Of a DNA stretch of 62,647 nucleotides, positions 1 through 62,647 are shown piece after piece (position 1 is the first letter of the stretch; the number at the start of each line of letters is the position of its first letter). Made by a program: the position numbers and the translations under genes. Origin of the DNA: Phoronis australis (taxonomy: Eukaryota; Animalia; Phoronida). Below the pieces are notes generated by a model, which worked only from the letters and a program-made list of their open reading frames with translations, was not told where the DNA came from and made no database searches. The stretch covers positions 649,264 through 711,910 of the forward strand of contig NMRA01000071.1 in the NCBI GenBank assembly GCA_002633005.1. The letters run 5' to 3'.

Positions 1-578
1 ATAAGACACATAATTTCCATAAAAACGATATTTTAATTCAATGAAATTTTTCTCTCGTGTTCTCTCAGTTGTAAATCACCGATCTCCAATTTGAATGCAG
101 GTGTCGTGTGGTCGAGATCCTTTGACTTGAGCATTATAGTCAGTTACTAGTGGAAACCTACTTTAGCAGACGATTATATTCCCGGTCGAAGCTTAGCGTG
201 ATAAAATGTGTAGTAAGCTATGACAGTTGCTAAACCTTAATTCATAGATTCACTTTATTTCTATTTTGTTTTATTTTTCAATTGGTTTTGAGTAAAAGCA
301 TTATTTTACAAAAATATCTCGGCTTTTCTTAAAAGGTCACGACCTCCGACCCCGGGCCTCTGACATAGAAAGTAGTTACAAAGCCGAGGCGAGTCGAGAA
401 AGGTAGATTGATTGATTGCAATGTTTCTCGTTCAGTATGTGGTGGGCGATAATTCTCCAAAATCCACTCGGGCTCTAGATAACGGGGGATAACGACTTCG
501 CCATGTAATAATCTATATATCTACACACAATCTGCAGATTATGTGATATCTATATACACAATCTGTATAATGTGTTAT

Positions 579-2810
579 CTACATGACAATTTCAATTTCC
601 CGATCTTCTCGTTGTTGTTTCAGTTTTGGCGGCAGGCGGAAGCACAGTTTTTCATAAAAGAGTCGATCACCTGGACTCAAGCAGTATTTACGACTCAGAT
701 AAGCGTTTAATACAGGTTCACGAGCCGCTTGTTCTCTAGAAAGATTTTCTCGTTGTACGATAACAATGTAGCCTTTGCCTTCTTTCAGGGCCACATGGTT
801 AGCGAGCTCAAACATTTTACGGCAAGTAACACTACGAAGCATATTCTGGGACAAGACAAACAGAAACCGCCGTGACCTTTGAACTGCATTTGTCATGTTG
901 TCTGCGTCAGGGATACCCGGCATGAAGTCTCGCTCTTGGAATCCAACTGTGTACATATAAGGGCAAGCATCGATCATGCGACCTTCTAAGTAATCAAGTA
1001 CGTTATCCTTCGTCCAACGAATATCATTATCAGCACAGTATATGTAGACATCATATTTATGTTCTCGAACTTTCAAATGCGCGTCTTGCTCCACATTGTT
1101 AACTGCATACTTGTTTGCCCGGGGGTGGCAGCACAGTCCCACGTATCGGTACATGAGGACGTGCAACTCTTCCCGGAAAAGGTACGACGTCAGAACAACA
1201 GTGGCTAACAACAGGAACAAAGAAGTCAGCGATGCAATGATGGGAATCTCACATACCCAAACGACTGAATTTGAGGACCAGGTGTCGATTCTAGTGCCGT
1301 CTTCACAGACAATGTTTTGTTTATTCACCAAACTGGAAGACACTTTGTCTGTGTTTATCCACTGTTCAAACCAGCGCACGAAGTCACATTCGCACTTGTA
1401 TCTGCCTCCTAAATCAATCCTGATCAGCGGATAGTCGTACTTCTCGAGAGACCCTTGACGTAAAGTCTTGATAGCTGTATCTCTCAGGTTGAGACTTTCC
1501 ATTGCACTCTTGCTCAGATTACTCCAAAAGTTCTCATCAACATTTGTAACCAAACTGTGAGCCAATGTTAGATTTTTTGTGCTGTTCATGAAAGATTTCC
1601 ATTCTAGTGTTTTGATATTCGCGTGACTTAGATTTACATTTAGAGTTGCGTAGCCCAACTTAAAATTTGGCATGTTCGTAAAATTCCTGTAAGAGCAATC
1701 TACGTCAATGGTGGTATCATTCTCCTGTCTTTTTGTACATATGCATTTTTCGTCACTTTCTGACGTCATGTTACAGTTGGTGTTACACCTGTTAGACAGC
1801 TCGCGCGGTGAAATATGAAATAGTTTCTTATCTCTCAGTACCGCTGGCTTCTTACATGTAGCTTCTGTCAACTTGTTTAAACATAGGTTAGCCTTAAACG
1901 CAGCCAATGTATTGCTACTTTTACGCAGGTGTTGGAGTGTATGAGCCATGGGACAGTCGCATGACCACGGGTTCTCTTGCAGTTCGAAGCAGTATCTTAG
2001 CCAAATACGGGCCGTTTCACCTTTCTCTATATCAAACCCGAAATCCCTCATGTCCGATAAAGTGAGAGTTTCTATTTCGTTAAAATTCAGATTAACATAG
2101 AATGAACTACCACTAAAGGACGTTTTCGCGAAATCGATACTCAAGTTGTTCGTTATTTTAGAAATGTTGTTGTGGCTCAAGTCAATTTCTTCTATGTTTT
2201 TAATCTTAAACCAGAATACGTCACCATTTGTCAACATGTTGTAACTCAAGTTGACTGATTTCAAGCCAACAAGTGACTCCAGGACTGCCAACGAGCCATC
2301 GTGGGTGATGTTCCTAATTCTGTTTTTTGTCACGTCTAGTTTCATCAACTTGGACAATCCTTGAATTGCCGTAAAATCAAAATATTCGAGTTGGTTTCCA
2401 CTTAACCATAGTTCCTCTAACTTTGTAAGACAGGATAAATTGGGCAGATTCTGTATATTATTTCTTCTGAGGTCCAGCAAACGAAGGGTTTGGTTGAAAA
2501 TGCATATTCCCGTTTCGAACGATGTAATACTCATGTTATTCGCAACAATATGGGACACGTTTCCTTTCATTGAATATGCTTGGAAGACGTCAAGCAACGT
2601 GGCTCCTTCTTCGCAAATGATTGGTCCCTGGACATTTGTTACGTTACATGTTGCGTTTGTAGCACCAACACATGCCAGACAGACAAAGAGACACATCACG
2701 CCTGACCAGATACTGCAACTTTTTCTTTTCCTCATCTGAAAACGAGTTTTGAATATTAGTAAACACGGAAATGACATGCTTTGCTTACGCCTGCAAGACG
2801 CACCGGCCAT
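579..2810 (-). CDS. Toll-like receptor, single coding exon, multi-cysteine-cluster (protostome-type) architecture
   Basis: 743-aa ORF with a signal peptide (VMCLFVCLACVGA), LRRs (LRLLDLRRNNI, LEELWLSGNQL), LRRCT (NPWSCDC..C..P), a second LRRNT (C.C...VDC), short LRRs, a second LRRCT (YKCECD..C), a TM helix (IIASLTSLFLLLATVVL) and TIR (YDVYI box 1; ERDFMPG BB loop). The real start may be the ATG at 2735, which directly follows ttttcag. Confidence 0.93.
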   Translation of the reverse strand: MAGASCRRKQSMSFPCLLIFKTRFQMRKRKSCSIWSGVMCLFVCLACVGATNATCNVTNVQGPIICEEGATLLDVFQAYSMKGNVSHIVANNMSITSFETGICIFNQTLRLLDLRRNNIQNLPNLSCLTKLEELWLSGNQLEYFDFTAIQGLSKLMKLDVTKNRIRNITHDGSLAVLESLVGLKSVNLSYNMLTNGDVFWFKIKNIEEIDLSHNNISKITNNLSIDFAKTSFSGSSFYVNLNFNEIETLTLSDMRDFGFDIEKGETARIWLRYCFELQENPWSCDCPMAHTLQHLRKSSNTLAAFKANLCLNKLTEATCKKPAVLRDKKLFHISPRELSNRCNTNCNMTSESDEKCICTKRQENDTTIDVDCSYRNFTNMPNFKLGYATLNVNLSHANIKTLEWKSFMNSTKNLTLAHSLVTNVDENFWSNLSKSAMESLNLRDTAIKTLRQGSLEKYDYPLIRIDLGGRYKCECDFVRWFEQWINTDKVSSSLVNKQNIVCEDGTRIDTWSSNSVVWVCEIPIIASLTSLFLLLATVVLTSYLFREELHVLMYRYVGLCCHPRANKYAVNNVEQDAHLKVREHKYDVYIYCADNDIRWTKDNVLDYLEGRMIDACPYMYTVGFQERDFMPGIPDADNMTNAVQRSRRFLFVLSQNMLRSVTCRKMFELANHVALKEGKGYIVIVQRENLSREQAAREPVLNAYLSRKYCLSPGDRLFYEKLCFRLPPKLKQQREDREIEIVM

Positions 2811-3102
2811 TTTACACTTGACAGTTACTACTCTGAGAAGATGCCGCTCAACTTTGATCTCACCTCCTATAACAACGTTTTGTCGTGCTGAAGACAGTGT
2901 GCAGAACTCATCTTGTCAAACATGCAAAACTCTTGGAGACAATAGCCTACTACCACGAGCTGGCAACGACTGCATGATTCCGAAATTCCTGAATGGCAAT
3001 CTTACTAGGTTGTTACTCGTGCCTAGTGAATCCGGATATCTTACTATGTTCCACTGAAACTAACAGACATTTGTTTTTGTTATTGCATTGAATTGTAAAA
3101 TA

Positions 3103-6100
3103 CTTTTTTAAAGAATTTATTATCATTTATAAAACAGTACAAAAACAAACAAACAAATGAGTATATCCATTCATTCACGCATGCACACTTCAGGAGAGAT
3201 CATTCTCGTATCTCGATTAAAGTAAATAACTTCTAGATGTAGTTAACGTAAACAACGAAATTTTCCCATTTCGCAGAGAAGCTGTCATATACAAAGTTTT
3301 TGTAAGCAATTAATTTTCAGCATTGTAGTACTCATAAGTATATGTAATAAACCTGTGAAAATTAGGTATATTTTTGTGAAATCTCTCCTTGTAAATGTAG
3401 TGTTTGGCTATTAGAAGCAAAATGTTAAAAAGAAAATCATGCGTCTCGTAAAGTCCAAGAATAACTCGATCGTAAGAGAGACTATTGAGAAGCTGAATGC
3501 GACACGTCTGCATTAGCTGTCCTAACTCCTTCCAGAAATCTTGAACAATGCGACATTCCCAAAAAGGTGGGGCAGCGTCTCTGGAGCTTTATTACAAAAG
3601 GAACACAGATTAAAATCCCGAACACGGATTTTGACTAAGAAGGTATTTGTTGCAATAATAATGTTTAGAATTCTAAATTGCAACCATCTAATGTTGGGAT
3701 CCTTTGTTGTTTCATAAGGCAATGCACCTATATTTTCTTCCAATGTAAACTATCTACTAACGCTATTTCCCACTTACACTCTGACTTAGAAGGTTTCTTA
3801 ACGTCATTAAAGACTGAACAAATGTGTCTACAACCCTCCGTGAGTGATTGCTCAAGGTATGTAAGGAGCGTAGACATTAACACTTTCAAATTAACTTTGA
3901 AATAGACTTTTTTGAAACCTTCTTAGAACGGAAACAACATCGTTATATTCTACAAATTTGGTTTTTACATTGAACTTATTTTTCATATGGTTCAAACTAA
4001 CGAAATCACCATCAGAGGTATACATATCTCCAATAAATCTTAAGCCTTTTACAAAACAAGACTTGTGCCTCCGATCGCCAAGTTACTATTAAACCACAAA
4101 GGTTGATTCAAAAAGTCCTCAATCCTTGCAACATTTATTTTCTTGTAGAAAAAAGTCACACATCCAAATACTTTGTGCCAGTAGGAATTACCAATTAGAG
4201 CTAACTTCGACTTAATGAAGTCATCTCCAAATGAAGCGAAATTCCTTAAGAACGGGTAGAGTGAGTACAGTAATTCACCACTTTTAGACGCAGGGCTTTC
4301 AAGATATCTACGCACCATAGCAAGTTTTAAAGCTTTGCTGAAAGTATGCATATTAACCATTCGAAGTCCCCTTGATCAAGTCCTAAACAGGTTATGGTTC
4401 GTTTAATTTTATCATTACGAACCTGCCATACAAATCTAAAAAATGTCGTATTCAATTCATTCAAGACTTTTACTGGTGAATTTGGTAAACTTTACAACAA
4501 AAATTAAGTTTAAAAATAGCTAATGTTTTAATTACCGTTACTCTACCAAACGGCGTTAAATTTCGTGGACTCCAACTTTTTAATATTAAAAAGCGAACGA
4601 TCGCCGCACAAATAAAAAAGTTCATGTTCAATTCAACGTTTCGTCTTTTCATTAGACATCATCATATGACCCTGATGATGTCTAATGAAGAAAGAAACGT
4701 TGAATTGAACATGAACTTTTTTATTTGTGCGGCGATCGTCCGGTTTTTAATCTTATTATGGCCAAAACGGGTTTAATTAACTTTTCAATAAAAGTTTAAT
4801 CTCAGTTTTTATTGCAGTGAAGTTCTTATGCGTCATACTATCCAACTGAGTGTCAAAAACCACCCCCAAAGATTGTTTGTCCAAGACAGACTTTCTTTTG
4901 TAGGAATCAGGTCATCACTACAAGTTTTACTTCCAAACCAAATGGCTTTTGTTTTATCCACATTCACAAATTCGACCCATCCAACGTAATTGGAGTGTCG
5001 TCCGCATATTGTGAAATCCAGTATTCCTTATTTCCTGCAACTACACCAGCAATATTTTTATTATTCTTAATTAAATACGCCAAAATCTCCGCGCACAAAA
5101 TGAAAATGTAGGGAGACAAAGGGTCACCTTGTCTGCAGCCACGCGAAATATTGAACCAGGAAGATGGGTGACCATTTACGACAACAGAGGACTTAATATT
5201 ACTGTAAAAGACTTTCACCCACCTTCTGATAGACCAACCAAAATTAAGGAAAGATAAAGTTTTTTGAATAAAATTCCACGACAATGAATCAAATGCTTTC
5301 TCAAAATCAATCAGTAAAAGCAATCCAGGTTTGTTAGCTGCCTTGGTATAAAACATTAAATCATATAGTACTCGGACACTTTCGTTCATATTTCTTCCAG
5401 AAACGAAACCTGTCTTGTCCTTACTGATTAGTTTTCCCAAAACGGGTTTCAACCGTTCAGCCACAGCCGAAGAAGCCAATTTATATTTCACATTGAGTAA
5501 GGATATGGGTCCCCAGTTTTTCAAATAATATTTACTTCTATCTGCTCCCTTAGGGATGCAGGTAATCACTCCTCTTTCGGTGTTGATAATAAATGGCCAA
5601 CTGCAAAACTAGTATTAAGTGAGCGAACAACGAAATGTCCAAAGTCAGCCCCCCCTCCAAAAAATAAAAATTCCACCGAAAAACCGTCAGAGCCTGGGCT
5701 CTTGTTTTTTATTTTTTAAGCATTGTGTGACTTCTTGATATGTAAGAAGACCTAATTTTTCTTTTTCTGAATCATTCAGTTTGGAGACACAAACCTTATC
5801 AAGAAGAGTCTCTAAAGCAATATTGTTAGGATGTCGATATTTGTACAGATTTTCATAAAAAGTTTTGGTTTCCTGAATAACCTCTTCTTCACTAATGGTT
5901 TTAGTATTGTCAGATTTTCACAAAAAAGGCATAAAATTACTTGTGCAATGCCTATTTTCTAAGTGAAGAAACTATTTGGAAGGGTTTCCACCCTCTTCAA
6001 TCCATCTTGCTCTCGACCTAATCATAAGACCCCTTAACTTATTTTGCCTTAGCTCGGCAAGTAGACGTTTTTGTTCCAGTAGCTCCCTATCAAGGCCTAG

Positions 6101-6445
6101 ACTTTTTTTCAACAAACTTATTTCTTCGATAAGTTACTGTTCTATTTTTCTTTTTAAGTAAGTAGCAAAGGAAATTGATTTGCCGCGAATCTCCATCAAC
6201 AACGTTTCAAAAAAGTTGATCATTTATAGACAATTGTAAATCTGAATTACTTAATCATACCGTCAACTGTCTGAACATCATCCGTCATGTACTGTTGTTT
6301 AACTGATTTAATAGTATCCTTGACTGCAGCAATATACTCAGAGTTTTTTAGGAGAGAGTTACTTAACTTCCAAAATGATTTCCTCCTCCTGGAACCACCA
6401 CCTTTAAAACTCGTTACCATTGAATGATCGGACAGGTAACCGAAT
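3103..6445 (-). mobile_element. 5'-truncated, frameshifted L1/Tx1-clade non-LTR retrotransposon
   Basis: Ordered fragments on the - strand: endonuclease C-terminus GYLSDHS (~6430), WKLSNSLL, ARWIEEGGNPSK, KSPGSDGFSVEF (~5690), RT 4964-5569 (IDFEKAFD, GCRQGDPLSP, QYADD), WSPRNLTPFGR, PLWFN, and zinc-finger-like CSFC...ETLPHLF. AATAAA at ~3116-3121. Confidence 0.9.
4585..4751. repeat. Near-perfect palindrome (about 80-bp arms, 8-nt loop) inserted in the LINE; each arm holds a hammerhead-like motif
   Basis: 4585-4664 is the reverse complement of 4673-4751 with few mismatches. The + arm reads CTGATGA-T-GTCT-AATGA-AGAAA-GAAACGTTG. The - arm reads ATGATGA-T-GTCT-AATGAAA-AGAC-GAAACGTTG. Possible TSD tttttaat (4577-4584 and 4744-4751). 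Confidence 0.85.
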
Positions 6446-6779
6446 TATATTATGGTGGATTGTAAAATATTAAAATTAAAAGCCTGATAACCTTATTCAA
6501 TCAATAGCAGGCTGTTGCATGAACTCAGATTCTCAAATTTACTGGATTTCCATTATCAACAGTAGTTGCTATATCAATGTTATGCTTTTGTAGGCATTTG
6601 ACGTCATGAAGGCACGCAGTGATACACTTAACTGTGCTAGAAAGGCTATTAGTGGTCTTCTGTGAGAGTTCCCGTCATGCATTTTATTAGTTTCTGAGGT
6701 TTCAGTTTGCTATTATGAAATTAACACCACGAAATCTAACTAAATAAGCACTTTTTATGCCAAAGAATCAGAAAAATTA

Positions 6780-7455
6780 GTTATTTCCAAGTTTTCCGCC
6801 AAATGATGTGATGGGTGGAAGACGTTTGGTCACTTGACAAAAGTAATTTTAGAAATGTTTTTCATAATTTTGATAACCCAAAAGCCCTGACTCAATTCTC
6901 CTTTCCCCGAGAAAACGAAATAGCATTGTACAGATCAAAATGCGGTCTTTTCCTCAACTCCGACAAGTTTAGGCACAACTTTAGTAATGTCTCTTCAAAC
7001 TATAAATGTGGTGACCATCAATCTTATCCTCATGTTTTCTTCAAATATCCCCTCATCGAATACCTGAGAGACTCACTCTTTCGTGCACTCAATGAAAACC
7101 AAGCAATTGTAAAAGCTCTCAATTCTTGTAATAATATCCCTACTTAAGTTACATTATTATTGAATGATAGTTCTCAATAAATTCCTTTAAAGCAACTTTA
7201 GCAAATTTTTATTTATCGCTTGTAAATATCGTTGCTTCTGAGTTCCATTCATGTATGTGTACACGTTTTTGTTTTTTTGTTCGTAATAGCATATCTAAAT
7301 ATTGGAATACTTGTATTAGATACAACTTGCCTGTGCATACCTCTATGTATATTATTTTCATCTATGAATTGTCTACAACTCAGATATAATGCTACACGAT
7401 TTCTGGGTTTGTCATTATTTCTTTGTATGTTCTGTCTATTCTTCAATAAATGTAA
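6780..7455 (+). mobile_element. 3' end remnant of a CR1/L2-like LINE
   Basis: ORF 6815-7147 contains LFLNSDKFRHN...YKCG...HVFFKYP..YLRDSL, resembling the Cys/His C-terminus of CR1/L2 ORF2. A T-rich 3' UTR and AATAAA (~7445) follow. Confidence 0.55.
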
Positions 7456-7742
7456 ACCACCTTAAAAAACTTGACAATCAATTGAAATTATGTAATACAG
7501 CAGACCAAGAGACGGAGACGATTTTTAGCAAGAACTAGACGATTATTGTGCAGACAAAGAGGAGATTGGATACGGGCATCACACTCAAGTTCTGGAAGAA
7601 TCAGACAATGAGTTCGGTTTCCCACCTAACGAAGTTTTGTCGGCTTTGAGGCCATATAAACTCGACATACTTGCAAAAGAAATGCTGCAGACATATGGCA
7701 GTCACAACCAACTGAATCATGGGCTGATCAATATTTACAAAT

Positions 7743-9364
7743 TCGCGGGTATGACCGCTGCAGCCAAAACGTGACCGCCGGTCCTCCAAATCCGACCGAC
7801 GCACCACAAAACAGGAGCTACGGAGATCTAATGGAACCACCGGACCAGAAAATGGGACCGACGCACCTATAAAAACATAACCGCACCACAAAACCGAACC
7901 GCTGGAGATTGATCATGACCGCCGGACAAAATGTAATACCGCGGGTTATTACTTAACTGGCCAGCTATAGTTGTATATGAAGACTATCGTCAAAATACAG
8001 CTTGGTAGCACGGTGTACTGAGCTCCGTTTCACACAGCCCGGATAGTTCTGCTCGTCACCTCCTCGTGAAATTTATGTCAACATGAAGAGCCATGCGCGC
8101 ACGTGCATATGCCGAATTTTGGTAGTTCCTGCTTTTTTAGTGGATTTTTGTTTCGTTTTCTAGTTTTTTCGGAGTTTTTATTTCTCTGAGGCGGACTTTT
8201 TTTGTCCACTTCGCCAACTTGGGGGCTCGTTGGAGCCCCCTGGGGGTGCGCCCTAGAAAGCTAACGACTGGCGAAGGTGCATGCAAAATCCGGGAGTCAA
8301 CCGACACTCCCTTGACCATTGCAACCCTTTGAGAGAAAAACAATCTAGTAAACGTTATTTTCTTGCATCATTCTTTGCCTTTTGCAACAGTCTGTCGCGC
8401 TCGCGACACGTCCACGTGCCATTTCCTAAAATGTTATCTTTCAAAAGATAATGACAGCTTCGCAGCTGCAAAATTTGCTCTGAAGTTCGGTTTGATGGAA
8501 TTTAAAAACTTGTAACGAAATGAAACCAGTCCCGATAATTTGTTTGCCATGTAGGCAACCTTGTGGAAGGGGAGGACAGCTGATTGAAGAATGACAAAGA
8601 AAAAGAAACTGACCAATGAAAGCCGACCCAAAAGAATGCATCACTAATTTTAGCAGCAGACTAACGACAGAATGCCATGTTTTCACGAGCGCCGATAAAT
8701 AATTAGTTTACTCCAGTTAGAGTGTCGTTACTATTTTAATGAAAAAATTGCTTGTTGATTTTTACCCACATCGACGCATAGCAGTATATTTAGTACACGG
8801 CCGTTCCACACCAAGTTTAGCCGAGAACCAGAACGCCCGTCTTTTTGTCTTAACTAAAAAATCAAACTGGAGAAAGTGAGTTTCATTTTGTTCTAAAACT
8901 GACGCAGTGGATAAAATTACAATTATTTTGCTCAAAAGTATTCAGTGTCCTTGGTTTTTTGTTAGATTTGATAATTTTTTAAGTTGACCTTTCAATTATT
9001 TATAAGTCACCTAGCGCGCGTGACGTAAAGCTCAAAAGCGCAGCGTTTAACAAAGCGAAGTGCCCTGTAGAGCACAAAAGATTTCAGTGGGTTAATCAAC
9101 GTAAGACCTGCGTATATAGCCGCAATGCATGATTTGTGTACAGGCCTACTCTGTCAATAATGACCGATCATAAAACTTGTCCTGGTTGTCATTGCGGTCA
9201 TGTTCAGTCTTCGGCGGTCCTGTTTTGTGGTGTAGCGCTCATGTTTTTTGGTGCGTCGGTCCCATTTTCTGGTGCGGCGGTCCCATTTGAACCCCGTAGG
9301 TCCTGTTTTACGGTGACTCTGTCCGAGGGGAGAACCGGTGGTCACATTGTTTCTCACCCGCGAC
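7743..9364. mobile_element. Non-autonomous DNA transposon with about 180-bp terminal inverted repeats built of short subrepeats
   Basis: ~7743-7922 matches the reverse complement of ~9194-9364 (e.g. ccagaaaatgggaccgacgcacc). Termini are TCGCGGGT/ACCCGCGA. The arms repeat a gaccg.cgcacca.aaaa motif. No transposase ORF. Confidence 0.7.
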
Positions 9365-10589
9365 AATTGGTTCACTTGTATTCACGCACTTGTGTTTATG
9401 AAATGAGCACGATAAATGCATAAGCCTACATGTAGTAGCATTCGATCAGGGCCGGGGTCCAGGGCCTGGCACCACTCACCCTAGAATGGAAGCAGTTTTT
9501 TTCGTTACTTACAAAATTTCCCAGGTGGCAATTCCTTCGTCGTAACGCCGCTGTTGTGTTTGATTCAACAAAGTGTGGTTCCCGACTCAATCGCACGTTC
9601 CACACACTCTCGCACGGCGCACAAGCCGATGCCATTTCTGTGCAACTTTTACTTATTTACGAAATTTGAACACAGTGACATTCTTAGCCAATTTGCTGTT
9701 ACTGCAGCCTCCACAAACGCACCTTTTCATGTCTGAAAAAGGCGGCTCATCGCGGACTTTCCCCACAACTCCTCAATATCGCTCTGGTGTAAAGCAACGA
9801 CGGAGACGATCTTCCACCCATTACGTACAACCCAGATAACAGAAGAATGTTGTTTCAAAAATTTTAGATAGTTTCTTAGCAACAGGTATACTAAAGATTA
9901 AATCTCTTAACTAGTATTAATAGAATTCTTTTTCAGACACAGGATCATGGTGGAAACTCTTTAAACACAGCTACGGATGTCACATCAACTGCGTGGATTT
10001 TATTGCATACACGCAGATCGTGTTTTACAGCGAACAATTACGTCTTTTTTGTCTACTAGGTCTAATTTGTTTCCAAAACTGACACAAGCTAGCACTAGTC
10101 GAAATGTACAAAGGATTACACAGTTACTTTTGTGAGCGTAAGGCACGCCACTAAGATGTGAACCAACCCACAGACCTTTCAACGGCGCGTGGGCAAGCTG
10201 CGCTGAGCTTTGTAGGTGTCAGAATCTCACGGGCAATGTTTAAACATGACTACGTGCTTTACTTGTAACGGGTAGCGATAGTTGCCCAAAATGTTCATTT
10301 TCTTGTGTCCTTTCTCATTATTACGTCTACGGTAATGGTTTTGGTACATCACAGTCAATTGTATTTCAAGATCAGCACTGTGCTCCAACGCTGTTAGAGG
10401 TCTTGACCTGAATGATTAAGTAAGTTATTGCGGAGCATTTTCAAAGATAACTTTTCTGAATGTTTGACTCCTAAAACAAACTACGTCAAGATAAGGTATC
10501 AGTACTGTAATATGTAAGGTTAATAGATAACTTCATCGACTTCTAGGAGTAATGTACCAAATATTTTTAAAAACTACAGTTTTTTAATT

Positions 10590-11030
10590 CTACACAGTAT
10601 ATCTTTCTGAAAGTGAAAAACCTTCAAAATGTGTTTTTTACTTAATACTGATCTGTAATGAATTAGGTCACGTGACCAAAATTTTTATTTAAAATTTTAA
10701 AAGAAAGACATATCCATGGCAGCAGAACAGAAAATGACCAAATTTCCTTCTATACACATATTCAATATAAAATCTCAAGAAACGTTACAGTTTTCTAAAA
10801 TACTGTTTTGTTTTCGTTTTATGCAATTTTTGAGATTTTTATCATAAAGGTCCCATTTCTTGATAGTCCCTCATGCAAAAGTGAAATATTGGACAAACAT
10901 TTTCTAACAGTATTTCCAAGAAAGTGTGATATCTGAAAGTTTTCATATGAATCTTACCAGCCATTTGTGAGATATAGTGTTCTAAATTTTGCCAAATTTG
11001 GACATTTGTCAAGGGTCCTACACAGCCATA
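10590..11030 (+). repeat. Dispersed repeat family; related copies at ~46935-47380 and ~13080-13260
   Basis: Shared colinear blocks ttttcgttttatgcaa, gatatctgaaagttt(t)catatgaatc and gaga.at..tg.ttc.aa. Boundaries approximate. Confidence 0.6.
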
Positions 11031-11122
11031 ACTATACAAAATGAAATCAATTGTTCTCATGATGTCCTCAACCACGCCATCATTCAGATTAATTAACGCT
11101 ATATTTTTAACCAGATTGAACG

Positions 11123-11190
11123 TATATCTCCATGTCACCTTTACATATATCTCCATGTCACCTTTACATATATCCCCATGTCACCTTTAC
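11123..11190. repeat. 23-bp tandem repeat x3
   Basis: Unit atatatctccatgtcacctttac. Confidence 0.85.
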
Positions 11191-13734
11191 AAAGATTCAA
11201 AGTACAGTATGTGATTTATTAAAGCTGCAATCTGTTTTGATAAACATATCAAGAAAATATGGTTTGGTATTTGAACCTTCACAACTAATTGTGAGTTACA
11301 GGTTACGGACAACAAGGTATTGGCATTCTGGAACTGTGCGCATGCGCGGATTGTGGCACTTGAGGTCCAGGCGTGACCAACAAGAAGTCACCTTAACTTG
11401 ATGTTAACTCAAGTGAGCGTTTCATTCTTAATGCACATAAATCTGCTAACTCGAAGCGTCCTCTTAGTGTAAGATTACTTTAAGTCGCCGTAACTTTAGA
11501 TGACCTCGAGGTCACTTTATGTCTGCCTGATCTCTCTAGAGTTGAAAAAAACATGAAGAAAAAAACAGTAGCGATGTGAACATGCGCTTATTGTAGAATT
11601 TATCATTGATTTTACGAATGTTAACAACATTATTGTGGAGATTGTTATTGTTATTATTACATCGTTATTATCATTAATATCATTATTATTAGTAGTAGTA
11701 CCATGAATTTCCGTAGATCATCCCATTGGCGTGTATTTGGAAAATGAAAAATTTCCAGCGTTTTCGCAACACCAAATAAACACCCGGGTGTTTACTCGGA
11801 AAGGGGGGCGCGTAAACGGAAAGTTATAGTTTTGCTGCGCTTTTTAAATTTTGTGTTAATAAATGCATATTTTGCCAACACCTTGTTCGTTTTTATAAAT
11901 GCTATATGCTCCACAAATATGAATTTGTGAAAAAAATGACGCTGTGTGGGCGTATATTTAGTATATTTTTTCTGATAAAACACCCATGTACGTTTCATCA
12001 GGAGGTCTTATCTTTGGAAAATATCGGCATGATTACTTATTATTTTCATGCTTTATTATATTTCTTATTATTATTGTAAGTAATAAACGTTGTTTCAATT
12101 TAATAACAATTGTCATAGTTGTTATATTATTGTAAGAAATAAACATTGTTTCTATTTAATAAAAAATATTATAATTGTTTTCATTATTATTGGTAATATT
12201 TTCTTATCTAGTGCGCGCCTTTTCAGACTCATGTGACTACATCCGAATCAAGAAATATTACCGAATTTCTTGAGGCAAATGCGTTACGGTAACGCCGTGA
12301 CGGTAAAACCCACATACCCCTAGTTGTAAAGCTGTGAATAACTGTTGAGTTTAGATCCATGTGTAACTCGGGTTAACAGCGGCTCGTTGACAAGGGCTCG
12401 CATGTGAGGATCATTTGGATTCTCTTGACGACTTCGATTAGGTATTGAGTTTTGTTTCATAAAATTAGCCCTACGGCGTTTTATATCTTTTCAGCGAACC
12501 AAGGCAGAATAAGGATTTTGGAAAAGATGCTTTCTTGCAACTAAACATCACGGACATTTACGGACAAAAGAATCGTTTTCATTTATGCTGAAGCACAGGA
12601 GAAAGATTGAGAACCCTATGAAAATTAAAATCTTTTCCGTGTCTTACCAAATAAGAATTAAAAAGGGGCCACAGGTTTCGCGTTTGAAGGGACGCGAATC
12701 TCCATGTATTCATGTGAAATAGTCAAACACTATTGGGGTTACGTCACAGTGAACAATGGCATATGTGACGCAGTGTTATAAATGCGTAGAAATTTCTGTT
12801 GACGTCTCTTTGAGAAACCTCTCTAACGTTCATAATGACACCGTTACTTGACCAAACCCTCCATTCCTAACAGCGTTAGTATTACCTTTTCAAACAAAAT
12901 ATTCTTTTAAAGTTATTCTGAACTAACGTACTATTTATCTTTTTTCAAATGTAATTTCTGTTCGCATCCAGCACGAAAATAGATAGTAAAAGTTAATATT
13001 TCGTTCAATAAGACACTCGAATTGGCGAGTCTGATACTTAAAAAACGACACAGAAATGTCGCTTATATATAGACGACCTATTGTGTAACCAGGCGGAAAT
13101 ATACTGAGTTGTTCGCAAATATGTTATCTTAAAATTTAAGAACATTTCGATCAGCCATTTCTGAGAAATGGTGCTTCCAAGTTTAGCAAATTTGTCAGTT
13201 TTGTTCCACATTACCTTAATTGACTAAAATGACAACGATGGATCTTACGATACTCTTAACGACGACGTCATTCAACTCAATTCACTGTATGTTTTCAATC
13301 AGGTTGCTTATACATGTACATGTCTCCAAGTTACATCCGTAAACATGCCAAGTACCATAGTATGTGAGCATTGAACTACAAAAAGATTACATGTGTTGTA
13401 CCTACTCATGCTCGTTTCTCCACAATTTCTGATCACACTCTGTTCTTTTGCACAATTCCATAGCTACGAGATAAACACAATTCGAGAATCACAAGAACGG
13501 CCAACAGTTATCAGATGTTGGACACCTTCGATTCAATCGCATGTTTCCGCTGATTATTCAAAGCCCTGCAAGTCTACTTAATTAGACATCACTCAAGTTC
13601 AAGTTTTAGAGGTTGCATCTCTTTGAAAAGGACGTGACTTCAAATTTCTTCTAACACAATATTGATAATTTACTTTGTATACATCCGCGTTATTTACTGT
13701 AACATCACAGCCACTTTTGACCCAATACTTTAGG

Positions 13735-14535
13735 ATTGTTCTAAAACTCCCTTGACCTCCACACCCCACGACCCCCTCGACCCACAACCTCCACGATCAC
13801 AACCACTTCTACACACGACTTGTAGCAATAGATGCATCTTTTGCGCTCATTACACATTTCATGACCATATTACGTCTCTGAATGACCTTCTTATAAGATT
13901 TACCTATGCAAATCTGCTCAAGCTCAAGGCTAGTGGTTAAAACAGAAAGTGGCGTAAGAATGTGATTTCAAATAGCGAATTGTGAGCGCTCTATCGTTTT
14001 AACGGAAATAGTTCCACGAGCAACTACCAATGGTCCTGCTCTACTAAACTTGGGTAAAGAGTACGTTGACGTGAATGGGCAAAATTTTACATTTTTATTA
14101 TTTGCTTTCTGTTGTATACACGTTAACAAAATATTGCTTGTAACGTTGAAATACTTTTTATAGTTAACAGTTTGTTTTTTCAAACTGTATCTACTGAATG
14201 AATTTCATATTCGTTGAACCTGTCATTCAGTGAAGAGCAGACGAGACGATAACAATTTGCTGTCAGCTACATTTATAAGGTCAGAAATTCTTGATTTGGT
14301 CGTTTCTTCTTTTTTTGCTTTCAAAATTGCCGAATCGACTCTTAATTGCCTTAATTGAAAAAAAACAGGGAAAATCCACCGGAGTTCAAAGCCCGGCTCG
14401 ATGGTCCTACAAGTCAACGCTTGTTCTATGTTCAGATCCAGTCGAGCTTGTGCATGTCGATAGGGCTGCGAGCCGTGGGGGCTTTGGGTCGAGGGCCGTT
14501 GTGGGGCATGCGGGTCGAGAAGGTTTTAGAACAAT
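13735..14535. mobile_element. Old MITE-like element of about 800 bp with diverged terminal inverted repeats
   Basis: attgttctaaaac...cctcgaccc (13735-13797) matches the reverse complement of 14474-14535. An inner gacttgtag/ctacaagtc pair is also inverted. Confidence 0.6.
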
Positions 14536-16848
14536 TTTCTATTATTTATCTGCAATCTTAATGTAAAGCACTAATCTGCTGTTCAGACTCGTTATCGCTG
14601 ACCTCTTTTAATAAACAGACCTGACAAAACTATCAAACTAGAACGTATTTACTATACCTTAGTTGCAGTGTAGAACGCGTTCACGAGAAAGTTTTATCAA
14701 CTTGCAAGCGCTTTAAGTGCCCAGGAAACCTCCCGTTCCGCGGCGGCGTAGTGATGAAGTCGAAGGTGCAGGATTTAGGAAGTATACACGGTACAATATA
14801 TATATAACCGCAGCAATTGATAACAGCGAGAGATAAGATTTGGCTGGAGAATGTGATTGGCCAGTTGCCGCTTCCTAATTATTGTTAGTTCCGGGAGAGT
14901 AACCAGGATATGCAGCAGGTGAATATTTCCTTTTGTGCCGTCTGAGCATTCAATACCATAACATGCCTTTTAAATTCCCATTAGGCCAGTTACTATGCAC
15001 CTATGTTGTACAATACTGCTGTAACCGGCCACACGGCAAATTTGAAGTAACGCCAATACGGGAATGATTTTATTATGGTTACATAATCATACGCGATACC
15101 AGAGCCACAAAGGAGCATATGTACAATTTTAGCCACGCCAAAAAATTAAAATACAAGCCGATGTGTACATACAGTGTATATACAGTGTACGTACAAATAA
15201 GGTATATCCAAGACATGGCATGTTAATAGGACAGTATGGGTTATCATTCGTTCAGACCTAATTGACAATTGATGCTTGGATTAACCGATACAGTAACATC
15301 GAGTAGTTAAAATTCTGGAGCTGTGCGCATGCGCGGAATGTGGCGCTTGGGGTCCAGCAGATTGTTATACTGAATAGTGATGTGCACTTTGTAGAAGATT
15401 ATCACGTTACCACAACGACACTCACACAGCAGAACAACACGTCCAACATCTGAGATTTGTAAGCTTACTGCAGGATAAATTAACAAGCCAACATTTGGGA
15501 ACATAATATTATTTATTGTGCACCAGGTGAAAAAAGCTGAGTAAACGCCAGTGAACACGTGATAGAACACAGTTTAAATAAGTCAAAACGCGCGCAAGAT
15601 TGTTTAAAGTCAACTCCAGTATCGTACTATAAAGCAAAGATTGTTTACAAAAGCGATACAAAATGTGAAATAACGTGTAAAATAAAGGACCTTGTCGTCA
15701 CAACATATTTTTCAGTGAAGTTATTGATTTTGGTTCTTGTTTATTGGAAACAGAGATAACATCGATTCAATAATTCAAGTGCAGAAAATATGACAAAAGT
15801 TACATTGACAAACACACCAATAATCTATCAAAAATAATATTTTAAAAATTTAAAGAACATTGGTCGCCGTGTTTCCAAATTGACTTCTTCTCTAATACAT
15901 CCTGGCTCTGAACCTGAAAACACAACTGCTTTACTTAGAAAACTTCGCACGAGACATCTTTACCCCTGCTTTAAGTAACCAAACATTAGAAATATCTCAA
16001 TAAAGACACCGCAGGGTCTGTTAAATGAAAAGCGTGTTAAAAACATTAATTAATCAAATATTGGAAATATCTCAATAAATACAACGCAGAGTCTGCTACA
16101 TGAAAAGTGTATTAAAGATTAATTTGGTCTTACGTCACAATTGATCAATGAAGCTGATTAAATGAGTGCATCCTAATCTTTAAATAGTTTAAAGTATACT
16201 TTTTAATAACTAGCGGGTGTGTGTGTGTATAATATGAGATACTTTGCACTCTTCCTCAAGTGAGATTTAATTGTGTTTCAGAAAACTTGTGCGGAGCGTA
16301 AGACCAAATTTCTGGCTTAAGTCTTAAATCACAATTTATGAAGCATATCCCTGGGTCCACATCCAATCTCAAAACTTAGACCCGACTCAGACTCAGTCTT
16401 GAAACTAACCAAGCATGCAATACAATTCGAGAGCAAATGTGTAAGTTTACCCAAAGCGCGCCCAGCCATTGGTCAATTTCCAAGTTGGGTTTCGATTACT
16501 GAGATTTGTCTGCGAGCCCAAGTATCAATCTATTCTGGAGACCACTTGACGTTATTTTAAGGTCGAAAAGAGTTATTTAAGATTGTAATACATTTTAGGT
16601 TTAGGATGTGTTCATAGGGCTATACAGGGCCGTCGTGATGCTATCTAAATAAACTGACCTTAAGGTAACTTTTAATTACATGGTGAAAAAGACATGCATG
16701 TATGTTCATATTTAAAATAAAATCTTTTGTTAATTGTACTTGTGTGATCTTCTTCAGATATGATGGAAATAGGTCATTCCACAAAAATATCTGACCTTAT
16801 CTTGACAAAAAACGTTACTTAAAACATAATTACAGCACTTAAAATTTG

Positions 16849-16933
16849 CACACCCCCGAGAGACACGTGACTGTTTTATACACCCCAAGAGACACGTGGC
16901 TGTTTCACACATCCCGAGAAACACGTGACTGTA
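16849..16933. repeat. About 30-bp tandem repeat x3
   Basis: Unit similar to acaccccgagagacacgtgactgtttt. Confidence 0.75.
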
Positions 16934-17047
16934 AAATAAGGGCTTCCTCCTAACTTATGAAGATATTATTTGATTTTCAATTTTTCGTTCACGTCAATTT
17001 CAAAGTGTTCACACTAAGTGATCCACCGCCAAGAAATCAACAACTCA

Positions 17048-17978
17048 TTAAGCATCAGGTAGCACGGAAGATTTCCATGTTGAACGGAGGACGTTCTTGT
17101 GGTTCTGATCCATTTTACGTTCCGTCCTCTTCTTTTCGCGCTCTTGTTTGGCCTGCAATGGCGAAACAAAGGTGTAGCAGACGACAGTGCTTGACTTTAC
17201 ACGTGGCTATGAAAGACCTTAAAACTAGTACAGTACTGAAAACATGTTTCAAAGCACATACGCAACGTTACACTGTTACATAAGAGCATCATCAGCCAAC
17301 ACATAAAAACGCGTCAAAAATTGCAGTACAGCAACGTGACGGTCACCGATCGCATACACAGTGAGCACGTGGCCACCTCAGCTGTAAAAACACTGAACTT
17401 ACTTTATGGTTCAGTGACTCTTGTGTATTCAGTTGCTTCACTTTGTGATGTAAAGCATTTCGTATACCTGTATGGTCCTGTTATGTAAAGGGAAAAGGTT
17501 GCGTCTGTTTGTATTTTATGAAATGTGAAGTTTTCAGAAACTGCGTTAGATATAACATCTTTGATCCTACTCTGACCACGAACTAAATTCACAATGCAAT
17601 TTTCTAATTTTCGTTCTGGCCTACACTCCCTACCGAGCTTCAGAAAGTGGGTTTGAAATTCCTGGGTCTCACCTGGCAGCCATGACTGTTATATCTACAG
17701 AGACCATCACCTGGTTATAGAGTCGCTCACCACCTGTTCATTGAGTGGCTCACCGTCTGTTTATTGAGTGGCTCACCGCCTGTTTATTGAGTGGCTCACC
17801 AGTCACCACCTGTTTATTGAGTGGCTCACCACCTGTTTATTGAGTGGCTCACCACCTGTTTATGGAGAGGCTCATTACCTTTAATTACCTTTTGGATATC
17901 CAGGTCTGGCTCATCGGTTGCAAAGAATGGAATGATTTCGGTGACCTTTCTCCACAGGTAATCTCCCATTCCCATGTC
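17048..17978 (-). CDS. PKD1-like exons 32-33: cytoplasmic C-tail and stop
   Basis: 17889-17978 encodes DMGMGDYLWRKVTEIIPFF...; 17048-17152 encodes AKQEREKKR...VLPDA*. Both junctions are phase 0. Confidence 0.65.
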
Positions 17979-20520
17979 CTGAAAGAACGAAGACAAGATT
18001 GATTATACACTGCAAAAAAACCACACAGTTCTGCAGATCGATGACGAGTATTCTAGTCCGTTTACAATACTCGTGTGGGTCAACGGGTTTTGGAAGGTCA
18101 GAAGAAATGGGAGCCTCATGAAATTCAAGATGACGACTGACTGCAATCAAGCCAATCTGAACTCAGAAGCCATTCTGCATTAAAAACCACGGAGAAAACC
18201 GGTGAAGACATGGATTCATTAGATCAAGTTAAAGCTGACTATAACTATATGAACAAAGTGCGTTTTAATAATACACTTTGGTCAGCAAAGCCCATACCGA
18301 GAGCGTAACTTAAATGTACACCTTCATCAGCCGAGTCTATACGGAAAAGGCTCACTTGAAAAACATAATAAAATACTGCTATTGCTTGGCACTTTTTGAG
18401 GGATCTTTCACTTGCGTTCAGTCTGTTCATAAAATTTCTGAGTCTACAAGTTGATCAATAAGCCCAACTTGATCGGAAGGGACACTGTAATCATTCATTG
18501 CTTCGAATGCCAATTCAACCCCCCGCGGACAGTAATCGCTCCGCTCTATAATTTTCATATTTGGTCTAGGTAAACTAGGGACAGGTGGGCTATCAGGGGT
18601 CTTGAGCTTTCCATGATATAACGGGGACGGGAGAGTATCCATGGGTCTTCCCATGACCGAAACAAATAAATCAAAATTGAAACCCCATAACTGAAATCGT
18701 GCATCCGCAATAACGTTTGAAACAAAACTTTTAACGTGGCTAAGTTTTGCTTAAAAACATTCAGCGCACATTTAAGAAAGCAGCATGCTCGCTTACGTAA
18801 GCTTCCTCTTCTGTCTCATCAAGTGATTCCACGTGTGCGTTCTGCACGACTGATATCAACAAGCCCACCATTACCCAGAATGCCAAGAAGCTGTAGAGAC
18901 AGAGGAAGGCTTCGTAATAAGGGTCATCGGTTAACTCTTTAGACTCTTCGTTGTCATTGTAGCCAACGCAAAGCGTGAGTAAGTACATGGAAGCGGACCA
19001 AAAGTCTTTGTAGAGGCCACAACGAGATCCAAATGAGATGACAGACAGGTACAGGAAGGCAATGAAGAGTAAAACGAGGGACGTTATGAACCAACGGGCT
19101 TCATTGGCTGCAACAGAAAGCACGCTTCAGTTCACGCCAAGTAAGAGTGTGAAGAAGCTACGGGCTTTGGATTCACGACTAGATGGCCTCCAGATTTTTC
19201 GGAACAAGCCAAATATACGACTTGACGCATATTTGGAGGTGACGAATATACATAATACAATACAATACAATACAATACAATACAATGCAATAATGCAGCA
19301 TGAGCTCAATTAGAAAACAGGGAAATCAACATTAAACATTGTTGATTTGCGATTGCACCCACAGGCATGACTTCATTATTACGAATTTGGAGTCAGTTTC
19401 CTTGAAAACTGGGAAACGTATTCGGATTCAACCATGTACGGTCTGGTCCTATCAGTGGAAGCATCCCCTTGTCTTCGTCCATTGGGCAAATCTAAAGAAG
19501 GAATTGTCTGCAGAAAATTCCAGTGTCAATACTTCTGTCGGTCGTTGAGACCAATTCGAACTCAAAACGAAAAAACAATAATATGTAACGAAATCATCAA
19601 AAAGTTCAAAATATTCCAAATATTAATTATCATCCACAAAACTATAGAGCCAGCGTCCCGAACTAATTCAGTTAGATAAATGCAGTCTTCTCGCTGTATC
19701 ACATCGAAAGGAACACACTGTTTAAATTTTAAACTCACTGATCTTTTTCATTGTTTTCACGGCTACAGCGACATATCTCTGAAACTTCAAGATGCGCAGA
19801 AACCGCATTTGGGTAATGAAGACGACGAAAGCATAGAAAGTGATGAAAAACGTGTCCAATAGAGCCAGCTGGTCAAAGCTCACATACTTCCCTAAAAAGA
19901 AGTCACAAATAAGACAATATCCAATTGTAAGCATTTTTACACTAAGTTCACGCAGAAAGTTCCAGCGTCGGGGATGATCATTTTAAAGCATATTAACAAT
20001 TTAAAAATTCGACAATTGGTCCGAATAGTTGACTAAAGTGCCTACAGGTTTTTCTAAGATTACTATGTCACGTGATGTGATTGCGTACAGTTCAGTAGTG
20101 GCCACCGTTAAGGCAAACAAAGTTTAATAATCGCGTTTGAGTTCTAGTCACTCACGTATAGCTAGGATATCCTGTTGCAACTACAACAGCGCGCATGTCC
20201 ATATTGACAACAGTACTACGACGCAATTACTCACCTTGCAAGTTATAGCTTAAAGGTTTAGCCCTAAGTACTACAAAGCTAAATTAACATGTGTGACACC
20301 AAAGTTCCCTTTCATGGAAAATGACTTAAGACTTGAGGTTTTAGAATAAAAAGTTGTGTAAAACATCTTATCCTTTGAAATGAGTTTTTCTCTAAAAATG
20401 AGTTTAGAAAAAACGAATTAAACAACAAGGAAGGTATTATCCAGACAATACCACACTCGCAAATGCAATAATTTGTCTAACACACACACGTACACACGTA
20501 CACACGTACACACACACACA

Positions 20521-20563
<43 letters not shown>

Positions 20564-23500
20564 GTGTGTGTGTATATGTGTATATGTATATCCTACATAG
20601 AATAGACCAATTAATGCATTTGCGTGTGGCATTGCGTCGGCAATACATTATTAAGTATTTAATTTCGTTTTTTCCAGGCTCATTTATTTGAGAAATAGAG
20701 AATCCTACACGAGTCTCAGGTTTATGACATGGGCAAAACGTCTTGGAAATTTCGTCAAGCCTCGGGAGTTTGACCAAATTTCCAAGAGGTTTTGCCCATG
20801 TCATAAATCTGAGAGGAGTGTGGGATTTGTTTTCTCACATGAACCGTAAAAACGATCTTTTTTGATGAAAAACTCGATGTGTCTAAAACTTTCAACCATA
20901 TGACGCAACATTTGTAAAAAACACGCTTGCACAATGTAAAGTAATTCAGCTACTTTTTGCTAATAGTTTTGTTTTAAGCTTAATATTTGTAAATTGCATT
21001 CAGCTTTAGTAGCAAATATTCACGTCAAAATCTAATAAATAGTCTTTGAAGTTGTAATATTAAAACTTAAAAATGTTTATAAATAACAGTCAGCAAGGCT
21101 TCCCGCGCGTGAGCACTGAATTGACCTTGAGGCAGCACAGCTAGACAGTCTTGCCGCGTTTCTTGAGTTGGGGCTCATCTCTGTTTGAATGTGCTGTGGA
21201 TATGGAATTCGCCGTCGAAGATGGGTCCATTTACGAAGGTTTTTGGTATGTCGTTCCGACTAGAAGTACGTACAGTTGCGACACCCGATTTGTCAATCAT
21301 AATCTTGTCACCTTCTCGGAACTCCGGCATTGTTTGGTTGGCGCGCGTTTGGTTGTTTTAGTGTTTTGCAGACGTTAAAATGTAAGGTGTATGGATTCAT
21401 ACTTTGCACTACTTTGTAATTCGCCAGTGTAATATGAAAAAATACGTAATCGGTGTTATTAACCAGTCGTGTCGTAACATATTCCAGGTCATTTGAGAAA
21501 AGCTCATTTCAAATGAGGTGTTCTAAATTAAAACTGAAATATGAAAAGTTGTGACTGAGAACAAATATGTAGAAAAGACCGTGTGATGATCCCAATGTCG
21601 GGTTTTAATCTTCTGTCTTAAGAAGCCAAGTAGAATTTTGTCATAGGAGCTCGCCACGTGTTGCGAATTCACAGACCTAAACGAAGCGATGTGTGACACC
21701 CAGCTTCAAGCACAATTTCTTGGCATTGAAACTTAAATGAGGATTCGCTTACAACATTTGGAGCTATACCTACAATAGCTGAAAAATATCAGTTCATCTG
21801 TGCAGGTAAGTCGCATTGCATTGTCTGAAGGTGCTGTGCCGGTTCTCGGATCGGAAGCCGACTATATTGAATTTGACATTGCTTAGGATCGTTAAACTGG
21901 AAAATACTAAGAAAAATATCAACGAAATGTCATGGGCGGCGCACCATAGGGGGCTGGGGGGGCTGCAGCCTCCCACTTTTTTCAGTGCTACGTCGCATAT
22001 GGATCTGTGTCAAAACAATTCACACTTGACACTTGGTCATTAAAACCAAAAATACGATCTTTTAGCCTGGTCTGTAGCGGGCTAACTTTCTTATCAAATT
22101 TAGTCTTAATTTTGGTCTTTAGGAAGGCTGGTGCCGATTGTTTGCAACTTGGCCCAAATATGCGCAAAGTTAAGAAATCAAATTTCACGAAACCGGCACC
22201 TGTAGCCTAACGCTGAGCTTGCAGCGTCATGGACTTATAACCCTACGTCATCTTGCAGCGTCATGGACTTATAACTCTACGTCATCTCAGACTGTGATCT
22301 TCCTTCTTAGTAATACCTCGATTGTTGAATACTTCTTCGATCACTGTCATAGTCAACAAGTTCTTGTGCGTGTAGATGGCCATGCTGACCCACATAGCGA
22401 GACAACTAATCATGTTGACAACATTCCACGGTTGCTTGAAGTATGATCTCCTAGTCTTTACTACAGCCAACCCCTCCTTCACAGTGAAGTAGAGTGTATA
22501 TAACATACATATCACCTCGGCCAGCAACGACATTACACCTGAAATAAACCATAGAATTAGATGCTTCAATGATGATCGTAATTTTCGAATAATCTGAAGT
22601 AGATCTAAGTACGAGAGATCTCTTGCATAACTGAACTAGGGAGAATTCAAACAATTACCTGAAGAATATAATTTTTTTGGAATGTACATGGCGTATTCTG
22701 TCAATACTTTGAGCAACCAAATTTCTTTTGAATGTATTATATAAACCAGGCTTCTGTGATTTACTTATCTATATTTTTATTACACACGAACGGCAGCTTG
22801 TTCACGGTGACACATGTTGTGGGAAAATGTGTAAAGTACAACCAAAGCCAGTCAATGTTATCTCCCATACCATTTGCAGCTGGCAGATATACGTTAGAGG
22901 ACAAGCAATCCGTTTGAATAGCAACGCCGTCAAACTTAATCACCTGTTGCGCCCGTATAGCGGTAGAGGTTATACGAATCTACGGCTTTGGACACAACCG
23001 TGGCTCCCGTTGTCGGCATTTCGAAGGCAAGTCTGACAGACGTAAACAGATTTACATTCATGTTGAACACCGTGAACTCGACGAACACAACTCTCGTCTG
23101 CCGATCAATCCAAGCAATTTCTCGTAACGTTTCAATAAACTTGAGAGCATCTTTTATGTTTTCTGGAATATGTGCCACATATCCGTTACCGGAATACCAG
23201 CTTCTTTGTCCCCAAAGCAGCTCCGATTTCAATTCGGAAGCATTTGTGAATTGTAGAGTCTGGGAAACATTGAAGGCTGAGCGTTCCGAAGAAACGTGGT
23301 CCAACGATCGGTTCATATCTTGCGTGTCCTCTGTTGATTGGCTGTAGTCCTGGTAACACCGTGCAATCATGGCTGCCTTTACCACAGACTCATCATGATG
23401 ACACTGAACTGTAAGCGAGTCGTAAAATTGTTTCCCTTACTTTTCATTTTGATAATAATTATCATTATCAATTCAATTCAGTAACAAAAGTTGAGAGGAA

Positions 23501-26500
23501 CAACATTTTTGGCAAAAAATGGTTCTCAACCGCAAGCGATATAAAAGGAGCAACTTACTGGCTTTTACGCGTAGCTGCCTCAGTCTCACTGGACTCATAC
23601 GCATTGAAACTCCGTTGACAATGAACTTATGGTCATACGATGCGTTTACCTTGAAACCGTGATACAGACCACCATAAAATATGTTGGGTGCCATGTTCTC
23701 TAACCACTCCCAGAAGTCGTTAGGCGTCGACACCTGTATGGCACATACGAAGCAAAAAAGTTACTAGTTGAAGTAATGGCTGAAATGATGATATATCTTG
23801 TTAAGTCCGGTATTTCGTGTCTGTGCTGCTTTAAGTGGCGAAGCTACGAAGCTACATTTTACGTCAAAGCTCAGTATTCAAATCCTATGCCTTTCTTATT
23901 CATCTGTAGCAATAACTAAACGTCAGATACGAAAATACTGAAGCTTGAGGTGACCAATGCAACTGAACGCTCACTTATTTAACATCACCCAACTATGTGC
24001 GTGAACGTTTTAGTCGCACACAAATAAAGTTACGTGTATGTGTAACACTTAATTCAAGTTTGCAAGGAAAATGCAAATGTCTGTGTTCTATGTCTTTAAC
24101 ATGACTTGCACTGTAACAGAAAGAAAATATTTCATAACACTGGCGAAAACAATTAGCTGTTTGTATTCTATGTTAAGCAGTAACGGCAGTAAAGTGGGCC
24201 TGGCAATTTTTCATGAACTTTTGTTGCAGGCATTATCTTGTAATTTAAGAAGGTCAGTGTGTCCAACTCTTATCTGTGTCTCATGGTTGTGGCTTACATC
24301 GAACATGTTTGTTCCCGAGCCAAACAACCTGTCCATCTCAGCATTGGTGTTGTAATGCGACACATCTCTCATCCCTGAGGCAATAGACAGCAGTAGAGCC
24401 AGGTAGAACACATGAGACACAATATCTTTAGCAGCACCACTCAGTAGCTCCTCGCGTTCTTTCCGTTGTTTCAGCTTAGCAATAGCGTCCGCTTCTGCTT
24501 GGCTGTCATCTGTTACATCACATGTCAGCAAAACAAAACTAAACATTAGATTATTATATCTGAACATTTAGAAACTGCTGTTTAGATAAGCGATCCAAAC
24601 CTTTAAACTAACAATCCAAACCTTCAAACTAACAATCCAAACCTTCAAACTAACAATCCAAACCTTCAAACTAACAATCAAAACCTTCAAACTAACAATC
24701 CAAACCTTCAAACAAACAATCAAAACCTTCAAACTAACAATCCAAACCTTCAAACTAACAATCCAAACCTTCAAACTAACAATCCAAACCTTCAAACCTC
24801 TTTACACTCAAGCTATTGCTTTATTACCGTGATCTCCTTTCTCATACAATATTGTGCTAATGTTAAGAGTCCTAAAAAGTCGTAAAGGAAATGTAGTGAG
24901 GGAGTAGAACCATTGTTTAGAGGCAAAAACGACCAAACACGAAGGTTATTGATGTTTTGATAAGTTTGGAGACTCAGTCTGCTCTAGAAAACACCGCCAG
25001 ATTTTTTGCAGTAAAGTAGGCCAAACTTTTTGGCTGCGTTTTCGGAGAGTTGGACAAAGCTTGGAGTTTGGCATATGTGTAAAACTAAAGGTTTCAATGA
25101 CAGAAGAAAACATTTGTCGCTGGCAGAGTCAATGGAAATGAGTTGGCTTGCTGCTGTTGAATTGTCAGCAAACGTGAAGTCATTGATAGAACAATACGTA
25201 ATTAGTATACCGTTTGCGCGGGTCGTATGCACTTTTAGTTTGAATAGCTGTATTTACTTTGTATTTCTTCCATAAGGATTTAGTGATTAAGAGAGCCCCA
25301 GGAGCTGATACTGCTTAAGCTACAGTAGCTGATTCATGATTTGCATTATGATCTCACCTGGCTCACATGGAAGTGGAGGGAGTGTGGCTAGGCGTTCTAC
25401 TGGACAGGCGGCTATTTTACATTGTTGACCATCATGCCAGTCGGTGTCGTCAAACGAGTGCACATCTGGAGGTCTCTTGAAGATCAAGGAAAAGACAGCG
25501 GCCAAGAGGAGAACCTTGAAGCACAGTACATTGGTCAGGATGAACACGCTAGTAGAACAAATAGTCCAAACAATCATTTTCTTGGAGTAATCTCATTTTA
25601 GGATGGAAAGTGAATACAACCTATCAATGAAAAGTGTTACCTTTAAAGGGTTGACAATCATTGTATCCTCAAACACTGAGAACAGGTAGGCGACCAACCA
25701 TCCTCTTGACTTCTCCCCACCCCATTCAAAGCTGTAGAGAACCGTAAAAAACGCCGAGGTTATGATACTCAGTACTACCAAAGACCAGCCTATGTAAATG
25801 ACCCAAAATGGCAGTTTGTTACTCTTTCTCTTCCAACTCATGGGCTTGGTCCACAACTGCTTCAGTGACGTACTCGCACGGTTCCACCACGCGACAACCT
25901 TACTCTCTTCTATGATTTCAATTTTTTCATACTCGTCCCATGGGCTGTACTTCCTCCCGGTCACGTTGATGGAAATTCCTTTGCTACCTCCACTGTTAGA
26001 TACACGTTTGAGTTTCTTCCAACCAGTTGCCTTCACAACTCTGACATCCTGGATTTTCCGACTTCTCCTTCCGGCGTTACGGAACAAGTATATGATGATG
26101 AGCTGGGCGGGCAGTACTGTTATTGTACTCATTACACTGCTGTATAGATGACTCATTCGAATAACCACAGGACCTACAAAAATCACATGGAATCTCTTGC
26201 ACAGGTAGTGACGTCACAATTTTCATTTTTCTTCCATACAACTGTCTAGCGCTCATTGTAACAGACGGTGGAAGTGTTATAAGCAAGATAAAGTAAAAAA
26301 ATGAGTTAAAATGGAGGAATTTACCCGGAATTAGAGGCTCTAGTGTCTGGTCTTCAAGGATTCCAAGATGGCGGCACCGTTGTACCAACCGTGTGGATCA
26401 CTATCACCACATACAATGTTACTGTTATTCCATATACAAAATTCTGATTCAGTCTTACAAACCCTTTATGAGCGATAGAAAAAACGATTTCTACTTACCA

Positions 26501-29500
26501 ATACGAATTACATCGGACGTGCTTGTGGTCCCGTCGTCACGGTACCACATTGCATTGGCGATCATAGTCATAAAAAGAATAGAGACGACGCACGAGAGAC
26601 GCTGCACACGCGAGAATGTACTGGATACCGGACGTGACGCAACGCTGAAAACCAAATGCTCGTTAGACATGTCTCTACTGGCGCTTTTGGTAAAGGACGC
26701 TGCGGCCTGAATACGCTCTTTATCCGCCACTGGTACGATGCGATCAATCTTCATGTCATCGTGCGACTTTGACAACCACTTGTTGCAGATGCAGACGAAC
26801 CTGGAAAACGAATTAGATTTTTTATGTGTTAAGAAGGTGGAAATTATTTTAAACCAAAATTGCTTTCTTTTGATATTTTGGTCTTAGGATGGCTTGTATT
26901 CACTCCTATATATCCCGCTAAAATTACTGAGTGTGTGGAAGGCCGTACAGTTTACACACATCTCCAAGTTTTGAGCGATGCCATCGTCACGAATTGTCCC
27001 GATAAGATGTGTCTCCTTGATTGACGAAGCCATACCAATGAGACTACTGTAGATAGATAACCCAAGAGTAGCCAAGAGAGTTCAACAGGGCCTGCACAAG
27101 CGCGAAATTGTCGACAAGTTTAAAATGAGTGACAACCTGGGTTTACTTTGTGTTGAACCGGTCGAGGCCAAACGCAAAATTGAAATGAGTTTTTCGAAAT
27201 TGAGGAAAGTGCTTTTACAATGAATTGGGTGGAGCAGGACATGGCCCCATTGTGCACCCGAGGCTACACCATATGGCTTACGGTATGTTACGGTATACGC
27301 CACTGGCCTCAGGTGACACGTTTACTCTTTCTCTTGTGGTTAAAACCAAATGTGGAATGCCTGCAGTTGCTCGAAAATATGGCCGATGTGAAAACAATCA
27401 GCTCCTTCCACGCCTACGATGACAATGAACACCGCAGGGAAGGATCCAGGATTTTTAAAAGGGGGTTAGATCAAAGAATTTTTAAAAAGGGAATCCAAAT
27501 CAAAAATTTGAAAATTCTAGATTTTAAATCACTAAAATCAAGAGAAGGGGGGGGGAGTCTGGACTCCCTTGACCCCACTAAATCCGCCTATGCGTCGTCG
27601 CTAAACTTTGCTTTATCTAAGCTGCGCACTCGATTCAGTTGATCGACTCACCTTTTACCAGACACCACGTCAGTAACAATTATTTTGTCCAGAAACCACG
27701 ACCTTTGAATCCCACCTTGGTTGTCATGCCAGATTCGCAGGTAAACTAGCTTACCGATGCTGTTTGGGATGGAAACATAAAAGTTGTCAACTGCTCCTCT
27801 TCTGAAATTCTGCAACACAAATGAAACCCACTAATTAGTGTTGAATGCTGTTAGCCAAGAACTCGGGGAAGTCTTCAGATCACTTGCTCTACCCACTGAG
27901 CCATCTGGACGAACCACTTGCTCTACCCAGTGAACCATCTGCACGAACCACTTACTCTACCCAGTGAACCATCTGCACGAACGACTTGCTCTACCCAGTG
28001 AACCATCTTTACGAACCACTTTCTCTACCCCGTGAACCATCTGCACGAACCACTTGCTCCACCCAGTGAACCATCTGCACAAACCACATGACAAAAGTAA
28101 TACCATACCCAAGAACAAATAAATTGCGCATGCGACACGCAAACTCTTTCATACAAACAATGAACATTCGTTCTGGAAAGCACTGGATTTTCACTGGCAT
28201 ATTTACAAGTAAGCTTTATTTGCCAGGTAGAAAAAATTGCTTTCCGAACCTAGGTGCCTAGCTAGTATTCGGGTGAACCTGGATTTGGTTCCTAAGTCGG
28301 GACAAGCAAGGTTGTTCCATACTGTCAAACAAACCATTGTAATCTGGTGAATAAGTACATTCTGTGTCCAGAGTACATTCTGTGTCCAGAGTACATACAC
28401 ATCACTCGATGATGTAACAGTACATTCAAATAACTTATCGGCTGATATTCATGTACCCCAATGGTTAATATATGAATGCTAATCGTACATTCAAGAGGTT
28501 CGTCAGTAAAATTTATCGTGTCATAAGTTCATTACCCTATTTAAAAATATTAAGTAGGCCTAAGGTTGTATTTTCCAGGACGTTGTTCAAATTAGAGTCC
28601 TCCAGTAGAGAGTGTATGTACACATGTTCTTAGATAACGAATGGTGCTCATACCTTCCGCACTCCATCGTTCAAGACTCTCAGTCCTGTGTCACCAGATT
28701 CCCCACTCAAAACGAAATACACGTTCGACTTGGTCGCCGCTCGCGCCTGACTTCCAGTGAAGACGGACATCCTGAATCCGTATTGGTCATCATGGTGATT
28801 GTCCACCAGAGGATTGTACGTCCACTGTGCAGTATAAAAAATTATGTAAACATCATTGGACGATACAGCTTCAACACGATCTTGAGATAGAAACCCGTGG
28901 TCCAGTGGAGTTCTAAGATTGGAAGCCTCATTCTCCGTTGCTGTTGGTAACCAACCAAACATTGTCATACCACCTAACTTTGAAGCAACGATGTCAAAGA
29001 GAAAGCCTCGCTTTCAAAGCCCAGATCAAACATTTTGAATAAATGCAACACTCATTTCCCGGCCTATTTGGCGCGCTAAACTAACGGCATTTTGAAAAAT
29101 GATTTGACACGAGTTTATGAAGATATGTTGAATGCAGTTTACTGTCTTGTCAATGGTTTATTTTTAACAATCATATGAAACAAGGAGATACCGTCTTGTA
29201 CACTTTCAAACAGTTAAACGAATCATTTTGAATTCACAGTAAAGTCACCACTTAAATTCACTCACTCGTATTCTATCTTTCTGGTCAAACCTCCGACAGA
29301 CGAATATCATCACCAGATAGACACCAATCACCGTACAAATGCTTGCTACCACCGGGGCATTCTCCGCCAGTTTCTTGTCAATGTCTTGAAACACAGTGCT
29401 GAAGTCTATGGTGTTCGGCGGAACAAACAAGCCGACTCCGAATTTTCCGAAAAGATTGCTTTTGAACTTCACCTTTCGTGGTGTAGACGTTGGGTCAACC

Positions 29501-32500
29501 TAGAAAGAAGCGAGTCAGGTTTTGGTAACTGCCTACTTCATTGCGTGTCTGTCTAACCACTCCTTAAGCTGTTGAACGATTGCTGAAATTTAATCACGTG
29601 ACTAGCAGCAATACCTAAAGGGCATTTCCTTTGTTATGGTTTGTGGAGTCATGCTGTCAACTTGTGAACTAAAACTGCTGATGGACAAAAGAGATGCAAA
29701 TATCTCCCAGTATTCTTTAGTTTATTTTGAGATGCTTACAAATAGTTTTTAAAGACACATTTAACATCATACTTTTGACACTCCTGTGAGTGTGTCGAGA
29801 TACCAAACAATGCTTTCTCCAAGTGAGTTTGATATTTGGGAAGGACACAAGAGGGCAGTGCTTTATGTGCGTACAGTGTACACTAAGGGGTATACAGAAT
29901 TGACAACGTGGAACCGGGAGTATTAATGTATGCTCAATCGCAGAATTTCGGCTTCGCAAGAACACACCGTGTACTTCTACGAAAACTAATACCGTAGGGA
30001 AGCAAATAAGTTAATTCAATACCTGACAACTCTTCACCCAATGTTGTGCCACGTCATCCCATCTGGAACACGTGAGCTCATAGAACTGTAGATGGTAAGG
30101 CGAAAACGAGGAAACAGCATTGTCTGTGCTTTCATCTTGTCTGGCATTCACGTCCCGCCGGTCGCGCACATTGGTGACACTTGAAGACATGCTGCTTCGA
30201 GAAGTGTTGACCGTGTCCTCCTGTGTAGAAGTGGCAGGCGACGTAAACGCACCACTGTCAAAGGAAACTTGTCCAATGGCTAATGAATAATTACTCGAGC
30301 TTTCAAGTTGTGATAATGGCACTGAGAAAATATATTGCAGGTCGTCATCCACTGGTACATGTGTCAATTGTCTCGGTATCGTGATGTTAAAATCGTACTT
30401 GCTTGGGCTTGGCCTGTCTTTCTTTCTCAAGTACAAGGTGAAGATTACATTTCTGACTGGTTTGACATATATCTGCAGGACACCATTGTCGCTCTTTGGT
30501 CGGACCGTGTGGAAACATAGCGAGTGATTGCCAACTGGTTTAGGTTGCTTAATAAATGAGACGTCATTCCGCAAGGTTGGCACAATGCCAAGTTCCATTT
30601 TCCCACTTTCACCGACAAATTTCATTGGAACAGCGTCGCCACCGAACATCTTGATTGACGTCACAGGTGACGTAGGTTGGTTACCATCCACCGCGTAGGA
30701 GAACGGATTGACACGAAAACTTTCCATCTGAAAGAATCACCAAAAGAAATAGATTGTAAGTTAATATTTTTTTACACTTTCAAGATGACAAAATTCAGAT
30801 GGTATTCTAGACATTTACTGGTTCAACAAACTTTGCGGCAGTCACTGCTATTGCACTGCTGACCCTAAGCACTAGATGTCTACCAGCATAACAGACTTTA
30901 AGATTTGTAATTGATATTCGTACCATACTTGATGCACATGCGCAACTGTGAGGTCGAATTTAGTTACCACTGCCTGAAGCTCCACGTGACTGTCGTTTCC
31001 ACCTAACGATACATGTAGTTCAGCGAGGTTATCATTAAGCGGCATGCTATTCTCTTTGGTCATCGAGACTTTCTTCAATGTCAAGGGGTCTGTATCTTCA
31101 CCTAACCGAAATGGTGGCGCTCCAGCGGGCATTTGAGAAAGTTTCGATAGGGATAGCGCCAATTGGGCTCGCTCAAACGACCTCCAAACTGCCGCAGCCT
31201 GTGGAAGGGAGTATGCCGCTAAGAATGAGACAGAAACCACGAGGTACAAGAAAAATTATGTGTGTTCGTTTTGAAGCTCGTAAATTCAAAAAAAAAAAAC
31301 TCCATTAGCGTTGCAATGCTACAAAAATTAAAACGAAATTGGAATTAGTTGAAATAGGATACAGCTGATGTAATGTCAGAAGAATATGGAAGACTTTTTA
31401 ACAATGTCGTATAGAAACGTTTGGTACTGTTAAAGACCGATTGATTGACGATATCAAGATGTTAAACTCAAGTAATAGATCTGGGAGGCGACTTGTAATC
31501 ACCTATGGAGGACGAACCTTTTAATAATCATGTTCACGTAAATATTTACAAACAAAAGTTTCTATTAGAACTTTAATCACGGTCAGTGCTGATACACAGA
31601 ATCACCAGGGACACCACTAAAGATACTAAAAATCTTAACAGAGTACTACTCAGAAGGAAAAGAGAGATCACTATATGACGGGATTGCGTCGTTGCCAGAG
31701 CTGCAGTCTGTTAGATGTGATATTGTTATTTAGTGAAAGTAATGAATTAAGATTCGAGAATATGCCGGATCTCTTTGATGTGACAAAAAAAACAAACAAT
31801 TCTCTAGGATTCCAAAGATGCAGTCAGAATACCAAGGAGTTTTCTTATACAGCTACGGTCATTTCCACTTTAGAAAATGCTTCTACCATACGTGACTCAT
31901 ATTCGAATAAAAGTATTGCAACTGTTGAGCAAGGACAGAGCTCGCTGGTTCCCTGCGTGTCTCTTGGTAGCCAGCACGCAGGTAGCAGGCAGTAGCACGC
32001 GCGTTATCAACGGTTGATGTAACCTCGGCAGTCATGATTAGTGAGAAAATGACTTCGCGGCCCCTGACAAGTAAGTAGATTTTCAGTTTCATGGATAAAT
32101 CACATAAATAATTAGGTGCACATTATTTCTTTGGCTCACTATCATACTCTTTACGTGACTGGAGATTTAGTTTCCAACTTAAGCTGGTATATGTTCGTGA
32201 TGTCCAGTCCCGGTGGCTGCGACGAGCCTGATCGGGTTCCGAGCCACTGGCGGGGAGTAACAAGCGTTTTGTGTGTTTAGAACTACAAAATAGCAAGTCT
32301 AAAAGTACAACACACGGCTATGTTCCCCCGTCTGTATTTCACGGAAGAATTACTCGAAATTATCACCAAACAGACCCAAACTACCGCGATGGATCATGGT
32401 AAATTGACCTACTGAACTATGTAGGGTACGGTACGTTCAGATACCTATAAATCCCTAACAATGAAATAAAACAACCAGTTTGTTCAAGAACTTGATGTAT

Positions 32501-35500
32501 TTGCAAGTTTACAACGAATTTTGATGATTTATTGGTGTAAATCGATGAATTTAAGCGATAAGTTGACGCCAGTAAGCGTGTTGTGAAAGGCTGAACAGAC
32601 TGCGTTCGAACCGATGACGACATTGGTTAAGTTCAGTACCTCTGTCTGCCGTTAAGTGTCAGTTAAAGCAACTGAGCTTGCTGTTTTCGAGTGGAACTAC
32701 TCGATCTAAAGTGATACAAAATAGGTTGCTTTTGGGTGGCGTTATACTTTAAACAGAAGTAACAAATATTACGGGAAATGTGAAATTTGATGGTCGAAAA
32801 GGGCGTGCCACGAAGTACATGCCAACATTGCAGAGTATTCATACATTTTCAACCGTAACCGCTTTTTCAATAAAACTACTTCTATCTGAAACGTCCTACG
32901 AAAAGTTAGAATTAAAAAGAAGGCGCCGTTAAGTCTAATGTCCGTGTTATGTGACTGCTCAATAAATAAATAAATAAATAAATACATTTACTTGCTCTTA
33001 ATTACCTGGTCTGCCTGTCTTGACAGCTTTTGAGTGGCAGCTGATGATTTGCCGATAACCAATCCTACCATGATGTCTCGTAATCCTGAATATTTAGTAA
33101 CATAAACAAGACTACAAATAAAGTGCATTTATGGCCATCAAACTATCAAACTTTGCTTTCACTTTAACAGAAGGATCTGTTCACGGAAACCATTCATTAA
33201 TGGAGCAAATTTAACTTTTCATGACAGTATCACGTGTCAAATCTATTGTACTCAGCTAGGCACGTTTTGCATTCTAAGTACCCATCTTTAAATGGACATT
33301 TACTCACCAGCAAAAGCCAAGTCAAATTCAGCCTCTGACGTTGCGTTGAGATCAACTATGTCATCAGCCATGCGGGCAAGTGTCTGTGAGGCTAATACCT
33401 GAAACAGATATTAGATCTAGTTGGAGTTTTCTGATATTTGCAGATCTGAAGTTCAGAGGGTTTTAAAGACCTTCTCAATAAATGATTTTTGTGACAAAAT
33501 ACAAATCTTGTCATTATTTATTGTCAAGAACCACTGGTGGATTTAGAATGTTGCAGGTCTGGCTATAATTCCCAAATGGTGACACAAATCCTACACTTCC
33601 GGCGTTTCTTATTCGCATTAGGATGGGGCCCACAAGCAACCAATATCGATAAAATCGTAGAAATGTCGCAGAGTTTTATGTACGGTATGTGGAGGACATC
33701 TATAATCAAAACAATCGCCAGAATGTTGTCGCAAGAACTTGTCATCCACATTGTCAAACTATCAACATTATAACAACAAGGTCGCTGGAACCAGTCCTTT
33801 CGATTTGTGAAACGACGATTTATTGAAAAAGTGTAATGTTGTGGCGAACTGCGATGTAGTGTAGAGATAGAGAGAAGTGTTTCTATTATTTACGGAGTGA
33901 AGGCGTTTTACCTGCCACAAGCAAAACAAAAATGTTGATTTTTGATCTTGCACTAGAGTAGGCGCACCAACTGGACTCCCAACAATCGGAACCCATTGTG
34001 CATTGTAGTATATGTTTATTTAAGGCTCGTTTGGCACGACAGACTGATCCTTCACTCATACGCTGTAAATGTTCAAGATTGTCGTTTGCATTGGACGATT
34101 TACTCGGACATGCGTAATGGCGTCCACACCAGAAATTCCTGGTGGCATGGGTTGACATTTGCAGCACCAATGTCACTAAATATGGTTTTTGCGAAGATAG
34201 GTACCAGTATCGTCAGACTGACACTAACAGAGATAAATGAACCAGTTTTCGTCAGAACCTTGCTCTGCATTCATGAACATTCATAGACGTGCTTTCATAC
34301 CAGGCAACTCACTTTAGCTTTTCAATAATTTCAGATTTCAGTGGTACTTCCGGCGACGATACTTATCAACACCTAGAATTTTTACTTCATTTACCCCGTG
34401 AAGGACTAAAACAGTTTTACTTTGTTTAATAAATTAGATCATTACCTGTGGCTGGGGTCGAGGACCCGCGCCGTGCTTTAGCAGGGAACCCAGAGCTGAG
34501 GCTGACTGCATGACCTCAGCCGTTGTAGACCGCGAAGTGTAGGAACTATCGAAGGCACTTATGAGCCGTCCAATTGTCCCCTGAATTTCATCTCCGCCGT
34601 CGTCTCCCTTCAATGCAGTACAAATAGATTGACACTTGACACACAAGTGAAGGAAGGCTAATTAAGTGGGGTGTGGCGATCTGCCCTGTCACAATTCAAA
34701 GGAGGCAGACTTACAATGCATGTGCTGGAGATCTCAGGAAATTGTAACAATCGCTCAGGTGTCTCATTAAAATACAATATGCCTTACTGACTTGGTCCAC
34801 TGAAAGGCAAATGCCCACCTACTATAGAATGTAGGCCTACAGTCAATTAGTACTTGTCGATTTCAAGGCAGACGGGCTCTATCTCTACACTTGCAGCAAA
34901 AATTCTCGCTGGCTGCATATTCATTTTTTTATGACTCTTTTCAATAAGGTATATTTACGAAGCACTATTTCACTTGTATTCTATAGACTTCACACTGAGG
35001 AAAGTGAAGGAGTAGTAGCAGCTAATTTGAAATGGCAAATGATTGTCTGGTTAACATAGATGATGACTTCAGAATCATAATGCAAAATGTTGTATGACAG
35101 GACTCACCAGGATACTGAGGAGTGAAAAGACGGCCTGACATGCTTGCTGAGGGTCAGATAACAGGAGGCGCTCGATGTCGCTTACAGTTCTGGCAACCAA
35201 GATTGACTTGCTACGAGCATTTAATACCGGGGGTGCAACCTTAAATATGAATGATTTAGATGGTACTGGCACAACAATGCAACAATATACACGTCACAAT
35301 AACAAATGTAGTTTTAGTTGGAATTTCTATGTTTATACACTCAGTGTGCAAATGGCTGAATTCCATGTCTTGTTGATCATCGGCCCGACAACAGGAAAAT
35401 CGCGCCATTGGTGAGTATCAGTAAGACAGTAAGAACTGTCGAAGTTCTTCACCCTTGAATAACACATGTCTTGGATACAGAAGTGTCCAAGTTCTTCACC

Positions 35501-38500
35501 CTTGAATAACACATATCTTGGATACAGAACGCGTATTCAACCTAAATATCGATGTAACGAACAAGGACTATTTCTGGAATGTGGGAACTTTGAATAATCC
35601 AAAAAATCTGGGTATGAAAAGAAGCAAAATTCCGTTCATGTGAAAACGTTTGTTGCAAAGCATTGTCATAAGCATGTTTTGGATAAAAGTGACACCGACA
35701 TTGGATAACGCTTACTGAGAGCAAGGTACACGTACACCCAAATGAGGCCACATCTTACCCTAACATGCACCAAGACCTCAGAAGTAGCACCAAACTCGTC
35801 AATCACAACTACTAAAACCACCACTGTGTAGTTATTTTCTTTGTTTCCTGTAGGCAGAAGTAACGAGTTGAACACAGGCGACTTCCCTTCCCGCAATAAC
35901 TGCCTGGTGTCATTTTTGTTGCGTCGACTGTACACTTGGTAGTGCAGCGCTTTGCTACACCCGTAGTCATCCTGGTGAATCTTAGAACCTTCGTCTTTCC
36001 AACCTTCGCATTCAACCGTGAATGCAGTCGTTAGAGCAAAACCTTGCAAAACAAGAAGCAAATTGTGCCTTTTATAATTCTTGTTGTAGTAAAAGTAAAT
36101 AAGAGTGTTACTTGAGTCAAAACTCTCTATAAAGTTTGTTATGCTTAGGCGCTCACTCAATGGCGCTGTTGCGCGTGAGTTATTTTATCATACACATACC
36201 TGTTTTTTTTCACGAGCTGCAGTTGTACAGCAATCTATTTTTGCAAGTACAAACATATCTTTTTCCGGGGACCACAGTTTTCTTGCTGGGTGACAAGAGT
36301 CATGACTGAGAATAACCTTGGCGCACAGTAAGCTCAATACAACTGAGGTACGATTCATACACCAAGTTTCTAGCGAGATCCCATAAAATCACTAATGTAA
36401 GGCTCGAAATCTTACTACTTAAGTGATGACCATTGAAGTGAAGGATCGGCGATGCTGTGACGTTGAATATCAGGCTCATAACCACTGTATCCGTTCCATA
36501 AGCCAAGATTTTTCGCGAGTTTCTTGCGTAATGGAACATAATCTTAGACGTAACAATTGCTCATAAGTAAAATGCATTCCAGTCAATCCTGTTCGGGACA
36601 AATTGAGCTATCTCTCAGTTTCCCTTGACAACCAGTTTGCCAAAGCCTCGACAAGACCGTTTAGGTCCATTCACTTCATCATTATGGCAACTAAACACAA
36701 GAGGAGGTCACTCGAATGATCTATCGAGACTCGTTTGAAGAGGGAAATGTAATTTGTCCGATTACATTTGAAGCAAACTGAAGTTCTCTATACATGGGCG
36801 TTCAATTCGAAAATATCAAGTGGAGAATTATAATTTGTCTTACCTTGTTGCGGTGTAACAGCACACTTTCCACCAATAGGTGGCAGGTTAGACACGAAGT
36901 TGTATTCAGTTCGTCCTGTGTCATTGCCGACTTGGCTATGCACCAATACCTTGTAAAGGTTCCCACCGACAATGGTTTTAGATCCAATAAACAGCAAATT
37001 ACCTGCAATGACAGGATGACGCCATGTATGACTTGCGGTGAAACCCCAGACAAAAGGCCCAGAGTGTACGAAATACAGATGTAGAGTAGGCCTACAGTGC
37101 AGTCACAATGTTATTGGTAGTTGTACTGTAGTTTGGTCCCGTATTAGTAGCTGCTGCGAAGGTAATCTCATCCGATAACATATACTAAAACTACAATCAA
37201 CATCACCACTTTTATTAGGCCGGCCACCACCACAAAAAGACTATTTCTACACCTTCACCACCATAACACCTACACAACATCAAAACTATTCTTATACCTT
37301 CACCGTTATCACACCCCCACAACATCAGTACTACCACAATCAACACCACCAAGCTACCAAACCATCGCCACATCCAAACTATGAAAGCACCACCCATTCG
37401 ACGCCCACCACACCTCACTGCCACCACACCACTAAAACCACTTCTCACCCAACCATCACCACCGCCACACTGCCAAATCCAGCACTTCTACACAACCCAC
37501 GCATTATCAATATATCCACCACAGGTCCACCAGAGGATCACCACCATCGACACCATAACTGTGCCACTAGCTCCAACGTCATCACCAAACAATGATTACC
37601 ACATCGCCATCGCCAACACCACATCCCCATCACCACCACCACCAACAAACCACAATACCAACACCACCGTCACACCATTAGCACACCAGCGACGCCACCA
37701 TAATGCACTGCCTTCTCCAGTTTAGCTTGTTCCAATAATAGAACAGTACCTTTAGCCGTGATGTTGTCGCTTATCACTTGAGACAAAGAACCATTATTTC
37801 GATCTACCAGAACCACTCTCCAGTTCCACGTCATATGCGGTGAACATCGGTCTCCGCAGCGTCCCTGAAGCACCAGCCGCAATCGTGGATTCATCTTCTT
37901 TTGACAATTCTCGATACATCTGCAAGACGGAGGTTAATGAAAATAACGAAAAAAAAAACTTTTAGTTTCTAACTCTAAGCTCACTGATATACTGAAAATT
38001 TCGTGCTATGAGTTTTGATATGGAATACTACGCACTCCTTTACTATGATTTAATTAAATAATAAGATTCACGTTCATTCCGGACACGGCGATCAAACGGG
38101 AATGGCTTGTGTAGTTGAGCCATTGTTCATGAAACAATTAATGTCAGAGAGGCGTTTACTAAGAGTACTTGTATCTTATCTATTTTATTTAACGACTGAC
38201 CACTGGGAATTGTTTTGTTGTGCTTATTGAATGCTTGGCTGTAATTAAAGGAAGGCGGAGACCGTAATGGAAATGTTAATAACTGAAATACTTACATTAT
38301 GTAAACATAAGGCGGAACACCAGGTAGAACCTCAACACGCTGCCGGTAGGTGGCCTTTCGAACGTCTTTTCGGACGGAGACGGTAAACTCGTAAGTAACA
38401 CCCTCTTCAAGCGAGAATGGTTTAAAAGTGACCAGTCCTCCCTTCAGCTGACTTATCACATGCTCAGAACACGTCGTTGAAAAGTTGGCTACCGATAGCA

Positions 38501-41500
38501 TGTTGATCCATTCAGACGCGAGTTTACGACAGTCCCAAGAAAAGCTAATGCCTCTTTTGTCGTCAATTCTAACGTCGGGATCAGAAGAACGATCAATGGC
38601 GTTGAGACTAAGGGGTTGAGACCTAGCTGCACTCACAAACGGACCGCCTATAATTTCAGCTACGATATAGGAGCTGGTTATTTGTATGTACATAGATGCA
38701 TTGCCAGCGACACCAAACGGTTCAACTACAACTTTGACGTTAACGCGGTAAAGACCCACGTCTAAACTGAGTCCCGGTATATTTATGTGGTTCACGTCTA
38801 GATCGTCATTGGTCATCTCTTCAGGGAACGGCAAAGAAACAAACCAAGTTAAGTTGTTGTAGACATCGATGGTCCACACGTAGCTCAGTGCTGTACTTTT
38901 GCGACAGGTGGCGTGGTTTTTAACGTCAACCATAAGTTGCGTGCACCCTGAGCGCACGCTCTGGTGGGGATCTGTCATCGAGTTGTGTTTCATTAATCTA
39001 AATTGAACGTCTGGTTTCAGGCATCTAACGTCAACATTGACTCGTAATTCTTGTTGATAACTTGATACCAAATTCGAACAATTTGCGCGTACACGTTTAA
39101 TTCCACCATTGCTGTAGACGTGTGAATAATTATATAATAATCCGGTTGCAAATGACAGTTTTGAATATTCGAGGTCACTATCATCCCCATATTCTAATTC
39201 GCAGGAAACGTTAGATGGGAAATCATGGACGCTATCCATGCCCAGTGTAAACTGCACCACGTCACCTTCTTTTATTCGGCCCTTAGTGTGTAACATCAAA
39301 GAAAAACGACGAATAGGAATCAATACGAAGACGTTAACAACACTCGAAACTGCGTTCTTTGCCTCTACGAAAGGCTGGAATTGCCCAGGTGTGCTGTACG
39401 CGTGCGTAATGTGAAACATATGAGTACCAGATGGCGCCTCGAGCAGTCTGTAACATTCCACTTTACTACCATCACCAAAATGTAGCATACAGTATGAAGG
39501 CGTGGCCGTACCTAGTGTGACAGTTAAGGAGACTGATTCATTGGTTCGGACAATGCTTGGCCTAACTGTTAGCGTTACGTCTAACATTCTCATTGATGTA
39601 ACTGTTATGGCTTCGCCATGCCAGTCGCTTACACGGTTGGAACAATTTACATCAACAGTAAAATTCCCATTTCGGGGTGGTTCTAGAGTCATTATTTGGC
39701 CCAATCTGCTTTTCTTGATACGGTTATCTACTCGCCAATCACATGTGACCTCTGTGGGGTCAATTGAGTCGTTTGTCCAAGCGGTACATTTGAAGCGTCC
39801 ATCCGGGAACAGCACAGTGTCACTGCAATTACCATGTAATGACTTGATGGGATTCTGAATTGTGACTCCGTGTACCACTTTAATGACATTTGATATCAAG
39901 TTTGAAGCTTTCACGGAAATGTTAAACACTCCGTGAGATGAATACATATGACTGTCTCTGTAAACGTTGAATTCCAGATTGGCCGATAGATTTTGTTCAA
40001 CAAAGCCATCAGCATAGTCAATGGTAAGATCTGTAAAGGTCCCCGCATATGATCTGACGATGACCTCAATCGCTTCTCCGGTTGCTGCTACGACGGGTGA
40101 AACAGTCAAAACTAATCCATTGATCATTTCCACGACTTGCACAGTATTTGTCATCACCTCCAAAGAGCTGATCAAGTTAGAGCACAAGACCTTGACCTTG
40201 ATTTTTCCGACGTCAGACTTTTTCAGAGCAAAATGTTTTTGCACGGCTAGACCGACTGTCATCCATGGTGACATAAACTGTAAGACAGGGGCACGTAATG
40301 GGAAATGCCATTCACAGAAAGCGTCAGAGATAGCTGTCTGTCCTGTGTTCTGAACGGCACACATAACGAGGCCACCGGGAAAAGTAGCAACAGGTGAGCA
40401 GGCTACACTGAGGACATCTATCGGATTCTGAATAACAACATCTACGGTAGCTTTTTCCGACACAGACAAAAGGTTCACGATATAGACTTGTATCTTATAG
40501 CGACCAGGTTTCGTGTAAACATGTCTGTCCATAGACATAGTTCCGTTCGCCGAGTATCGTTGAAATGCGTTAGTGTTATTAACACCGTCTCCAAAGTCTA
40601 TTACATAACTGACGTTTTCACTTCTTCCAATCAAATTGATGGTTACATTCACAGTGCTATTAGTTCTTGCATACATTGGGGATGCGTCGGCATACAATGC
40701 ACTCAGTTTTTCCACTACCCGTGCAGTTGTGCTCCGGGTTATCTGACTGACAAGGTTCCAACATCGCACCGAGATGAACACGCGACCAATATTTTCCATA
40801 CTCACGGCGAATCTCTGCCTGTGTTGATTGCCTTTGGCTAGCGTGCCCACGTAGTGCCTACGTATTGCTTTATCACCATATGTCCAATCACAAAACACAT
40901 CTGATGGTGGTTTGTATTGGTCACTCCAAGTGGCGCACTCCACGCCTCCTCCGGGATAAGATACGGTTGTGTCGCAATGTAGATAAAGTGTGAGAATGCG
41001 TTGTTGGATGACAATACCAGGTACCACAATCGTTTTGCCGGATGTTCCATCGGCAAACACGGAAATGTTGTACGTCCCAGGTTTCGTGTATACGTGTTGT
41101 CTGTATATCCCGTCAGGGGGCATAATGTCTGGTGGACCCCACACGTTAACAACAGTCCCGTCGTTATAATCGATAGCCAAAGTAGCATTCTGGATAAGTG
41201 GCATTGTGACAGTGACATTTATGGGACTGCTTGTGTCAGACAATAAAGGAGATACGGAAACTTCAAGCCAAAGTATCTCTGCAACAATGGCGATATCGAA
41301 AGAGAATATTTCTGACCTGCTGACTAGGTTAGAACAGTTGGCAAGCAATTTCAATTCACCAATATCTTGTCGACTCACCGTAAACGTTTGCCGGTAGATT
41401 TTGCCGACGTCCAAGTGGAACCCCATGTACTTGGTAACCGGACGTCTCTGGCCATATCGCCATTCACAAAACACATCCGTAGGTTTTGAGGAGCCACTAT

Positions 41501-44500
41501 TGATAAGGGAACAAGAAATAACGTCACCTGGATGTTGTACTGGTGGCACGCAGCTTATGGTCACCTGAACGAGGGGAGCTTGTATAACCAATCCGGTTAA
41601 GTTTCCTTTCACTGTTGTTAGACTATTTGAAACCACAACTTGTACATCGTAAGTGTCGGCGCGTATGTATTTATGCATTTCCGTAGTTATGCTCGATGAA
41701 CTGGTAACATTAAACTGGTAAGTTCCCGATACAACCGTGCCGTCTCCAAAATCAATGGCGACACTTGCCGTCTCGTGCACCCCATCTACCGAAATTATCA
41801 AAAGTACAGTGCTGTTGGTGCTGGCGTGACCAGGATGAGCTTGTATTCTCAAACCAGTCAGCCGCCTGGTAATGAGCGTCGATGAAGTTTTGGTGACGTC
41901 ACTAACAAGGTTCCAGCATCTGAGTGAGGTTGTTACTATTCTCAAGTTGTTCCCAGGTATGGTGAAGTTTTCCCGATGTTGGACACCTTGACGGAAAGAG
42001 CTTAAATAGCGTCTGGTGGGACTGAAACCGTGGAAAAACCATTCGCAATAGATGTCGCTAGGGGGAATAACTTGATCACTCCACACGTCACATAAGATTA
42101 TACCTCCTGGAGATATGACATTTTCCGAACACTGAAATTTGAGGTCTCTGATTGGTTCTTGAATTACGACGCCGGACACTGTCGCGTTCTGTCGGGACAA
42201 TACGTTGATCGCACTGGCCGAAATATTGTACTCGCCTGGACTTGTGTACACGTGTTGACTATCTGCATGAAACAAAAATGTACTGGTCGCGTTGGTTTCA
42301 CTTGTTGACCCGTCGTTGAAATCTATGACAAGCTTTGAACCTTGCCCACCTTTGAATTTTACTGTTACGTTAACCGGGCATGACGTAGCCGACGTCATCG
42401 GCTGTACGTCTACCTCAAGGTCAGTTATCTGGGGGAAAACATGAACACTGTATTTGTACATCAATGACCTGCTGACGAGATTTGAACAGTTTAGCGTCAC
42501 ACCCATTATTCCAATGTGTTTCATGCGTGTATAGAAACGCATAGTATGTCCATCTGAGGTCAGAAGCTTAAAATACTCTTCAAAACGTCCTCCAGTAGAG
42601 AGGTTCAATAGGCAATATACGTGATTAGGAAATGGTGCGCGTGCTGCCTTGATATTACACTCTACGTCACCGACGCCTGCCAGGACTGCGTCAGTGCATT
42701 CAAATTCAAGGTCTTCAATTGGCTCCTGTATAACAATTAACTTAGTCAGGTGATATTCTTCTTTGGAAATGGAATTCTCCGCTAAAACGAGCACACTGAA
42801 GTTACCCGTGTGATTAAAAATGTGAGAAAAGGCAAACGTGGGGTTTTTAATCAAGCCATTCGAAAGCTGTCCTGTGCTTTGGAAGCCATCTCCAAGTGTG
42901 ATGGTGAAGATAACATTTGTACCTGTCTCGACCTGCGCTGTGAAAGCCAACTCATCGCCTCGTCTGGCCGTTAATGCTGAAGGCCGTAACTGTAGACCTT
43001 TTATGACCTCCTCCAAAATTACGTCAACATCGAACACCTGTTCGCTGACTTGGTTGAAAACGGTCACGTGGACTTGAAACGCACCGACATCTTCCTTATC
43101 AAAGAATACCGTGTGTTCTAAAACTCCTCTGCTTGTAATGGACTCTGCAAAAATCGTTTCTTTTCGTCCACGGGGAAACAACCAGGTGATGGAAGCGCCG
43201 TCTGGTGTCGAATTGAAGTTTCCCGTGTAATTTACACGGAATACCGCCCGACCATCGGGGTAACTGATAGGATTTGAAATAACTACTTGACAGTCCTTTA
43301 CTGGATTTTGGATGTGAACAATTTTTTCACAAACCTTATGGTCCAAACTATTCCTGGCCGTGAGCGTAACTGTGTATTTGCCACTTCGGAGGTATCTATG
43401 TGAAAACGTGACCTGTTCCTTGCTGCATGACATAGACGACAAGGACATCCAGTCTGCCTCACCATCGCCATAACTGATGTAATATGTAACGTGACTGCCA
43501 CGTGTACAACTTGCCTGGAATACAGCCGTGTCAGCAGTGACGAAGTAAGCCGACGGGCTGGTTATTGCTAAACCGTCTATCGGTTGAATCAGCGTCATTA
43601 CTGACCAAGCAGAAGCGGTTCGAGATAATTTGTTTTCGCACCATGTTGATACATTTATTGGTCCGACACTGTTTACGTTATACGTGTGGTTCACATGCAT
43701 GGTGTATTTCGTCGTCGGTGTGAACGTATTCACAAGCACTTCACCGTCATCGACAATAGTTTTACAAGTTAGGTCAAAGAGAATGTTCAGGTCCACTATT
43801 ACGTTACTAAGTTTTATGCCGATAGTAGCTGTACATGGCAAATTCAGACACTTAGAGGCTTCAAGGCTAATGTTCACACCGACACGTGACAAATCCACAA
43901 GGATTCTAAGTCTGTTCTTGCTGTAGACTTTCTCGACACCCTCAGACATCGTCATTATCAGTTGCGGTAGATAAACACCCGGGTGAGGAATTTGCACGTC
44001 ATCAAAATTTGTATTAAGTTCCGCACCTGAAAAGTGATTTGCATTGTCAAGCGGTTCTGTGATGTTCCAAGAATAGTTACCAACGTGGACAGCCAGCCTT
44101 AGATCAGAAATTGGAAGATAGGCGAGGGAACCGATCTTTATGTTCAGTTCGACGGGTTTGTCTTGCAGGACAGGCGTCAGTGGAATGCTGAGTTGCAGTC
44201 TGTGCCCTTTTCCTATTGGAAGATAGCAAGACAGTTCAAGTCGCTTTGACTTTCGTAAAACAGAGAGAAAAATGACACTGGCCTGCATATTTCACCAAAC
44301 CCTAGTTCTTACACACCTGCTATAGCGTAATTATTACATGTTCAGGTACCTCCTCTTGAGTGTTAAAATCAACGATCTTTTAAAACACTTCATTGGTCAC
44401 AAATTATGTTATTATTTGGTTCCATGTGATCGGAGAACCCCCCCTTCGTTGCTGCCGCCATCCTCTTGTTTAACAGTACATACATTTAAGCGGGCTAATG

Positions 44501-47500
44501 CACTGAAATAAATATGAGCTTTTGAACTTCTTGTAGACATCACAGGGTTTATGAAGGCAATGGATCATTGTTCACAATCTAGTTCTGGTTGATATCTGTC
44601 AATTAGCCGAAATCTATGTTGAACAATAGGTAAAGTAATTTTCAAAACAATCTGGCGCCCACAATCGCGACTAACTTTTCATTTTTGTATTAGAATCCGT
44701 TTCAGTTCTGCCTAAATCCTGTGCTCCATGTCAAAACGCTGCTTTACTGGAACAAACTGACTGATTATACTATTGTGATGGTTATCTGAACATTGTAACA
44801 ATGAACACCAAGTTCACGGGAAACCGGCAATTCATTTTGAGAAGTCCAAATACCCGAATTCAGGACGCTAAGCTTCAAGTGATGCAGTTTTGAACTTTAC
44901 AGCAACTGAACATTCGAAAACAATCTGTAATTTGTACAATTTAATTTTAAAATTGTGTGTATTTCCTATATGTTAGTCAGCTTTTCTTCCATGATTAGGC
45001 CCGTGTTCTATTTAAGGGCATACACGATTGTTTCCCCATCAGACCGGGATTCACATTTCATACATAAGCCTCACAAAGGGGACATCCTTTTCATTAATTG
45101 CACTATAGTCCTATACATGTAGCCCAGCCGCAACACTTATGTAATACTCACGTGACTTGCAAAGAATTGTTTTGGCTTCCGATTCTTTCAACAAAGTCCA
45201 GTACGTGGAGTTATCAGCATTTATGTAAGCGGCCATTTTATTTTCCTTAAATTCTTGAGCCGTTACCATCCCCGCCAAAGGATCAGTGTACATGTTTGTA
45301 ATTCCATCGATCCAACTCCACCCCAAAGGTGTCGCGTTTAAACCTATCATGACGTCATGTCCGCCCTGATTTACACGAAGTCTAATGGAGAAAAATGAGG
45401 TAAATGTAGGTGTTTGAAACGCAATGACCACATTTTGATTGATAGTTAAGTGAGCAGATGGTGCAACAAAACAAATTTAAGAAAGTAACTTGATGCCGTG
45501 ATATAGATACTTTGTAGCCTAACGCATTGTCTTCAAAACATTCCTTTGTCCCGTAGGGTATCAGCTCTACCTATTTAAATTTGAAACTGCTCAACTATCT
45601 GAGAATGGCCTTGAAAACCACAGAAACCCGAAGTGGTGAGTTTGACTCATCAGTCTCTTCTCATATTTTTTAATAAAAGTTCGTGAATTGTAGACAAACT
45701 CCAACAGAAATTGCACTATTCTGCGTAGATAATTTATGAATCTGAGTTGATGACAGTACCAAGTGGTGACTAGATGTTGCGATCGATTCTTTGACCATTC
45801 TAAAGATTGATCTTAGAGCGCTCTTGCTGACCACTCAATGCTGTCGATGATCTCTGATCTGTGGGCTCTAGAGGCTCTGTACCAAGCGGTAATAGCTTAA
45901 AAACCCTGTTTATTACGGGAAGGAATTACTCCGTTCATCCACTTGGAATTTTTACATCCCTCTCAAACCATGTGCTTTCTTCATCCTAAAGTATCACGTT
46001 ATTGTTGTTCAAATTGTGTCCACTAATCTCTAAGGCTGCTGAACTGCCTCCACTAGAGCAGAAAGACTTGTGTTGATACATGCGTTTGGAGATTGGTTGT
46101 TTCGTCTCTTCAAGATATGCACGATCGCAGTTTTCACCCTCACAGTGAATACAGTACACTATACCACTTTTACGTGGAATCTCAACTTTCTCCTTTGTGT
46201 GGATTTGTTGACTTCTCAGAGTACTAATGGAATTGTGCGTGTATGAACACAGATATTTCAAGTGTAGGAGAGATAAGTCAGTAGTCTGCGCATTTCAAAA
46301 CTAGTTGACGCAATACTGACATCAATACTCGGATGATTTTGGATAAAAAAGCAGGTGGTTTCAGGGGTGGGTGGGAGGGGGGGTAAAAAGAGGCCGCCTG
46401 GATGGACAAAGCCTTAACAGGCTGGTTGACGGTAGGTTTAAGCTGTTGAGAATGAGACTCAACGTGGAGTCGTCACGTGGTAATATTGCAGTCTAGAAGA
46501 GAAGGTTAATAAATTATCATCTATCGCTATCAGCTGCATAAATCATAATACCCCTATCTATATTTTATTGTGTGTATGTTCAACTTTCTTTACTTAGAGA
46601 TAACCACAGGAGCAGTGACTTATTGACAGCAATCGTCATTAAAACGCACATGTAAGATAAAACCGCCGCCTGTTCATGACTTGAAACAATGCTGGCCAAC
46701 CGCGCCTCAACGTCACTGGCCATAGTACGACACGTCCGGTCAGCCTCCATGAGTGACATGTTAGCATGTCTCTTTACTTCGTGTAGCCGGTAACAGAAGC
46801 CACGTGAAGACTTGTTGTCAAGTAAATGCCATCCTTCACCACACCCATCTCGATCTATGAGAAAGTGTGAATATAAATTCTTGAGTAAAAAAGAATTTGA
46901 ATTCCCAAACCAAGTAAATGTTTTCCATTTTAATTAAGTAAAAGTGTATATTTTCTGAAACCAGGAACGGTTGTAGAACTTCATGTTTGACTTTGTATCA
47001 ATCTATTGATTGGATCACGTGATTATGTCTTTTGATGGGAATTAACAAAAAAGAAAGGTACATCTACATCTATACCAAGAGTCCGGTATCAATGACATGG
47101 CCATGTTTCAGTTCACATAAATGTTTCGAGATGAATCCCCGAGAACTTTGCTTCAAATTCTAAAATTTGCATGGTTTTCGTTTTATGCAACAAAAATCTT
47201 GCATTTTCATAGATGTCATGTAAAAATGGAACATTATAAAATAATTCGTAATTGTTTTGAAGAATAGTATGTAAACCATGATATCTGAAAGTTTCATATG
47301 AATCCGATCATACTGTTCTGAGACATGATGTTCCAAAGACTTCCAAATATAATCATTTTTGAGGGTTTCACATACTCTTAAGATGGCATTGTGATTCGAA
47401 ATATCAGCTTACTCACATCTCACCAAGACACATGTCCAGTCATCGATTGACTGAACGAGGCCGAGACAATGACATGTTGCAGTCTGACTTGTTGGTGATT

Positions 47501-50500
47501 CCCGTGAAAAAAGTTGTTTTCAAACAGTCCCTATACTTTCAATAAGCCAACATTAAACGTGTGTGGAACCTTGGACGACATTTCGAAACAGACATGAGTA
47601 GGCTAATGCGTCCAACAAAGTAGACGCTAGGTAGTACTCACTAATGCGGTCAGCGTAGGTGGTACAAAACACGTCGTATTCATATCTACACGAGTCAGAA
47701 GTAGGGACATCCCATGAAAGCACTCCCGACGTCTTGCACGATGGTGTGACCTTTTGCACCACAGCGTACGTATAGCAACCTCCCTCTTTGTTCACCCAGC
47801 CTGGTCCACAATAGCCGAAGCCTAAAATACAGTTCTTACAGTATCAAGCATAGTGAGAAGCATGGATTGTTTAGGGTATAGGATTATGACAGCAACTTAA
47901 TCCAGTTCCAGCCTTGATTAACATATGTTTGAGTTCAAATCATCGTTTTAAAGTATTTTGTTTTACATTGTCAGAGCTAATCAAGCTTGTGACAGGTGGT
48001 GGAGATATAGTATCAGAAACCTTCATTGGTGTGGTGGTCTCTGCGGTGTAGGGTTAACGGGGTCATGTACATCCGACAGGCTTTATGGTGTAATGGTTAC
48101 AGTCACGTCCGTAAGACAGTGTCCATGGTTAAAGGCGAAGGCAACCTTTTTATGTCACTTTTAGCAAAAATAAGGTGTAGACGACGAGTAATTGATTAAA
48201 TTACAAAAAGCTGTAAATAAGTGAAAAATATGTCTGGGATAATCAACGAACCCTATTTTTGCTAAAAATGACATGAAAAAAGGTTGCTTTTGCCTTTAAG
48301 TTTTTAAGGTGTGCTTCCGTCCGACAACCTCTACGGTGTCGTGATTAAGATATACGTCCCTCAGACAATGGGACTCTTTAGTGCCGTGATTACGGTACAT
48401 GTCCGTCAGACAGCGTCTTTGATGTCGTGATTAAGATATACGTCCCTCAGACAATGGGACTCTTTAGTGCCGTGATTACGGTACATGTCCGTCAGACAGC
48501 GTCTTTGATGTCGTGGTTAAGATGTACGTCTGTCAGACAGACTATGTAGTGTAGTAGTTAAGGTATACGTCTGTCAGACTGTGAGCATCTGTGGTATCGT
48601 TGTTAAGATATATGTCCGTGAGGCAATCTCTGTAGTGAAGTGGTTATTGATACGTCCATCACACAGTGTCAGTGGTGAAGTTAAAGGTACATTTTGCTCT
48701 GTTTAGCTGGCTAAAACCCGAAAATTGAATTAGGGGTATTACGCAGACAAAATCGGTCATATAGTATTCCTTACGGCGATAGGATTCTATTTCCGTTACC
48801 AACAAGAACACTTAAAACATTACTTGCTCAAGAAAACGCTTCTAAGTTGGCCAACCCTAAAATGCCAATTGTCAAAATCGGTGCATGTGCGCAATGCCGG
48901 TGACTTTGGTTGTCCGCTCAAAGTGTCGCAATTCAACATGGGATCAGCGTGAAAATTTATACCAAAAAATGCTTTAGTTAAGAATTATACATTGACAACC
49001 AGAACAGAATAGAGGGGCTCTGGACGGTTTTAATTTATTTTCAATTTTCATATTTCTATTTCGCTTTTTCCTACCACAAATGTGGGTCTCACCGACTTAG
49101 TCTTTTCGCGACACTTGGCCAAACAAAATTACTCTGGAAAACGTTAGATTTCATACGTGGGTAACTGAAAAGCCTTCTGTAATTGAATTAATAATTGAAA
49201 TTCATTCGCAAACGAATTAAAACTCCGCACGATATTAATTGTAACTTTCAAGATCTTTAATTGTACTCCTTGTAGTGCCAATTTTCTTACCTAGGCGTAA
49301 GTGAATGAGTTCTTTAAGAATTGTGTTTACCTCGAAGTGAAGCTTTTTGACCTTTGCATAAAAGTTGAAAAGTTATTCATTATGATGCGCAGCGTGTTTT
49401 CCCTGGTGTAAGAGCAAATCTGTGATCGTCAACTTCACTTTTGACCTATTTTAGCTCAAACAGCGTCATATAACTACGCCCAAACTGACCTTCTCAAAAG
49501 CGCACCAATTTCACTGAAGATCATTATTACTTCACAACATTTCACTTGATGGTGATTATGCTACACCGTTGCGTTTGTGAAAGGAGTTTTGTTGACAGAA
49601 ATAATCTAAGAGAAGAAGTTTGTTCTTGAGTAAATTGCCGTTTGATAGAAGTCACCACTAGTAACACGTCCTTGTGAAATTTGATGTCGCGTGCTATTTA
49701 TTAATTGCCAAACCACAAAGACTCCACGCAAAACCAAAATTTTTTTTCAAAGCTTTAATAACTTGGGGCTGGACATAAAATGTCATGTACAAAATTTGTA
49801 AGCGAGTTAATGTTGTGTTTCTCATGTGCTTCGGACGTAACGTGGAAGTCAACGATTAGAGTTTGCATGTCTATATATGATGGAGACAATCAGTGAACGG
49901 TCCTATAGTCTGCTTTCTGGGCATCGGCTGTTTTACAGATTACGATAGAAGTGAAACCAAGAAATAACAAACATAGTCGAAGTCTTAAACAAAATTATAC
50001 TCTATCAATAAGCATCGGGCTTCCTATTCGCATTTACCTTGCTTGTGTGCTGACACGAGGTCGTCGTAGTTCGCCCAACGAGCACCAGGTGCAAACTTGG
50101 CGCATCTTGCTTGAGTTTCCTTATGCTTAGTGTGCTTTCGCACAAGCGCGAGCTCCACTTGAATGAAAAAAAATTGGATGCAGTCGAGTACAGAAAGTAA
50201 GAAACCTCTTGACAAGACAAATTATTTTTTGAGTATTAGCAAACCTTATTAATTTAAAATTCAATTTGTTAGTAAAAAGTGTTTGTTAATGCGAATGTTG
50301 TCATCACAACAAATTTTGTCAAATGCTTTGTTTCTCTTTTGCTTTGAGATTACCGCTCTCTAGCGGACATGTAGGCAGCCACTGTTCCGGTAAACTTCAT
50401 AGACGTATCTCTATGGTCAGTAGTGTTTCCCGATATATGGGACGATATAGGGTGGAATATAAACACGAAATAATTGTTACCGTTTGAACAGAAACAATTT

Positions 50501-53500
50501 CGTAACTTAGAAAACTGTAACTTGGGAGTTCGAGTTGATTTTTTGGGACTTGTGTATTTTAGGGGATTCCTAGCCAACTAGTGCCTGGGGGGGCTTTACA
50601 CAAAACACACTGTCGGACGAGAAAGGCTCAGGCGTCATAGCGGGAAGCTTGTGACCAAACGGGGTAGCTTAGTCAATTTCGTCTTCGAACGTTATGCATG
50701 CAACCGGCACAAATGGTCGATAAACAAAAAGACATATTTTTTGTTTGTTTTTGCATTCCACCATATATATCGGGTTACAGTTGTGTTTCCCACCGATGTC
50801 AAGGCGGCCACGTGACAGCTTTTTCACTTAGTACCTTCTACTTACTACGTCACTGTCATTGCCATTCGTTTGATAAAAACCTTGAGAATAAAACTTCCCT
50901 ATAGGCTTGTCGTTTTTAGGACTCACCCGTAGGGCAACTTTCCAATGAACATTGTGATTGATGTCCATAAGGACTTGCGAGATCCACCAATGCGTAGTAC
51001 GCAGTGAACAGTAAGTCCGTGATCCATCAAGCATAATCACACGGGACTTCAACACAAATATCCGTGAATAAGTCATGACTTGTATGTTAACCTTTAAACA
51101 GTTGACTAGCTTACTTACCCGTAGGCACACAATCGATTGCAATCACTTGACACGTCTCATTGATTTCGGTGACTCGACATTCGTTAATTCTGCTTTCGCT
51201 GCCTTTGCACCATACGTCACCCCATCTTACTGGTGTTGCTGACATCTCCGTAAATAGATGTTTTACCACGTGACTACTGTAGCCCAGTTTAGAACAAATG
51301 AACTGTAAAGAGGCATAAGTATCTTAAGGTATTCATTGCAGACGTAACAACTGCGTCAAAGTCTCCGAAGATACACATACATTTACTGAATCTATTTATA
51401 GACGCGTCCACAGTTCCCATGACAACACAGAAAGTGATGCTTTTACGAGTCTGTGACTCTTCTTTGTCGTTTGCATTCCATAAACGCAGTCAATGATGTT
51501 CAAAGGTTTTCTTGGTTAAATTTATTTGACCAGGTTTTACAAAATTAATCACGTCCATCCCATTACAAAATGAGATTCACTCCCACAGGAGATTTGATAG
51601 ATTATGTTCTTCTTTTCCTCGATCTGTCTTTGGTTTAATTTTGGTCAGTTGTCTAGCGAGCGTGTGTGAGCTACGGTATACCCATCCTTTTGAACTCCTT
51701 GCAAATGTATCTTAGGTTTCAGGTATGTATGGTAGGTACACAGTTTGTCGTGTCTGTTCCTTTTCAACCTTCTCCATTCGTTGTGATGTTGTTGCTGATT
51801 CGGTATATCTAGGTAAGTCTTGATAAGGGCAACCAATGTTGCATATGATCGGTCAAACATTGCCATGTCTGGTTTTTGTATCTTAGGTCAGCAGCGACAT
51901 ACATTTGTGGGGCGTTTGCGTTGTTCGGATTGAGGTCTCGGCAGTTTTCATTGGTCCTTTGACCTTTCTTTCTGCTATTCTGGTCTTAACTGACTCTGTT
52001 TCCCAATAGCGTCCACTGTATACTAGACTTGTCATATTTGTGTTGCCATCTTTACCCAGTGCTGCACTTGGATTGCATTCATCGTCTTACCAAATGATTG
52101 TCTTCTCGTCTCTAGATAGTGTCAAGTCTTCAATTCCGGTTCAGGCCAAGTCTTGGCATCTTGGCCTAAGGTAGTGTTAGACTGCACGTGACACGTGCTG
52201 TGCCCCTATGAGCTGCCTTGTTGTTTTTGGTAGAAGCTGCTTCAATCCTAGCTAAAGTTTTTTTGGTCGGGTGGCGAAATTTTGACCTTTAGACAAAAGA
52301 CCATGTTGGACAATTGTAAGTTTGCTGTCTTATTTGATTATGTTCACTCCTTGAACGTGAGTGTTCTTGGATGTTGCAGTGCTTCTTTCAGCTTCTGGAA
52401 TTGCAACCTGTGACGTAGTTTGGTCTGTCTGTTGTAGTTTTCACGTGAGTGGTATACCGCTGTTTCCAGTCAGTGTTACATGTATATTGCTCGGCTCTGA
52501 GACTGGTGTTTCTGGTTTGTGATGTGCTTGACCTTCTCAGCAGTAATCCATTTTTTGAAGTCTTGGGGGGTCAAGTTTGTGAGGCACGTGTGGATACGCC
52601 TTGCTTTTTAGCTTGACTGAGAAATGTTGTTTTCAATGCATCTAGGAACAACATTGTTTTCTCGACATTGCATGAGGAATGTTAGATATTCTGCTCCATA
52701 CTACGTTTTAACTGCCTTCTCTCGCCACTCTATGCCAATGTCATCCATTAACTTCAAGGGAAATTTACTGTAGTTTGTCGTCTCATTTCTTAGGAGAGGT
52801 AACTTCTACTCGCTACGCTGACTAAAACCATTTTCATATACCTCACTTCATTTGCATAGTTTCCATGGTGTCTTTTTATCCAGTCTGTTTCACTGTCGAG
52901 TACGCGGATGTTATCCCACAGGATTGCATGTTATTTGGACCACGTACATGTAACCTCTGCTACCTGCTTGTGATAATCCACTGCTTTACGGCAGTTGTCT
53001 TTACGTTAATTGCGCACGAACATTTAATTGAATATCAGAGTTAAAGCATTTTGAGAACATAGATCCACAAATTGGTGAATGTTAATAACATAGACCTGTC
53101 TTGAAAATTAACGACCAACGTTTCTTACCTTAACTGTCTCGTACGACGATATATTGCATGCAGCGCCCCATGTGTTAGCGTCGTACACTTCTAATCGTCC
53201 GTACGATCCAAATTCCCCACCATACTCGAGGCGAACATTAACTATTAACACAATACCATTATATAGTCAACTAAGGTGGCTCAGGAAATGCATATACTGA
53301 AAGCACAGCAATGCACTGCAGTATCCGGCCATTGTCACAAAAAGTTTAGCTGGATAACAACAGTGACGTCACGCCATTGCAAATTCAGTTGTCATTATTG
53401 AATGAAACTTTGGCGCCATACAACTACTTAACTTATATTGGCTAAAAATTGTTTGTTTTATGTAACCTACAGTGATACAATTATTAACAATACATTCTCT

Positions 53501-56500
53501 GGAGCCGTCACGTGACTGGAATGTAATCTTAGAATATAGTTTTAGTTTATTTTGTTACAGAAAATCCAATTTTGTACTTGCAGCTGAACATAACAAATTT
53601 AGTTAATTCTTCATGTTGGCCTCCTAGCATTAAGGTTACGTGATAAACTACTTGTCAATTGTTATAACATTGTTGGTTTTACTCAGACCAGCTTGTAAAA
53701 CTAAATCCCGCCAAATCCATCCACCCTCTTCTCAATTGTAATTTTAAAGAAGCATACAACATGAAAGTTCGTCAAAATATCATTTTAACAATTCCTGACG
53801 AAATTACAGTCTTGCAACGTCTAGGACTGAGTAATTCATTTTCCGCTTTGAAGAAATTTCCAGAAAAAAACACGATTTTTAAAATACGCACGAAGGAAAA
53901 ACTCTGTGGTTACCACAGAATTTCTAATCTCCCTCCTACCTGTGATACATGCGCGCATACGCTCACAGTCAGTTGCTTGAAGTTGCAAAGATCACCTTTT
54001 CCATATCATGGAAATGTGCTCGTCTATGTCATGTCATACCAAATAAGGGCACATGCTATGCTTTGTAGGAGAAAATTGACGAGTTGCAAGCAGCGGACAG
54101 ATCGTTTTTTTGAAATTTGAAACTAAAAGAAAACGCTTTTATTGTATATCAACAGAAATTAACAATATCTATGAACAAAACCTAAAATATCCGGTGAGCA
54201 GGTTGAATTCTGTTTCAGTAGCAGTGAACCTCTTTGAATATTGCAATTTAGTCTGTTTATCCCGTTCCATACCTCTTTAAGGAACTGGAAATTTTTCAAC
54301 AGCCAATTTATAAGAGATTAAATTTCTTACCTCTACAATGACCGTTCACCACTGACTTAACTGTTGTATTTGACTGGAAAACCAATGACTTTTCTTTTCT
54401 TGAGCTTAATATTTTTCTTGGCTTTTTTGATTGTCTGATATTTGGAGCTTACGCTTGGAGCATTTCTGTTACTTGGGAACATGCTCGTAACCAATAATTG
54501 TCATTCTTACCGTGAATTCCAGCTGAACCCTTTCACACCCTGATACACGGGGAGGTGTGTCTTATTATCCAGTCCAAATGCGTGGTCAAACGCACGTGTT
54601 CATATGAAGCCTTTATGATAAGTAACCTGTACCCTTTACAATTTGAAAGTACCTTTAGTTTAGTGAATGACATTACTAGATCGAGTGAGTCTAAGGTTCC
54701 AAAACCATGCAGGCGTGATCTTGTAATCATATAGGATTTTAGGTCAAGCGTAACCGAGGTGCTCGTATTTACATACAGTGTACATGCATGTGTATGATAA
54801 CGGTGTACAGAAAAGAACGAATATCGTATCAAATGATCATGTCCAATGGCACTCGTAGTAGTTCTGGTGTTCTCGTCATTATTCTTAGGCACGAAGTACT
54901 TTATTTCTGCACATGCGCCACCTTCAATCATAACAACAAGTCATGTGACTTAATTTCAACAGAAACGTCGACTGCCAGAAACCTTTTTGATTGCACGCTT
55001 AGACAGGAGTTATAGTACACGACGAGAATCGAGAATTATGTGACGTAAGCCTATCAATGATCACACCTGCCAGGTTGAAACCGTTTGTTTAATCCATCAC
55101 AAAATGTTCCTGCTGTTGTAATTGATGTGGACTGATATGCAGATATGAAACACATTCGATGGATAAGTTGAGATTACGAAAATACTCGAGGTGCTCCAGA
55201 TTTCCCAGTATCTTTCTCATGTGACAGGCGACACAAAGTAATGCTATACACAAGTTAATCATTAGAAATTAATGATATCGTAATAAAGTAACTTGTCAGG
55301 AAAACTGCAAACATATTTTTGACGTGCGTTGCTGTATGTATAAGACGAGTACAACTTGTGTTCACAATAGCAAATGTACATGAGGGGTACAGTAGGTGGA
55401 GCTTCGCGTATATCCAGTTTAGGCGCTTGTGTCGATACGCGAGACCAGTATTTAAACCGAGAATGATTTTAATATATTGTCACTATAACTCATTTGATAT
55501 CCGTTACAATGCAATAGGTGCTTCAGAGAAGTATAGAGAACGGGCAAAATACTCACAAAATCTTCAATTAAGGCAAGCTCTCACGCAAATGACGGATGCC
55601 TGGTCTTCGTAAGAATTGTTGTGACACATCGTCGCACTCGACACATACTGCCGCCCATGCGACACTATGTGTCGGCGTTCACGATATATATCGGCGGTAA
55701 GAGTCGAGTGTGACGATATTTGCGTCAACATCATGAGTGACACATATTGTCGCCCCTCAAACATCAACTTACACTCACCAAACTCAAATGCCCGTATGTC
55801 ACAGATACTGAGTTGGTCGACAGTATTGCTGTAACTGATAATTTGAACGCTGATAAATCGACCGACGATCGGTTGGTCGCAGTATACATTGACAGTTTCG
55901 CCGGACAAATACCCTCCTGCAACCATCCGGCAGAGGTCGTTCTTGTGAAAGGCGCTACTGTGTCCTATTCTCAGTTCCACATTTCTGAACATCTTCTCTA
56001 AATGACCAAAAGTAAAATAAAATGAAGGCCAATTTTTGACTAACAAGGGTCGAAATTCTGCCATCCAACAAACAGCAACAAAATATCCATTTTATTAATC
56101 CGATTCAATTCTGGCTGGATCTCGAAAATATCTCGATTGGAGTAGCTCCATGCACGTTGTCGTCAGTACATTTTATAAATAAAAATAACGGCGAGGAAAA
56201 ATAACTGCAAATTAAAATCCGACAAATGTTTCACAAACGTGCTTTTTCATTAGTGCAAAATCTCGATATAGCTGCCAAATATTTCTGGCAAGCAGTTGAT
56301 ACAAGTTTGAAAGCATCTGGCGGAGTTGTTCGGAAGACTTTAAATGATTTTGAAAACTGCTATACACCCAGCCGTGCCATATTGTTGGAATATAATTGAA
56401 CAAGTGCCGCAATGGATGTGGACATCGCCGAATCGAAAAATACTATATGCCTAAAAGAAAATGGCGATGTTTCAATATTATTTCGTAATCTTAATTCTGA

Positions 56501-57397
56501 CTCAAAAATAAGATGAACTAAAACTTTTTCAATGCGTATCAGGTAAAGCAGTACGTCTGCATACTGTTAAGGTTCTAAACGGCATGAACAAAATGAACCT
56601 TACCTCCTGTTCCATGTCCAATAGTTATCACCAAATTGTAGATCTCATAGTCTTTGCTGAGGTCTAGCAAGAACCATGGGTTCTTCTCCCTGTTGGTCAT
56701 TGCGCACGACCACGAGGTGTCGGACCGAGCGTCCACCGCACGTGCAGCTTCGTGAGTCTGACTTGCGGTGCTAGACAACGACGCATTTTTACCAAAGGCA
56801 ACGTTTTCTGAACGAAATAAAAATATGTTCACATTTTTACAAATACAAGACTGCGCGTCGATGGATGCGTATAGGCGTAAATGTGGTCATTTCGAATGGA
56901 AAACTTTCCGACTGAAGAAATGAGCACTCCATTCTACCAATGAAAGAAACTCATTTTGCAACGACAGGAACTTGTCTTCCAAAACCGTGACATGGTTACA
57001 AAACAACTGTGAGGGGCACCGGGAAATAAATAATAATTCAATGTTTTACATAGCGTTGAATGATTTTTTGCGACGGTTTTACGTGAAAGGTAATGGTATA
57101 TACCACAAAAAATTACAAACATAAAAATTTCGTAAGGGGACGCGACCCCAGCTTGGAATACTTTCTCGTGTACACCCATCTCCTAACGTAGAAACGCCTA
57201 TAACTAATTCAACTGTGCCAATGTACATGTAATCTACTTTATTTTTACGTTGATCAGCGCCATGGTTGTTCACAAGTCACACATCACGTAGAACAGATAC
57301 ACTGTTAATCATGGTGATTGTAAAAATAGGACCTACCAGCATTTGATAGTCCGCGCAAAGTAAATATGAATAAAATCAAGAAAAACGCCTTCTCCAT
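17048..57397 (-). CDS. Polycystin-1-like (PKD1L/REJ family) receptor, 33 exons, about 4,244 aa
   Basis: Hand-built exons, all AG/GT and phase-consistent, total 12,735 nt: 57337-57397, 56604-56807, 55779-55997, 53129-53241, 51119-51302, 50038-50157, 47642-47821, 46650-46854, 45152-45381, 38296-44212, 37750-37919, 36844-37002, 35759-36042, 35108-35239, 34446-34607, 33308-33398, 33006-33085, 30968-31198 (donor uncertain), 30023-30727, 29266-29499, 28654-28824, 27652-27809, 26499-26800, 25641-26173, 25358-25514, 24298-24509, 23559-23733, 22944-23408, 22317-22538, 19739-19891, 18797-19107, 17889-17978, 17048-17152. Confidence 0.88.
17724..17880. repeat. 23-bp intronic minisatellite, about 6 copies
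   Basis: Unit gctcaccacctgtttattgagtg. Confidence 0.9.
18797..24509 (-). CDS. PKD1-like exons 26-31: polycystin TOP domain and channel-like TM region
   Basis: Motifs DFWEWL, VRLRQLRV, YSGNGY, WIDRQTRVVFVEFTVFNMNVNLF, YFKQPWNVVN and RFLRILKF, followed by the final hydrophobic helices. Confidence 0.92.
19252..19285. repeat. (ATACA)n microsatellite
   Basis: Seen directly. Confidence 0.9.
20480..20590. repeat. (CA)n followed by (TG/TA)n microsatellite
   Basis: Seen directly; explains the spurious HT/CV ORFs. Confidence 0.9.
20715..20813. repeat. Intronic hairpin with 46-bp arms, weakly extendable to ~20690-20836
   Basis: ctcaggtttatgacatgggcaaaacgtcttggaaatttcgtcaagc pairs with gtttgaccaaatttccaagaggttttgcccatgtcataaatctgag; 4 mismatches. 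Confidence 0.85.
21931..22001. mobile_element. Tiny MITE (CATGGGCG... termini); same family as 61978-62113
   Basis: catgggcggcgcaccatagggg...ttttttcagtgct is the reverse complement of 62054-62113. Confidence 0.7.
22218..22286. repeat. 34-bp tandem duplication
   Basis: cttgcagcgtcatggacttataac.ctacgtcat x2. Confidence 0.85.
24594..24797. repeat. 21-bp intronic minisatellite, about 10 copies
   Basis: Unit aatccaaaccttcaaactaac. Confidence 0.95.
25358..26800 (-). CDS. PKD1-like exons 23-25: PLAT end and TM2-TM5
   Basis: Motifs CNKWLS, HLVFSVASRPVSSTFSRVQRLSC, LPFWVIYIGW, LYSFEWGGEKSRGWL and VNPLKVLLLAAVFSLI. Confidence 0.92.
27434..27592. mobile_element. MITE of the CAGGG(GC)GGATCC...ATCCGCC(T/C)(A/C)TG type
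   Basis: cagggaaggatccaggattt ... aaatccgcctatg imperfect TIRs with G-runs. Confidence 0.5.
27652..29499 (-). CDS. PKD1-like exons 20-22: GPS end, TM1 and PLAT/LH2 domain
   Basis: FVPPNTIDF, TM1 (VVASICTVIGVYLVMIFVC), SVFTG...ATKSNV, FRRGAVDNF, LRIWHDNQG...SWFL. Confidence 0.92.
27880..28087. repeat. 34-bp intronic minisatellite, about 6 copies
   Basis: Unit ctctacccagtgaaccatctgcacgaaccacttg. Confidence 0.92.
30023..37919 (-). CDS. PKD1-like exons 11-19: REJ module and GAIN/GPS region
   Basis: CIENC, NLPPIGGKCAVTPQQG, FTVECEGWKD, LLLPTG...VIDEFGA, FRVNPF and CSRWD...W...C. Confidence 0.85.
35441..35529. repeat. Tandem duplication, 48-bp period
   Basis: aagttcttcacccttgaataacacat.tcttggatacagaa x2. 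Confidence 0.85.
37185..37702. repeat. Degenerate (CAC/ACC)n low-complexity tract in intron 11
   Basis: Strongly C/A-biased; produces spurious Pro/Thr ORFs. Confidence 0.8.
38296..44212 (-). CDS. PKD1-like exon 10 (5,917 nt): about 17 PKD/PKD-like Ig-fold domains and start of REJ
   Basis: Within the 1998-aa ORF. Repeated (I/D)FGDG/YNDG...H.Y..PG.Y.V.V.A.N.VS units. REJ start with SSDPD and FSWDC. Acceptor ccaatag|GA, donor AT|gtaagt. Confidence 0.93.
45152..46854 (-). CDS. PKD1-like exons 8-9: C-type lectin-like domain
   Basis: CGEGW...CY...EADRTC...LASIVSSHEQ | VMIGL...WSWIDG...ILCK. The phase 2 junction matches. Confidence 0.85.
45890..46261 (-). mobile_element. Penelope-like element remnant (GIY-YIG endonuclease) in the C-type lectin intron
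   Basis: KEKV...SGIVYCIHC...CDRAYLEETKQPISKRMYQH...SAA, then ILDEESTWFER, follows the PLE endonuclease pattern. Confidence 0.8.
47642..50157 (-). CDS. PKD1-like exons 6-7: Link (Xlink) module
   Basis: ETQARCAKFAPGARWANYDDLVSAHKQ|GFGYCGPGWV...Y.V....PSC...GVLSW...YDVFC matches the Link consensus EA..C...GA.LA...L..A...G...C..GW...Y......C..GV......YDVYC. Confidence 0.75.
48129..48299. mobile_element. TTAA-flanked MITE (Kolobok/T2-like; TTAA|AGG...CCT|TTAA)
   Basis: About 45-bp imperfect TIRs aggcgaaggcaacctttttatgtca / tgacatgaaaaaaggttgcttttgcct. TTAA at 48129-48132 and 48296-48299. A longer relative starts at 62336. Confidence 0.85.
48315..48690. repeat. About 38-45-bp diverged minisatellite with an exact recent ~85-bp dimer duplication
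   Basis: Repeating gtgattaagatatacgtcc.tcagaca units; 48338-48422 is repeated at 48423-48507. Confidence 0.85.
51119..53241 (-). CDS. PKD1-like exons 4-5: SRCR domain
   Basis: VRLEYGGEFGSYGRLEVYDANTWGAAC...|FICSKLGY...VRWGDVWCKGSESRINEC...C..IAIDC. Confidence 0.85.
51645..53000 (-). mobile_element. Decayed Penelope-like element in partial tandem, within the SRCR intron
   Basis: GIY-YIG C-terminus VAE....*HAILWDNIRVLDSETDWIKR (~52870-52963), followed by PLE N-terminal motifs LTFLMQCRENNVVP (~52645-52685), LSKGQNFA (~52270-52296) and YLKPKIH (~51705-51725). Confidence 0.65.
55779..56807 (-). CDS. PKD1-like exons 2-3: F-type lectin (fucolectin/FTP) fold
   Basis: ENVAFGKNASLSS...AARAVD...C.MT..EKNPWFLLDL | VELRIG...C...C..PIVGRFISVQ...LSICDI. 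Confidence 0.85.
57337..57397 (-). CDS. PKD1-like exon 1: signal peptide
   Basis: MEKAFFLILFIFTLRGLSNA plus G|gtagg; phase 1 joins exon 2 (ENVA). Confidence 0.75.
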
Positions 57398-59130
57398 AAT
57401 CGCAATGTCTCGAAGGGCGTCAGACTCGACCGCCTCCGTGATTAACAGTAGTTCGTTGCGTTATGCAGTTCCCTGTTAAGTACCCGGCGATAAGTTTTTT
57501 ATTTTCCCACATAATTAGTACCAGGATTCGTCAAGAATACAAATTGAAAAATGGTATACTTGTTGACTTGGTGAATAAAAGATGATGTTAAATGTCATAT
57601 GAAGGGAAGATATTCAAGCGTTGAACTCCCATACGTCCACATTAACTGTGCGACTTGCCTTACAATACAAGACACATTAATACATTTTTAAAGTGTTGCC
57701 AGCAATTCAATTAAACCGTGAAATCAGTTGCTTAACAACCAGCAATTGTTCTGTGTCACATTCTATCATTTTTTTCAAGGGAGGATGTTAGACGTCGCTA
57801 ACGACTTCACTCGGTTGAGAATTATTGATACAAATCGATATCACTCTTTCATTATTGATACTATATTTGAACGAAACTTTTATCGACACTTGTTGGAATC
57901 ATATATTATAGACAGCAGATTAACAACTCCGACATTTTCTTGCGTACTATCGTAGAGGATGCGGCACTCTCCTACATAACCAATTTCAGTTTCCAGTTAG
58001 TATATTGTGACGGGAAATTCTCGATTCTATATTTTTACTGTCCAGTACCACGAAAAAATAATTTCGGCATTGAAACGCTGTTCAAAATCTTCCAATAATA
58101 GACCTGTTGATATCGTGAGTACTTTTGGCACCTTACCACACAACAGCCAACCATGATTAGCAGACGAAGTACTTGCCGGAAGTAAAAATTGCTAATATTG
58201 CCAGGTGTCGCTAGTGAATAATGACGTCACCTGGTATGCGTAAAATCACAGATTTGGTCTATTGAAAATATACGGAACTGGCGGCCCATGTACTATAGTC
58301 AACGTTGGAATAGAATAAACAAGTGTGCTTGAATGAACTGAGATTCTTTTCCCATGCCCTACTCATAAACATAAAAACTACGCCTGAATCTCTGTTTACG
58401 AGGTTATTATGTTCAATGTGTTCATTCATGATCACCGCGTGTGCGCATGCCTGGCTGTTCCGGATATGAAGCGTCAAGAAAAGTGGAACAATATTCCACG
58501 AGTTCCTAATTGGTCCGTGTGTTGTTTCTTTCAGTCCAGGTTCCATTGACTTTAGCATCTGGAACCATGTTTGTATGTGGTTTCACTGAAAGCCACAGAC
58601 CGGAACCAATTATGACACTTTCTTTGGAAAAGACAGAAAATCAAAGTGCAGAAGTGTGCTCTTTCTGGGTTTGTTGTGTAGTTACAAGGCGTACTTTTGG
58701 CAACGAATCACGAGAGAGATAGAAACTGAAATCGGCTATTCCTAACAATGAACTATCCTGCTGACCTGTCAATAGCCGAAGCGATGACGATTTTCAGTTC
58801 AACTGTCGATAAGTAGTAATTTATGATCTTCATTTAAGCAATGGCTTCAGGGACAGGAAATAAAACGAATAAATTGAACTGTGATGCAGCCGCCGAGAAA
58901 GTATCAGTGTTCGTACAACTGTGATCCAGCAGCACAGACGCAGTTTTGCTATTCAGCCGCCTACACGCTTTGTGTGCGGTATGCAACTCAATCAAATCGT
59001 CTGTAGATATTGCTTGCTCACTAATATTCTGTTTTTTTCATCATCTTGTCCTCATTGAGAGCTCCTCTATTTATTCAGAAATTTCATCTGAAAACTGAGC
59101 CCTCATTTACATGTAAATCAGCAAAGAGAG

Positions 59131-59222
59131 GGACTGAGACCTAGTAACTGTATATGAACAGGACTGAGACCTAGTAACTGTATATGAACAGGACTGAGAC
59201 CTAGTAACTGTATATGAACAGG
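59131..59222. repeat. 30-bp perfect tandem repeat x3
   Basis: Unit ggactgagacctagtaactgtatatgaaca. Confidence 0.95.
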
Positions 59223-59489
59223 TCTCTATTTATTTTCGATGATATTGAGAATTCTGCTAAAAAACAAATGTCGCTGTTTGTCAAAGATAAACAATTGACA
59301 CAGCAATGAAGATAATATGTCATAACAGAGGATAATCAGTGTTTGTACAAAGTCCACAAGTGCGCTGAAAATTCAGGGGACATAATATATTCCCTATATT
59401 GCTGGGCTAAAGTGTAACTGAAACGGATACACCATTACTCACATTTATCTTTTACACAATTTTACTCTTTCAATAGTTGGTTAAAATGA

Positions 59490-59499
59490 GGGATTTCCC
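59490..59499. promoter_or_regulatory. Consensus NF-kB-type site about 2.1 kb upstream of the PKD1-like ATG
   Basis: GGGATTTCCC fits GGGRNWYYCC. A near-match GGGAAATTCT lies at 58012-58021, and CRE palindromes TGACGTCA at 58222 and 60154. Motif match only. Confidence 0.25.
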
Positions 59500-61469
59500 C
59501 TGACTTAGTCCCCAATCTTCAGACGCGTAAAAAGAACAGCAAATCAAATGTCCAATTATGTATCAGTTACCGTAAAGCCGGAAGTAGAGCAAACTGAATT
59601 TAACAACAAATGCAACTCTTGCTTGAAACTTAAATTTATTGCACAAGTACAATACAAAAATAAAATATCTTGACATTGTCATGAGAATCATTTCGATAGT
59701 GGCAGGTCCGCACTGCATAAGTTTAAAACTGGTTTAATAGCGCTTCTCTGCCATGGGTTGCCCTTTGGCTAAATAAACAAATTTATTATCTGAGAAACGC
59801 GTATTGGCAATTTTGAAATTCCTCGCAATCGTGACACATTTGAAAATGTGATTCCGGAGCACAAACTGCACTTGTCTCCATAAGTCGTGGTGTAATACAC
59901 GAACAGATTTTGAAATGCCAAATTAGAAAGTTTCAATTTTGCCGGTTTCAATGTGGTCGCCAACAACGTAATTTCGATTAAATTAAAAAGTAGAACGGAT
60001 TGCCCACCCACGATACACTCTCACGCCAGAGGGCGCTCGCTAACAATGTTGCATTCCAGGGGCAATATATGAACAAAGAATACTGTGACGTAATTACACA
60101 AAAACACAGATGAACTAATATTAATATCACATCTATCTTCACCCTCAAATGGATGACGTCAGAATAATATTGCAGCAGACACGAACCACAAGTTGATGTC
60201 TAAACCAAGCAAAGACCAATCAGGCCATTGACTATCCCAGCCATACAGGCGTATGTGAACTATTTTGAAATGTTTCTTCGGCAACACATGTGCTGCTCCA
60301 CTGAAATGTTTAGTTTGTCGAATATCCATGCATTCTTAAGCAATTCGGCATTTGGTGTCGCAGGAAATTGTACTGCCCTTCAATAAACTTTAGTTTTTTC
60401 ACGCAGCTGTAGATTGCCCAACATGTTCATGCGTAGTCTTGTAGTGACGCAACAGAACCATGCAGGCAGACGAGAAGAATTGATTCAAGTTAGTAAATTA
60501 ATCCCTTCAGTGAGTTTGGTTTCACTTCATAACAAACACTACTGTAAAATAGAACCCCAAAATGACAATAATCTAATTCGACAGAAAGTCAAATTAAAGT
60601 GAAGGGATATTGTAAGCTTCAAAGTTGATGTCTGCGCATGACAAATAAGATCAGTAACGTTCCTTTATAGTACTCTCAATATATGACAGGTTTCTATAAT
60701 ATTATATGTGTATACATGTTTCGAGATTCATGATCCTAATGGCTTTAAAGTTGTCGTCATCATATTGGCGTTTCAGTATCGTTCCAGATCTTCAGTTCTA
60801 TGTGTAGCCTGCAATAAAACAAACAAACTGCAACGAACCTGTGTTCCATCAGGGAAAGCAGCTTTTGATTTATACCACACACCGCTATAAAAATGAATTC
60901 CGTAAACGCACGAATGTCGCGAAGTAAACTAGCGCGAATAAGTCTTTTGCTTGTAATACATTGTGATATTTGAAGACGTTTTCCGATACCTTGCGTTTTT
61001 GCGTGATTCTCGCGTCCAAGGAACGCACGCCGTGTGGTCTCTGCGTGTTCAGTACTCAAACAATAAGAGATTTCCGAGTTCGAAACAACTGATGTGGTAG
61101 CATAAACTGACTCGCCGTTAGCTAATTTGTTGGGTCTGGTCCCGAGCAGTTATATTTCTATTCAAGGAATCCTCTCTCACTTGAGTTACAAACAAGGTAA
61201 GAGAATTGCAAGTGGCTTAAAACATAATCTTGGTTTTGATGGAAGGCAAGTTACATGAGACATTAGAAGTACAATTTGCGGTTTTAGTGCCGAAAAAAGC
61301 ATTTATTGGAAGGAATAGATTTTGTGAAATTATCAGTAATGAACAGATCTGCAAATTAACAAAATCCGTTTTGTTTCGTGATTTTACTTGAAATCAATAA
61401 TTCTCGAAATCATGGTAGATCACCAGTTACATAATACTGCAGCCTCTAGTTAGGTTTACATCCGCTTGC

Positions 61470-61520
61470 ATAGCGTTAGACTCCGACCCCAGGGGTTGCA
61501 GGTTCGATTCCGCGCTAACG
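61470..61520 (+). mobile_element. tRNA-derived SINE head (degenerate)
   Basis: tagcgttagactccgaccccaggggttgcaggttcgattcc gives an anticodon-arm-like segment plus B-box GGTTCGATTCC, with no complete cloverleaf. Confidence 0.5.
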
Positions 61521-61805
61521 TTGATCTCACAAAAAAGTTTTTGTCGGCGATTATGCTCGTGACAGATAGCATTCAAGGAAACCGAGTCCTTACTAAGCTC
61601 GTCATGAACAAACTTGAATTACTCCTAATTTAAAATAGCCATCGTTCTACCAGACCTTAAGTCAATCTTGAATAATGTTTTTAAAACAACCATTTTCAGC
61701 TGGTTTAGTACGCAATTCAGACGCCTAATATTGTGCTAGATCCAACACAGGAATCTTTTCAGAAATTCAAACATTCATTTAGTAGCAGCCGTCCCCAGCC
61801 CATAC

Positions 61806-61919
61806 CGTGGTAGGCGAGGCTTCGTCGTTCTCTGCATTGCGTGGTTCCTCACGCTCCTGGTTGAAAAACGGTATCATAGCCTTGACCTTTGTCCAGAAGT
61901 ACTCAGCCATATTGATATC
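61806..61919 (-). CDS. Near-terminal exon of an upstream tandem PKD1-like paralogue
   Basis: tcatcag|DINMAEYFWTKVKAMIPFFNQEREEPRNAENDEASPTT|gtatgg; 114 nt, phase 0-0. Aligns with exon 32 (DMGMGDYLWRKVTEIIPFF), which is also phase 0-0. Confidence 0.75.
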
Positions 61920-61977
61920 CTGATGATTCAAGAGAAGCACGTGATTAACTAGTCATATTGATATCCTGATGATACAA

Positions 61978-62113
61978 CATGGGTGGCGCAGCACTGAAAA
62001 AAATTTTGGGGGCTATAGCCCCCCAGCCCCCCTTTTGTGCATCGCCCATAGACCATGGGCGCCGGAGCACTGAAAAAAGTGGGGTTATATTCCCCTATGG
62101 TGCGCCGCCCATG
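61978..62113. mobile_element. Dimeric tiny MITE with 5-bp TSD (TACAA)
   Basis: catgggtggcgca...tgcgccgcccatg, flanked by tacaa at 61973-61977 and 62114-62118. The adjacent 46-bp duplicate shows the empty site. Confidence 0.75.
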
Positions 62114-62335
62114 TACAAGAGAGGCACGTGATTAACCAGTCACCTTTCACTGAAACGAGTCTCACGGAGTAATGGGCATTTCAGTCATTAAAATAACCGG
62201 AAACACGGCAGTTTCTAGAACTATTTCTCAATAACAAGTTCTGGTGACGTAGTTTTCATGCAAAACGCAGGGGCCACAAGCATACTAATGAATCGTGAAT
62301 TATTGCTGTTATTGGCTGCGACATCGCACTAATGT

Positions 62336-62647
62336 TTAAAGGCGAAGGCAACCTTTTTCCATGTCATTTTGAGCTAAAATAAGGTTGGTTGGTTATCCTA
62401 GACATATTTTTCACTTAATTACAGCTTTTCGTAATTTTATTAATTACTCGTCCGCTTTTCCGGAAGTGACGTTTTAGGAGGCAAGCGCTTCCCGCCACTT
62501 GGTTTTGCGTTGAGCTTACTGTGCGAATCTGTTCTATTCTACTTTTGTTTTGTGCTATTTTTCACCAATTGTCGCCACCACTTTCCATCGGCGAGTATTC
62601 TGCGGCAAGATAGGTTAGTAGAGAACTCAACTGCGTTGGATTTAGGG
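62336..62647. mobile_element. Longer copy of the TTAA|AGG element, probably extending beyond the window
   Basis: 62336-62452 is the reverse complement of 48185-48299, then continues into sequence absent from the 48.1-kb copy. The far end is not seen. Confidence 0.65.

What the first reader, a model, noticed from the sequence alone, without database searches (positions are those of the whole stretch)
45152..57397. Polycystin-1-like receptor capped by four pattern-recognition-type domains (F-type lectin, SRCR, Link, C-type lectin)
Seen: nine small exons, mostly missed or only partly captured by the ORF track, splice in phase into signal peptide-FTP-SRCR-Link-CTL ahead of about 17 PKD domains and a full polycystin membrane region. 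Each domain is bounded by phase-1 introns, the classic exon-shuffling signature. Known: human PKD1 has LRR-WSC-PKD-CTL-LDLa, and sea urchin REJ proteins have CTL/SUEL/EGF/CUB domains; I do not recognise this combination. Inference: a glycan- or microbe-sensing head on a long stalk, coupled to a PKD2-type Ca2+ channel. It could act in immune sensing, larval settlement or gamete recognition.
Basis: partly seen in the sequence, partly recalled or inferred. Interest (0 to 1): 0.9.

Follow-up and report, generated by a model that had tools for sequence, protein, structure and literature searches.

The report
Polycystin receptor with reshuffled lectin-like head
A transcribed invertebrate gene is predicted to encode a giant polycystin-1-family membrane receptor tipped by an unusual row of four lectin- and scavenger-type domains; its two lectin-type domains lack the standard sugar-binding residues, so it likely works as a long contact sensor for a calcium channel rather than as a classic microbe detector.

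Summary
Nine small minus-strand exons, all GT-AG, splice without a stop into signal peptide, F-type lectin (FTP), group A SRCR, Link and C-type-lectin-like domains. All five domain borders are phase-1 introns. Then come 16 clear plus one weak PKD-type repeats, REJ, GAIN, PLAT, TOP and channel segments (33-exon model, 4,257 aa). RNA reads confirm three joints: SRCR-Link, Link-CTL and CTL-stalk. The FTP-SRCR joint and the 3' half have no read support here.

None of 176 long homologues carries all four head domains. Each occurs in other invertebrate polycystins, though: amphioxus has Link+CTL+FTP, a hemichordate has SRCR. Heads in this family are routinely shuffled.

The pattern-recognition reading is weakened. 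The FTP domain has lost all three fucose-binding residues, and the CTL lacks EPN/QPD/WND and one disulfide. The self-cleavage motif H-L-T is replaced by L-F-G; 59 of 65 homologues keep it.

Most likely it is an uncleaved, tethered adhesion or mechanical sensor that partners a PKD2 channel (inferred). A new architecture variant of a known family; interest moderate.

The parts
57337..57397 (-). Exon 1: ATG and predicted signal peptide (aa 1-20), phase-1 donor
   Evidence: strongest hydrophobic run among the candidate leader exons scanned, with a good donor; no read joint listed
56604..56807 (-). Exon 2: N-half of F-type-lectin-like (FTP) domain; fucose-binding His and first Arg replaced
   Evidence: Pfam F5_F8_type_C E 7.4e-6; alignment
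55779..55997 (-). Exon 3: C-half of FTP domain
   Evidence: Pfam E 0.18; spliced domain hhalign prob 93
53129..53241 (-). Exon 4: N-part of group A SRCR domain
   Evidence: Pfam SRCR E 0.15
51119..51302 (-). Exon 5: C-part of SRCR domain (6 Cys over the two exons)
   Evidence: Pfam SRCR E 2.4e-5; Cys count; joint to exon 6 in 4+1 RNA reads
50038..50157 (-). Exon 6: N-half of Link (Xlink)-like module
   Evidence: RNA joint 50157/51119; profile match over aa 277-353; no Pfam hit alone
47642..47821 (-). Exon 7: C-half of Link-like module
   Evidence: Pfam Xlink E 0.19, model positions 45-91 of 92; joint to exon 8 in 2+5 reads
46650..46854 (-). Exon 8: N-half of C-type-lectin-like domain
   Evidence: RNA joint 46854/47642; spliced domain hhalign prob 92
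45152..45381 (-). Exon 9: C-half of C-type-lectin-like domain, no EPN/QPD/WND, inner Cys pair missing
   Evidence: ESM Atlas top hit Lectin_C 0.91; joint to exon 10 in 6+3 reads
38296..44212 (-). Exon 10 (5,917 nt): unassigned 105-aa segment, one weak and 16 clear PKD-type repeats (39030-43589, alternating classical and Cys-variant), start of REJ
   Evidence: Pfam PKD 9 stretches, REJ E 2.8e-32; two-domain beta model pLDDT 92, top match SorCS2 ectodomain; read depth about 1-7 in X1 and X2
35759..37919 (-). Exons 11-13: rest of REJ
   Evidence: Pfam REJ positions 210-410 in order; model
30023..35239 (-). Exons 14-19: predicted GAIN region, with a Ser/Thr-rich loop holding an R-x-R-R furin-like motif (30155-30166)
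   Evidence: open reading in model; no Pfam hit on exons 18-19; no read support
29266..29499 (-). Exon 20: degenerate GPS (L-F-G in place of H-L-T, near 29446-29457) and TM1
   Evidence: alignment; hydropathy
26499..28824 (-). Exons 21-23: PLAT domain and next transmembrane segment
   Evidence: Pfam PLAT E 6.9e-7 and 0.022; tblastn
18797..26173 (-). Exons 24-31: further TM segments, TOP (Polycystin_dom) and PKD channel region
   Evidence: Pfam Polycystin_dom E 2.3e-30; PKD_channel on three exons, positions 11-223 in order
17048..17978 (-). Tentative exons 32-33: short cytoplasmic tail and stop
   Evidence: chosen by eye from splice sites and an open frame; not supported by reads or profiles

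Best explanation
This is a transcribed polycystin-1-family gene of an invertebrate, predicted to encode a 4,257-residue receptor with an exon-shuffled four-domain head (FTP, SRCR, Link, CTL-like) on a stalk of about 17 PKD-type repeats; it likely works as an uncleaved, tethered contact or force sensor that modulates a PKD2-type calcium channel. Shown: exon structure, domain order, three inter-domain splice joints, loss of the canonical fucose and Ca2+-sugar motifs, loss of the GPS H-L-T. Inferred: the head binds matrix, mucus, glycosaminoglycan or protein ligands through non-canonical surfaces, SRCR and Link being the best candidates. The stalk (roughly 60-70 nm if extended, my estimate at about 4 nm per unit) holds the head off a ciliary or apical membrane. 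Binding or pulling passes through an intact GAIN domain to the TOP and channel region of a heteromer with PKD2. If the ectodomain is shed, the furin-like site 61 residues before the dead GPS would be the cut (speculative).
For: Open 33-exon model with canonical splice sites. RNA joints E5-E6, E7-E8, E9-E10, all in the orientation expected of a minus-strand transcript. PKD, REJ, PLAT, Polycystin_dom and PKD_channel hits in order. FTP triad His/Arg/Arg replaced by Met/Gly/Met, against amphioxus FTP domains that keep the motif in 3 of 4 (motif from PMC5712786). CTL has 4 Cys but not the inner pair, and no EPN/QPD/WND. GPS triad L-F-G versus H-[LM]-[TS] in 59 of 65 homologues; human PKD1L1 and PKDREJ are likewise uncleaved (PMC9672506). 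Invertebrate PKD1-like genes tested so far act in or mark ciliated mechanosensory cells: Platynereis PKD1-1 with PKD2-1 is needed for the startle response (PMC6294549), and a Nematostella PKD1-like gene is hair-cell specific (PMC8846589).
Against: No ligand, tissue, localisation or partner was tested; the RNA samples are coded. No PKD2 gene in the window, no genome held, and the C-terminal tail (where coiled-coil coupling would lie) is tentative. Six of nine head joints, including FTP-SRCR, were not listed in the reads, and short reads cannot prove one transcript. Loss of canonical residues does not exclude sugar binding by other surfaces; the human PC1 CTL activates the channel through a PKD2 glycan (PMC7728438). 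The SRCR keeps a G-R-x-E-V-x-x-x-x-x-W stretch close to the bacteria-binding peptide of DMBT1. Orthology to Platynereis PKD1-1 was not tested. The furin motif is about what chance gives in 3,200 residues; only its position is suggestive (4 of 124 homologues have one there).
Confidence: 0.55

Rival explanations
1. Pattern-recognition receptor-channel: the head binds microbes or foreign glycans, mainly through SRCR and Link, and opens a PKD2 channel in immune, gut or larval settlement cells.
For: All four folds are common in innate-immunity proteins. The SRCR is an intact six-Cys, two-exon group A domain with a stretch like the DMBT1 bacteria-binding peptide. A Toll-like receptor gene lies 14 kb beyond the modelled stop, which is adjacency only.
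Against: Fucose triad and CTL sugar motifs lost. The SRCR stretch is also the structural core of the fold. There is a single SRCR, whereas DMBT1 binds by many copies. None of my searches gave a polycystin shown to sense microbes.
Confidence: 0.17
2. Gamete-recognition receptor like sea-urchin REJ1/REJ3: a sperm-surface protein whose fast-evolving head binds egg-coat polysaccharide and triggers Ca2+ entry.
For: [quoted passage not shown] The protein is highly divergent (best 33% identity in the membrane region). Read depth differs between samples, X3 being near zero. Mammalian PKDREJ is also uncleaved.
Against: The fucose-binding triad is lost. Expression is low in all three raw-read runs. Sample tissues are unknown. 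Divergence may only reflect an unsampled lineage.
Confidence: 0.15
3. Two genes or a split: exons 1-3 make a small secreted FTP protein of their own, and the polycystin begins at another, unseen first exon before the SRCR.
For: No read joint was listed for introns 1-4. Exon 3's frame runs on 70 codons into intron 3 to a stop, with one AATAAA about 660 nt further. The exon 4 acceptor is weak (72nd percentile). One candidate leader exon lies in intron 3 (ATG at 55262), with a poor donor score of 1.5.
Against: The exon 3 donor is strong (99th percentile) and falls exactly at the domain end in phase 1, matching exon 4. Depth at exons 1-4 is at most 0.7, too low for a three-read threshold. The read-through tail overlaps repeat-matching sequence (contig loose ends at 55631 and 55663).
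Confidence: 0.1

Closest known systems
Amphioxus polycystin-1-like protein P0167 (XP_078659501, 3,260 aa)
   Same: GPS-PLAT-TOP-channel core; head with Link, two C-type lectin and an FTP domain
   Different: Other order, plus LCCL, F5/8, trefoil, PAN and fn3; no SRCR; no PKD or REJ hit; near-canonical GPS (H-M-T); not the sister in the tree
Ptychodera flava 'polycystin family receptor for egg jelly-like' P0087 (XP_070568587)
   Same: SRCR domains in the head of a PKD-REJ-GPS-PLAT-channel protein; pairs with this gene in the tree at local support 0.84
   Different: Head is HYR x2, SRCR x4, LamG; no FTP, Link or CTL; canonical GPS; both branches are long, so the pairing is weak
Amphioxus long-stalk polycystin-1-like P0077/P0183 (XP_035692642) and Dimorphilus P0209
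   Same: Best matches to the stalk (270 and 197 bits), with 5-6 copies of the same Cys-variant repeat; P0077/P0183 also among the best REJ-GAIN matches
   Different: None of the four head domains detected; canonical GPS in P0077/P0183
Human polycystin-1 (PKD1)
   Same: Size near 4,300 aa, long PKD stalk, CTL, REJ, GAIN, PLAT, TOP, channel region
   Different: No LRR, WSC or LDL-A here; about 18-23% identity to the PC1 group in the membrane region, and outside that group in the tree (sheep and fish PC1 used as stand-ins); GPS not canonical
Human PKD1L1 and PKDREJ; sea-urchin SpREJ1-10
   Same: PKD1L1 and PKDREJ lack the GPS H-L-T/S and are uncleaved; SpREJs carry varied lectin heads
   Different: None has FTP, SRCR or Link in the texts I read; orthology not tested, as none was in the tree

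Membership tests
Polycystin-1 (PKD1/REJ) family | REJ module | tested here: met
   Pfam REJ positions 7-410 of 452 over exons 10-13
Polycystin-1 (PKD1/REJ) family | PKD repeats | tested here: met
   9 Pfam stretches; 16 clear units; model
Polycystin-1 (PKD1/REJ) family | PLAT after TM1, then TOP and six-TM channel region | tested here: met
   Pfam PLAT, Polycystin_dom and PKD_channel in order
Polycystin-1 (PKD1/REJ) family | 11 transmembrane helices | tested here: inconclusive
   8 hydropathy peaks above 1.7 from aa 3212 on; 11 is inferred from alignment to homologues
Polycystin-1 (PKD1/REJ) family | GPS region before TM1 (present; cleavage not required for membership) | tested here: met
   Aligns with homologous GPS, keeping the first Cys, both Trp and the second Cys
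Autoproteolysed polycystins (PC1, PKD1L2/L3 type) | H-L-T/S cleavage motif | tested here: not met
   L-F-G, and the C-x-C before it is lost; 59 of 65 homologues canonical
PC1 orthologues (PKD1 proper) | LRR-WSC head and grouping with vertebrate PC1 | tested here: not met
   No LRR or WSC in the model; outside the PC1 group
Polycystin receptor-channel complex | Assembly with a PKD2 subunit | not testable with these tools
   No PKD2 gene in the window, no genome held
F-type lectin domain | F-type fold with two disulfides | tested here: met
   hhalign prob 93 over 133 columns; 4 Cys at 55, 111, 128, 154; not folded
F-type lectin (fucose-binding) | His..Arg-x-Asp-x4-Arg/Lys motif | tested here: not met
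   Met, Gly, Gly, Met at these columns (motif per PMC5712786)
Group A SRCR domain | Six cysteines, two exons | tested here: met
   definition in PMC3100851
Ligand-binding SRCR (SALSA/MARCO type) | Acidic dual cation site | tested here: inconclusive
   Acidic residues appear partly replaced (Asn-Ile after the first Cys; no His-x-Glu-Asp near the end), but my mapping of the residues of PMC7043408 on to these motifs is recalled, not aligned
Link module | Profile match and four core Cys | tested here: inconclusive
   Pfam E 0.19 on exon 7; 6.3 bits versus shuffle maximum 4.8; hhalign prob 34 to a single seed; 6 Cys; Atlas gave only CTL-clan hits at 0.80
Link module | Hyaluronan binding | not testable with these tools
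   The Ciona Link binds other glycosaminoglycans, not hyaluronan (PMC12383584)
C-type lectin-like domain | Fold signature (outer disulfide, WIGL-like core) | tested here: met
   hhalign prob 92 over 70 columns; Atlas 0.91; alignment; not folded
Ca2+-dependent C-type lectin (CRD) | EPN/QPD and WND motifs, inner disulfide (motif names partly recalled) | tested here: not met
   None present; inner Cys pair absent

The most novel reading that the evidence does not exclude
An immune or environmental receptor-channel: exon shuffling grafted a whole panel of pattern-recognition folds on to a polycystin. The SRCR and Link modules capture microbes, biofilm or glycosaminoglycan at the tip of a stalk about 70 nm long and gate a PKD2 calcium channel, with furin shedding in place of the lost GPS self-cleavage. 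That would tie non-self recognition directly to an ion channel, with no Toll-like cascade between.
Probability: 0.12. Interest if true: 0.75.

Novelty: new variant of a known kind. Interest (0 to 1): 0.36.

Why it matters
Ligands of polycystin-1 proteins are a long-standing open question. This gene shows the family used as a platform with swappable heads, here four modules each bounded by phase-1 introns, and with the self-cleavage site that matters for human PC1 lost. It is a natural chimera for asking whether the head sets specificity and whether an uncleaved GAIN can still gate PKD2. It is not a new kind of system: shuffled heads occur across invertebrate polycystins, and each module has a precedent.

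Tried and rejected
No genome is held, so paralogues and PKD2 partners could not be sought. The run search listed no indexed RNA holder; the runs laid came by species label. The contig run X4 gave only repeat matches. PDB sequence searches with exons 8, 9 and 7 gave 0, 0 and 3 non-significant hits. A homologue search with the TOP exon returned one protein, because lengths were capped at 2,000 aa. The single-sequence fold of aa 507-713 failed (pLDDT 33.5), so that segment stays unassigned. 17 other ORFs of 100 aa or more had no Pfam hit, no tRNA genes, and no earlier scan findings. The GPS count (99 of 100) was not used, because its pattern favours canonical sites. Rejected: chance ORFs or pseudogene (open 4,257-aa frame, spliced reads); PC1 orthologue (tree, head); canonical fucolectin or Ca2+ lectin activity (motifs lost); a read-through 175-aa ORF at 55564-56091 as the real exon (strong donor at the domain end). 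The organism could not be placed: hemichordate, amphioxus, mollusc and flatworm homologues are all about 31-33% identical.

Full report
1. Observation. The finding lies on the minus strand. Nine exons of 61-230 nt between 57397 and 45152 join through GT-AG introns to a 5,917-nt exon starting at 44212, with no stop codon. Intron phases are 1,1,1,0,1,1,1,2,1. The five introns between signal peptide, FTP, SRCR, Link, CTL and stalk are all phase 1, against 9 of 23 downstream introns; that is roughly a 1% coincidence by my arithmetic. Each domain is also split once internally. Scored with matrices trained on 22 downstream introns, the nine donors rank at the 94th percentile or higher among GT sites of the region. 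Acceptors rank at the 66th-98th, those of exons 4, 9 and 10 being weak.

2. Domains. Per-exon Pfam gave F5/8-type (FTP clan) hits on exons 2-3, SRCR on 4-5, Xlink on 7 (E 0.19), and nothing on 6, 8 and 9; all were under the curated cut-offs. I therefore tested the spliced domains in scripts against small profiles from homologues (5 FTP, 4 SRCR, 1 Link and 27 CTL sequences). Each profile's best match in the 4,257-aa model fell on the expected domain and beat 500 of 500 shuffles, by a thin margin for Link (6.3 versus 4.8 bits). hhalign gave probabilities of 93, 76, 34 and 92, with cross pairs at 1.4 or less. The ESM Atlas put exon 9 with C-type lectins (0.91) and exon 7 only weakly with the CTL clan (0.80); the two Atlas searches are leads only. 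From memory, not checked: TSG-6 has a phase-1 intron at the same place in its Link module.

3. Transcription. Three raw RNA runs and one contig run were laid on 38200-58000; about 18-19% of each raw run was read. Three joints match the model exactly: 50157/51119 (SRCR-Link; 4 and 1 reads in X1 and X2), 46854/47642 (Link-CTL; 2 and 5) and 44211/45151 (CTL-stalk; 6 and 3). All have the first mate on +, as expected for a minus-strand transcript in the usual stranded library. The other 6 of 9 head joints were not listed; the tool needs three reads, and depth at exons 1-4 was at most 0.7. X3 showed no joint and almost no depth. So the SRCR-to-stalk borders are shown, the FTP link is inferred, and one continuous transcript is not proven. 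The 3' half has no read test.

4. Rest of the gene. A 33-exon model gives 4,257 aa without an internal stop; exons 32-33 were chosen by eye and may be wrong. Pfam finds REJ, PLAT, Polycystin_dom and PKD_channel in order. The stalk is eight doublets of about 190 aa, a classical PKD repeat followed by a Cys-containing variant. The two classes are homologous (hhalign prob 96), and the variant occurs in 35 of 176 long homologues. One doublet folds as two beta-sandwiches (pLDDT 92; top Foldseek match the SorCS2 ectodomain, E 3e-8, TM-score about 0.5). A weak 17th unit and an unassigned 105-aa segment precede them.

5. Functional residues. FTP: the fucose motif of PMC5712786 (section read) is replaced at all three basic positions, while 3 of 4 aligned amphioxus domains keep it. 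The four structural Cys remain. CTL: the outer and N-terminal Cys pairs remain; the inner pair and EPN/QPD/WND are absent. SRCR: six Cys on two exons, the group A definition (PMC3100851, passages). Its first strand resembles the DMBT1 bacteria-binding peptide, while its cation sites (PMC7043408, passages) look partly lost by a recalled mapping. GPS: L-F-G replaces H-L-T and the preceding C-x-C is gone; 59 of 65 aligned homologues are canonical and 6 are not (one more had a gap). The only R-x-K/R-R of the ectodomain lies in a Ser/Thr-rich loop 61 residues upstream. One such match in 3,200 residues is near chance; 4 of 124 homologues have one in that zone.

6. How unusual is the head? Three homologue searches and one exhaustive HMMER search found no close orthologue; the best identity over 1,053 trimmed membrane-region columns is 33%. 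Of the 150 hits I Pfam-scanned 33 long ones. One has SRCRs (P0087, Ptychodera), one has Link with CTL and FTP (P0167, Branchiostoma), and others carry LDLa/Frizzled, EGF/SEA, CUB, WSC, LamG, SUEL, kringle, PAN or fn3 heads. Among the 120 of 342 hits listed, none has SRCR or Xlink, 7 have F5/8 and 7 CTL, 2 both (counted by eye). My profiles on all 176 fetched proteins of 1,900 aa or more found none with all four and one with three. These profiles are small, our own domains score only 6-19 bits, and automatic gene models often lose small 5' exons, so similar heads may be missed. A full-text search for polycystin + Xlink + SRCR gave 0 papers. Nine other searches listed none that describes this architecture in title or abstract; subscription papers and supplements were not seen.

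7. Placement. A FastTree of 59 rows (67 aligned, 8 near-duplicates dropped; hits not included) puts the protein outside the PC1 group and inside the invertebrate PKD1-like radiation. It sits on a long branch beside P0087 at support 0.84, which I do not trust. Human PKD1L1/L2/L3/REJ and Platynereis PKD1-1 were not in the tree. The stalk is closest to amphioxus P0077/P0183, which are also among the best REJ-GAIN matches.

8. Mechanism. By family knowledge, PC1-type subunits join PKD2 subunits in a channel regulated by the ectodomain; in human PC1 the CTL acts on a PKD2 glycan (PMC7728438, passages). PKD1L1 and PKDREJ lack the cleavage tripeptide (PMC9672506, passages). Tested invertebrate members act in or mark ciliated mechanosensors (PMC6294549 and PMC8846589, passages; the passages of PMC11448475 gave planarian expression patterns only) or act in sperm (PMC1934368, parts 1-2 of 4 read). 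With the sugar sites gone and the GAIN likely uncleaved, a permanent tether that passes contact or force to the channel fits best (0.55). Immune sensing (0.17), gamete recognition (0.15) and a split FTP gene (0.10) remain. Invertebrate Link modules are patchy and need not bind hyaluronan (PMC12383584, passages). PMC514892 and PMC13554239 (passages) added little.

9. Verdict. A real gene, a correct observation, and an architecture not seen among the homologues examined, in a family where heads are swapped freely. New variant of a known kind; interest 0.36.

Noticed in passing
window 579-2915, minus strand: Intronless Toll-like receptor (LRR, TM, TIR) with an internal cysteine cluster as well as the membrane-proximal one, the multiple-cysteine-cluster type by recall; same strand, 14 kb beyond the modelled polycystin stop.
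   Followed up: partly
window 4964-5608, minus strand: Reverse transcriptase fragment, LINE-like (Pfam RVT_1 E 2e-25).
   Followed up: no
window 45989-46294, minus strand, intron 8: 102-codon frame that by eye resembles a GIY-YIG endonuclease relic of a Penelope-like element; no Pfam hit.
   Followed up: partly
window 38296-44212: One 5,917-nt exon encodes the whole repeat stalk, while the head is finely split by introns; stalk and head have different histories.
   Followed up: partly
window 40844-44148: In runs X1 and X2 some bins have as many or more first mates on the minus strand (depth up to 3.6), a possible antisense signal or library leak.
   Followed up: no
window 48183-48299 and 62336-62452: 117-nt inverted copies (89%) of a short interspersed repeat; the first draws many off-target RNA reads with strand-switch joints, like a MITE.
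   Followed up: no
window 18427-18750, minus strand: 107-codon open frame just past the last channel exon; could be an alternative terminal exon; no Pfam hit.
   Followed up: partly
P0064, P0074, P0088, P0103, P0158 (database homologues): A supported clade of invertebrate polycystin-1-like proteins that has also lost the GPS H-L-T, apparently separately from this gene.
   Followed up: no
P0042 (Ptychodera flava XP_070577742): Polycystin-1-like protein with 19 LDL-A and 12 Frizzled-type domains in its head, a candidate Wnt-binding polycystin.
   Followed up: no
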